A stretch of DNA of 51,668 bases, the filler included, from Sphacelaria rigidula (taxonomy: Eukaryota), in NCBI GenBank assembly GCA_964200075.2. It is 3 parts of 3 records of this genome, joined end to end, with 100 filler letters (N's around TTAATTAATTAA, not from the genome) between each part and the next. Parts side by side here need not be neighbours in the genome. Positions count along the whole stretch, not along the records: positions 34,521 to 51,668 come from CAXNAA020001155.1; 2 more parts are not named here. One strand, 5' to 3'. Below, piece after piece: positions 1 through 51,668 of the stretch (its first letter is position 1; each line of letters begins with the position of its first letter). The notes beneath the pieces were generated by a model, which searched no databases, was not told the origin of the DNA, and was given only the letters and a program-made list of their open reading frames with translations. The translations under genes were made by a program, and so were the position numbers.

Positions 1-3000
1 CACGACACTAGAAATAGCGAAGTGCATGGTTTAAGGTTCCTTCCTGTCCTCTGGGGACAAAAAACAAAACAAAAAAATCCATACCGCAAATGAAACACTA
101 CGGCAGAACTTGCGCAACTTTGTCAACACCAGGACAACGAAGCATACCTCGCTCAGCTTGAGTGCACAACCCGCATCTGACACTGACGTAACAGTGTCGT
201 ACCGGGTTCCAAATCAAGAAAAAGGGCTGGTTATCAGAATGGTATCTCCAGGTAAGTAGACGAATGACGTGATATGCAATACCCCGCAAATATGTACAAC
301 AGACCGAACAGTGTACTGTAATATAAAGCCCAGAGCGCTCGGATTCGCTAGTGAGAGCTCTGTGCAGCGAAACCGCGAGGGTCGTTTATCACGCTGCACT
401 TTCGTGAAGGTTCCATATGCATCTTCGTATTGTAACGCCCGGCACAGACTTCATGATATCTCTTCCTCACAAAGCACGAACTCAGACCAATCAACTTAGG
501 CTGAACAGTTCAAAGACACATACGCACCAGTGCATCAAGTCTCAATGTTACGGACCATTGCCAGGAAGGAAAGGCGAGCGTAAAGACCAAACTACGAGCA
601 GAAGAAATCACAGCGTTCTGCGAGGCTAAGAGCGCAACCTTCGCCTCGAAATATAGCTGATAGCATGTCCTACTTCTGCGTGAAGTGACAGCACGACCCA
701 GCGTGGGTTTAGTGCGATGTCGTTTTGGATTTGCACAATCGAAAATTGCCATCGCGATTGGGCAATATCAGTATCTGTTTTCCAGCGGTAGGGAACTACC
801 GATCGTCAGTTGGTGCGCTGCGATGGGTAAAATCGACCCGGCTTCTTGCAGGGAGTAGCCGTAGACATGATATATTGTTTAGGGCCAATGTATTTGCGGT
901 TTGTCCCCGGTGCCGCGTGAAATCTCAGCACCTACCAACCGCTGTACGGCGCAAGATCATATTCCTACTAACGGTGCACCCACTACAGCGAATTCGTGGT
1001 GCCACACCGTACATCGTACCGTACAACATCCGTACCGCACCCTGACGATACACAACATACCACCCAAAGTATTCAAATGACCACGGTAATGTGGCTCACA
1101 AGTGAGCATGGCGCTACGTCGTACAACATGTAGAAAATGAACTTCCAATCCCCTCACTCATGTGTGTTTCCTCGGGGGAGGGCCTTTTCACACCCGTGCG
1201 CATGTATAAGACCATCTTTTATGGCAGTCACCAACTTCGATTGTTTTGAACATCGGGGGAAACCATTTGGGGAGTGCATTTCACGGGCTCCGATTTGAAT
1301 CAAACCGGGGAAGAGAAAAACGGGGTGTCACGATTTCGGAACGATTTTCCCATGTTGGTTTTGAAAAATCGTGGAAATCGTTCCGAAATCGTGACTCCTC
1401 CCAATTTTTATGAGGTGACGTATGTGCGTCGATTTGAAATGATGCGACGAGGCACTCATACTTTTGCAATGGCAGCAGAGACAGTTTCGTTACAGCGCAG
1501 GGCGTGCCTGCCCGCGCCAGCTGCTGAACCTGCTTCGCACGGGGTTTGACGAGCGGATAATGAGTCTTGACGCCGTACCCTGCGGCGATGGTGATGTTTT
1601 TTTTGCTGCGCTGTGCTGCCATACGTATTACTATGCGGAACGGTACTGTACTCTCTTAGTCTGTTGTCGCTGTACTTGGGTGATGTATGGCACTGCACTG
1701 CACTACAGAGTTGTGCTCCTACACTACTTGCTTACTGTCCTCGGCAATACCGACTGTGCCATCATGTACTACCACACGGGACTATCATGTCATGTACTGA
1801 TGGAGTATCCTGTACTGTATTTCCCCAAGGTTTCAAGGTACGACGCTGTACCCGAAGGATCAATCACCGCTTGCCTGCTCTTCGGCTTCATGCACGAGTA
1901 CTGCACGCAGTACCAGATTAATGCAGAAAATGAACGCCTGTGTACAGAACTGTTTTGCAAATCCGGATACTGTCTGAACCACAAAACGGTCCCTCCCCAT
2001 TTGGAGTTCGCGAATCTGACTCTCCCCGATCTTGAAGAAATCGGGGTATCAGAATAATCGAGATCCGTTGCCATAAAAGATAGTCTGATTGTATCTCTCT
2101 TTTCCACAGCATGGAGTGCGGGTCCGAGGACGAAGGATAGTGCCAGTAAAGGCAAACGACGAGATGCAAAAACACGACTATTCAGTTACAGGCGACAACT
2201 TACGACGAGGTTCGATGAAAAGCAAGGTCGTACGGTACGTGGCGTCTGTGTTTTGTGTGTTATGACCGTGTTTGAGCTGTGTTGTGTCGGAAGCCAAAGA
2301 GGGAATAAGTCACAGGTTGTGAGTGAATGCTGTCAATGTTTCGCATATTTTCCCTTCCGAACATGCTTCCTTTGGCGTCGGTTTCTCGATTTGCACGCGA
2401 GGTATCGGCCGTTGATTCTTCACTTTTGCACGTTTTCACTTTTCAAATGATCGCTCATAATTGAAGCTTGATTTTTTCATAATATAATGCTATCGTGCTT
2501 CTGTACTTTTGTATGATCAAATATGCCATACTTTTATACTTTCGTAGTTTCGACTACGTGATAACCGCTAGAGGCACCTGCCTTTACTCCTGTCTCGCGA
2601 TTCGGAGTGAACAGTGAACACGAGTATTGAAAATTTCAATTTTCCTTTCTCGTCTGCAGCGAGTGCTGTCTTTTTCGGGTAGCTTGAACTTCAACAGGAA
2701 ATGCTTGAAGTATTGATGGCTTTTGTGTGATAATTTCAACTTTCCCCCTCCCTGACTTTCCTTCGAACGTAGCCATATATCAAAACAAATGCAGCACCCA
2801 GGATGAAGACGCACCAACGTTCAGAAGTGAACATGGGTATATGCGTGAAGCTTCAAGGCTGAGCCAATCCCTAAAAGCAGCACAGCACAGCAGCCATTGT
2901 GCCATTTCTGCCACCCCTACCGTTTAAGACTTCGATTTCCTTATAAACCCGAATGCCTTCATCTTTTCACAAGGTGATTTACAGCAACGAGTACATCCGT

Positions 3001-5549
3001 GTATGCACGTAATGCAGTAGCGTAGTTGTACCGACGGCGTACCGATGATCGCGAATACCTGCGTAGGGTACCGAGGTTTGCTGCAGCTGTGGTAACCGCA
3101 ACAGCCAAAACCTTAGTCATGGGCTCAGCGACGTCCACGGCAGCTATTCCGGAGGAGCGCAGGCCGTCTTCACGAGCGAAACCAATGCAACCTAACACCA
3201 ACTCGTACCTTACCGTGCTTCGCAGGTACCACACACCGTGTACCACGGTGACAGTATGAAACATGAGCGCTGTCCGGTGTCATCGTTTTCGGAACACCGC
3301 AACGGAGGACAGCCATAGAAAACTCAAGAGGCGGCACACCGTACACACGCGGAAATACTTGCACCCCACACCCGTACCTCTGGCTGCATACCAACGCTAT
3401 GTGAGAGATGGCAGAGAGACGCCCGCAGTGTCGGCTGCAGAAAGCCACCCCGAGAGTAACGATCTCAAACATGCGTGCGGTACATCATGTTTCTTTTTGT
3501 ACACCCGAAGAAACGCTGCCGAACCGGTCGCGGTCAGTGCCCGACTTCAGTAGCTTTCTGAGGTGCTCCGCTGTATTGTAGCCGCCGCTGGGTATGCTCA
3601 GCATTCGCGACGAGACTGTTGCGGCACGGCAAGAGCCCAGTCATGGCCATGAAACAAAAGGACGAGCACGTCTGAGCGGATGTACATGACATAACCAGAA
3701 ACCACTGCACTGTCATCAAGCACGGTACAATGAGGTGGAGAATTTTCCGTCGTATCAATACGACGGGTTTCTTCGGCGTTGATAATCCCAAGCTGTCCAT
3801 TTTTTATGTTTCGGCGTAGAGAGGAATGAGAGCAACTTTCATAGGGCCCGTTCGAGACCAAAATCGCGTCCGATTTTGAGCGAAATGTGGAAATCTTCAT
3901 CTTGAAAAACAAAATCAGTGACGGTTGCGAACATGGGTGACCCAAAAGTTGAGTTTTGGTCAGCGGGCGGGTTCCTGATGAGAATGGGTCCCCATTCTCA
4001 TCAGGAACCCACCCGCTGACCAAAATCGAGGAGCTGATCAAAATCAGGAAGAAAAAAATCAAAATGGGATACGCCATGCATTACCGTAGTGCAGCACAAC
4101 AACACCCATGCCCTCTCTCATTTCGCGTAGCGGTCACTGCATTGTGGCTTCTTTACACCTTGCAGACACAAGTCAGTCTTCCCTGGGGTTGCTTACGCTG
4201 ATATAAGGTTGGGCTTTGCTCTGCACAAAATAATTCTTATCGGCACGCGGTGCTGTTTTGTAAAAGTTGAAATGCCATCCTCTGTTTGTTGGATATTGTG
4301 TCTTTTGCAACAAAGAAGGCACTTCGTGCCCAGACCCATCAATCCTGTGCTGTAGCTGACACTGTAGTATTGTGTGTTTGAACCCCGCGAAGGTATTTTG
4401 GTCTGCGCTGGGGAATACCTGAACTACTGTATTGTTGTTGTGTCCCGCTCGGTACAAAATTTGCAGTCGGCGCGCAGTCCTGTCTGCATATTTTTGAAAG
4501 CGCCATGATGTTTTGGATCTTGGGTGTTATATGCAACGAACGAAGCGCATCGTGCCTACACCCATTATTTTTATTGTCTACTTCAGGTTCTACTACGGTG
4601 CGTCTGAACCCTCCGTGGATAGTTTGATCTGTGATGGACATCACCTAGGCTACTGTACGGCTGCGGTTTTCCGGTCTGAACGGGATTGGGGTGGGAACAG
4701 TGTTGTTCATCTGTAGAGTTGAAAACAGTCATGTGGTGGCTGTGTAGCTGTTGTGCCGTTGGGTGCTGTTGTCTAGGTGCTGAACTCCTCATTTCCGAAC
4801 ATGTGCCGTTATACATATCTTTCTTTCGCCTCTCAAAATCACCGAGGCAGGAAATGGCGATCGAAATCTATCGTATGTTGATTTTGCTTTTGTCCCATAA
4901 TAAGAGTTGGCCTGAGGGGGTGAGTCTTCAACCAAAGTCCCAAAGCCACACATTTGGGCGGGCGAAGGTGGTGCGGAACAATTGAACAGGTTAGACCGAG
5001 TATTGATGGATCACGCAAATGTGTTTGTTATTCTTACATACAGCGGAACATTCCAGCAACGACACAGAGGAGACGATTACCAATGGAAGATATGGTGCAC
5101 ACGAAAAAGTGAAGAGAGTCTCGCCAACAGTAGACAAAGGCGCCATGCTGCATCAAGCAACCACGGGAGAAAATGTGTGCCGGTCAACACGCTGAAGGAG
5201 TCTTGCCAACAGCAAAAGTCAAAATGCTGCTCTTTGCAACGCCACACACCGACCGAGTACACATCGCGCCGAAAAAAATAAGGTCGTCCCGGTCAACAAA
5301 GGCTCAGCACAGCTCGAGCGACTCGAAGGGCTGCCAGGCGTGTAGCGGGTATCTCGCGTTCCTGAGCGCCCTGAAAAGGCTGCAAGAGCCGTAGATGCCG
5401 GCAAGGCGATCCTTGATTACATTGTTTTCAAGTTAGGATCGACGACAGGTGGACTTGAAGCTTGAACCGCGGATGGAAACGTGGAAGAACCCAACATTTA
5501 CAGGTTTGTAATAAATTGAGCGTCCATGGTTGATTCTGTTCGAGCGAGG

Positions 5550-5892
5550 AATATCGATTTTAGCATGCAGCAGGAGATGATAGCTGCTCAAAAGACGTAG
5601 GACAGCTCACTGAATAATCTTGCCTACACAGAGATGCATCAAGTGGCGCGAGATTCGCACTGTGGGCTGAAATCCGTTTCTAGGCATCGACCGATAAAGG
5701 GATGACCCATGAGTATGAAGATGACCGCAACATGATCGTATTTAATTTAGTACCTGCAACAGGTCCGGCGTTCGTCCTGTCGTCTGAGGAGGCTACATCG
5801 ATATTCGCATGCCCCAGGGAACGATAGCTGCTCACAGGCATAGGAAAGCTTACGAAATGATCTTGACTACACAGGGATACACTGAGTGGCGG
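5550..5892 (+). repeat. Diverged direct duplication (~100 bp, period ~245 bp)
   Basis: ATCGAT...GCATG...GATAGCTGCTCA...TAGGA.AGCT...ATCTTG.CTACACAG.GAT...AGTGGCG at about 5553 and 5797. Confidence 0.65.
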
Positions 5893-5896
5893 AAGA

Positions 5897-6203
5897 AGGT
5901 CGGGTAGGATATGTACTTTTGAATACTCGGATAAAATACCGGGGTGTGTACTCTACCCAAGGTTAGGGCAGATTGGGTACGGCCTCAAATACTCTGCCCA
6001 AATATTGGAGATTGGCTACGACCTCAATACTCTACCCAAATATTAGGTAGGCAGTCTCAGGACTACCTGGGTGTAGAGTATGACTTGGGTATGCCCTCAA
6101 TACCTTACCCAATGTTTGGGTATCTTGGGTACGATCTCAAATGCTCTACCCAATTTTTGGGTATTTTGGGTACGATTTCAATACTCTACCAAAATATCGG
6201 GTG
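5897..6203. mobile_element. Truncated sister copy of the 6857-7238 MITE
   Basis: Same start (AGGTCGGGTAG..ATGTACT.TTGAATACTCGG.TAAAATACC.GGG) and same subrepeats. The right TIR is missing. Confidence 0.65.
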
Positions 6204-6856
6204 AGGCCGCATCTTAGCACATCACTCTCCGATAATTTTAAAACAAAGTGCGGTGAACCTGACTTAAGCGACTTCGCAAATTTCTCGCGAGTTGGGACCG
6301 AACGAATGCGCAAGCGTTCAATTACAAAAAGAAAGTGCAATACGTGAAGCGGCACTTGTTTGCTTGTCCACAGTACAGTACTGTACTGTATGCACACAGT
6401 GTGCTTGAGTGCGTGTGTGCGTGTTTCGTACAGTAGGATGTGAATGAAAAAGGGGCAACGTGCAGTGCAGACAGGGCGGGACTAGCTGTACTCTGCTTCA
6501 AGTGCGACGTGAAAAGGACTTGAGCAACGTGCAGCTCAGTACTGCCTGCCAAGTCCGTGAGTGTACGAAAGTCGGTCATCCATTGTACCACGCAGTTTCG
6601 TCGGCGATCTCTACCATGAAATAGGTGCTCACGTTTGCATCAACAAAAACAACACAACTACTTCAGGGCATTTATCCCTGTGCCAACTCGTGCTTTCTGC
6701 TGCAGAGTTGCGGTGGTAGCTGAGAATGAGTTGTGTGGGGTCTGCATGGTTCTGTGAACGGGTGGTATACCTGGCGTGATGGTCTGCAAGATAGGAATCA
6801 AGTGCACTTTCGTATATCCTATATCCTCCGCACATGTTTCCGATCGAATGAATGCT

Positions 6857-7238
6857 GAGGGCAGGTCGGGTAGATAAATGTACTGTTGAATACTCGGGTA
6901 AAATACCCGGGAATAAATGTACTCTACTCAAATTTTGGGTAGATTGGGGATTACCTCAAAACTCAACCCAGATTTTGGATAGGTTGGATACATCCCCAAA
7001 TACTCTACCCGCATATTGGGGAAGCACTTTCACCAATACCTGGGCACAGAGTATCACTTCGGTATGGCCTCAGTACTCTGCCCAAATTCTGGGTATCTTC
7101 GGTGCGATCTCAAATACTCTACCTAATGTATGGGTATTTTTTAGTACGATTTCAATACTCTACCCAAATGGTTGGACACCAAGAGAACGACTTTACAGAA
7201 ATACCGAGTATTGGGTGTAACCCACCCGACCTGCCCTC
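6857..7238. mobile_element. MITE with internal AATACTCTACCC/GGGTA subrepeats
   Basis: 15-bp TIRs GAGGGCAGGTCGGGT / ACCCGACCTGCCCTC. No clear TSD. Confidence 0.7.
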
Positions 7239-9851
7239 GCAAGATTCACAGTGCTCTGAGATCAGCTTTGAGGGTCAATCGGTCAAGGCGTGACCCCTCG
7301 GGGGAAAATACCACACTTCTCCTATTTTGGATGACAGACCCATGATCCTGTGGGAGCTTGGGAATCCCTGGAGCGCAGATAACACTTCCCTCGCTACAGT
7401 GAACACATCGTGCATGGGCTGGGAGCTCGAGTGCATGCCGCAACCCCAACTGTACTAGCGGGCATCTGATGCGCGGGACAACCACGCATGCGCCAACCAT
7501 CGCCATCGCTGGTATGTAAGTCTCTTTCTGTGCAAGCTGCGCCGCTCGGTTATGACAATCGTACTTCGAAACAAACGCATGAACCATAGGTGGGTTCACA
7601 GCTTCCGATATTGCACAGGGATTGTGCATTTGAGTATTTCGATTTCGAGCCAAAATCGAAAACCTCCAACTTGCGTGCCTTTTGTCGGGACAATAAAATG
7701 GGTTGACTTTAGTGTTCATTTGCATACAATGCCAGAAGTCAACATCTCCCTACGTGAACACACAACTGACAACAGTACTGCATCATAATATATACACTTT
7801 CATGACTGTGCCCGACGCCCGAACGTGTTGCACAGCTGGCCTTAAGCGTCATAGGCTATGCCAAGGAAGTACAGAGACCACAGCTTGTGAATCCACCCCT
7901 GTCCCTTGCAGGAAATTTCAACTCTCGTATACCCAGAAAATTCAAAATGCACGATACGTTCGTAATAACTTTGAATGGTCAATGTGCCCTTCATCTGTTT
8001 TTTTTTTTTGTGCCAAATCCCAGATATCACCAATCCTGAGAGCTTGGGAATTCCACATACTGTTCATGACTTCCCCAGTGGTATTTGTTTTGGTCACAAC
8101 TCTCGAACAGCGACGATTCGGGTGTCGATACAGCTGTCGCAATTTCCGTCCATGTGCCAGCAAAACCCACATCATAACGTCAGTGCCATCGGGCAACAAT
8201 ACAGCTACGTTGAGTCTCTCACATGGTCTCGGTTCCCTTCAGCGGAAGACGTGTGACGAGAGACTGGAGAATGCCCAAACGCTCAAAATGAGCACGATAC
8301 TCGACATTCGCTGTAAGCCTCCGTTTCTACGACTTGTGGAGGGATGGGTTGGGGGTACTTGGTACTAGGGGGGTGGGGAAATTCTAGCGAACATTGTGTC
8401 ATGAGACACTGATGATGAGGTGAGTGTACCTCAGAGCACCTGAGGGTCGTGTGACAAGCGCTGTAGCCACCTCCACCGCCCTCTCCTTGCCCACGAGAAA
8501 GTCAAGTTTTAACTGCAGAGGGCTTGATATTTTTTCTCGACTTTATAGTATCCTCGTACTCTACTAAATGAAAATTTGACTCCAAGGTCGACGAGGAACA
8601 AGGCACCGCTGAAACCTTCCCGCGATAAGAAGAAAGTCACCATCGCAGAAGAAAGGTCGAGTAGTCAAATCGAGTTTAAAACGCTTACGTTGACCTTTCT
8701 CCTGTGGGATCCCGGCTGATACGCTCACATATACCGGAAGGTGTCGGCATTAGTCCAGAATAGATGTGAAGAAAGCGCACACACTGAGATGCGGACCCTT
8801 ATCCTTTTGAACAAAATGGTTGTAACCCCGGAACAAAATCACCATGTGGCGCGTTTGTACAAGTGGCTTGTTCCACTTCTTCACGTCTCTCGTGAAAGCG
8901 CGTTGCGCTTGAAAAGAGTAGGGTTGACGACGCGAGGGAGCCGTCATATTTCCGTCGTCGACCCAGCCTGAATTCTTCCAACCCTAACTCTAACCCCACG
9001 AGATGGGCCAGCCGCAAAACTTACGAACGCAGAGCACCACACAACTTTTCCCGTTTCCCTAATCAGCCCGACTTGAGCATACCGCTGTGCAAAGCACCCC
9101 AACCTGGTCAGGCACCCTCTGCTGCTAGCATAAAGGAGTGAAAACAAATCGTAACGCATAAATAAAGTACCTCAACCCTTAGATATCCGGGGGTTTCCAG
9201 GGGGCAGAGGGGTGGTTTTCGACAGTAGGATGGGGGCCTGTTCGCAGAGCAGCCCAAAAGCTCACCAAGTCAACCATGTACGTTTAGAAGTTTCCCACGG
9301 GAAGTAATAAGCCGAGAACGCGGCCTGAGGAGAGCGGAGAACAATTCTGACAGATCACGGGTATCAAAATTATCATTTTCTTCCCTGTACAGGTGGACTA
9401 CACGCAGGCTACTTCGCTGTCTAGCCGAATTTCGCATTCCGGTCATGACAATTCACCCACAGATTACATGGGCGAAAAAAACAACGTGACTGTCACTCTG
9501 CTCGTGGTCTGTGCCGCCTGCCTGACCCCTCATGTGTTGCCAGCATAGCTTCACACCGTCTCTAGTGCTGTTGTACAACACTAAGCGGAGATATCAGCAG
9601 CATGCAGTATGTTTGGTTTAGTGGAGAGGGATGACATGCCGACTGTTTCTTGCCGTTGCATCCTGCGAAGACATACAGCGCACATACTGACTTCAAACGC
9701 AATAGTCTGCAGGGTCAAACCGATCAAGGGTTTCCTAAAATTGTTTCCTATAAAAATGCCAAACGTTCACATGATTATGAGCATGGTGTTTTGTGCAGCG
9801 ATAAATGAGCCTGAACCCCGAATGGGGCGAAGTTTATCTCAGTCCACCTGC

Positions 9852-10032
9852 GGGGGGGGGGGGCGTACTCATGTGTTGCTTGCCTTAGTCGTTTGACCGT
9901 TGACGGGGTCGCCATCTAAGGGATAACGACGGAACCAGGTTCTGCTGACAAAAAGAGGATCTGTCGGGATTCGAAATCCGTGACCTCCATAGCTGGAGTC
10001 TTCTGTAACACCTGCACTCCTCGGACAGATCA
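9852..10032 (-). mobile_element. Probable tRNA-derived SINE sharing the LINE 3' tail
   Basis: 76-nt head with GATCTG...CAGATC ends and a B-box-like GGTCACGGATTTCGAATCCCG. The last ~50 nt (GTCAACGGTCAAACGACTAAGGCAAGCAACACATGAGTACG-C12) match 43776-43825. Confidence 0.55.
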
Positions 10033-11097
10033 AAATCTGTGTTCCCCTGGTCATACAGGTGGAGTGTGAACACATGTGTGTACACGATTCGAATGGCACA
10101 GTTCTACTAGTCATGGAGCGGTCCTCGTGTTCCGGGTATCATCGATCACGAGGGAGGTATCTTGTACGAGTTATGGTGGTACACAGGTTGTTGTTGGCGT
10201 TTCGAGTACAACTGATTCGGATTACACAGGTGAGCCTGAAGGGACTGATATCAAATGGACTTATACGAATCACGGGGTCACACAGATCTTTCATTAGGCC
10301 ATGCTCACATAGCAACTGGGTTCTTCATATCACCAGCCGAGAAATGTATGTAGGTTAACGAGTCTCACGGATACAGATCAGTCGCAGATCGCAGAGGTCA
10401 TAAGGCTGATCGTCGGGCAGGCTTACGGGGGCCACGCGTGCCTCATCAACGCAGGAAATATACACGTCGATGACTTTCCCCGGAAAGTTTTGTCAGACGA
10501 CGGCCGAACAGCGTCATGATGACTCAACTGAGCATATACGAGTAGCAACATCTTGTTTCTTCCTTTTCCCGCGGCGCATGAGTGCGCACTCTGAACGTGA
10601 GAAGACGAAACCAGTCGTCCATCCTGCCGCTGGTACAAACATTATTCCTCACCATTACTGCTACTGCTACCGGGGTGAAGAAGTCCAAGTTACGGTCCGC
10701 CGCGAAGCTTGGCACTTATGGCAAACGAAAAGAACGATACCAAGTGAAGTGAACGCTAATGCTCAGAGGCCGCTGCGGTAGTTACTATTTGAGTGTGAAC
10801 CGGGTGGGTGTTGCTATCAGCAAAGCGATGCGTGTTTTACGAGATGACGCCGCTCCTTAGGCCCATGACATATCCCGTTTCCAAACGTTCACTCTGTGTT
10901 GAGCATGCGAGCAAATCAAAGTTCGGCAGTGATATCCACCGATCAGTCCTACGAATACAAAAACGTACTTCAATTACCGTGCGCCCGGGCTGATGCAGTC
11001 AACCATTAGACTTGTGAACATGTAGAGTGTACCCGCGCCATAGAGGTGAGCAGCTGAGGGATACAGGCTGGGCCGCCAAAGACGCGGGTAGGGATGT

Positions 11098-11738
11098 GAA
11101 CACGCGATTATGCAGCTCAATTGTGGGTCGTTTCCTATGAAGTTTTGACACGATGTACAGGACGTATGTACGAAGACTTTATTTTCTGCCCCTTACATTC
11201 TTGTTTTATTCGTGAGTCAGTCATGAGTTTGTCGCGAAAAAACACGTTCTGAAGAGTTTGGTCGCCGATAACTCACAGAGAAAAGAGCGAAAATGTAGGG
11301 GGCAGAAGATGGATCCTTTGCACATACGCTTTGTATATCGTATCGAAATTTCTTAGACTACGATCCAAATCGAGCTGCATAATCGCGTGTTCGCGTCGAA
11401 GACCGGTTCCTATCTGGAGATCGACCAGCCACGAAAAAATGAAACGCGGTCATGCTGTTCAATTTCAAGTATTTTCCCACGAAATTTCGACACGATGTGC
11501 ATGAGGTATGTGGTGAAGTCCTTATTTTCCTCCCGTCACGTTTTTGGTTTTTGTCATGAGTTGGCGACGCTTTTGTACCACTAAAAAATGTGAAGAAATT
11601 TAGATCATCAGTAACTCACGAGGAAAAGGATGAGTAAATAGGGGGGGAAACCGCAGGGGCTTCACACATACCTCATGTACATCGTGTCAAACTTTCATGG
11701 AAAACGACCGGAAATTGAGCAGTGAAATCGCGTTTTTC
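11098..11738. repeat. Two adjacent ~295-bp foldback (long inverted repeat) units
   Basis: Unit 1 (11098-11392) has perfect 21-bp ends GAACACGCGATTATGCAGCTC and imperfect arms beyond 100 bp. Unit 2 (11441-11738) is a diverged copy. Confidence 0.75.
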
Positions 11739-13139
11739 TGACGAGAACCGGTTCACTTGTCATGAGAGTACACCAACATCAGCCCGAACTTTGGCCTTTT
11801 ATCCAGGATTTTTTCACACAATGCTCACCGGTTCGCACTCTCCTACCAAACTCGTTGGCGCGCCACAGATCTCGTCTGCGTGCCATCTCAGACACTGCGC
11901 GCCTACAGTACAACATGCATTGTTGTACAACCGCACAACTAGGCAGCACCATTACTTTGCAGCCGCGACGAAACCGACTGTAATCGTAAATTCGATTTCA
12001 CCAGTTTTCCCCCCCTAATTCCGCCGCACATGCCACCCTCAACTCTCCACACTTCGCAGCTGACTACAGTTTGGCATTTCGTTTGATGAAAACTTGTCAG
12101 ATCGCAGTGCTAAGTGAAGTGGAAGACGCGCGTTGATGTGCACAGTACCGCGATGTGTCATAGTAGGAACAACTCGCGATAGATCAGAACCGGCTGAAGG
12201 AAAGTGCGCTTCTTAGGCGGCCTAGCCTGTACTGGAACTTGTTTTTTGTTGATCCGGATCTTACGGCGGCGGGAAATTGTCTCTTGTATACTAGATTCAG
12301 ATTATATGGGTAAGGGATAGCTTTCGGTATACATGCTATCCAAATCGCGCGGGTCGACGAGAAGCCGCTGCGTTTGCCAACGCCGAGTGACGTAGATGAC
12401 ACATGCGTGATATACAGACGATACAGTTCAGTACATAATTTGTACACGAAAGTGTGTGTCAGGCGGGTCGTACATCACGTCGCTCGGCGAATAGGTACAA
12501 GTCAAGCGGATCCTACAGATCATCGGACAAGCAGGCATCGGTGACAGCACACCCCATACAGATCACGATCTATGCCCCAAATGAGCCGACCCGGATCCGT
12601 AACGAGCTGATCTGTACGAGGTGTGGATACTTGTACGAGTACCGTACTTGTGCCAGAATTCACTTGATATTTCAGAACAAAAATCGAATCGAGTAATCTT
12701 GGAGCGGTTGACTTCCATCAGATATATAGTAGATTGGTCATATAGTAGATGAATCTATCCCGCCACGAAGTGTCATACGGCTCATCGTGTCACCCTCAAA
12801 GTACACTCAACTGTGTGTCTTTGCGTGGACAATGCGCAAGTGGACAACCTGTACTTCGGGCTATGGCAGAGTCCCTGCTGCTCAGAGTGGGGTACTTGTG
12901 TAATAGTTGGTTGCCAATTCTGCGGTACGATTCGACCTCGTACGATGGAGATCCACAGGCGCACAGAGTGTTGAGAGTAGTGAAAAGCGCATGGTAAAGA
13001 ATCTCACCTGAACACCTGCTCTTCCCGATCTCCCCTGTGTCTTTACCGTAATTGTACCACAGAGGAATGACATGTATGTAGTATTTGAACTGTTGTGTCG
13101 TGGTTATGATGCTGTGTACAGAGTACTGTTTGTATTAGA

Positions 13140-13645
13140 ACATGATTATAAGTTATTATGCAAATGGAAGATAATAAACTATATTTAGCGTTCCAGACAC
13201 GGAAGATGGTGCTGATCGTAAGGTGACAATATCCAAGCGAAGGTGGCTCGGCTGGAGCAAGCGCCGACGCGCCTGTCGTCGAGTGTGGCCATAGAGGGAA
13301 ACATGTCACAAAAGTACTCATATAGTTCAGGCCCAATGTAGACAGTAGAGGTATGGTCATGCAGCAAGATGTCTTGGCAGCACGCGATCTAAAGCTGTAC
13401 TACCGAACGGCAGTAGCACGAGTTGGCCCGCAAGGCGATGGCGCCCCGCCCTGTGTACCGAAGGGTCAGGCAGCACGTCACCGTGCGGTACTGTAGCAGT
13501 AGCCTGATACGGGACTGGTATCATCATGCTCTATGTCGCATACGCAAGTTGCATGCTTCAATGTACAAGATGTGCGTTGCACAGAACGCCGATTTACACT
13601 ACAGAACGGCAGTAGCACCGCTCGACCCGAAAGGCGCCGGCTAAT
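13140..13645 (+). repeat. Dispersed repeat, copy 1
   Basis: TATTTAGCGTT...GGAAGATGGTGCTG...GTGACAATATCCAAGCGA...GCCTGTCGTCGAG is shared with 49690-50345. Confidence 0.85.
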
Positions 13646-13659
13646 CGAGTATACTCACA

Positions 13660-14430
13660 CTCAATGATTGATACATGTAAGCAGGCCTGGATGCGCCAGA
13701 CTTGCCAACATAGTCCAAAATGACGCGAAGCTTCCAAATTTCTTTTTGTCACCAGCTTATATTCTTGCTCCGCAATTTCCAGAGCCTTCGTGAATTTGCG
13801 TATAGCGCGTTCTAGTTCATTTTGTTCTGTTGGCTTGTTCTCGGGATGGACATTCATCTCACGGGGGACCTGCGCGGGCTCTTGTACCCCTGAAAAACCC
13901 TCATGTTGACCCGCCTGGAGACGGGCAAATTCCAAATCTCTCAACGCATGTTCAAGCTGTGCTAGATTGCTGTTATTAATCTGGTCCCAGCACGTTTTTC
14001 GTTCAATTACCGAAAACTTGTACCAACGCAGGGGAATGGGGGCTGGGGAAGTTTGCTTGAGTTGGAAATATGCTTCGTCACGCGTGGGCGAGGATTGTTC
14101 TGGCTTGGGCTGGTCATCAACAGCCAGAGTGGGTTTATTACAGGGTTCAGCACCGGTTTGGGTGGGGGGGTCACTTGGAGAGATGCCATCTGACAATGAA
14201 GAGTGGGAACACCGTCAGCGGTTTGAGTGGCTGGTTAGTGTACAGGGGAGTGGGCAGCAACGGGTTCAGGGTCAGCATGTGGAGGAGGATTGTCTTCATC
14301 CACACTGGCGTCCCTGAAAATACGTCCTGCAACGACGCTATCATCAACATCAAAACGTTCCGGTTTGTTTTTGCCAAGCGTATCACTACGCATGATTTGG
14401 GTTGGCTGTACAGTTGTTTTCACCATTTTC
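13660..14430 (-). pseudogene. Decayed coding-like segment of unknown function (Pro-rich stretch, then helical/coiled-coil-like)
   Basis: 200-aa ORF with protein-like composition (LAQLEHALRDLE, ELERAIRKFTKALEIAEQEY). Upstream continuation is in another frame and the 3' end runs into a dispersed repeat. Confidence 0.3.
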
Positions 14431-17169
14431 TGTAGGCAGCGGACCGTCCTTCGTGACATCGTGCTACGATGAAAACGAAGGGCGGTTGATATCAGACATG
14501 GCTTGTACACGTGCGCCATTGCGCCGAACCGGTAACGTAGAGACGCAGAGGTTGAAAAGTGAACGTTCCGAAGAGGAATTGAGCATCGTAGTTGAGGAAT
14601 GAGGCGGCGTGAACAAAAATAAAAAAGGAACAGAGTGGCAGGGTACTGTCGACAGTCGATCGACATGTAGTGCCGCGCACTCCGTCCATGCATGAGGTCT
14701 ACCACCTTGTCAATCAGGTGCAGACAAGAGAGAAAGAAAAACAAATATGCCGAAGGCACACAACAAACCGTAGGGGTGTGTGTGTGTGTGTGTTGGAACA
14801 AATTGTAAGAGCAAGAGAAAATAAAACGAAGATTGTCACAAGCAACAGACATACAGTGTCTGTCACCAGCGCAACAGCGCATTAAGAGACCTGGATGCCA
14901 TGAAGGGATATACGTGTGGGACGCAGCGAACCGCAACGTCAACCACTCAGTTCTGAGGTTGAGAGAAAGAAACACAACTGTCGGATGCCGTATCGTATTT
15001 CCAGAGGCAATATCAGCGCAGCTGGTGATACTCATATAACAGCACCACCTAGTTCACTGAAAATAGCCGAGTTGGAGTCTTGGTGACGTACATCGTACAG
15101 GTCGTTGTTGTTGTCTTCACATTAAGGTCGACACTTAGTAAATGTAAAAACACAACCGGAATACAAATGTGTAGTGCAGTGCAGACAGCAGCGTAAAAAG
15201 CATCAGACAACGAAATGCTGTGTGGCACAGCACAGTACACATGATCTTCACGTGGTCCAGCGGGCGTGGTCGACAGTGCAGTACGATACCAATGTGTTCG
15301 CATCACATGAAAAAAACCCCGACACAACGTTATGCCCGCGCCGTGTTCTGATCTACAATTACAATATAGATGACTTCGTTCAGATAGTGTAGCAGTACCA
15401 ACGCATGCTACAGTACGGCACCTCACCGTCCGCAAGATATTCCCCGCTGGGACCATTTCTAATCGAAACGGTGCCGTACTGTCGTCAGCACTTCAATTCG
15501 GAACAGTATTTCAACGGGAAAAGTGAGTGGCCTTCTGGACGACCAAGTATGTACGGCAGTGCGTGTTGGTGGGGCGGCAATCAAACTCTGCGTACACTGG
15601 TGCCGTGCAAAAGTAACAAGAGTGCAGAGTCGAGCGCTTGTATACAAGTAACATGAGCCTCGCGCATCGCCGTGTTTAATCATGTTCGTGTACAGACAAA
15701 ACATCCTCATCCTGGCCCATCATGCCGCATTGATATAACTCGGTGTGCATGGTGGCTCAACGTTCCGTGTTTGGGCAAGAAAAGTCGTATGTACAGCGGG
15801 CGGCGATTGAAATAGCCCGAGAACTCTATACCTGCAAGCATGAATCGGCGTGTGTTTGGACACATGTCGGTCGGTTCGGTTGATACAGAATCGACGGACT
15901 GTGAGCAGGGGCGCTTGCGGGGGCAGGTGGTCGGGAGGGCGGTGAAAAAGCTAGGGACCCTTGAGGGGCGTATCTAAACAAGGAACGTATGAGCGGTTCA
16001 ATTATCCGAAAACTGCCCGTGGGTGAAAAAAGACACGGCACTTCAGATCGAGTGTGCATGAAAACGCTATGCTATCTCTCTGCAGTGAAAAACGTTGCCA
16101 CAGTCGCTTGGCTTGTACCGTCGATATGACCTGCAGGGTGCGGGGAATATGCTTGTGCAGCAAGAGAGGGTTGACGTGCGCGTTCATACCTGGAGCACCT
16201 CGTGGTTCGGCCGCCACTGCCTGAAACCAACGTGGGCACCGTGTGGCACATCGGAGATCTGCAGCAAACTCGAGTCGGAATGTATGTCCAACTTCGAGTA
16301 AAAGAGGGAACAGCGGTCCAAGACGCTGTCGTATTACCTTGGTGTACTACACCGCTAAATCGTGTACACAAATATCAAGTGAAAATGAAAGACCGAAAAT
16401 ACAGGGCTTGAAAAAAAACCCAACGAAGGGTTGTGGTGGACTGGAATGCGTACAACAGCAGCCCACGGAGAGAAAAACAGTACAGCTTGAGGCCACAAGC
16501 TACCTCTGAAGCCCCATGTGTGGTGGAATAGGCAATTACCACAAGCAGTAGTGCCGTATACCTCGGACGCGAGCAAGCCACACCCTTGTGAGGTGTATGC
16601 CGCGGTCCTGGATTGACTTGTTACACTCAAACTGTATGTTACTCTCCCACAAGGGCAGTCGTCAACAGTAGACAGCTCTAGCTGAAAGTAAGCACTGAGC
16701 TCTTTCTGAAAAGGAAACACCACTGTGATATCAAGGGATTATATTACTTGTGACTTACTCGTCACAGCTTGCCGGCAGAAGGGGAGGCGTCGCGCAGAAC
16801 AGATGAAAGCTGATGGTCCTTCTTGTGAGTAGATCTACGGTAGACCTTTCTCTGACAGGTGGAACGCAAGTGCCTGCATGGGCGATGCGGCACACGATTA
16901 CCCTCAAAACCTCCAAGCTACGCATACAATCTTGTCATATAAATACCACTCCACGTGGCGCACTGTACCCCAAGCCAATCGAAAGCTGTAGTAGCAGAAG
17001 GTACACGCTGCTAATCGGGTACAATCCTTTCACCTTCAACCCGCTGCGACAACAATACAAAGACACATCCGACTAGAATCCTTCCATACCCGCTGGTCGT
17101 TTCTGGGGACCATCTGCATATCCACAAGGAAACTAGTTTTACTTCAGGCCCTCAGTCATTTACCATCAC

Positions 17170-17269
17170 NNNNNNNNNNNNNNNNNNNNNNNNNNNNNNN
17201 NNNNNNNNNNNNNTTAATTAATTAANNNNNNNNNNNNNNNNNNNNNNNNNNNNNNNNNNNNNNNNNNNN
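17170..17269. other. Artificial assembly spacer
   Basis: 100 nt of N with a central TTAATTAATTAA (stops in all frames). Confidence 0.98.
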
Positions 17270-17399
17270 AGGCTCCTCTCTGTGGGGTGATGCAAAGTGC
17301 CCGAGACGTGTGTTGGCGGTTTTCCCTGTGTTGGGGTCAAAAGGTGGGCCAAACGTCCCAAAAGTGAACAACCCGTGGGCCAAAAATCTGTTTGCCATA

Positions 17400-18500
17400 A
17401 CATCCGGCCGGATCAAAATTCCCCCTGTTCTTTTGTCGCTCGACTGTTTTTCATTGAAAATCCGTGTTCGGCCAAAAATGAAAGTGCGGCCAGCGGGAAA
17501 TGCAAAGTTGCCCTGCAGCGCGGTCTCATCGACTATAGCAAGTCGTTCCAAGGCGTCAATATCCGCCTAGCCCTCTTTCAGGCGTAAAACGACGATGAAG
17601 GGCCAAAAAGGCAGGTTTGAACAGGAATTTTGAACGGCTCCCATTAAAGTCGGTCCAGAGTCGGTCCAAGACCGACTTTAATGGGAGCCGTTCAAAATTC
17701 CCGTTGAAAACTGCCTTTTTGGCCTAAACCGACTCTCATGGTGCCGCGCCCCGGTCGTGTAATGGTCCGACTATCGCCATTGGGGTGGAGAGAACGGGGA
17801 TCCGATTTCCGATGCGTTGGTTTTTTCTTCGCAATGTATGATTTCCACCGTGGAAAGCGTAAGAACGTGAGTAAACAAAGGAGTCGACTGGGTTTGTGTG
17901 ACGTGGGTTGACGCGGTGCGGGAGTGCTGACCCAATCCACGAGACCATAATGAAAGGCGCGTACCAGGGGAGAGACGGGTTGATCCCTTGAGACCACAGA
18001 CTCATCCCGGGGAAGGGGAGGGGTTCAAAGTATGAGGATGAAGAAAAAATGGGAGCCGTTCAAAATTTCTGTTAAAAACTGCCTCTCTGGCCTTCTCCGT
18101 CGTTTTTCGCCTGAAAAGAGGACTAGGCGGATATTGACGCTTTGGAATGACTTCCTCTACTCATTCAGGCCGTTCCAGGGCAACTTTGCATTTCCCGCTG
18201 GCCGGACTTTCATTTTTGGCCAAACGCGGATTTTCAACAAAAAGAGACGGTCAAGCGATAAAAAATCAGGGGGAAATTTTGATCACCTCACCGTTTTATA
18301 CTGAACATCTGTGTTTGGCCCTATTTGGTCAAAAAAATAAAAGTGCGGCCAGCGCGTAATGCAAAGTTGCCCTAGAACGGTCTCAACGAGTAGAGCAAGT
18401 CATTCCAAGGCGTTAACATGCGTCTAGCCCTCTTTTCGGGCGTAAATCGACGGAGAAGGGCCCAAAAGGCAGTTTTAAACAGGAATTTTGAACGACTCTC
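17400..18500. repeat. Foldback array of a ~240-bp unit in alternating orientation
   Basis: 17410-17646 is the reverse of 18048-18290, and 18310-18500 is reversed again. Perfect 32-bp hairpin arms at 17624-17655 and 17670-17701. Confidence 0.8.
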
Positions 18501-19644
18501 TTTAGAGTTGGCCTAAGACACGCCGAACTGCGGAGAGATTTCGTCTCTTCTTCTTGCTTGCTTGATACAAAAATCAATTTCTCTCTGCCGTTTTTTTGGA
18601 CAGGACACGCCTCTGTGGGCTGGAAAGCATGTCGTTGAAAAACAGGGCAATATTCCCGTCACCGCTACTACAGTCCTCTGCCACACACATGCCAGCAAGG
18701 ACGGTGCTGCGGCAATAAGAGATATATCAAATTTGAACTCAGGGGGTGTTATTCATCGTTGATTTTCCCCGACCTTCCCCCAACCGGGTGCCCGAGCAGA
18801 AGAGCGTGCCACACGCCAGTTGAGGGGGGTGTATTAGAGATCAAACACTTGTAGAGACCCTCTTGGCATACGGAGTGAAAAAAGATACCCATGGTGGTGA
18901 CCTAACTGTTGCTAGCGTGGCGCATAGGAGTCCGCCCATGCCGCAATCTGCAGCACACACTGGCCTCGTAAACACCTAAATAATAGGTACAATAGTACGA
19001 GTAGCTTTCCATAATTAATAATTATTTCGATGTCAGGAGATCATACGTTATTACAAGTTGGGAGGAGAGACAAGAGTGATCTACGATCAACCGCATGTCG
19101 TTGCATTCGAGATCCACGCCATCAACCGCCGACAGCGAGGGTCTTGTGGCTTTCACGCGACGCTGTCGGCAGTACGGCAGGCAAATCGGATCATAGCTAC
19201 CTTTCTTTTCTGAACACCTGTGAAAGCTGGAGAGTTTGATTTTCATTAACTGCATCCGCACAATTGAAACGACTCTCAAAACCTGAGGGAAGGTGGCCGT
19301 TTCGGGTCTAGTTAAACATCCGAAGATACCATCGAACAGCAACACCAAACTTTTCTGGGATTGGCATCAGGTAGTCCTTGAAGAACGGAACAGAAATCGA
19401 CAAGTTATCGTTCGTATTAGAAAATAATGCGCATGAAAGGCTTTGCAGGTTGGAAAACACGGATTTTGATGGAAAGAAACTCTCCGGGCCCCCATTTGTG
19501 TTGTATGCGCCTGTAAAAAGTCTTTTCTCGTTCATCAATATCTGGCTGGGGGACAGAGAAGCCGTGAGTAAAACAGAATCCATGCGCCTTTGGTCAGTAC
19601 CCAGTCCCACGGAGGCCAACCTGGATATCAAAGCTGCCGTTTAA

Positions 19645-20325
19645 CGGTATAAGCAGACGGGGCTGTTTATTTACCTTGATGGAGCGAGCTATCAGCGCGG
19701 ATGCGAAAATGTCCGTCGAAATCAACCGCCGTATCAGCGCGGCGTGGGCGCGTATCCGAAATTATAGCTCCCAACTCTACGACCGACCCAACGCCGAGCT
19801 ATCCTTGAAAGTTCGACTGCTTAAAGCGGAGGTGGTAGAAGCTCTGTTGTATGGGTGTGCTACATGAACGCTACGTTATGAGGACTTTGACAGTCTGCGC
19901 ACTGCCCATCACAAGCTCTTGCTGCGAGTGGTTGGATTCCGCAGGAACAATCGAAATGGCTACAAGACCATTTTGTACAGAGCGGTGCTCGAGATGACCA
20001 AGTGCGAACACATCGAGACGACTATCCGCAAACGTCAACTCTGGTTCGCGGGAGCACTTGTCCGGCAGAAGGAAACACGCCTTCCCAAGCGTGCCATGAA
20101 CGGTCGGCTTTCCACATGAGGACCCAAGGAGGTCGGCCGCCCCCTCAAGCAATGGGAGAATACCCTAACGGAGAACCTGCGTGCGCTAGGGGCTGTCCCG
20201 CACACAGGAGCCCGACGAAAGTGGTTCGTCTACGGTGTAGAGATTAACGATGTATACGATTGGGTCACTGCGGCGAAGAACTTGGGCAAGTGGCATATTG
20301 GCGTCGAAAAGAACCGGGGCGCGGC
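19645..20325 (+). mobile_element. RTE-type LINE, 3' part of ORF2 (decayed)
   Basis: FIYL..AIS...EINRRISAAW...SLKVRLLKAEVVEALLYGCAT*...IRKRQLWFAGALVRQKETRLPKR...GRPLKQW, the characteristic RTE post-RT region. Confidence 0.85.
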
Positions 20326-20439
20326 AGTACTCGCTCCTTAACATCACCCAACCCGGCGCTCACCCCAACATCAAGTACCTCAGGTAATGCCTTCCTTGTT
20401 ATTCTCCTGCGCTCGTCACGAGAAACAGCAACACTCTGG

Positions 20440-21187
20440 AGTTGAGTGGCGCAATGAAGCTTCACAGATTTTGCGAAGAAGAGGTGTGCGATGCATACGT
20501 TTTCACGGAGTTGAACAAGCAAGAAACCAGCTGCGTTCTAGACGTCTTGGATACTTATTTGATTATAGTTTCAGGTATATTGCTCGGCTGTTGCACTCCA
20601 TTTGACGTCTGTGATTTTGCAGGTTTGGAGTCAGGAGACTTGTTTGGGGCATGGGTTTGACAAATTGGGCGTCAATTATTACTCCGTGACTCGGAGCGAT
20701 GCAAGTAGCGTGATGGCGTGTTCATGATGGACGTTTTGGATCTCTTTCGAGTTGTTCGCAAACTGGACACGCTTTTACGGCTGTCATATACTGCGGTAGG
20801 GATTGCCATTCTTTGTGAAAATGACGGTTAACTTCGGCAACAGTGATGTCTACGTTCATCAAGCTCTAGGTTGACTACTTGTTGGTAGTAAGTGAGCTTT
20901 GGGGGTGCACTCCGGGCACTATGGTTACCGTGGTTGGGTACATGACTGCAGTGAAGAAATGCATAGCCGGCGTTTATAGGCTGGTTAATCGATACCGGGT
21001 CTGAAACTATGATCGGTGAACTCCGTGATGTATGATGTTTGCATACAAGATGTGCCGGTCACTCCCGGTTTTAACGAAGACTGCTGTTTCTATAACTGCT
21101 TGAGTCTTGAAGTCTCTGGATCCCGTAACAGGGAGGAAGCCTCCGGAGCAGTACTGTGATCTTGTTCTGGTTTTAGACAAGCCTACA
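20440..21187 (+). repeat. LTR fragment ending ...AAGCCTACA
   Basis: Reverse match to 33410-33900. Its 3' part is duplicated at 21420-21763. Confidence 0.75.
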
Positions 21188-21410
21188 GTTCCCAATCCAC
21201 CGTTGTCAAATGGTAGGTGTGAAAGGATCATGCGAGAGATTATCTGTACTTTGAAGGGCAATACTGCGAGAGGAGAGCCGCGATATCCGTGACTGGGTGG
21301 ACTTGTGCCTGCCGTGCAGTGGGCGTTGAACACGGCATTCCGCGAGTAGTTCGCCAGTACGCCATGCCATGTGATGTTTGGACATGCGCCGCGTACGAAT
21401 GCTTCGATCT
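21188..21410 (+). pseudogene. Gypsy integrase core C-terminal fragment
   Basis: SNGRCERIMREIICTLK...AVQWALNTAFRE*FASTPCHVMFGHAPRT, the typical NGxxER / A.N / TP..FG integrase motifs. Confidence 0.8.
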
Positions 21411-21419
21411 GTAGACTCC

Positions 21420-22617
21420 GGGCAGCAATGATATCTGAGTTTATCAAGCTCTAGGTTGGTAGTAAGCGAGCTTTGGGGGTGCTGTAGACTCCGGGCAACA
21501 TTGTTACCTTGATTCGGTACATGACTTCAGTGGAAAAAATGCATAGCAGGCGGTTATAGGCTTCTCGATGGATAACGGGTCTCAGAGTATGATCGGTGGA
21601 CTCCGTGATGTATGATGTTTGCATACGAGGTGCGTAGGTCACTTCTGCTTTAACGAAGACTGCTGTTTGTATAACTGCTTGAGTCTCGAAGTCTCTGGAG
21701 CCCGTGACAGGGAGGAAACCTCTGGAGCACGGTGACCTCGTTCTGATCCAGGATAAGTCTACAATAAACGTTTATGCAGGAAACTTGTCGGTTCTGGAAA
21801 AGGTTGGTGAAACCATACCCCACGTCTGTAAAACGGGGGACCCTCACGTTGAAAAACAGGGGGGGAGGAAGAGGCGGAGAGAGAGGCGTTGGTCATATAA
21901 GCGAAGACAACTGAAGGGAAGACGCCTTTTGGAATGATGGCAGCGCGCAGGGGGATGGAAGGAGTAGAGCCGAGAAGGTTCTGGGGTAGTGCTAGGGTGC
22001 GCTTTGGTATCGGTTGATCACCAGCTGTTGTCCGGAGAGCCTGCCAAAAGACACGGCGCAATTACTACCTCAGACGGGAGAGTTGTAACAGGGCTGGCTC
22101 AAGGTTAGCCAGCCGCGTTCAAGACGAGGAGTCTAAGGACTTCAAACACGTGGTGAGACCTTCGTGAGGAAGGGGCGCTCACCATTGTCGTTTTGTGGCC
22201 GAGCGCGTCTCGGTGTATGGAAAGTTGTTGTTTCTGTGATTGAGAAACAACCTTGGTTTTTCTTGAACCGCTGTTGAGCTGTTAAGGTGCTGCTTCGTGA
22301 GTGTCCACTATGTACATATATCGTGGTGGCTCGGTGCTTGATGAGAAGCGTGGAGGTAGCGGCAAAAGCCTGTCCGGTTGTTCAAAATGATGAAGTACAG
22401 ACTATGCCATCGTCGATGGTCATGTTGTCCCTGTACTGGCGCTAGAGGTGCCGTACTACTTATTGCAGTTTTTCGAGCGAGAAATCAGCTGAGTTTATAC
22501 GGAAATACGAAAGAAATGTGCGAGATGTAGATCAGGTCAACGCGCGGTGAACAAGCCTCTTTGAGGTGACAGCAGTTTCTGACCTCATGTCGAGACATAT
22601 TGCGATATGTCTGTTTG
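21420..22617 (+). mobile_element. Second B-like copy: LTR end (to 21763), leader and decayed gag-like ORF, cut by an opposite-strand LTR
   Basis: The leader matches the reverse of 31680-31862. 21960-22610 matches the reverse of 26720-27310. Confidence 0.75.
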
Positions 22618-23235
22618 TGTGAACCTGCCTGGAATCAGAACAAGGTTACAGTACTGCTCCAGAGGCTTCCCCCCTGTCACGGGCTCCAGAGACTTCAAGA
22701 CTCAGCAGGTATACAAACGGCAGTCTTCGTTACCCAGAAGTAAGCTTCATGGGCTTTCCCCACCAACACGATATGTTACGCATCCAATAGTCATCCTCAA
22801 ACCAATCAATCCAGGATCCGCCGCATATCTACATGTTGCATGTATACTGTAGGCGGACTACTCTACAGCACCCTCCGAAACTTCGCACTACTCGAACTAG
22901 AAAGCGAATTTGACAATACAGGAGACCGACAGTACCCTACGATGTCAACAAGAGACAAGCATTCAATATCAGACCGCATCAGGTCGAATCACACCCCCAG
23001 TATAATCTTTAAGAACACCAGCACGACCTACTCCAACATGTTAGGCAAACGATAACCAAGCGGTATAATCAACGAACACCGAATTGCATAGTAGAATCTA
23101 TGAAGTACGCCAACAACCAACCACAGCTTGAAACCCAACCAATCAGAGCTTGAGGCCATACTTAGCCAGCAAACGCGCCCGTACCTGCTTTTTAGTCGCA
23201 ACTTACGCAATTTAGACCGCACAAACTGCGGGGCT
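22618..23235 (-). repeat. LTR 3'-end fragment (element A type)
   Basis: TGTGAACCTGCCTGGAATCAGAACAAGGTTACAG...TGTCACGGGCTCCAGAGACTTCAAGACTC is nearly identical to 31863-31990. Confidence 0.75.
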
Positions 23236-25240
23236 TGTAGACTTCTGTCACTCAAGATCAGATTGCCATGTGGACTCCTCCCATCACGGGTACATGGACT
23301 TCAACAGCTTTAGTTATTCACATATTAACGCTCAGCATAGTACAGGAGAACAGGATCATAGCCTCTCTCCACCAGAGTAGCAAAACCGGCTCTACTCGTC
23401 ATGGAGGTCACAATCACAGAGTCCGTCAATCAGACCCACAACTCCACCTACGAAGTCCCTGACCTTAGGTAATAATGGTGGCTAGGTCTACAGCACCCCC
23501 AAAGCTCTCTACTATCAACAAGTAGTTACACCAGAGCTTGATAAACTCAGACGTTATTGGTGCCTGATAGTATCGTCGTTTTCCGCAAAGAATAGCAATC
23601 TCTTCCGCTGCTTTCGACAACAGTTCCATACGAGCTTGCCCCATTCCCGAACAACTCTCAAGAGATCCCAAGAAAATATCGTCCATCATGAACATGAAAT
23701 CACGCTACTTGCACCACTTCGAGTTACAAAGCGATAGCTAGCGCCAAATTTTGAAATCTTTGCCCAAGACAAGTCTCTTGACTCTTTATCGGCACGAAAC
23801 CGGAAATGTCAGCGAACGTCAAAATCCAGAGCATTCGTGACTCATCGTTCCTCTCATCCGAGACAAGATACTTCTCAACATACAAAATGCACTTTTTGTA
23901 CGTTCAACCCCTGTGCGACGGAGTGCAACAGCCAAATGATACATCATCCTCACACTAGAAGGAAGGAAGCACCCAACATGTCTAAAACGCACCTGCCATC
24001 TTGCTTCTGCAACACCGTCAACAACGTATGCATCGCATGCCTCCCTGAAGTCAAAGCTTAAATGCTTCAACTTGCCATTGTTTCATTGGGACAATCAGAG
24101 GAAAGCCATGACTCCAACCGCTATTCAAGTTATGCACACTAATCCAACGACGGCGAACGGACCTCAACCTCCGCCATCATTCATCACCCGTAGTGATATC
24201 GTTCTCAAACTCTAGTTTTCGAGGAAATCCCAGACATTTCGATATCTCGTTTGGATCTTGGACCGTCATATCCCATCCGTGCATCAGCCAAAATGTAGAA
24301 AAAATGATTTCCTCGACACTCTTGCAGTCCACCTGCACCAGTTCTTCCAAATCATCCACATGCTCCTTCTGACATGAACGAAAAACCAACCACGTGCTCG
24401 TTCAAACACGTGACATTCCATACAAAAACATGCCACGGTCAAAGATCATTGATGCATGCGCGCATAATGTCTTTATCTTCAACCACCGGAAGCGCCCGCG
24501 TCATACCTGCTCACATACAACGAGCCTACGCATTTCGTACCTTTCGGCTCATTTTCACGCTAACAGCAGCAATCCATATATCCTGCAGTCAGTACGTGCA
24601 AACCGCACAAATACTATTCGACTGTATTCCTGCGCGAACAAGATTATACGAGCTTCACTTCATTTAGCATACAGCAGCATATTGAAAACTGCCTCACCCT
24701 AGGTCGTCACCAGATATCATTCATATATCAGTACCATTCGAGCAAAAATTCGCACATGCCTGCCAAATTTCCACTCAGTATATGAAAATCCGCACATGCT
24801 TGCCAATATTTCACTCAGCACATGCAATGCCACCTTCCGCGCAGCAAACGCCATGCATCGTCCATGCCAACCACATCAGCACAGCACACACATCCCAAAT
24901 ATCCACGTGTAGGCCAGATTTTTACCCTGCACACGCGATACGATCATACTCGCTCAACAACCATGTTTCATGCGCAAGCATGACCACAAACCACACAATC
25001 ACAAGCTGAAATCATTCTCGAAATGATTCGCGAATACCAGTCATAATGTGTCTCCTCATTCTCAACAAGCACTCCATCACCATAACACTTGCTCCTCAAC
25101 ATCACCACCCAATTCGGCGCTCACAACAACAGCAAACACCTCAGGTAATGCCTGCTTTGTAGTCCTCCAGCCCGCTGAGAAACAGCAGCACTCGAACCAC
25201 AACTCCGTGCACAGCGTGGAGCAGCCTTTCCTCTCGGACA
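23236..25240 (-). repeat. Putative 3' LTR of element B
   Basis: TGT...ACA termini, preceded by a purine-rich tract. Homologous to element A LTR at 33410-34400. The start at 25240 is tentative. Confidence 0.55.
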
Positions 25241-25727
25241 CTCGCCCCTTGCACCTTCAGTCTAGCTACACCTGGCACCCCCATGGTGTAGCTCAACACG
25301 CCTCTAAAAGGTATATTCGCACCGTCAAACCAATGCTACAAATCCTCTGCACCCACAGATGCTTGCGCATTCACAAACGTTCGTTCTTCAGTCGCTTTTA
25401 CAGAAGGAATAAGAGGCGAAACGGGAACATCCATACAGTCCCGCACAGCAAAACCCCCCGATGGCACCACGCCGTCCTCCTCCACGCCATCCTCCTCCAG
25501 CACCTGACCGTACAGCGGCAAAGACACCGCAATCAACACCGCCGAATACGCCAAACCTGTCCATGCATACAGCAGTGCACACGATCACCCCAACACCACG
25601 CGACGCTTGTCGTCACTGTCAGAATAGTGATCGCTAACAACATCACGAGCTTGCAGCTTGCTCTGCGTACCCGCTTCACGCAGGTCACACGCCCCCGTTG
25701 TTTCGATCATGCAAGGCATGTTCACAG

Positions 25728-26966
25728 CTACGCGCTGCTCCGGCGGCAATTCCGCCAACCCGGCACCCACCTGCCGTCAAGCAGACACCCCTGCGAATCG
25801 TCTGACCGATCTCCCGCCATATCACTGGCGCAGATAGATTCACCCTGAGCATCGCAAGCCTCAAGCTTACTCTGCTCACTCTTATCACGAAGATAACACC
25901 ACCTTGCAGCGGTGAGGCCAGGTGTGTCCCCAATCACCCTCTGGTCCGGCGGCCACAAGCAACCTGGACCTTTGCCGCTCAGCGCTAGCTCATCGGAGCA
26001 AATTAGCGTCGCGCTTCCAGCAGCAGCGGCAGCAGCGACTGGATAAAATATTCTCGCTTGAGCCACCACCTCCTGCTCAGCGCACTCCTGAACGGCAACA
26101 GCGGCAGCTGAGCTGCCTGCAGTCTGCTCGAGCTGCGTGGTATATTCACCCTCTCCAACACCAATACCAGCAGCATCCAAACCAATGCTTACCGTGGTAC
26201 TGTAGGCGGGCGCGCTCTCATGCCTACCCGTTTTGACAGACACGTGCTGCGTCTCCTTCCCGCTCTGCACGGTGGAAACAGCTGCCCTGTATCGTGGTTG
26301 AAGACGCGCCCTACCGACTGCACGTTCAACGGGTGCACTATCGCGCCCATCCCCTCGGGTAGACACATGCTTCTTGGCTTTCACAGTGCTAGCATCTGCC
26401 CTGTATCGTTGTTTCAAATGCGCAGCATCTACTGCACGTTCGGCGGGTGCAGTGTCGTCGTGCCTGTCCCCTCGGGCAGACATATGTTTCTCGGCTGTCA
26501 CACGGCAAGCAGCCGCCCTGTATCGTTGTTTCAAACGCGCAGCACCTACTGCACGTTCGGTGGGTGCAGTGTCGTGCCTGTCCCCTCGGGCAGACACATG
26601 TTTCTGGGCTGTCACAGGGCAAGCAGCCCCACCAGACGGCGCATGCTTGCGCAAAACGAAAAGCAACTGCTCGTTCTCAACATGATAGTCATTCAAAAAC
26701 GTGTCACACAGAAATTTTGCAATATGTTTCGGCATGAGCTCAGAAACTGCTGCCACCTCAAAGAGGTTTGTCCACCGCGCGTTCACCTGATCCACATCTC
26801 GCAAAAAATATTGCTCGTGTTTGCGTAAAAGTTCGTCCGATTTCTCGCTCGAAAACTTGCGGCCGTAGTACGACATCTCCAGCGCCAGTACAGGAACAAC
26901 GCGATAATCGACGATGACATATTCCTGCGCCTCATCCATTTCGGTCAGCAGTATAGTACTCCACAC
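25728..26966 (-). CDS. gag-like ORF of element B with an internal repeat tail (probably part of a longer, frameshifted ORF)
   Basis: 412-aa open frame. YGRKFS...ELMPKHIAKFLCDT aligns with YGRVFS...ELEPKHIQNGVFDT of element A gag. Confidence 0.55.
   Translation of the reverse strand: MWSTILLTEMDEAQEYVIVDYRVVPVLALEMSYYGRKFSSEKSDELLRKHEQYFLRDVDQVNARWTNLFEVAAVSELMPKHIAKFLCDTFLNDYHVENEQLLFVLRKHAPSGGAACPVTAQKHVSARGDRHDTAPTERAVGAARLKQRYRAAACRVTAEKHMSARGDRHDDTAPAERAVDAAHLKQRYRADASTVKAKKHVSTRGDGRDSAPVERAVGRARLQPRYRAAVSTVQSGKETQHVSVKTGRHESAPAYSTTVSIGLDAAGIGVGEGEYTTQLEQTAGSSAAAVAVQECAEQEVVAQARIFYPVAAAAAAGSATLICSDELALSGKGPGCLWPPDQRVIGDTPGLTAARWCYLRDKSEQSKLEACDAQGESICASDMAGDRSDDSQGCLLDGRWVPGWRNCRRSSA
26210..26625 (-). 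repeat. About 3.5 tandem ~115-bp units inside the gag-like ORF
   Basis: KHVSARGDRHDTAPxERAVxxAxLxQRYRAA occurs three times, plus a partial unit. Confidence 0.85.
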
Positions 26967-27639
26967 CGCTTTTTTGAAAAACGAAGTCGCCTCCCACTCA
27001 CAGGAACAACAACTCTCTCCTTACACCGAGACGTGCTGTACCACCTTACAACGACAATAGCCACAGCGCCTCTTCCTCACGCAAGTCTCACCACGTGTTT
27101 GAAGTCCTTAAACTCCTCTTCCTGGCCGTACCTGGCCAATCGTGGAACAAGCAACTCTTGCTGGCTCAACCAGGCAGTAATTTCGCCGCTTTTCTGGAAC
27201 GTGCACGGGCTCGCCAGCTGTCGGTCAACCCCCGGCACCTCTCCCACGAGCGATACCACAGCCCACCCTAGCACTGCCTCAGAACCTCCTCGGCTCTACT
27301 TCTCCAACTCCTCGCGATGTTAATACGCCTTGAGCTGGTCTTGTTTGCTGCAAACTGATCGAACCTACAGATTTCTCTATCTTGATGTGTCAGCTGCGTT
27401 TTTAGCGGAGCTACCGCCTCAGCGGACTTAATGAACGTTCATTGTACACTTCTGTCACTCAAGATCAGATCGCCATGTGGACTCCTGCCATCACGGGCAC
27501 ATGGACTTCAGCAGCATTAGTTATTCATATATCAACCCTCAGCATAGTACAGGGGAACAGGACCATAGTCTCTCTCCACCAGAGTAGCAAAAACGGCTCT
27601 ACTCGTCATGCGGACAAGAAACTGAAAGTCACTGCGGAT

Positions 27640-30507
27640 CTGAAGGGTGTCACTAACCCAGACCTCCAGCGGACCCAACGCCTTGCACCGCGCCAACAGA
27701 TGCTGCACCGTCGCTGCAGCTGTACAAGACTCGGTGGGCTCCAACCACGCGAAATTGCACAGATCATCCATCATTAAAAAAATGATTCTGTACCCGTCGC
27801 CTTCATCCAGGCCGCTCTCGCCCAGCGGACCACTCTCGCCAACGTACAGATAATCAAAGTACATCACCTCACCGGGCCATGTGCCGTGCACTGACTCCCC
27901 TAGTGGCCGCGGGACCGTCTCACCCGCTTTCGAGTCCACACAATGCAAGCATTTCCTCACAAAATCTGTCACATGAGCTTCCATCGGAAACCCACAGCAA
28001 TACTCTTGCAGTCGCTGCAGTGTCGCCACAACACCCCACAACACCCCGATGACCCCCCTCCTTCATGTGAGGACACACCATCAATCGTATTTGTAGCTCT
28101 GTTGCGGCGTTATCCACAACACATTCCGCCCTGCCACATGCACGTGAAATAAACCCTCACTGTCTTCCGAAACTCACCCAGCAGCTGCTGCAAAAGTAGG
28201 GGCTCCAGCAACCATCACTCCGAACCCGGCTTGAGCCTGCTCTTGGGCCTCACGAATAGCGTTCGTCGACGGCAGCGTTTCATCAGGCTGACCGCTCGCA
28301 AATATGGTCGCAACACGCACAGACACCGCCGGAACGTTTACCCACCTTGGCAATGAATCTCCCCAGCAGTTGCGCTCACCAGCAATGTGCCTGATGGAGT
28401 AATCGTACTGCCCCAGCACAGTCTTCCATTGCTCGAGCCTCTGGGCAGCAGTCCTAGACACGGATGCAACGCACGCCTCGGGGTTCAAAATGTATGCTAG
28501 GTTACGATAAGCGGTGAAGATATGTACCCCACCCCATAGAAGATATTCCAACCTACGTGAAGTACTTACGATTGCATAGCCTTCCTTGTCCACCGTAGCC
28601 CAACGAACCTGCGCTCCACGGAAAGTTCCGCGAAGAACCCCATCGGCTCATGGCTCATGTTCTCCACCGCCGAGGTACCACCCAGCTCATCCTCCGCCAC
28701 CTGCGTAAGAAAACTCCCCCAGTGGAGATCCGATGCGTCTGGAAACATGAGCACCTCATACCCCTGCTTGGGATATGACAAAGCGACAGCATGCGCCGCC
28801 AAATCTTGCGCCTCGTGCCACGCCTGAGCAGGCCTGGACGTCCATGCCGACTCCTCGATTATCCGGTTTGACGCCACTCGCTTGGTACGGCGCACGTTCC
28901 CCTGCATGTGTTCCTCCAATAATACCTGCAGCGGCTCCACCACTTCCGCCAAACGCGGCAGGGACTTTTTCAGCCAGTTTTCCGCCTGCAGGAACTGCAT
29001 AAACTCGCCTGCTCTGCGCGGGCACCTAAGATTGGCCCAGCCCGCTCAGTCTCTCGCGGTCATGAGCCACTTGACCACCTGAAAAAACCTTTCCGCACCA
29101 CGTGATCTGTGTGTCGTAGAACATGCACTTGTTTGTGCGCAGCCGCGAAAAAAACAGCATCCTCCAAACAGCCCAAACTCTCGTCCAGTGTACACAACAG
29201 ATCATCCTCATCTGTATCCCACCACGAAATATCATCCACCCATACTTTGCACTGAAGTCCGGCCAGTAACCTTGTCATGATGCCTTGAAAATACCCTGTC
29301 GCATTCAATACCCCTTGCGGCACCCGTGTGGGGGTAAACAGATTTTATGGAGTCGCGATCGTGAATAGTTCTTCTGCATCAGCCGCCAACGGCATCTGCC
29401 AGTAACCCTGCAGCATATCAATCATGCCAAAACACGCAGCGCCTAGCAGTTCGATCATCTCCGCCTCGTGGTTAGGCATAACATCCGGAACCTCCTCAAT
29501 CTGCTTGTTTGCCGCGCGATAATCACTCATCCTTCTTCGGCGTCGCCATGGCCGCAGTCGCCCACACTGCCTGTAAGCTGCGGAATACGAGCCTAAGCAC
29601 CACCAGCGTCGCCACATACCCTGCTAACCATGCGGCCTTTACAGGGGAACAAACCCCGCGGGCTCACCTTGACTGCTGCAGCCCCAGGTTTGAATCTCAC
29701 TCTCAATGACTCTACACGAGCAGGCGGATCACCACGCAATGCTCGCCGAAAAGGGTTGACACGTTGTCCAACAACCTCCCGAAGCTTATCAACGTCGCTC
29801 GCCGACATCCCCTTGTCTGCAGCCGCGTATACTGCATGATCCAATGCAACACGACGCTCTGCCAGCTCCTCCTCTGGAGTCATGTTCATCTCGGGACAAC
29901 GTGACATCAATCGCTCAACGGAAAGATTCGCAGGCTTCTCTTGTTCACCTGGATCCCGTAACGCCTCAATCGCAATACTCACACGCCTACATTCTCGGAA
30001 TTCAGGTGTATCTAACTGTACACCTCTCACCAACGCGTGTCTTGAGCGAGCGCATGCGTCCAGCCCGCTGTACACGTCAATGTCCATGGCCTCCAGCGTA
30101 CCGCTCCCGATGATCACCACACCATCGCCACCTGGCATGACCGCATAATGACTCGGATCCAACACCACCGGCCCCCAGCTGGTGTGCAGAGCGGTGCGCA
30201 CCAGGCGCGGCTTTGACTGCATACTCCGTACATTACCATCAGCTAGTTTCGCCGGGTGTGCACGAGCCATGCTCGTGACAACTGACACATCAGGGAACAC
30301 TGCTTGCAACTGGGCCGCCACTTTTTCAGACATGATAGTGATGCCAGCCCCCGAATCCAACACGGTAGTAACAGGGTAAACGTTTTTGGCTGCGGAAGCA
30401 GGAACGGACAAGTCTGCCCGGCAGCATCGCTGCTTGCGGTCAACTACCACACCCTCAGCCTGTAAATTTGCAACCTCAGCGGTGTGCAGACCCCTCCGTA
30501 TGGGCAA
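27640..30507 (-). pseudogene. pol: pol of element A (aspartic protease, RT, RNase H, integrase; multiple frameshifts)
   Basis: Protease VLDSGA; RT DYRAANK, IDMLQGYWQ, PQGVLNATGYFQ, VWVDD; RNase H FPDASD, DKEGYAIV, HIAGERNCWGD; integrase HMKEGGHRG...CLHC, YFDYLYVG, VWVSDT. Confidence 0.92.
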
Positions 30508-30759
30508 TGTGTGAGAAGTCCACTCCTGAGCCGGCCCCGCCGGCAGTTAGGGTTGAGCTGCAGGAGCTGGAGTGGAAGGCTGGGGCGGCACCATGCTATC
30601 CGCACTACTAGCATCCCTTTGCGTTTCATCTCCTGGGAAAACAGCCCGTGTGGGAGCAGGACCTTTACAACCCCCCCGCGCTGACCATGGACCTTTTGTT
30701 GCTGCTGCTGCTGCTGCGGCGACGGCGGCGGCGGCGACGACTTTGCTCGCTCACCTGAC

Positions 30760-31684
30760 GCACTCACCGCGGCCGCAGGTGTGCTCTGTTTGTTACAGTC
30801 CTTCTTGTAGTGGGCCCCTTATCCCTACACTCGAAACAACCTGCATAGCTCGGACCAGGTTTGTGGGGCTTTTCCAAGCTCTTACCACCACTACCCGCTA
30901 CGGCGGCCGCAGCCGCTGCGGCGGCATGCGATGTCAGTTTTTCCAAGCCTTGTGAGCCGCGTGTTTGGTTCAGTTGCGGTTGCTGGCGGCGGTGTTTGTC
31001 AACCTCCTCAACAGTGTTCCATTTTCCCGCCAAGTCATGAGCTACCAAATAAACCACTCTCGGGCTCTCTTTTCAGTCCCTTTTCATATAGAGTATACTT
31101 TGAACGTTATTCTTGAACTCAGGTGGGGTCAGGCCGGCGAACATAGCTCTGGTAATAATGTGTGCTGGATCAGCCTTGAACTTACGGTCAGATTCAAGGA
31201 AAACGCACTCCGCACCTGCATTTTGCGCAAAGTACTCCTGAATGAACTCCATTGCCCTTTTTTTCGACCCATTGCAGTTGGTTCAGACTGTGCGGCAAGG
31301 ATCTTTTTCACGCCTGCTGCACCTTTGGAAGGGTCAATTTCCATATCGATCCAGCATTTCGCGTGGCATGCAAATTCCTTGCTGCAATTCGTCTCCGTTG
31401 AGTGGCAACCCGTCAAAGATGGTATCAAACACGCCGTTCTGGATGTGCTTGGGCTCCAACTCTTGCATGATCAAGAGGGCACACTTAACCGACCGGCCTT
31501 TGTTACTTTTCCCCACTGCCTTCTCATATTCTTGATACCGTTGGTCAAAGCGTCTGAAAGCTTGCTCACTGAATACTCGCCCATATTCGGGCACTTTCGA
31601 CGATCCACCCAATGTCAATTCGGTTACTGCTAAATCCACCTCATCAACCGTCTCGCTGGTGCCCCCTTCCCTTCGCGTTGCCAT
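30760..31684 (-). pseudogene. gag: gag of element A (frameshifted)
   Basis: ORF pieces MATRREGG...YGRVFSEQAF...ELEPKHIQ, and a degenerate zinc knuckle CFECRDKG...HLRP, lying upstream of the protease. Confidence 0.7.
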
Positions 31685-31862
31685 CCTTCCAACAGCCTCC
31701 TGCCACCGCAGTCGCCTTCGATTCGTGCGGCCTGCGCCTCTCTCTCCGCCGCTTTCTCCCCCTTCTGTTATTCAACGTGAGCGTCCTCACGTTCTACAAA
31801 CGGTCGTGTGCGACGTCAAAAATCTAATCCAGAAACGACAAGTTTCCTGAACAAACGCTTAT

Positions 31863-34420
31863 TGTGAACCTGTCTGGAATCAGAACAAGGTTACAGTGCT
31901 ACCTCAGAGGTTTCCTCCCTGTCACGGGCTCCAGAGACTTCAAGACTCAATCAGTTATACAAACAGCAGTCTTTCGTTGACCAGACGTGACACTTCTTTG
32001 CTTCCCTCACAAAGACAATATGTTACGTATTTGATAATTATCCTCCAAACCGTTGTCACACGATCCAAACTGATATCCATATGCTACCGTACTCCTCATG
32101 CTAGAGGTGCTACTGTACTTTATCTACACCATGTTTTGGCCGGTCAATATATATCGGATATTATAAGTATGGTGTACGCTGTAAGGAAGATCCAGAGACG
32201 CGATGGATGCCGGAGCCCGTGCAAGTTGGGAAAAGATTCAAATGGAGTCGCAGATGTACGAGTGCATTACTTCGAAGAGTTGTCGAATGCAATTGACATA
32301 TATGTATATATATGTATATACTGGTCAGAATATATGGTGACAGAAGAGGCGACCCGGTATATATGCATCCTTATATCCATCTCGCCACCGATATGGGGCC
32401 GCCCATCTCCTTCTCAGGATGTCATCAATATATCTTGGCTGAACATTTCGATGAAACAAAACGCGGGTCGATATGCGCGTTTTGGTACCCCTGTGGTCAC
32501 CGGGATTGTGTTGCTCATACCCCGGACAATACAATATGTTCCAATATGATACCAATACTTTGTATCGGAGCCAGCGCAAATATTGTCCTTTCAAAATATA
32601 TTATGTTAAGATGTCCTCGGAGACATTGAGGCAACAACATATATTGCTCGTGTCATGATCATGAAGTAATGGATGACAATATGTATTGGACACGCATTTT
32701 TTCCGAGAATAAAACATTCAATATTTATTGTGCATGCCAAGCGTCAATATATACTGAGTCGAAGCGATGCGTAGCATATGGTTATCATAATATATATTGA
32801 AACGCAAACCATGCAAAACTATTGTTTTTCCATTATATATTGCGCACGCTCATCGCATAGCTATTCTGCAGCCAAAATGTTTTGAAGACGCTTGCGGAGG
32901 AATATATTGAGCGTTTTTGAATGGCGCCCGCGAACATAAAACTGCCGATCATACTAATTTCAATATAATTTCCCATCTACATGTTAAAAATCAAAATATA
33001 TTGCCACACCAATATGTATTGTGACCGCCGGTTCCCTCGTGTTTTTTCCGGTCAATACATATTGGACAAATTGACGCACGACATATTGGGGCGGCAATAT
33101 ATATATATATATATACTGGAGCTTCGGGTGTTGAGTATATTGAATCATCAATATATATTGACCTCGTGTGGCAGCTAGTTTATCACTCGCACCAACATGT
33201 TGCTCGGTCAATATTTATCGAGGCGGCGCCTGTCGTGGTATATTGTTCAGTCGATATATATTGCATGTCGCGAGCCTTGACATATTGATTGCACAGTATA
33301 TATTGACCCTCTCTCGTGCCATTATATTGCTCACCCAAGATATATCGACAACCCAACCCGTCGACATATTGAACGGGCAATATATTTACATATTGTATTG
33401 TCCAGGGTGCGCAATTTTCACAAGGAGTGGCGATTCCTACCGCAGTATACGATAACGGCCATACAACTTTGTCCAATTTCCGAACAACTCGCAAGAGATC
33501 CAAAACGGCCATCATGAACACGCAATCACGCTTCTTGCGCCGCTCCGAGTCACGGAGCGATAGCTGACGCCGAATTCTCAAACCCATGCCCCAAACAAGT
33601 CTCCTGACTCCAAACCGGCGAAGAAAATCTTGAACGTCAACGAACGTAAAATTCTAAAGTCATCGTGACAATTCGTCCCTCGCATGCGATGCCGTTCAAC
33701 ATACAAATTCCTCTTTGGTACGTTTAACACCTGCGCATAGGAGTGCAACAGCCGAGTAATATACCTGAAACTAGAATCAAATAAGTATCCAACACGTCTG
33801 GCACGCAGCTGTGTTCTTCCTTGTCCAACTTCGTGAAAAGTTATGCCTCGCACACTTCTTCTTCGTGGAAGCTTCAAAGCTTCATTGTGCCACTCAATAC
33901 ATGAGCAAACTGAAAAAAAAACTCGAATCGCTTTTCAAGCCATGTATACCAATCTAACAACGATGTACGGATCTCGGCCTCCGCCATCATTGATCACCCG
34001 TAGTGATATCGTTCTCAAACTCGTTTTGACCGAGTACACCCAAGAAAGCACCCAGATAGGATATCCCAACTTGGATTCAGGACCGTGATATCCCATCGGT
34101 CGATTAACCAAGATATGAAATGCACTTCATCTCACAACAGACTTGCAGCTCACCTGCACCGCTTCCTTAGACAAATAGACACTTCATCCACGTGATCCTT
34201 CCAGACGGAAATGAAACATTCCCGCAAAGACATTCTATAGCTGAAGCTCAATCATCTTCAACCACAAGCAACACTCGTGTTTTCCTCGCGCACATACGAG
34301 CCTACGCTATCGTAGTTACTGCTCATTTCAACGCCAACAGCAGCAATCACCATCTCCTACAGTCAGTGCCCACAAACCGCACGAAGAGAACTCCGCCGCG
34401 TGTCTGTGTGGGTAGGAATG
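31863..34420 (-). repeat. 5' LTR of element A (interrupted by an AT-rich insertion at about 32140-33407)
   Basis: Ends ...CAGGTTCACA at 31863 in element orientation. Homologous to 22618-22810, 23540-24610 and the reverse of 20440-21187. Confidence 0.7.
32520..33407. mobile_element. AT-rich TIR element (MITE-like) inserted in the element A LTR
   Basis: TIRs CCCCGGACAATACAATATG / CATATTGTATTGTCCAGGG. The interior is packed with ATATATTG/CAATATAT motifs, and similar motifs extend left to about 32140. Confidence 0.65.
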
Positions 34421-34520
34421 NNNNNNNNNNNNNNNNNNNNNNNNNNNNNNNNNNNNNNNNNNNNTTAATTAATTAANNNNNNNNNNNNNNNNNNNNNNNN
34501 NNNNNNNNNNNNNNNNNNNN
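34421..34520. other. Artificial assembly spacer
   Basis: Same 100-nt N-TTAATTAATTAA-N linker. Confidence 0.98.
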
Positions 34521-35258
34521 AGGTCATCCCCATTTGCATATTTATTCGGGATATCCCCAGCACATAGGAATAGTAATCTTGGCGTACTCTTGCACATTTT
34601 TATAAGTCGTGTTTTGGATGAGATAGGGGGCTCCTAACAATTTTAATCTCAGAAATTATTTCTTTACCCCTACCGTAGCATCACTCTCCTACCAATCGGG
34701 AAATTGTCCAACGAAGCCGAAGCCGAAGCGAATTGCAATGTCGTTCACTGAGATCTCATAGAGTCCAACAGACCCTTCGTGCAGCAGCGATGTGAACGCT
34801 AGTCATACTCCTGCCTATGCCCTCTTCCGCATGCCTCGGCATCTGTTTAAGGCGTGATGAATGATCCAAACGCTATTACACGAAACGGATTACTTGCCCC
34901 TACGGATGAGCAGTTTTCCAGAGGACAAGTGGTCGACGACGCCATCACTGAAACGAAACAAACAGGTACTAGCAGCGCTTTCGTGAGAATGCCCACCATG
35001 AAGTCCCGGAGAAAATACGTGGTGAAATAGGCCAAGAACGAAAGCACGAAAAATCACAAAAAAATCAACGCTTAAATTGTTCGATGAAAAGTCGCAACAC
35101 CAGTTTTGTAGGCACAGCCCCGTCTTTTCCCTCAAACATTTCAACAACAATCCGCTCACGCATGTGTCGATAGCAGCAGTTTCCAATAAGGGGACCGACC
35201 TGCCGACCCTTGCCGGACCCCTCCCGGGAAAGGTCGCATTGCGACAATAGGGGCAATC

Positions 35259-37679
35259 CTATGGTGCAGGTTTCGAGAGTTGTACTTCCAACTTCACGGC
35301 TTCTTCATATTCTTCGGTGTCCATACTATTCGCTGGAACGACTTGTCTCCACGTCACCGATGGCGTCGTGCGAGGTCGCTTCGCCCTTTTGCTACTAGAA
35401 CTAGAACTACACTCGCTACTGCACGCACCAACCGCTGCCGCTGCTCTCGCACGCGTTCTCCCAGCAACTCTCGTCTCGTCCACACAACTTGTAGCAGGGG
35501 TGACATTGAGCTCCACCTTAGGGCACATGTTGGCCCCTTCCATATCACCCTGGACCACCGCGGTGGGTTTTGCGAACCCCGACGACGGTGCGTAACAACT
35601 CTGCACAGCACCATCGGGAACTATACACCGGCGATATATGCCACAATCGTCTTTCCCGCTGCTCTCTAAGTCGCATGCTGTGCTTTTAGCGTCGACCATC
35701 CCCTCTCTGGAATACTCTGCGCCGCAGTCGGCTTTAGTACCGTCTACCACGCCGAACGAAGTCACTGAAGAGCGGACTTCGCTAACGCACAATCTTGTCA
35801 CGTCGGCCATCTCTTCTGCGGCATGACTGACGCAGATATGTTTTTTGCCTTTGACGTCGGTCAACCCCTCTCTGTCATTACTGGCGCAGATTTCGGGCTT
35901 CCTGCTGCCTGCTATGCCGTACGATGGCTGTGTGGAGCAGTCGTCGTTGCCACACACGTTGCTTTTAACGTAGACCATCCCCTCTCTGGCATGACTGGCG
36001 CAGAATTCGGGCTTCCTGCTGCCCCCCGCGCCGAACGACGGTATCTTCGAACAGCCGTCGTGGCCGCACACTTTGCTTATTACGTCTACCATCCCCTCTT
36101 TCGCATGGCTGGCGCAGAATTCGGCTTTCCTGCTGCCCGCTATGCCGTACGATGGCTGTGTGGAACAACCCTTCCTGCCGCACGCTTTGCTTCTAACGTA
36201 GACCATTCCCTCTCTCGCATGACTGACGCAGAACTCGGCCTTTCTGCTACCCCCCACGCCATACGATGGTATCTTCGAGCAGCCGTCGTGGCCGCACACC
36301 TTGCTTCTGACGTTTATCATCCCCTCTCTGGCATGACCGGCGCAGAACTCGGCCTTCCTGCTGCCCGCTATGCCGTACGACGGCTGCGTGAAGCAGCCGT
36401 CTTTGCCGCACACTTTACCTATGACGTAAATCATCCCCTCTCTGGCATGACTGACGCAGAATTCGGCCTTCCTGCTGCCGGCTATGCCATACGACGGCCG
36501 CTTAGAGCAGCCATTGTTGTGACACACTTTGCTCACTACGTCTATCATCCCCTCTCTCGCATGCTGGGCGCAGAACTCGGCCTTCCTCTTGCCCGGCACG
36601 CCGTACGACGGCTGCGTGAAGCAGCCGTCCTTCCCGCACACTTTACCTATGACGTAAACCATCCCCTCTCTGGTATGACTGGCGCAGAATTCGGCCTTCT
36701 TGCTGCCCACTATGCCGTGCGACGGCCGCTTAGAGCAGCCGTTGTGGCCGCACACGTTTTTCACCAAGTTCACCATGTTCCCTCTTGCATGACTGGCGCA
36801 GAATTCGGCCTTCCTGCTGCCCCGCACGCCGTACGACGGCTGTGTGGAGCAGCCGTTCTCGCCGCACATTTTTTGTTTCACGTTCACCATCCCCTCTCTG
36901 GCATGACCGGCGCAGAATTCGGCCTTCCCGCTGCCCGCTATGCCGTACGACGGCCGCTTCGAGCAGGCCTTCTTGCCGCACACCTTGTTTTTGACGTTTA
37001 CCATCCCCTCTCTCGCATGTCCGGCACAAAACTCGGCATTCCTGCTATCCCCCATGCCGTACGACGGTATCTTCGAGCAGCCGTCGTGGCCGCACACTTT
37101 GCTTTTGACGTAAACCATCTCCTCTCTGGCATGCGTGGCGCAGAATTCGGCCTCAGTGCTGCCCGGCACGCCGCGCGACGGCTGTATGGAGCAGCCGTCG
37201 ATACTGCACACTTTTTGTTTCACTTGAAGCGTTCTCGCTCTGGCATGACCGACGCAGAAGTCGGCCTTCCTGTTGCCCGACACGCCGTGCGACGGCTGTT
37301 TGAAGCAGTCGTTGTTGCCGCACACGTTGCTGTTGACGTCTATCATGCCCTCTCTCGCATGGCCGGCACAAACTTCGGCCTTCCTGCTGCCCGCTATGCC
37401 GTATGGCGGCTGTGTGGAGCAGTCGTTGTTGCCGCACACTTCGCTTTTGACGTTCACCACTCCCTCTCTGGCATGCATGGCGCAGAACTCGGCTTTACTG
37501 CTGCCCGCCATGCCGCACGACGGCCGTATGGAGCAGCCGTTTCTGCCGCACACTTTGCTCGTTACATTCATTATCCCCTCTCTTGCATGCTTCGCGCAGA
37601 ATACGCCGTTTCTACTGCCATCAACGCCGTTTAAGACCCTTGATGTGCACGCTGCATGGGCGCAAACTCGACGACCCAT
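35259..37679 (-). CDS. EsV-1-7 cysteine-rich repeat protein (16 tandem 38-aa C-x4-C-x16-C-x2-H repeats plus a low-complexity C-terminal tail)
   Basis: Uninterrupted 806-aa ORF. Repeat consensus CGxxGCSxxPSYGxxGSRKAEFCAxHAREGMVxVxSKV matches the EsV-1-7 repeat known from Ectocarpus IMM-type proteins and EsV-1 virus. Basic KRAKRPR motif near the C-terminus. A splice acceptor (tttgtag) lies just upstream of the ATG. Confidence 0.9.
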   Translation of the reverse strand: MGRRVCAHAACTSRVLNGVDGSRNGVFCAKHAREGIMNVTSKVCGRNGCSIRPSCGMAGSSKAEFCAMHAREGVVNVKSEVCGNNDCSTQPPYGIAGSRKAEVCAGHAREGMIDVNSNVCGNNDCFKQPSHGVSGNRKADFCVGHARARTLQVKQKVCSIDGCSIQPSRGVPGSTEAEFCATHAREEMVYVKSKVCGHDGCSKIPSYGMGDSRNAEFCAGHAREGMVNVKNKVCGKKACSKRPSYGIAGSGKAEFCAGHAREGMVNVKQKMCGENGCSTQPSYGVRGSRKAEFCASHARGNMVNLVKNVCGHNGCSKRPSHGIVGSKKAEFCASHTREGMVYVIGKVCGKDGCFTQPSYGVPGKRKAEFCAQHAREGMIDVVSKVCHNNGCSKRPSYGIAGSRKAEFCVSHAREGMIYVIGKVCGKDGCFTQPSYGIAGSRKAEFCAGHAREGMINVRSKVCGHDGCSKIPSYGVGGSRKAEFCVSHAREGMVYVRSKACGRKGCSTQPSYGIAGSRKAEFCASHAKEGMVDVISKVCGHDGCSKIPSFGAGGSRKPEFCASHAREGMVYVKSNVCGNDDCSTQPSYGIAGSRKPEICASNDREGLTDVKGKKHICVSHAAEEMADVTRLCVSEVRSSVTSFGVVDGTKADCGAEYSREGMVDAKSTACDLESSGKDDCGIYRRCIVPDGAVQSCYAPSSGFAKPTAVVQGDMEGANMCPKVELNVTPATSCVDETRVAGRTRARAAAAVGACSSECSSSSSSKRAKRPRTTPSVTWRQVVPANSMDTEEYEEAVKLEVQLSKPAP
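35841..37664 (-). repeat. Coding tandem array, 16 x 114 bp
   Basis: 16 in-frame 38-codon units counted in the translation, followed by 1-2 degenerate units. Confidence 0.9.
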
Positions 37680-38599
37680 TACCTACAAACATGCACAACA
37701 GAAAGATGCATCGCACATGTAATCTAGCCACCGATGCGATGGCCACTTCCAAAAAGCCGATCACCGCCAGCGGTTGCGTTCTGCGGCACCGCCAGTCATC
37801 TGAACAAGCATCGTAGGCAGGCGGCATTTCCAGAGGAGGACGAGAGAACACCGTATCAAACGACTCTCACCGACAGGGCCAGACAGTGCACTCCATCACC
37901 ACTCCCCACTACGAACGAGTAGGTGTGAAGAAATGATCCAGCGCGAATTGTTAGCAGTGAACATTTCTTCGCCGTCCGTATCATGGCAGTTACGAATTAC
38001 CTGGTATGCGCGATACATGTGGCGACCGTGGGCTTGACGCTACTATAGACCTACCGGTAAGAACTCTCATCTGTAGGTCTAGAAAATATTTCGCTCTGCT
38101 TTGCATCGCGGTTCCAATTTGTTTTCTTCTTCCATTTGTTATAATAGAAAAGGAGCATAATGAGAAATCATGCGTCAATCTAATCTCGCAAGCTAGGGTG
38201 AGAAATAAGTGATACCGAGACGGTAAAACAGCACGCGAACAAACCAGCGACTTCAAGGAGGGCGGCAGTAGTACGTGCACTGCCTTACATCTGCTGGCGA
38301 CACGTTTTCGGTTGTTTTCGACACGCTCCTCGCCATTCGTCTAATACAGAATGGATCTCCGTCAAACAAAGACTGTCGTGTGTAGATTAGCAAGGGCTAG
38401 CAGTACAACTACTGCGCGTGAGTGGTGGGTGTCTGTCCGTGTTTTTTCGGTGGGTGTGTAGGTGTTGTCTTGTTTTGTTGCGTGGTGTCTGCATCATTAC
38501 ACAGACCTCGGACCTGCTTGGACGAACGACCACTTCCAGACCCGCCGCATTTCTACTACTCGTGCCGCCACTTGGATATCCTGTACAGCACACAACCAC

Positions 38600-38987
38600 A
38601 ACTGTGTACAGACAGCGTGGTGTCTTGTACAACAGTAGTGCAACAACAGTGTGATATTGCGGTATTCTCTATTCTCGGTGGCAAGCAGCTGATGCACACT
38701 GTATACAGTCCGTGTCGTCAGAGCATCTAGCATCTTTACAATCGAGCATGCGTGTACTATACACGGCCGTATACCCGCAAGTAGGTACACTTGTAAAATC
38801 ACACCATCATTTTTTTGTGAGTACCGCTGTCTGCCGTGCAGACACAATATGTACAGCGGACAACAGACAACAGACGACTGTGTACAGACAGCGTGGTGTC
38901 TTCTACAACAGCAGTGCGACAACTGTATGATACGGCGGTATTCTCTATTCTCGATGGCAAGCAGCCGATGCATACTGTAAACAGTCT
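38600..38987 (+). repeat. Direct duplication of ~110 bp
   Basis: ACTGTGTACAGACAGCGTGGTGTCTT...GGTATTCTCTATTCTCG.TGGCAAGCAGC at about 38602 and 38877. Confidence 0.85.
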
Positions 38988-39489
38988 GTGTTCAGGTTCT
39001 AAAAAGTCTGATACCACTGTAGGACTTCTGTGTTGTGTTCAGTGTAATACTCTGTACTGCTATATACCCTGTAGGACTTCTGTATTTTAACAATGGGGAT
39101 TAAATTATGTGGGAGGGTCACGTTGTGGGCAAGCTCTTGAAACGTTCTGATTGATTCTGAAGATATATTCTGAAAAAGATCGAACACTTCTCTGTTACAG
39201 AAATCCAATGTCGAATCTGAAATGGCCTGAGACAACAACTAATTTTAAATTTGGAACTCTGAAAATCCTGCTGGGAGCATGCGTTGTACATTCATCAAGG
39301 GCCATGCGTTGGGCAACCATGCTTTCAGCCAGGATTCCTACACCCGGTAGGAATGTAACTTCTTCCATCCTTTGGGAATTAATACACATATCAAAAGTCA
39401 TGAATCCAACGCTTGGTTCATGGAGAACAAACTAACACGATAGAACATCGAACTGGCTTGACTGGAGAAGGGGGGGCATGACAGGGTCG

Positions 39490-39590
39490 GGGGGAAGGGG
39501 ATACTCATGATTCTGTATGCCGCAGTCATGAGACCTTTGCCTTCTCATCCCTAAAAAGCCGAGACGGAGCACGCCAACTTTTCGCTGGAC
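39490..39590 (-). mobile_element. Old 3'-end remnant of the same LINE family
   Basis: Shares GTGCTCCGTCTCG with the LINE 3' end, plus ...ATGACTGCGGCA...TGAGTA and a C-rich tail. Confidence 0.5.
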
Positions 39591-40699
39591 AAGGCTTGCA
39601 ATCACCAAGCGCGAAGAGCCGTGATGTGATCATCAAGACATACAAAGAATGAGCTGCAGCCTACTGAAAAGTGTTGGACCCGAAGAGAACAAATGGCGGT
39701 GCATGCCGATGACAGCCTCAGATGAGGTGCGTCATTTTCTGGTATCGCCATTTTCAGAGACAGCGAAGGGTTACACCGCCTCACGGGTGTCTCACCACAT
39801 CTACACTACACAGTACGACCATCCTCCTTGCGCGGCTACCCCGTACAACATGACCTGACTCGACCACCTTTCACGATTACCGTGAAAAAAAAAAAGCCAG
39901 TATGACAAGACGGTAATCTGGATCACCTGGTGTGTTCTGCAGCGTTATTGCTAACAGATGTACCCTCAGGGGGCCCGGGTGGGGAGGGAGGGAGGAGGGG
40001 AAAAGCTGTCTTCGCGCGGTGGTAACTGTCCCTAGATCGGGGCGGTGCCTCTCGTCTTCGTCTATAACGTACAAATAGCGGTGCCAGGCTTTGGTATGTC
40101 TTGTTGGAATATTCGGACTACCTGCAGCGGGAACGAACAACTGATGCCACATTCGAAAATGAAATCAAGGAATTATCTTCTCACGGAGAAATATACGATC
40201 ACAAAATACCCTCTCGCCGTGAAATGACGCGGGACGCCCCGTATGCTTTCATGCGATTCTAGCCAAGTTTTAGTTGACGTCATATGATGTTGCTGAAAAT
40301 GTCTTCGGAACTTCGATGCCCTGCGATACGAAGGTCGTGCAGACAGCGCAGTGGACGCTTCAGTCGGTCGGTAGCGGTACATGGATCCTCACGAGCGACC
40401 GCACAATTACGTTCCAGGCTGGACAGTTTTCGCCCGACAAGAATGCCACCCGGGAGTCGTAGACTGAGCAACTACGGATAGTTGTTTACGATGAACCCGC
40501 TATCGCCGGTTGTTTTTTTCAGAGTGCGATTTAGCTATATGTACAGTCATAGTTGAGGCTTGAAACATATACGTGAGAACCTGTGAACCTTCGTTTGCGG
40601 CTGCCATGAGGAATCTGCACCACAAAAACAAATGGTAAGTGGCACTGCGTTTCGTTCGGTTTGTATATTGACATGCTGGAGTGGGGACCGGGCTGGACT

Positions 40700-41190
40700 C
40701 TCACAGGAGAAGATTCGACCGTGCCGTGAGGCTCGGCACGCCAATGTGACGCGACGAGATAAATTTGCCTCGCGACAGTCGGCACAGGACGAGATATCTT
40801 GTCCATACCACCCGTCGTGTCATCCAGCGATGTTGGTCCCGTCCCGCTTATACACGTTAGTAAGATGCCTCATCCTGTCGGGTAAATATAGGGACAACAA
40901 CATATCCCGTCCAGTCCAGTCCAGTCCGTTGTTTGTTCGCCAGGCTTATCGGGGGGGGGGAACCTCGCGGGGGATCTCGCGGAACGCGACATCATGGGGA
41001 TTACCCCCCCGGCCCTGTCATACTGTTGGCGAGGCGGAGGTGTTCCCGTCCCGTACCGTCATCGGTTTGGCGAAGGAAGCGTGTTCCCGTCTCGTTAACA
41101 CGAGAAATGTCTTTCGTAAGGTATTGACGTGTAATCTCACGGGATTTACGGTTGACGGAACGGGCATTCCTGTCCAACCAGGCGGGAACT
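40700..41190. repeat. Degenerate element built from CCCGTCCCG / CGGGA motifs
   Basis: Recurrent CCCGTC, ATCCCG and ACGGGA words. Termini not resolved. Confidence 0.4.
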
Positions 41191-41194
41191 GTAG

Positions 41195-43825
41195 TATATC
41201 TTTGTACATCTGTTGAAAAAAAGGGAGACAAGGCTGACCCAGGGAGCTATAGAGGGATAACGCTACTGAACGCGGTAGGGGAAACATTCTGAAAGATTGT
41301 GAACGATAGAGTAGGAACGATGCTAGAAGAGGACGAAAAAATCAGCGAGGGACACGCAGGATTTACCCCAAACCGTAGTTGCGTAGACCATGTGTACACC
41401 CTAGGTAAGATTATTGAAGGTGGGAAATACGCCGGGCTGACGACGTACTGTTTTTTTCTGGACGTGCAAAAAAGCTTTCGACACAGCATGGAGAAATGGG
41501 CTGTGGAAAAGGTTGTGGGAAACTGGGATCAGAGGAAAGATGTGGAGAATGGTGAAGAAGATGGCAAATGTGCCAAAAGTGCCATGATGCTAGACGGGGA
41601 AACATCGAAACATTTTGATATTTTACGAGGAGTTGCGCAAGGATGGACGTTATCACCCACTTTTGTTCAAGGTATTCATTAACGACTTGGTAATAGCAAC
41701 AGAAGCAGCAAATCAAGGCGGGTAAAGATGTAATATCAGGTTTGATGTTCGCAGATGACTTTGTGGGAATTTCAGGGACAGCAGAAGGATTGCGAAAACA
41801 ATTAGACAAGGCGCTAGAATACACTAGCAAATGGAGAGTGACAGCGAATGTTGACAAATGCGCGGTGCTCATCTGTAACGAAGATGGGAAAAATCCGGTA
41901 GAGTTCAAGTGGAAGTGGGGAGAAGAGGAACTGCCAGTCGTAGACTAGTATACATACCTTGGTGTAGAGATCTCGAAACACTGTTCTTGGGATGCACACA
42001 TAAACAGGTACTTCCTCTGTTCCACTAAAGAAGCCCGTTTGGAGGTTTTACCGTGTTTCTCGTGCGTATTTCCGGCTTTTCCCTGCGTTTTGTTTCGTTA
42101 TTCTCGTCAAGTTTTGGACCAGAACTCGAAACCAAGGTTTTTGCCGAGCCCCGAATAGACAAGCAGCTACACTCACGGCGATCAGAGTGTGTCGGTCGTG
42201 CGCAACCAGAATCTACCGGTTGACAGCCTTTCCATCGATTTTGGAGAGGAGTGATTTTTCATGGTTTCCGAGGCGTTTCGGAGAACCGCCCGGAACCGTC
42301 ATTTTTCAGTCTGCCGCCAATACAGCACTATTTGAGCACGAAATCGGCCATACATGCCGGATTGGGGGGGGGGGTATACGCGCCTATCCCGGGGAAAATA
42401 TCATGTTGTCCCGGGGTCTGGAGGGTCTTCTCGTTGTCACACATGTCCCCAACACCTCGAAACACACTACTGTGGGTCTCCGCATCGAAAAAAAGGTTCT
42501 TTGTACCCCCTGCATTGCACATAGAGCCAAAGTTCCGCCAAAACTCTGGCTCTCCTTCGAAAAATCTCACTACATAAGCCCACTTTGTGATTTTTCACGC
42601 CGGGAATGATAACATGTGATCCCCTGGGGCTGTTTTGTTTCTTTACATGATGGCAACCATGTGTGGAAGACATGTTTAGGGCCCGTATGTCGAAAACAAC
42701 TGTATTGGACACATTATCGTAATACTTCACCACGGGCTTATCTTGTGGGACAGCGGAAGTAATAGAAAAGGGTAAAACACAGATAGGCAGGGTGGGCGTG
42801 ATCCTCAGAGACTCGTACCTAGACAGTAGGGTTGAGAGATGTATCCTGATGGATGCGATCGTACCAAAGCTGGAATATGCAAGAGAAGTATGGAAGGGGA
42901 GCGTGAAATTGGTGAAGAAGTTAGAAACAGTACAGGCAACAGCAGCTAAGAAGATACTTGGATGCTCAAAAACGACGAGTAATACAGCACTGAGAGCAGA
43001 GTTGGGAATGTACTTACTTAAAACAAACAGAGACATGGGGAAATTGCGATGGCAATATAGCGTAAAGAACACGCAGAGGAAGAGATTGCCAGCTATAGTT
43101 GATAGGGCTGTATGGAAGAAAAGTACGAAAGGGCATGCTATAAGGTGGGATAAAGAGGTGGAGAAAGTGTGGATGGAGATAGGAGGAAACCAAGACGAAA
43201 TACTGTCCATAGGTGAAGACGGGGGGTACAAGGCAAAAGTAAGAGACATGATATGAAAAAGGGGGGGAATGAGCGCTCAGACGCAAGGTAGATGAGGAAG
43301 GACACCTGAAGATATACGGGGGGTTGAGAGAGGGGATCGGGATGAAAGTATATTTACATGGCCCAATGGACGCGGCGGAAAAATTGAAACTGCGACTTCG
43401 GGTGGGGGATCTGGACCTGCCAGAAAGGAGAAAGATATACACCACTAGTCGTGTGGAGGAGGAAGTAGATAGACAGAACTACTCGTGTGGCATAGCACTA
43501 GAGAGCAGAACTCATGAAGTGGCAGAATGTGAACTATACAAGGAGGAACGGGACGTGCTAGAGGGGGAAATGCGGCACGTAAACGAAGATGGCATGAAAT
43601 TGTTTGATGCATTAGACAGGAGATAGATGATGACCAGATACGGCGAAACAAGACGGGGAAAATATATGTGAAAGGTTTTTTTGTAATGTATGGAAGAAAC
43701 GTAATGAGCGCCGGAAAGTTGAAGGTGGCTCTATCAGGAGTAGGAACGGTGCTCCGTCTCGAAAGGAATGCATGGTCAATGGTAAAATGACCAAGGCAAG
43801 CAACAAGTGAGTACGCCCCCCCCCC
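41195..43825 (+). mobile_element. 5'-truncated, decayed non-LTR retrotransposon (RT plus C-terminal Cys/His remnant) ending in poly(C)
   Basis: YRGITLL, GFTPNRSCVDH, FLDVQK, GVAQGWTLSP, MFADD, YTYLGV, PKLEYA, LRAELG, SCG..ESRTHEVAEC. Stop at 43808-43810, then GTACG and C10. Confidence 0.9.
42011..42759. mobile_element. Tc1/mariner (Stowaway-like) non-autonomous element inserted in the LINE
   Basis: TA duplication at 42009-10 and 42760-61. Imperfect TIRs CTTCCTCTGTTCCACTAAAGAAGCCCG / CGGGCTTATCTTGTGGGACAGCGGAAG. The LINE reading (WDAHIN..VIEKGK) resumes after the insert. Confidence 0.85.
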
Positions 43826-46800
43826 GCCCTCCTCCGTAAGGTCAACTTTTCGAAAATCGTCATTTCTTTTTTCTTGTTTCGCTACATTTGTTGAAGAAAG
43901 TAATCAAGAACCACTGGCAAAACCGAAAAGTCTGGTGGGCTTTGAGGTTCATATATTCAGCTTCTGCTTCTCGACCGCTCTGTCCCGATGAACTCGGGTG
44001 TCGGCCACGCCCACACATATGTATGCACACGAGCGCACGGTAGCGATAGCCTGTAGTCAACGTCGCAATATTTTCTCACGCCTCGTCAAACTTACCCGGA
44101 CTGCTGGTAGGTACTCGAGGCACACGAGACGGAACATGATACCATAAAAGTAATCATGGTAAGTGATGAGCTTGAGGGGGGCGGTTCGCCATCTGAGCGG
44201 TCTCCATGGAAGGATCTCTGCACACGGCAGCTGACCACATCCGCCAACGCCTCGGCTATAAACTAGGGGACAGCAGGCTGGGTGCCCCCCCCCCTACACA
44301 TGTAAACTGTGGAATTATGAGAGTCTATCATGTATGCTACGAGTACCGAAAGCCCATCAGTCGCAGACGGGAAGTGGAGCATGTTCGGGTCTTACTGCCA
44401 TGGGTCAAGCAATCCGTTCTATCGGCACGAATGTAGCTGGAGTTGATCGTATGTACACCGCATGCGATTTTTCTTTTGGCTTGAGTTGTAGGATGGAATT
44501 TTGTCTTGATAGTTCATGGCATAGGGTTTCACTTACAAGGGCCACTTCAGTCTAGTCCATGTGTATGTATGCGTGATTTTTTTTGTCAGCTGAGTACCGA
44601 TAAAATCAGCACCACTAGTGAAATGTTTGACCTAACGTTCACAATACATGGTGTAGTATACTCGTCCATGTTTCCACGGCACATCAAGTGAAAGGTGAGG
44701 ATGAATACAAAGTGTTATACCTGAAGGTGAGTAACAAGTGTGCTTCATGCAAGGTCAACAAAGGAAAATTACACGACTTAATATTCATCACAGAGATGCT
44801 GCAATACTGTTTCACTGTTATCACGGCGTGGATTCTCCTGAGCAGGGATCCCTGATCGGAAATCTCTCAGCATCCACTTACCATCCCAACCCATCGATAG
44901 CTATAACCAACATATGGTTGAAAAGCACCATGAGCCATACTGTCTTCGGCCAGGCCTACCCACATCTCCCGGTGATTTCTGTCGACCGAGTGAAGGCTTA
45001 GAAGTACCGTCGGTCACACCTCATATCACTTTTTCCCAAGATATATCCACTAGTCACCCACAAATATCAAAAGCCATACAGATTTCACGACTCCCACCAT
45101 GCTCTCTTCATAATTCCATGGTATAAAACAAATGAAATACACCCAGTCTTGTGCAGCTTGTCCTGCCATCTTACACAGCAAGTCCCTGCTGTTTCGTGTT
45201 ATGCAACAAAAGTTGTTTACAAAAACAAAAACACGATCATGTCAGAATCATCAAGGGTAGTTGTCCACCACCACCGACACTAGTCAAATAGGGAGTTGTG
45301 ACAAAAGCGTCACAGGCACGCTATCTATCGATCTATGGAGATATTCAAACTTGTCCACAACAAAACCCCTGCAGGTTTGTCTTGTCCATCAGCTCTGTTC
45401 ATCATTTTGAACATCATTTTATTCCTCTGATTCTGACCCAATGACTTGCTGTCTTCATTTCTTCCAGTATCTCAAAATGTCAGGTCCTCTCGTACATTTC
45501 AGCCTTTCGTTCTTTCATGTCTCATTCATATCACTCACCAGTATACTCATTAAAGCAAGTATTTTCCTTGAAAATCTCACTCGCGTTTGTAGACACGTAT
45601 GACTTGAATCCAACCCAGTACTCCATTTTTCTCTTAGATTTGACGGAGAAGCCGGCTAACACCGTCATATCTGGGGGGGTGATGTGAGCACCAGGGTAGT
45701 CCACAAGTCTTCCACGTGTCTACAACCGCCCCTTCGTTCCAAGAACGTTCATATCTCCGGCATCATTCCGGGAACTTTCTCAGGAACACTAGTCTGTCCC
45801 GACCGGGTCAATGTATATTCCGTCCGGGTCATTGTCTATTCCGTCCGGATCATTGTCTTCCCGTCCCCGGAGTAATAGTCATACTCCAAGTCGAGACGGC
45901 ACCGATCCCGGTGCCCTCTCGAGGCACATCTCATCTCGACCGCGGAGTTCCCTCCACACAAGAACGAACTGTCTAGGCACGTCCCACGGCCAAGTCCGTG
46001 GCTTCCGGAGACTACTTCTCCCACTCCTAGGGGTAGTAGCCTTTTTGGCGTCGACGGTAGGATTTACTCCTCCCTCCTTGAATACTCGATCTTGGGGCCA
46101 GTGTCCCGAAATCTTTTCTCGACAGACCCCTGGTTGCACGCATAGATCTGTGCTTTTCAAGGATGTCTTTTCTAGGAGGTAGTCCTCAACCGTGCATACT
46201 GATGTTGATTCGTGCATGATGCGGTGCGCACCCTTGGGTACAAACGTGTATGTGGGATGGTTTGGCACCTGCACAAGTATGTGATCACCCGTCCTCTGAA
46301 TCACACATTGGTGCCATTCCCGCGGTAAGACTTTTTCGATGCCGAGAGGTTACCATCTGGCTGACGACACAAGGAATCGGAAGTAAGTGTGGGCGCGTGC
46401 TACACATTGCGCGGCGATCCACTAAGCACGCTTCCACTCCATCCCCAGCGACAACGACATGCACACGCTCGTAACGCCTTCCTTATCGGTGAGCATTGCT
46501 GTTGTTTGCATACATGACTACGGAAGGAGATATCCCCAAAAATGAAACCCGCCTGAATGCGCCACAATCACCGCCTGTTTATTTTGGATTCCACCCATTT
46601 ATGATCTTATCTATTGCGCTTTTACGCCGCATCTGACATGTTTCAACACCCCTCACGCAGGTGGCAATATTTCGATACACACAGCAGCTGTAGAGAAATA
46701 TCAAGTTGTGCTGTGTAGCTAATACGCAAGCCCACCAGCGCTCAGGGTTCTGGCCGGGCGAACCCTTGTCACTAACACATCGAGGTAAAGTAAAGGTAAT

Positions 46801-48449
46801 CTACTTCGAATATCGAACTATCCCAACAGTGAGTTGGTGCGATCTGTAGTTAGTCTTCTATAGAGTTCCAGGGGGCTGAAAAAAGTTTGCAGTGACAATA
46901 ATTTTCCATTGTGTTTGGCGCGGACATATGGAGAATTAACTTTTTGGCTTGCACCAAGACCAATGTGTATCCAAGCTGCTTGGGAAGAGGTATTCATCGC
47001 TAGTTTGTGCGCTGTACTGGGTGTAATTGAGCCATACTTTACTGAGGACATAGCTTCAGAGACATAACAGCAGCTGTGTATCAACGACGTTGTGATCTTA
47101 TATTCCGTCTATTTTTGACTCGGCCACGTCTTTTTGTTCGGGTAATGTTAAAAAAACTTTTCACTAAATCGGGCGAAAAACTGTTCCTACACGAAAATGT
47201 TTATTTTCCGTCGAAACCACCTGTAGCCCCGGTGTCCCAGTTGGCACCCTCGAAACATCCTGAATTTTGAGACGAGGGTTCGGATCTCGGTGAAGTCACA
47301 CGATCTGGGACTTTTGCTCACATCATGCCCAACAGTTATGGGGGCGAATGAAGGTCTCACCCACCAAAAATCCGTTTCCCACAAAAGATAAAATGAATGC
47401 GGAAGAATATTGAAGACGTCATAGACTGGTCGGGCCTGTGCCGAACCTCTGCTGAACCTCTGCCGAAAATGACACGCTCCATCCCAAGTTACCTAGGTTT
47501 AGTATGCGACAGATGTCGTCTTTTTTATCGCAATTCTCTCGAGACAGGAAGCACAGCAGCCTCTGGAACTTCACAGCCCCGCACACACACTAGGCCTATT
47601 CAGCACCGCAAGCGGATTTGCTCCATTCGCTACAGGGGATCCGAAAAGCCCCAGAACCTTGTAGGGAACGCGTTTTTCAGAACATTTTGTGTTCGATGCA
47701 GCGGTTTGCAAAGTGCTGCAGGCCCCGCGGCACGCGTACCGGTGTATGGGAAGCGCACGCATCAAACCACAGTCCAATCCTATGCCTCGTTGCCGAGAAA
47801 ATAGAGTTGAAAGATAAGCACAACAACATACTGCAACAAGACGGGCACAACAACACGAGCAGCAGCATCTATCCTCCTGATGTTGTAACCCTGTATACAG
47901 GTGTACTGTACAGCAAGGTCAGTCACAGGTGTGTTGCAGAGTGTACTATTGCAATAGTACATTTTGTATGAGCGCCGTCGTCATTTCGAGTGACGCGTGA
48001 ACTTGTGATTGATACTGATTGGTTCATTTAGGCTTCATTTCTTCTGCATTCAACTGACTATTGAGTTGGTCGGTCCATATTCCAGGCATATAGTGTCCAA
48101 AATCGGGCCCCAATCACCCCCATAACAGTGGACGGCGACAGCATCGTTTTTACACAAAGTTCGACGTCACGGTCGACGCGAGAAAGAGACCGCCGAAACC
48201 TCCTCACGAAGAAAGGCATCAGTCTGGGCCGAAATATAAGTAAAATTTGGACATGCAGCGCAATAACTTTGGCAGTTTCAGCTTTTTGGTCGATCGCTTT
48301 TTTCATCGTTTTCGTGGTGTTCTCGCGTAACTGTCAAGGCCGTGAATTTTTCAACACAGCACAGTCCTGCACGCGACCACAACACCCGAAACAGGGGTAG
48401 TCAGAGCTCTCGTGCGGTAATCACCGTCAAAACGACTTTCGGTCTGCTG

Positions 48450-48610
48450 ATGAACATGTATGTTGCTGGAGGCACTGCTGAGAAAGTGTCCAGAAGAACC
48501 CTCAATGAAAATGAGAGACGCGCGTTGATCGAGGAGCTCTTCAACGGCAGCAACAATGCCAAATTGGTGAAAGGGGACCTGAAGCGATGCGCGGATATGT
48601 TTCTCTTCAT
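48450..48610 (+). pseudogene. N-terminal HTH fragment of a plant-type mariner transposase
   Basis: RRTLNENERRALIEELFNGSNNAKLVKGDLKRCADMF resembles the N-terminus of DD39D mariner transposases. No catalytic domain follows. Confidence 0.55.
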
Positions 48611-49689
48611 GCCCTGTGCTCCGAGGGTCGATTGAGCAACGAAACCCCTTGTGTGTGACGTGTATGATGTACCACGTACCATGGCGCGCGCTAATACGTG
48701 GGGCGTTTTGTCCAAAAGTGCACTAGCAGGAGGGCACTGTGTGATGTCTGCACTTGAAATCCCAGGGGAATTCAGGGAAAAGCGGGGACGCTAGTATGGT
48801 GTCCCCGGGTCATCCAGGAGACTGGCCTGACCTCGCTGTAGTACCAATCAAGACATCCTCGAAGTTTCGGCGTCATTACACGCGAGGTGCGGATTTTCTC
48901 GGCGTCTAACCTGCAAAAACACCGCCTCCATATTATCGAACAGGAATAACACTGCCGGGTGCACCTGAGTGCACAAGAAAATTTTCCGCACACACACACA
49001 GACACACACATGTGCCGTGTACTCCATCAAGATATTTTTTCAACTACGGCTACCCCCTGCGCCTTTGCACTTGAGGGTATTCACGAGAACCTTTCGAAAT
49101 ATCTCATACACCTCTTGAGGAGATGTCAATGTGACATGGCAAACATGACTACCACAATGCACTGCAAAGCGTCATCGCATGGGGTGGTATACACCATATG
49201 TTCCGTACAGCCGGGGGTTCAACACGTTCATGGGATACTTCGCTGACAGCCAGCAAGCCTCACAACAAGTTTGACGCGGCACTCCTACCTCTTCCGGCGA
49301 GCCCACAAGAATTATAACAGAGAACTGAAACGAATACTGGTCAATGTCGTGTGAGGCACAAGAAGGTAGCATGTATATGTTGATGGACAAGCGCCCTGTG
49401 CCTGACAAGAGCCGGGATAGGTGTACATGTGTACGTTAGGGTCTGTGCACGCCTCTAACGGGAAATATGCTCAACTCACCTACAATTAGCGAAGTCAGAT
49501 CTGACACTAGAGCCCACTCGGCGTCGCTCATTCACGGATGGGGTGCAAACCTCCCGCAAATTGGTACCCTGTGTCCCCACCTCTTCTAGCTCTACCAGGC
49601 GCCTCCACCCTCTTGTCGCAGTTTTTATACTGTATCATATTATTACACTGTGCACAGAATGCTGGTATATATTAGAATACGATAGTACG

Positions 49690-50345
49690 TTATGATGCAA
49701 AGGGAAGATAATGAACTATATTTAGCGTTTCACGCGCGGAAGATGGTGCTGTTTGTGAGGTGACAATATCCAAGCGAGGGTAGCTCGGCTCGAGCAAGCG
49801 CCTACGCGCCTGTCGTCGAGCGTGGCCATCGAGGGAAACATATCCCCATAGTTTTCGTATAGATCAGGCCTACTGTAGATAGTATAGAGGCATGATCATG
49901 CAGCAAGATATATTCACAGCACGCAATCTACAGCTGTACTATCGAACGGCAGTGGCACGACTCGGCCCGCAAGGCGCCGGCGCACCGCCCGGCCGTGTAC
50001 TGAGGGAACAGGCAGCACGTCACCGTGCAGTACTGTATTAGTAGCCTAATACGGAACGTGTACCACCATGCTTTATGTCGCATACGCAAGGCGCATGCAT
50101 CAACGCACAGGATGTGTGTTGAACAGAACGCCGATTGAAACTAAAGAACGGCAATAGCACGGCTCGGCCCGAAAGGCGCCGGCACCCCACCCGGCCGTGC
50201 ACCCAGGGAACAATAAGCAGGACGTCACCGTACAGTACGTACTGTAGGAGTAGCCTGATACGGAACTTGTACCATCATGCTTTATGCCGCGTAAACAAGG
50301 AGTATGTCTCGATGCACAACGGGTGGGTTGCACAGAATGCCGATC
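49690..50345 (+). repeat. Dispersed repeat, copy 2, with an internal ~200-bp tandem unit
   Basis: Matches 13140-13645. The unit GAACGGCA(G/A)T(G/A)GCACG...CAGAA(C/T)GCCGAT occurs twice (about 49943 and 50146). Confidence 0.85.
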
Positions 50346-51193
50346 GCAACAAGAGATAGGATTACCATATACGAATTATATCCCAAGGGCCCCCACCAAC
50401 TAAACCCCAAGAGCCGTAGCCCCCCAAGCAACTGGATTTCAGTACAAGCTGGGCCAACCTAGAAGCGGATTCGCAGTTTGCAGGCGAATTCGCAATTTTT
50501 CACGTAGAGTTGGGCACTGAAAATTGGTATGGACATCGGGCATAAGATAAAATAAAATCCGGGTCTCAAAAAAAAAATCTTGATGATTTAAAACCTGGAA
50601 CTGATTCTTGCCCTTAACCCTTTTGGGACCGGGCCTCCAGAACGACCAATGAGGCTGGTTGGGAATGTCGTGTTTGGCGTCTGCACGAATAGACAATGGC
50701 CTGTGAAAAGCCGCGTATGTAACCGCAGGGTTATGACGAAAGCCGAAAGCTTCATCCGATCTGTTTTCAGGCGCAGGGTACGCATTTGAGTTATCTCAAA
50801 CTCGGCGATCCTGGATCATTGGACGATTAGTCCAGGATGTCCTGGACTACGAGTTTGAGATAACTCAACGGAGATCCCGAGATATCATCGAGGATTCTTC
50901 AAATGAATCTTTGACGAAGATCCCTCCCGGTTTATGACGTGAAGGGGTGCCAAGAACGGTGAAGAACGGTCAAGAACAGCTTTCATATGACAGTTTCACA
51001 AACTATTAGTGTGATGAGCATCGCCACGTCATGTTCTCCGATCCTTATGGTTGAAAGTTGGAAATTAGCTCGCGACCTTTCCTTGAAAAGAACCATCGCT
51101 GGGGTGTTTGCGGGCATGAGACTCGGGTTTGGTCGTAAAGTTCAGAGCAAGATGCAACTGTCACCCTACTTCGGTTAAACAACTAGCTTTTAA

Positions 51194-51291
51194 CCCTTAG
51201 ACCGCGTGATTAGTCTATCTGGATCATGCATTCTTTTTTTCACTTGAAATTGATGCCGATTCAGCAGAAGGCCAACCTCGCGGTCTAAGGG
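51194..51291. mobile_element. 98-bp piggyBac-type MITE
   Basis: TTAA on both sides (51190-93, 51292-95) and perfect 13-bp TIRs CCCTTAGACCGCG / CGCGGTCTAAGGG. Confidence 0.85.
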
Positions 51292-51668
51292 TTAAAGACC
51301 CCATCGACTATGGCGATGTGAAGACCAAATATGTGTGTTGGGCCAGGTTGGGCTCGGTCTTTCCTATTGGCCCTCTCGATCTTTACCGGTACGGTGTTTT
51401 GGGAAGCAAATTTACACCCAAAGTCCGTAGCAAAAAGACGGTTTCGACCTTCCCTCGGTTTGGTCTTCAGATGTTCATGCTATTGGTCGACAGACCCGAA
51501 GGGTTTTCCGTCCTCCCGGCAGATACCACACCAGCTCTATCATCGCGCGTAGGGCGTCCACCACACCATACGCCGAAGACGCTTGGTGTGACATTGGTGT
51601 TCACATGAAATCAGCACAGCAGCATGTGTACAAAGAAAGATTGTTGAACACAAGTTGACACAGACAGC

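Follow-up and report, generated by a model that had tools for sequence, protein, structure and literature searches.

A self-complementary 12-mer at the primer-binding-site position of brown-algal Ty3/Gypsy elements: a candidate for priming without a tRNA

To our knowledge, the priming of LTR elements without a tRNA site is known for Tf1 only, and no model has been put forward since 2017 for the palindromic site of the GalEa elements. These fungal Copia elements have no tRNA primer-binding site (PBS) and carry a conserved palindrome, the "Conserved Hairpin Site", right after the 5' LTR (PMC5445492). Among the Ty3/Gypsy elements, the self-priming group comprises Tf1/sushi and, in plants, the Tcn1 and TAR lineages (PMC6317226). 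Here we describe a window, i.e., the whole analyzed stretch of 51,668 nucleotides of Sphacelaria rigidula DNA, in which three copies of a brown-algal Gypsy family carry a self-complementary 12-mer at the PBS position.

By analogy, the closest precedent is the Conserved Hairpin Site of GalEa. Both systems lack a tRNA-type PBS and have a short conserved palindrome that abuts the 5' LTR, both show variants that differ by substitutions at symmetric positions, both have short LTRs (235 bp on average in GalEa, ~226-281 bp here), and a priming model is established for neither (PMC5445492). In contrast, GalEa belongs to Copia and to fungal hosts, whereas the present family is of the Gypsy type (PR-RT-RH-IN) and resides in a brown alga; the GalEa site includes the terminal A of the LTR and 9 further nt, as opposed to 12 nt that begin only behind the LTR, and no counterpart was found here of the second complementary sequence, CHSeq2, located 12-41 bp downstream in GalEa (PMC5445492). 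With Tf1/sushi the family shares the Gypsy type without a tRNA PBS, a primer from its own RNA, which is only proposed here, and a duplex of ~11-12 bp (PMC6317226, PMC5445492). However, the Tf1 PBS, as described there, complements the first bases of the transcript and is not palindromic, whereas no such complement better than with shuffled sequence was found in the present LTRs and the present site is self-complementary (PMC5445492). Retroviral dimerization and PBS palindromes, exemplified by MMTV, likewise place self-complementary leader sequence in a predicted stem closed by U5 and leader, but there the palindromes occur alongside a tRNA PBS and here the palindrome stands in its place (PMC8096270). 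Some chromatin-reader Gypsy lineages of Ectocarpus resemble the family in their short LTRs, e.g., 261 bp, and in similar proteins and domains, and the Ectocarpus chromodomain lineages are unrelated to chromoviruses (PMC12477816). The terms PBS, primer and tRNA have zero mentions each in the text and readable supplements of that study, TE library FASTA files excluded (PMC12477816).

The elements in the window are assigned to Ty3/Gypsy by their gene order. In a tblastn search with the Ectocarpus polyprotein P0005, residues 15-1336 were collinear with 31621-27646 on the minus strand in the order gag-PR-RT-RNase H-IN, and a Pfam scan of the ORFs in the window yielded PR, RNase H and the zinc domain of integrase. 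An Ectocarpus polyprotein is among the most similar proteins (44-50% identity), the window has a brown-algal appearance, and the domain set comprises CCHC, PR, RT, RNase H and IN, plus sub-threshold Chromo or Tudor matches. Chromo matches occurred in two of the four relatives scanned, with 23.1 and 23.3 bits below the cut-off of 25.1, and the window copies end before the integrase C-terminus, where a chromodomain would lie. Direct LTRs with TG...CA termini (TGTAGAC...GTCTACA) were found, their target site duplications being unconfirmed in this nested region, and purine-rich tracts lie before LTRs B and Y3 (TTTGGGGGTGC) and before LTR C (GGAGGGTGC). LTRs of ~1.2 kb were considered and replaced by the short ones after TGTAG starts had been found behind the G-tract.

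The copies are nested and decayed (Table 1): the pol region of X lies in several frames, B ends at 22617, and Y is without pol. LTR B has a double role as the 3' LTR of a truncated upstream element and the 5' LTR of a downstream leader/gag fragment, and contig joints at 21482/21484 agree with its start. A match to P0004 residues 23-108 was located in element Y at 26900-26640, and no pol was detected in its internal part (23493..27430), so that Y is a non-autonomous gag-only derivative. The brown-algal family probably consists of autonomous B/X-type copies and this Y-type derivative. We rejected the reading that LTR Y5 is an entire "middle" LTR and has a PPT of its own, since the integrase homology reaches 27646 and the similarity to Y3 stops at 27610.

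Table 1. Nested Gypsy-type elements and their LTR-leader junctions, in coordinates of the window
Feature	Position	Strand	Remarks
LTR A	20909..21187	+	3'/solo-type; first 5 nt (TGTAG) missing; ends CCTACA (21187); unrelated DNA next, no 12-mer
Integrase C-terminal fragment of a 5'-truncated element upstream of LTR B	21185..21406	+	59% identity to Ectocarpus polyprotein P0005 residues 1359-1432
LTR B	21483..21763	+	281 bp; TGTAGAC...GTCTACA; ends TCTACA (21763); G-rich PPT-like tract TTTGGGGGTGC just before
12-mer ATAAACGTTTAT of copy B	21764..21775	+	PBS position, directly after LTR B; perfect palindrome
Copy B leader and gag N-terminal fragment	21776..22617	+	leader ~170 nt, first ATG 21934; cut at 22617 by inverted LTR C
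LTR C	22618..22867	-	B/X5 type; ends TTCACA (22618); then copy B gag in opposite orientation; no 12-mer
LTR Y3, 3' LTR of gag-only element Y	23236..23492	-	TTTGGGGGTGC before; ends TCTACA (23236); no 12-mer after
Element Y internal part	23493..27430	-	leader and 430-aa gag-like ORF (25731-27020) with 117-nt tandem repeats
12-mer ATGAACGTTCAT of Y5	27431..27442	-	directly after LTR Y5; perfect palindrome; positions 3 and 10 differ from copy B, differences complementary
LTR Y5	27443..27610	-	ends TGTACA (27443); 3' 168-169 nt 92% identical to Y3; 5' part lost against element X integrase
Element X coding region	27646..31684	-	gag, protease, RT, RNase H, integrase; several frames; matches P0005 residues 15-1336
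12-mer ATAAGCGTTTGT of X5	31851..31862	-	directly after LTR X5; RNA self-complementary only with two G:U pairs
LTR X5, 5' LTR of element X	31863..32128	-	ends TTCACA (31863); 31863-32051 83% identical to LTR C; 5' boundary near 32128 uncertain

The shared terminus (T/C)ACA that a preliminary description had assigned to six LTR ends was recovered at all six positions, and in their alignment the similarity runs to ACA and is lost beyond. As that description had also claimed, the 12-mer follows at offset 0 in all three LTR ends that enter leader/gag and in none of the other three (0/3), the B and Y5 versions are perfect palindromes that differ by a compensatory A-T to G-C swap (positions 3/10), and the X5 version is fully paired as RNA through G:U. 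The 12-mer is thereby confirmed as a genuine element at the PBS position with a putative role in priming, as judged from junctions of three copies that are all degenerate or truncated, plus one extra contig. A degenerate 12-mer pattern gave five matches in the window, representing the three sites since the two perfect palindromes match on both strands and are counted twice, against 0.14 expected, and none of 100 shuffles reached five. With up to two mismatches allowed there were again five matches against 1.49 expected (1/100 shuffles reached five), and the whole window contains 162 perfect 12-nt palindromes; the signal therefore lies in the fixed position and the paired change, not in palindromy as such.

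Between copies B and Y5, 10/12 bases of the 12-mer are kept vs. 24/51 in the next 45 nt, which is the background level, and the leader of this gag-only sub-family is otherwise unalignable to that of copy B. The swap at positions 3/10 retains self-complementarity; it is the one compensatory event seen, for which we estimate a chance of ~3% given two substitutions. The 12-mer of X5 also shares 10/12 bases with B, vs. 34/47 upstream and 32/45 downstream, i.e., it is conserved no better than its flanks, and its two G:U-compatible changes may thus be mere decay.

The hallmark of tRNA-primed elements, a TGG-starting complement of a tRNA 3' end near the 5' LTR, was absent: copies B and X5 have their first TGG after the LTR at +32, and in Y5 the first 120 nt contain none, so the earlier observation that no TGG follows the LTR holds for the 31 nt after each motif-bearing end. 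ARAGORN found zero tRNA genes and the Rfam scan zero families at the gathering threshold in the window, and on inspection the reverse complements of the 12-mers gave no consistent anticodon loop with U33 that would fit a half-tRNA. In the reverse transcription of LTR elements, the end of U5 is fixed by where the extension of the primer begins, and integrase trims a few bases at most. If this standard mechanism applies, the 3' end of the primer must anneal on the 12-mer, since the minus-strand start sets the U5 end.

Each of the three 12-mers is predicted to form a fully paired 12-bp RNA homodimer (-10.1, -14.7 and -10.1 kcal/mol), while the monomer hairpin is not stable (0.0 each); -8 kcal/mol was reached by 4.9% of 2000 shuffled 12-mers in which the composition was kept. 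In minimum free energy folds the 12-mer is inside a U5-leader pairing in 3/3 copies, but these folds do not exceed shuffles in stability (z = 0.47, 0.21 and -1.29) and the three-way consensus fold is weak (-3.92 kcal/mol), so this stem adds no independent support. A Tf1-like complement of the 12-mer better than with shuffled LTRs was not found in the LTRs of the three copies, where the best duplexes of -5.1, -7.8 and -5.8 kcal/mol were matched by 0.71, 0.42 and 0.97 of shuffled LTRs. Tf1/sushi-style priming from the transcript 5' end, which the preliminary description had cited as known background, is not supported by this result. The initial proposal itself, tRNA-free priming through dimerization or self-priming at the palindrome, is supported in part, by the PBS position, the missing TGG, the paired swap and the stable homodimers. 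A CHSeq2-like partner was likewise not detected in the leaders, where the best duplexes were weak (-6.2 to -8.4 kcal/mol) and lay at the non-homologous positions +120, +153 and +55.

We tentatively suggest, as a possibility still short of even chances, that the 12-mer is the PBS equivalent of this brown-algal Ty3/Gypsy family and that priming would be dimer-based and in trans. Two genomic RNAs would pair via the palindrome, and the resulting 12-bp duplex would be the dimer linkage. One strand would then be cleaved at the 3' edge of the duplex by a hypothetical nuclease step, and its 3'-OH could start minus-strand strong-stop synthesis with the partner RNA as template, i.e., a Tf1-like self-priming, but in trans. 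As such a primer would be inherited with the element, a change on one side would have had to be matched on the other. A bolder version, which we consider rather doubtful, is that reverse transcription in this lineage starts from an inter-RNA palindrome duplex of co-packaged genomes, the dimerization site being the priming site, and that the autonomous and gag-only sub-families keep separate partners by means of different palindromes.

The argument from position would be equally valid for any primer, and the primer might be some host RNA, not a tRNA 3' end but, e.g., a tRNA fragment or small RNA with the 3' end ...AACGUUUAU, with the palindromy being incidental. Half-tRNA primers are known from 2% of the surveyed plant elements (PMC6317226), and by our reading a primer that fits copy B would pair with Y5 with only a single mismatch and a single wobble over the 12 positions. 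However, a fixed host primer should homogenize the site and not permit a symmetric double change, and inspection of the reverse complements with their flanks shows that B, X5 and Y5 would each imply a different, malformed anticodon loop. Since tRNA stems need loops, a perfect 12-nt palindrome is impossible within one tRNA arm, and we regard a host-RNA primer as unlikely. The homodimer stability and the location within the U5-leader pairing would also suit a mere dimerization or packaging signal beside U5, with priming by another, unrecognized route. Retroviral PBS regions hold palindromes and bind Gag, yet in MMTV the PBS palindromes are dispensable for dimerization (PMC8096270). The U5 boundary moreover demands a primer that anneals no more than a few bases from the LTR end, where nothing else is conserved and no TGG occurs before +32, which makes a signal of this kind distinctly improbable.

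At the DNA level, a dimeric host factor might bind the 12-mer as a palindromic site that has an ACGT core and acts as a leader enhancer: perfect DNA palindromy around the core AACGTT is seen in two of the three motifs, and the 3/10 swap keeps the DNA symmetry too. A transcription-factor site, however, needs no invariant offset 0 from the LTR end, X5 keeps neither the ACGT core nor the DNA symmetry, and the unit in the extra contig is a hairpin-type repeat instead of a DNA palindrome, so that we see hardly any room for this explanation. The start of a conserved leader could also be palindromic by chance, in copies that are simply dead, given the single compensatory event, the 162 palindromes and the loose matches (5 vs. 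1.49 expected). Against this stand the survival of the 12-mer where the rest of the Y leader is unalignable, the exact symmetry of the double change and the unrelated self-complementary unit at the same place in another contig; chance palindromy therefore appears very unlikely to us.

With this family, a second, unrelated lineage (Gypsy and not Copia, a stramenopile and not a fungus) has a palindrome at the same position as GalEa, which points to convergence on a real mechanism or else to an ancient one that has been overlooked. If dimer-based priming is true, it would be a third priming mode of LTR elements beside tRNA and Tf1-type cis self-priming and could explain the GalEa site. LTR-element finders that rely on the PBS would overlook or mis-score such families.

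Searches of viral, metagenome and genome contigs gave zero matches to a 24-25-nt LTR-core pattern chosen independently of the 12-mer and zero confirmed loci with a PR-region protein alignment with six relatives. An antisense ORF across the copy-B junction, used with the aim of finding the motifs of other copies, had zero matches in the protein collection. None of the best 40 of 446 variant rows fell within 21749-21805, which does not by itself establish family-wide conservation of the 12-mer. A 283-nt contig from sequencing run X3 shows 0 differences from 21700-21982, and the junction of copy B is hence no assembly artefact of the window. In an extra contig, present in runs X1, X2 and X3, LTR sequence is connected to gag by an LTR-end-like string followed by TAAGCG-TATG-CGCTTA, a self-complementary unit different from the 12-mer. 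Sequencing depth just behind the LTR is as high in the runs as at the LTR end, the depth in run X1 being 9918 in bin 21760-21799, 9891 in the preceding bin and 1361 in the following one. The family is of high copy number, with 332-1193 contigs placed per sequencing run, and hundreds of copies in the sequenced host would make a covariation test feasible with an assembly.

Three of the six LTRs in the window run directly into a self-complementary 12-mer in the position of a primer-binding site (PBS). The LTR ends located in the preliminary description are all real (see the table), with termini of the form (T/C)ACA. The LTRs are short (~226-281 bp) and start with TGTAGAC; immediately upstream stands a G-tract, which reads TTTGGGGGTGC at B and Y3 and GGAGGGTGC at C. 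In public sequencing runs two contig joints fall at 21482 and 21484, in agreement with LTR B starting at 21483, and a 25-nt LTR core occurs 4 times in the window with <=3 mismatches versus 0 expected. As originally described, the motif stands immediately after the LTR where leader and gag follow, i.e., ATAAACGTTTAT in B (plus strand), ATGAACGTTCAT in Y5 of the gag-only element Y and ATAAGCGTTTGT in X5 of the pol-bearing element X, and it is missing from ends A, C and Y3, which pass into unrelated DNA. The absence of a TGG after the LTR was likewise borne out: B and X5 have none earlier than +32, and Y5 has none within 120 nt. A 283-nt contig of run X3 is identical to 21700-21982 with zero differences.

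LTR ends and coding regions of the retrotransposon copies
Feature	Position	Match to Ectocarpus polyprotein P0005	Basis
LTR A, end	21187		verified
LTR B, end	21763		verified
LTR C, end	22618		verified
LTR Y3, end	23236		verified
LTR Y5, end	27443		verified
LTR X5, end	31863		verified
Element X, gag	within 31621-27646 (-)	residues 15-231	protein homology
Element X, protease	within 31621-27646 (-)	residues 387-675	protein homology
Element X, RT + RNase H	within 31621-27646 (-)	residues 715-1023	protein homology
Element X, integrase	within 31621-27646 (-)	residues 1006-1336	protein homology

A degenerate pattern of the 12-mer has 5 matches in the window against 0.14 expected, a count reached by 0/100 shuffles; looser matching is not special (5 versus 1.49 expected, reached by 1/100 shuffles). 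Since such loose matches are unremarkable and perfect 12-nt palindromes are common in the window (162), the weight of the 12-mer lies in its fixed offset from the LTR and its pattern of change, not in palindromy as such. The Y5 LTR end is identical to that of B at 30/50 positions, and similarity in the 45 nt downstream of its motif does not exceed background (24/51), whereas the motif itself keeps 10/12 bases. The two bases that differ (positions 3 and 10) are mutually complementary, which upholds the compensatory swap proposed earlier. We estimate the chance of a complementary pair, given two substitutions in 12 positions, at ~3%, as the second change has a 1 in 11 chance of striking the partner position and a 1 in 3 chance of bringing in the matching base. 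The X5 motif also keeps 10/12 bases of B, against 34/47 and 32/45 in its flanks, and adds little to the case for conservation. Its two A-to-G changes are wobble-compatible, as by our estimate a random transition pair would be 1 time in 4; in agreement with the suggestion that this motif stays paired as RNA through G:U, its 12-bp homodimer is predicted to be fully paired. A further contig, found in three runs, connects LTR sequence at 21614 with gag at 21988 and carries an LTR-end-like string and then, where the 12-mer would stand, another self-complementary unit, TAAGCG-TATG-CGCTTA. One compensatory event and this extra contig suggest that the self-complementarity is probably under selection. 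None of the 40 variants listed, of 446 in the public runs, falls in 21749-21805, a weak indication that the motif of copy B is the majority form in the family.

The predicted homodimers of B, Y5 and X5, fully paired over 12 bp, have energies of -10.1, -14.7 and -10.1 kcal/mol, and the monomers alone form no stable hairpin (0.0 kcal/mol each). Only 4.9% of shuffled 12-mers of equal composition reach -8. In the minimum free energy folds of all three copies the U5 3' end pairs with the leader and so encloses the motif. Because these folds are no better than those of shuffles (z = 0.47, 0.21 and -1.29) and the consensus fold of the three copies together is weak, at -3.92 kcal/mol with compensatory changes in 3/23 pairs, we regard the modelled U5-leader pairing as only compatible with the proposed reading of the 12-mer.

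In all LTR elements with a well-understood replication cycle, the U5 3' end is set where synthesis begins on the primer, at the first base joined to it, and integrase trims at most a few bases. The primer of this family should therefore anneal on the 12-mer, which very probably is the equivalent of a primer site here, working without a tRNA 3' end. The missing TGG rules out a tRNA 3' end, and a Tf1-type primer made of the first transcript bases is unsupported, as fractions of 0.71, 0.42 and 0.97 of shuffled LTRs did as well as the real LTR in its best duplex with the motif. The original idea of tRNA-free priming is thus retained as regards the lacking TGG site and the stable predicted homodimers, but not as regards Tf1-type priming.

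Among partners encoded by the element, this leaves the motif itself on a second RNA, and for this reason we favor, by inference, the dimer duplex as the primer source. Two genomic RNAs would form a dimer through a 12-mer duplex, one strand of which would be cut to supply the primer. Rival readings are that a host RNA primes at the 12-mer, that the 12-mer serves purely for dimerisation or packaging, on which the homodimer energies also bear, that it is a DNA-level binding site, or that its palindromy is due to chance, for which the abundance of 12-nt palindromes is to be set beside the fixed offset and the paired change at positions 3 and 10.

The closest known parallel is the Conserved Hairpin Site of the fungal GalEa Copia elements, which have no tRNA PBS and carry a conserved palindrome straight after the 5' LTR; its variants lie at symmetric positions, and a model was described as yet to be proposed (PMC5445492). 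The site has also been cited in connection with bivalve TRIMs (PMC6934838). A GalEa-like second motif downstream of the 12-mer was not found in the leader. Among plant elements, 6% have no recognisable PBS, and those of the Tcn1 and TAR types are predicted to prime themselves (PMC6317226). A survey of Ectocarpus transposable elements describes Gypsy lineages with chromatin-reader domains, stated to be unrelated to chromoviruses, and its text and readable supplements do not mention the PBS (PMC12477816). For Ectocarpus Gypsy families it gives target-site duplications of 4 bp. In the full texts accessible to us we found no report of a palindromic motif at the PBS position in Gypsy elements or brown algae. 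The 12-mer is thus a variant of a known oddity, now in another superfamily and host lineage.

The copies form a nest of decayed LTR retrotransposons at ~20.3-32.2 kb. P0005 is collinear with element X in several frames, Pfam detects protease, RNase H and integrase zinc domains in X, and the family's relatives contain CCHC, RVT_1, RNase H and rve domains, with Chromo matches slightly below threshold; on these grounds we assign the family with the 12-mer to Ty3/Gypsy with the standard gene order. The relatives nearest in the protease region of X are 44-50% identical; among them is a protein of 1649 aa from Ectocarpus sp. CCAP 1310/34. These matches and an ORF of EsV-1-7 repeats (below) give the window a brown-algal appearance. 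Element Y (23493-27430, minus strand) contains a 430-aa ORF with 117-nt tandem repeats at 26276-26628, whose N-terminus is homologous to the gag of P0004. No pol was detected in it, and we class it as a gag-only, non-autonomous derivative resembling the TR-GAG elements known from plants. Around LTR B (segment 21185-21775, plus strand), a fragment of the integrase C-terminus and a G-tract lie upstream, and the 12-mer followed by leader and gag lies downstream, so that two tandem elements share this one LTR. Since the integrase fragment reaches only residue 1432 of the relative with 1649 aa, it lacks the chromodomain part. The family is high-copy, with 332-1193 matching contigs per public run; depth in run X1 is 9918 in bin 21760-21799 versus 1361 in the next bin, at a single-copy depth of ~65-85 as judged from the listed long pieces.

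A purine-rich tract ~90 nt into the leader is kept between B (21853-21888, plus) and X5 (~31735-31770, minus) and may be a Gag-binding/packaging element or an internal polypurine tract. A motif ending in ATCAAGCT recurs ~35-45 nt upstream of 3' LTRs (20852-20865 and 21437-21450, plus; 23535-23548, minus). In copy A it begins with ACGTTCAT, the last 8 nt of the Y5 12-mer and therefore complementary to its first 8 nt, and the other two read GAGTTTAT; a 5'-3' contact is one possibility. Two 8-nt-repeat arrays (17162-17280 and 34413-34531), 17 kb apart and 100% complementary over 100 nt, flank the whole nest. Beyond it lie a weak reverse-transcriptase fragment of a different retroelement (41293-41679, plus; RVT_1, E = 4.5e-4) and a separate repeat family, a ~500-bp direct repeat at 13128-13641 and 49665-50183 (84-86% identical, 36.5 kb apart). 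An 807-aa ORF at 35259-37682 (minus; 35262-37682 without the stop codon), whose DNA repeats a 114-nt unit in tandem in 15 copies, is made up of 16 EsV-1-7 cysteine-rich repeats (Pfam E = 1.5e-216) and is a repeat protein of the brown-alga/phaeovirus type.

Follow-up and report, generated by a model that had tools for sequence, protein, structure and literature searches.

An unusually long EsV-1-7 repeat protein in Sphacelaria rigidula, tentatively read as a nuclear polyanion binder

An 806-residue member of the EsV-1-7 family

An ORF search of the window, the whole 51.7-kb stretch of Sphacelaria rigidula DNA that was analyzed, identified on the minus strand (35259-37679) an 806-amino-acid protein that, judged by its sequence, is an unusually long addition to the known EsV-1-7 family. 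Its gene, which appears to be transcribed and spliced, is a nuclear one from a genome of brown-alga type. The explanation that best accounts for the evidence overall, held here tentatively, is that the protein may be a nuclear polyanion binder built of 16 EsV-1-7 zinc modules, in which the recurring residue triplets that follow the second cysteine arose by duplication. The gene may already figure in the published list of the family (Table S17 of 10.1101/2024.02.19.579948). Its features are as follows.

49480..49509, minus strand: upstream non-coding exon (5' UTR), 3'-terminal 30 nt only, from the contig ends of runs X4, X6 and X8
37800..49479, minus strand: 5'-UTR intron, 11,680 nt, donor GTGAGT and acceptor TTCAG (GT...AG), from contig joints and read-through by run X1
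37680..37799, minus strand: 5'-UTR part of exon 2, 120 nt, from the sequence
35259..37679, minus strand: coding sequence, 806 aa plus stop, all within exon 2, from the ORF and the contigs of X4, X6 and X8
35841..37664, minus strand: EsV-1-7 array, 16 units of 38 aa (114 nt) without indels, from Tandem Repeats Finder, Pfam and HMM searches
35877..35879, minus strand: codon of unit 16 for residue 601, at which Asn replaces the His ligand of the other 15 units
35682..35840, minus strand: one or two additional units in degenerate form, where the tail begins, from an array-derived HMM and a sub-threshold Pfam match
35370..35390, minus strand: KRAKRPR basic cluster, NLS-like, residues 764-770, preceded by a Ser run, assessed by tail shuffles
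35286..35297, minus strand: VKLE, residues 795-798, which fits psi-K-x-E at chance level

Transcription and splicing

Contigs of runs X4, X6 and X8, which are three small runs from one study and are presumed to be RNA with the spliced joint as the one argument for this, cover 34627-37801 and then continue at 49482. The loose contig end at 37801 matches 49482-49509 exactly, as happened in none of 100 shuffles, and the AG at 49481-49480 fits both sides of the splice joint. The listed contig pieces of these runs contain no differing letters, with the exception of record 31 of X8, which has two. Run X1, which is DNA-like, continues straight across 37801 (record 5, 37068-38227). Since the contigs leave the genome at 37801 and resume at 49482 across a canonical GT-AG intron, transcription and splicing of the gene can be concluded. 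The 5' UTR within exon 2 includes four upstream ATGs, which could limit translation, and an in-frame TAG two codons ahead of the start codon. Between 37940 and 39600, the parts without X4, X6 or X8 cover are repeats in X1.

The EsV-1-7 array and its relatives

Pfam profile PF19114 (EsV_1_7_cys) matched the protein in 16 stretches (E 1.4e-216; score 700.3 bits, cut-off 25), which confirms the EsV-1-7 array that an earlier note on this DNA had proposed at 35841-37664, limits that coincide exactly with the first base of unit 1 and the last base of unit 16. Tandem Repeats Finder reported a repeat at 35865-37602 with a period of 114 nt, 15.2 copies, 75% matches, 0% indels, and a score of 1647. The units begin at residue 6 and follow one another with a period of 38 residues and zero indels; 15 of the 16 contain C-x4-C-x16-C-x2-H, and unit 16 carries N for His (residue 601). 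The near-fixed scaffold that the note had described (C/C/C/H and PSxG...AEFC...HAREG) holds up on counting, with each listed column kept in 12 to 15 of the 15 units from 2 to 16: P10, G13, and C23 in all 15; S11, E21, H26, and R28 in 14; A20, F22, A27, and E29 in 13; and G30 in 12. The triplets after the second Cys were re-read as TSR, SIR, STQ, FKQ, SIQ, SKI, SKR, and STQ in units 1 to 8 and SKR, FTQ, SKR, FTQ, SKI, STQ, SKI, and STQ in units 9 to 16, identical at all 16 places to the list given before.

The array is strongly basic (net charge +41, pI 9.2) and is followed by a tail of 193 residues that is slightly acidic and rich in Ser and Ala (net charge -4, pI 5.3) and has no relative among the 120 related proteins compared. 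An HMM built from the 16-unit array identified the remnant units at the start of the tail (35682-35840) with i-E values of 0.013 and 0.00013, and PF19114 scored 14.5 bits on the tail, below its cut-off of 25. No further EsV-1-7 units were found outside the array and these remnants in the 51.7-kb window.

A search among proteins of 443-1411 aa returned 170 relatives at E<=0.001, and those named among the 120 listed belong to brown algae (Sphacelaria, Ectocarpus, Pylaiella, and Scytosiphon). The search brought up no orthologue of the 806-aa protein; the best matches were 39-62% identical over 27-65% of the query. Neighbors in the structure atlas were all PF19114 clusters, mostly from Nucleocytoviricota (clusters 91-100% viral). 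The brown-algal matches together with the viral clusters agree with the earlier statement that the family is common to brown algae and giant viruses. A scan of IMG/VR with four units yielded two loci with matches of only 12-17 residues and no arrays. The motif C-x4-C-x16-C-x2-H recurs in the relatives, and 38 residues is their dominant period too (304 of the spacings between units in 120 relatives). Their typical layout is likewise shared: the array lies close to the N-terminus and a long, non-conserved tail comes after it (medians of 40 residues ahead of the first unit and 221 behind the last). They differ in length of the array: the 806-aa protein has 15 strict units plus one with H changed to N, and the 120 relatives compared (443-1411 aa) have at most 11.

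The founding member of the family is gene 7 of EsV-1, an Ectocarpus virus. With 2018 proteins in 31 genomes, the family is among the largest brown-algal expansions according to the available part of 10.1101/2024.02.19.579948. IMMEDIATE UPRIGHT (IMM) of Ectocarpus, a developmental regulator, is the sole member with a mutant phenotype in the portions of the EsV-1-7 literature available, and those portions, as the earlier note had said of the family, describe no biochemical function for it or for any other member. IMM also carries EsV-1-7 repeats, which are described there as five repeats behind a unique amino-terminal domain. The 806-aa protein was considered as an IMM orthologue and is set apart by that description; its array starts at residue 6, with only five residues before unit 1, and runs to 16 units, and it is therefore no IMM orthologue. 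The TcMar-2_Ec32 transposase has an N-terminal EsV-1-7 domain of the same motif family (PMC12477816, seen in part); the transposase domain is absent from the 806-aa protein, in which only PF19114 passes in Pfam.

Selection and the origin of the triplets

Among units 2 to 16, the mean dN was 0.24 and the mean dS 0.52 (ratio 0.46), and the ligand columns had a pN of 0 with a pS of 0.74; the scaffold is under purifying selection. At the variable columns, pN relative to the overall pS was 1.0-1.44, and change there may therefore be neutral. Recurring triplets reuse codons: all four STQ, all three SKI, and both FTQ triplets are identical in their codons, and the three SKR copies have one synonymous difference. 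Outside the triplet, the SKR units R9 and R11 (0.88) and the SKI units R13 and R15 (0.86) are nearest neighbors, and mean identity was 0.790 for same-triplet pairs compared with 0.754 for different-triplet pairs (permutation p 0.022). Given the shared codons and these nearest neighbors, the reuse of triplets is largely by descent. We would explain the small set of triplets by duplication of a few ancestral types of unit, in part as blocks of two (R9-R10 giving R11-R12, and R13-R14 giving R15-R16), after which the copies diverged with the scaffold held by purifying selection.

Column variability and the question of a recognition code

The earlier note had read the triplet (columns 7 to 9) as a small recognition vocabulary, and this reading is unsupported on several grounds. 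The entropies of columns 7, 8, and 9 within the array were 0.72, 1.43, and 1.46 bits, so that the first two of these do not belong to the most variable columns, and columns 3, 15, 35, 36, 33, and 25 (1.82-2.39 bits) all lie above column 9, which ranks about tenth; 11 columns have an entropy of at least 1.43. The codons shared among recurring triplets point to descent, and the family as a whole contains 222 distinct triplets among 398 units, with column 9 varying independently of columns 3, 7, and 8. The check on selection pointed the same way, as the variable columns are about neutral. In six close pairs of other family proteins, none orthologous to the 806-aa protein, 8 of 27 corresponding units differed at column 9, the same as the average over the variable columns in this small sample, and variability per column between pairs followed variability within arrays (rho 0.75).

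A narrowed code would have each 38-residue module read one base or short step of DNA or RNA and would place specificity, on a fixed scaffold, in column 9 (R/Q/I/H), alone or together with columns 35/36 or 3; we regard this as improbable, although a comparison with 60 other arrays, each with at least four in-register units, speaks for it. Across those arrays the mean within-array mismatch is greatest at column 9 (0.81, followed by column 36 with 0.77 and column 35 with 0.74), which is most or jointly most variable in 17 of the 60. Paired tests place it above columns 35, 11, 3, 24, 7, 8, 15, and 25 (p 0.019 to 2.5e-7); these tests overstate independence because the compared arrays are paralogues. 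Residue usage at column 9 is restricted (R 0.26, Q 0.21, I 0.15, H 0.07; about 0.01 or less for each of D and E), its three main states across the family are those of the 16-unit array, and it is flanked by the conserved K8 and P10. The highly conserved linker (M31 in 360 of 398 units) and the strict period resemble arrays that track a regular polymer. Against this, column 9 cannot be separated from column 36 (p 0.28), its low rank within the 16-unit array and its rate of change in close pairs do not set it apart, its pN/pS of 1.26 is indistinguishable from neutral, and no nucleic-acid-binding structural analogue was found with Foldseek or VIA-align.

Arrays of known modular readers offer a comparison. 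TALE and PPR arrays consist of helical repeats without metal and have a near-binary contrast between code residues and scaffold. EsV-1-7 arrays are like them in their strict period and in a column 9 that varies within arrays over few preferred residues, but the contrast is weak, with a maximum of 0.81 against a median of 0.55. Few hypervariable positions on a near-invariant scaffold were not seen in the 16-unit array, and family-wide 20 of the 38 columns exceed a mismatch of 0.5. C2H2 zinc fingers have the spacing C-x2-4-C-x12-H-x3-5-H and a recognition helix with few variable positions. Poly-zinc-finger arrays of this type share with EsV-1-7 arrays tandem four-ligand zinc-type modules, a conserved linker, a basic charge, and the notion that each module takes one DNA step; in the EsV-1-7 unit, however, the predicted helix is a single 3-residue turn rather than a recognition helix, and variability is not concentrated in few helix positions. 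Membership in the C2H2 class was rejected, with no Pfam C2H2 family at E<=0.1 and a spacing of C-x4-C-x16-C-x2-H.

There is a slim chance that EsV-1-7 arrays are an unrecognized class of modular nucleic-acid readers, with one 38-residue zinc module per polymer step and a preference set by column 9 (R, Q, I, or H, with acidic residues very rare), perhaps jointly with the linker columns 35/36. If they were, the target read by the 16-unit protein would be long, spanning about 16 steps or more, and could lie in repeats, transposons, or viral DNA, for example. The candidates for specificity are in any case narrowed, with column 9 and the linker columns 35/36 retained and the triplet as a whole removed.

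Predicted structure of the module

Structure prediction gave a pLDDT of 85.8 and a pTM of 0.45 for four units and a pLDDT of 87.5 for a single unit. In the predicted module, which is small, a Cys knuckle and a beta-hairpin are followed by a one-turn helix bearing C-x2-H and by a third strand in the conserved G-M-V-x-V linker. This order is that of treble-clef-type sites such as RING and the nsp13 zinc-binding domain, in which the final two ligands sit where a helix begins, behind a Cys knuckle and a hairpin. With VIA-align, 5 of 48,161 chains matched the single-unit model at Z>=2 (best 3.0), and 1 of 48,161 matched the four-unit model. The single-unit matches were the RING domains of MEX-3C (Z 3.0), IDOL (2.8), BIRC7 (2.6), and CGRRF1 (2.0) and the nsp13 zinc-binding domain (2.0), with rmsd of 2.5-2.9 over 38-40 residues; all are weak, and matches of this kind cannot exclude any structural family. 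Foldseek returned no match at E<=0.001 (its lowest E was 1.1 for the four-unit and 5.6 for the single-unit model), the PDB contained no match by sequence at E<=1, and a feature search of the structure atlas with PF19114 left out gave no usable match.

Proposed function and alternatives

The protein opens with 16 modules, in 15 of which the Cys3His set (C-x4-C-x16-C-x2-H) most likely holds a single zinc ion. The predicted modules would form a basic string of beads without fixed mutual orientation, and this string may lie along a nuclear polyanion, with DNA as the first guess and RNA or chromatin as the second. Each module would make contact by way of its conserved basic and aromatic residues, and the variable surface columns (3, 9, 14/15, 25, and 35/36) would at most tune preference. 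The earlier suggestion of a nuclear zinc-finger-like array therefore survives in part: the basic array, the NLS-like cluster, and the confident small module fit it, but its three-residue code is unsupported. Zinc binding, nuclear location, and a polyanion ligand are what we infer, and the accessible portions of the EsV-1-7 literature, in which a nuclear polyanion binder has already been put forward for the family and zinc binding by the motif is treated as a hypothesis, contain direct evidence for neither zinc nor nucleic-acid binding.

The KRAKRPR cluster noted before is present in the tail at residues 764-770 and is above chance, as five basic residues in seven were reached by 2.35% of 2000 tail shuffles; it may act as an NLS. 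Both SUMO-like motifs are also present (PKVE at 720 and VKLE at 795), but a psi-K-x-E/D motif was reached by 23% of tail shuffles, which leaves them at chance level.

A protein-protein or chromatin-protein scaffold, in which zinc beads dock partners as RING, LIM, or B-box domains do and the charge is incidental or serves acidic partners, is rather unlikely. The sole structural matches, all weak, are to protein-binding zinc modules (RING in four of five chains, Z 2.0-3.0, and nsp13), and variation spread across many surface-type columns is expected of diverse protein interfaces. A Z of 2-3 on a 41-residue model carries little weight, however. A RING cross-brace uses eight ligands for two zinc ions, compared with four ligands and one metal site per EsV-1-7 unit, and the net charge of +41 and the fusion of an EsV-1-7 domain to a transposase (PMC12477816, in the part seen) fit nucleic acid better. 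It is very unlikely that the gene is part of an integrated giant virus or of a transposable element and not a host gene. The family is common to Nucleocytoviricota, high-copy repeats flank the gene, and the window holds retroelement remnants in the form of weak integrase and aspartyl-protease matches (27532-28044 and 29593-30507), but none of the 18 ORFs of at least 150 aa in the 51.7-kb window matches a viral hallmark family, EsV-1-7 units are confined to one array, the gene has a spliced 11.7-kb 5'-UTR intron, and X1 depth over the gene is flat at about 61, far under that of the flanking repeats. Least credence is given to a decaying or neutral tandem repeat without protein function. It would suit the lost His of unit 16, the degenerate further units, the four upstream ATGs, and the neutral look of the variable columns, yet the frame stays open for 806 codons with zero indels, spliced transcripts exist, and, even with a dS of 0.52, all 47 Cys/His ligand positions of units 1 to 15 are retained, as are the three Cys in unit 16.

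For a nuclear polyanion binder as for the family in general, this protein offers a point of entry. The EsV-1-7 family includes a developmental regulator and is shared with giant viruses, and the array is the longest and most regular among the 121 proteins compared; with its apparent transcription, this makes it a convenient substrate for first experiments on zinc, structure, and nucleic-acid binding in the family.

Two other candidates at the locus were set aside. DUF1490 (PF07371) reached a whole-protein E of 1.4e-9 with no single passing stretch and is read as a spurious sum of weak repeat matches. An antisense ORF of 603 aa (35823-37634, plus strand) matches no Pfam family; its openness is due to the repeat composition, and it is the minus strand that carries the GT-AG intron.

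Organization of the EsV-1-7 array

The gene under study is defined by two minus-strand features, the second placed by contigs of the public sequencing runs X4, X6 and X8:

35259-37679, minus strand: coding frame of 806 codons, a single open reading frame
49479 to 37800, minus strand: canonical GT-AG intron of 11,680 nt, from the X4/X6/X8 contig joint

The first repeat unit begins at residue 6 of the protein, after which the unit recurs at exactly 38 residues, and Tandem Repeats Finder reports a period of 114 nt over 35865-37602 (15.2 copies, 75% matches, 0 indels, score 1647). The Pfam family PF19114 (EsV-1-7 cysteine-rich motif) matches the 806-aa ORF in 16 stretches (700.3 bits, E 1.4e-216), confirming by profile search the 16-unit array proposed in the earlier note; the limits proposed, 35841-37664, are the exact ends of the 16 units, and the scaffold and all 16 triplets were described accurately to the letter. 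The motif C-x4-C-x16-C-x2-H is present in 15 of 16 units, with the His replaced by Asn in unit 16, the last before one or two degenerate units. A six-frame search of the 51,668-base window with an HMM built from the array units found no further units elsewhere. The array is basic (91 K/R versus 50 D/E, net +41, pI 9.2), and the 193-residue tail has a net charge of -4 and a pI of 5.3. The KRAKRPR cluster of the tail, likened to a nuclear localization signal, exceeds chance, being equalled in 2.35% of shuffles; the SUMO-like motifs claimed alongside it do not, as psi-K-x-E is reached in 23% of shuffles. An antisense ORF of 603 aa lies opposite the array (35823-37634, plus strand); no Pfam family was found for it, and it was taken as a by-product of repeat composition.

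Relatives of the protein

Searches with the 806-aa protein returned 170 proteins at E<=0.001, and PF19114 was found in all 120 of those listed; membership in the EsV-1-7 family is virtually certain. The organisms named among the listed matches are brown algae (Sphacelaria, Ectocarpus, Pylaiella, and Scytosiphon). No orthologue was found among the 120 listed of the 170 matches, which are 29-62% identical over 19-72% of the query, and none of the 120 contained a relative of the C-terminal tail. The 38-residue spacing predominates in these relatives, which contain at most 11 strict units compared to 15 in the 806-aa protein; with a looser unit pattern, the median is 7 and the maximum 16, the 806-aa protein included. 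The known EsV-1-7 family gains a new member with an unusually long and regular array. Structural neighbours in the atlas were PF19114 clusters only, 91-100% viral where taxa were recorded and mostly Nucleocytoviricota. At column 13 (position 13 of the unit), the listed relatives (P0002-P0121) are split near-evenly between G (179) and N (184), and covariation within the unit is strongest between this column and columns 17, 21, and 27, which suggests two unit subtypes.

Transcription and the 5' UTR

Public runs were compared with 35100-37900, and 9 of 11 share at least half of its words; RNA was the recorded kind of none. Contigs of four runs were compared with 34600-39600: the DNA-like X1 and three small runs from one study (X4, X6, and X8, about 80 million letters each), whose RNA kind is only guessed. 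The X4/X6/X8 contigs span 34627-37801, with no mismatches in any listed piece except record 31 of X8 (two). Beyond 37801 these three runs share one identical continuation that is unlike the adjoining genome, and X1 is uninterrupted across this position (record 5, 37068-38227). The loose end has one exact match in the window, at 49482-49509, where none is expected by chance. Read on the minus strand, the last bases of the upstream exon are ...TTGTAG, the next are GTGAGT, and ...TTCAG precedes the downstream exon. The array gene is expressed and has a long 5'-UTR intron, the spliced joint being the sole argument for the RNA nature of these runs from one study.

Exon 2 starts 120 nt 5' of the ATG, and an in-frame TAG lies two codons 5' of the ATG, which places the entire coding sequence in one exon. 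The exon-2 5' UTR (37680-37799, minus strand) contains four upstream ATGs with short ORFs of 10-23 residues, one of which overlaps the main start codon in a different frame; these ATGs may exert translational control. The intron (37800-49479) carries very high-copy sequence, with a summed X1 contig depth of ~85,000 at 38274-38440 versus ~61 over the gene, probably representing transposable elements.

Origin of triplet reuse within the array

The residues directly after the second Cys (columns 7-9) had been read as a small vocabulary, possibly for recognition. Within units 2-16, other columns vary more, the highest entropies being at columns 3 (2.39 bits), 15 (2.15), 35 (2.01), 36 (1.86), 33 (1.83), and 25 (1.82), compared to 0.72, 1.43, and 1.46 bits at columns 7, 8, and 9. 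Recurring triplets also share codons: STQ is TCC ACA CAG in four of four units, SKI is TCG AAG ATA in three of three with the same four codons ahead of each, FTQ is TTC ACG CAG in both instances, and the three SKR units differ at one synonymous site. Identity outside the triplet is 0.790 for same-triplet pairs (n = 13) versus 0.754 for different-triplet pairs (n = 107; permutation p 0.022). The four STQ units do not cluster. R9 is closest to R11 (0.88) and R13 to R15 (0.86), reciprocally in both cases, and unit-to-unit identity peaks at lag 2, indicating two-unit duplications. Together, the shared codons and the nearest-neighbour pattern argue that triplet reuse was largely inherited from a few unit types, rather than that the triplet forms a vocabulary.

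The array is old, with a mean between-unit dS of 0.52; mean dN is 0.24 and the ratio 0.46. When pN is divided by overall pS, columns 3, 15, 25, 36, 9, 14, 35, and 32 give 1.0-1.44, values compatible with neutral evolution. The corresponding values are 0.52 at column 7 and 0.86 at column 8.

Tests of a proposed recognition code across the family

The 398 in-register units of the 120 listed relatives contain 222 distinct triplets, with column 8 mostly K (217) or T (78). Mismatch was computed between units of the same array, which removes between-protein divergence, for the 60 further arrays that have four or more units in register. Mean mismatch is highest at column 9 (0.81), followed by columns 36 (0.77) and 35 (0.74); it exceeds 0.5 in 20 columns, with a non-ligand median of 0.55, and in 17 of 60 arrays no column varies more than column 9. 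Paired tests place column 9 above columns 35, 11, 3, 24, 7, 8, 15, and 25, with independence overstated as the arrays are paralogues, and do not separate it from column 36 (p 0.28). Column 9 uses mainly R (0.26), Q (0.21), I (0.15), and H (0.07), with D/E scarce; the residue there is free to vary with respect to columns 3, 7, and 8, and the best partner of column 9 by corrected mutual information is column 35 (0.12). Eight pairs of closely related proteins, 61-85% identical, were compared, and six of them yielded 27 corresponding units. Eight of these units differ at column 9, a fraction matching the average over the variable columns (0.30), and between-pair and within-array variability correlate per column (rho 0.75). 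Column 9 and the linker are a real, if modest, hotspot of variability. Family-wide, neither a triplet word nor a TALE-like contrast was found, and the six pairs (27 units) gave no sign of conservation of the variable residues from one close relative to another. The literature consulted, in the parts available and apart from the original description by Macaisne et al. (2017), contained no report of a residue code for EsV-1-7 units. A modular code in the array is improbable and, if it exists, would be centred on column 9 and the linker, not on the triplet.

Predicted structure and possible role

A four-unit model (residues 268-423, 61-row alignment) has a mean pLDDT of 85.8 but a pTM of 0.45, so the modules are predicted confidently and their mutual arrangement is not; a single-unit model (residues 345-385) has a pLDDT of 87.5. 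In these models, DSSP assigns each unit a Cys knuckle spanning columns 1-6, two strands (columns 12-14 and 20-22), a one-turn helix (columns 24-26) that bears C23 and H26, and a further strand (columns 31-33) inside the conserved linker. Searches against solved structures found no convincing relative; the best matches, all weak, were to RING domains, at Z 2.0-3.0, and to the zinc-binding domain of nsp13. Each module probably binds one zinc.

In the portions of the published work available, an Ectocarpus Tc1/Mariner transposase carries an N-terminal EsV-1-7 domain (PMC12477816), family members tend towards stage specificity and towards expression in unicellular stages (10.64898/2026.04.27.720984), IMM is described as a protein of unknown function (PMC12993054; PMC7457493), and zinc finger and DNA-binding roles are named as hypothesis only. 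The charge of the array, the basic cluster, the transposase fusion, and this published hypothesis tentatively suggest a nuclear role in binding polyanions or nucleic acids.

Surrounding sequence

Among the 18 ORFs of at least 150 aa in the window, Pfam gave weak retroelement matches in two and no viral matches. The two (27532-28044 and 29593-30507, minus strand) have sub-threshold matches, at E 4.9e-4 to an integrase zinc-binding domain and at E 5.1e-4 to a gag-type aspartyl protease, probably marking a decayed LTR retroelement, and GC is raised to 0.54-0.55 over this region (26-32 kb). Four runs of 44 N occur as two pairs at the joins between records (17170-17269 and 34421-34520). The second pair lies ~740 nt 3' of the stop codon and adjoins a very high-copy repeat at ~34600-34690, over which X1 depth is ~399,000.
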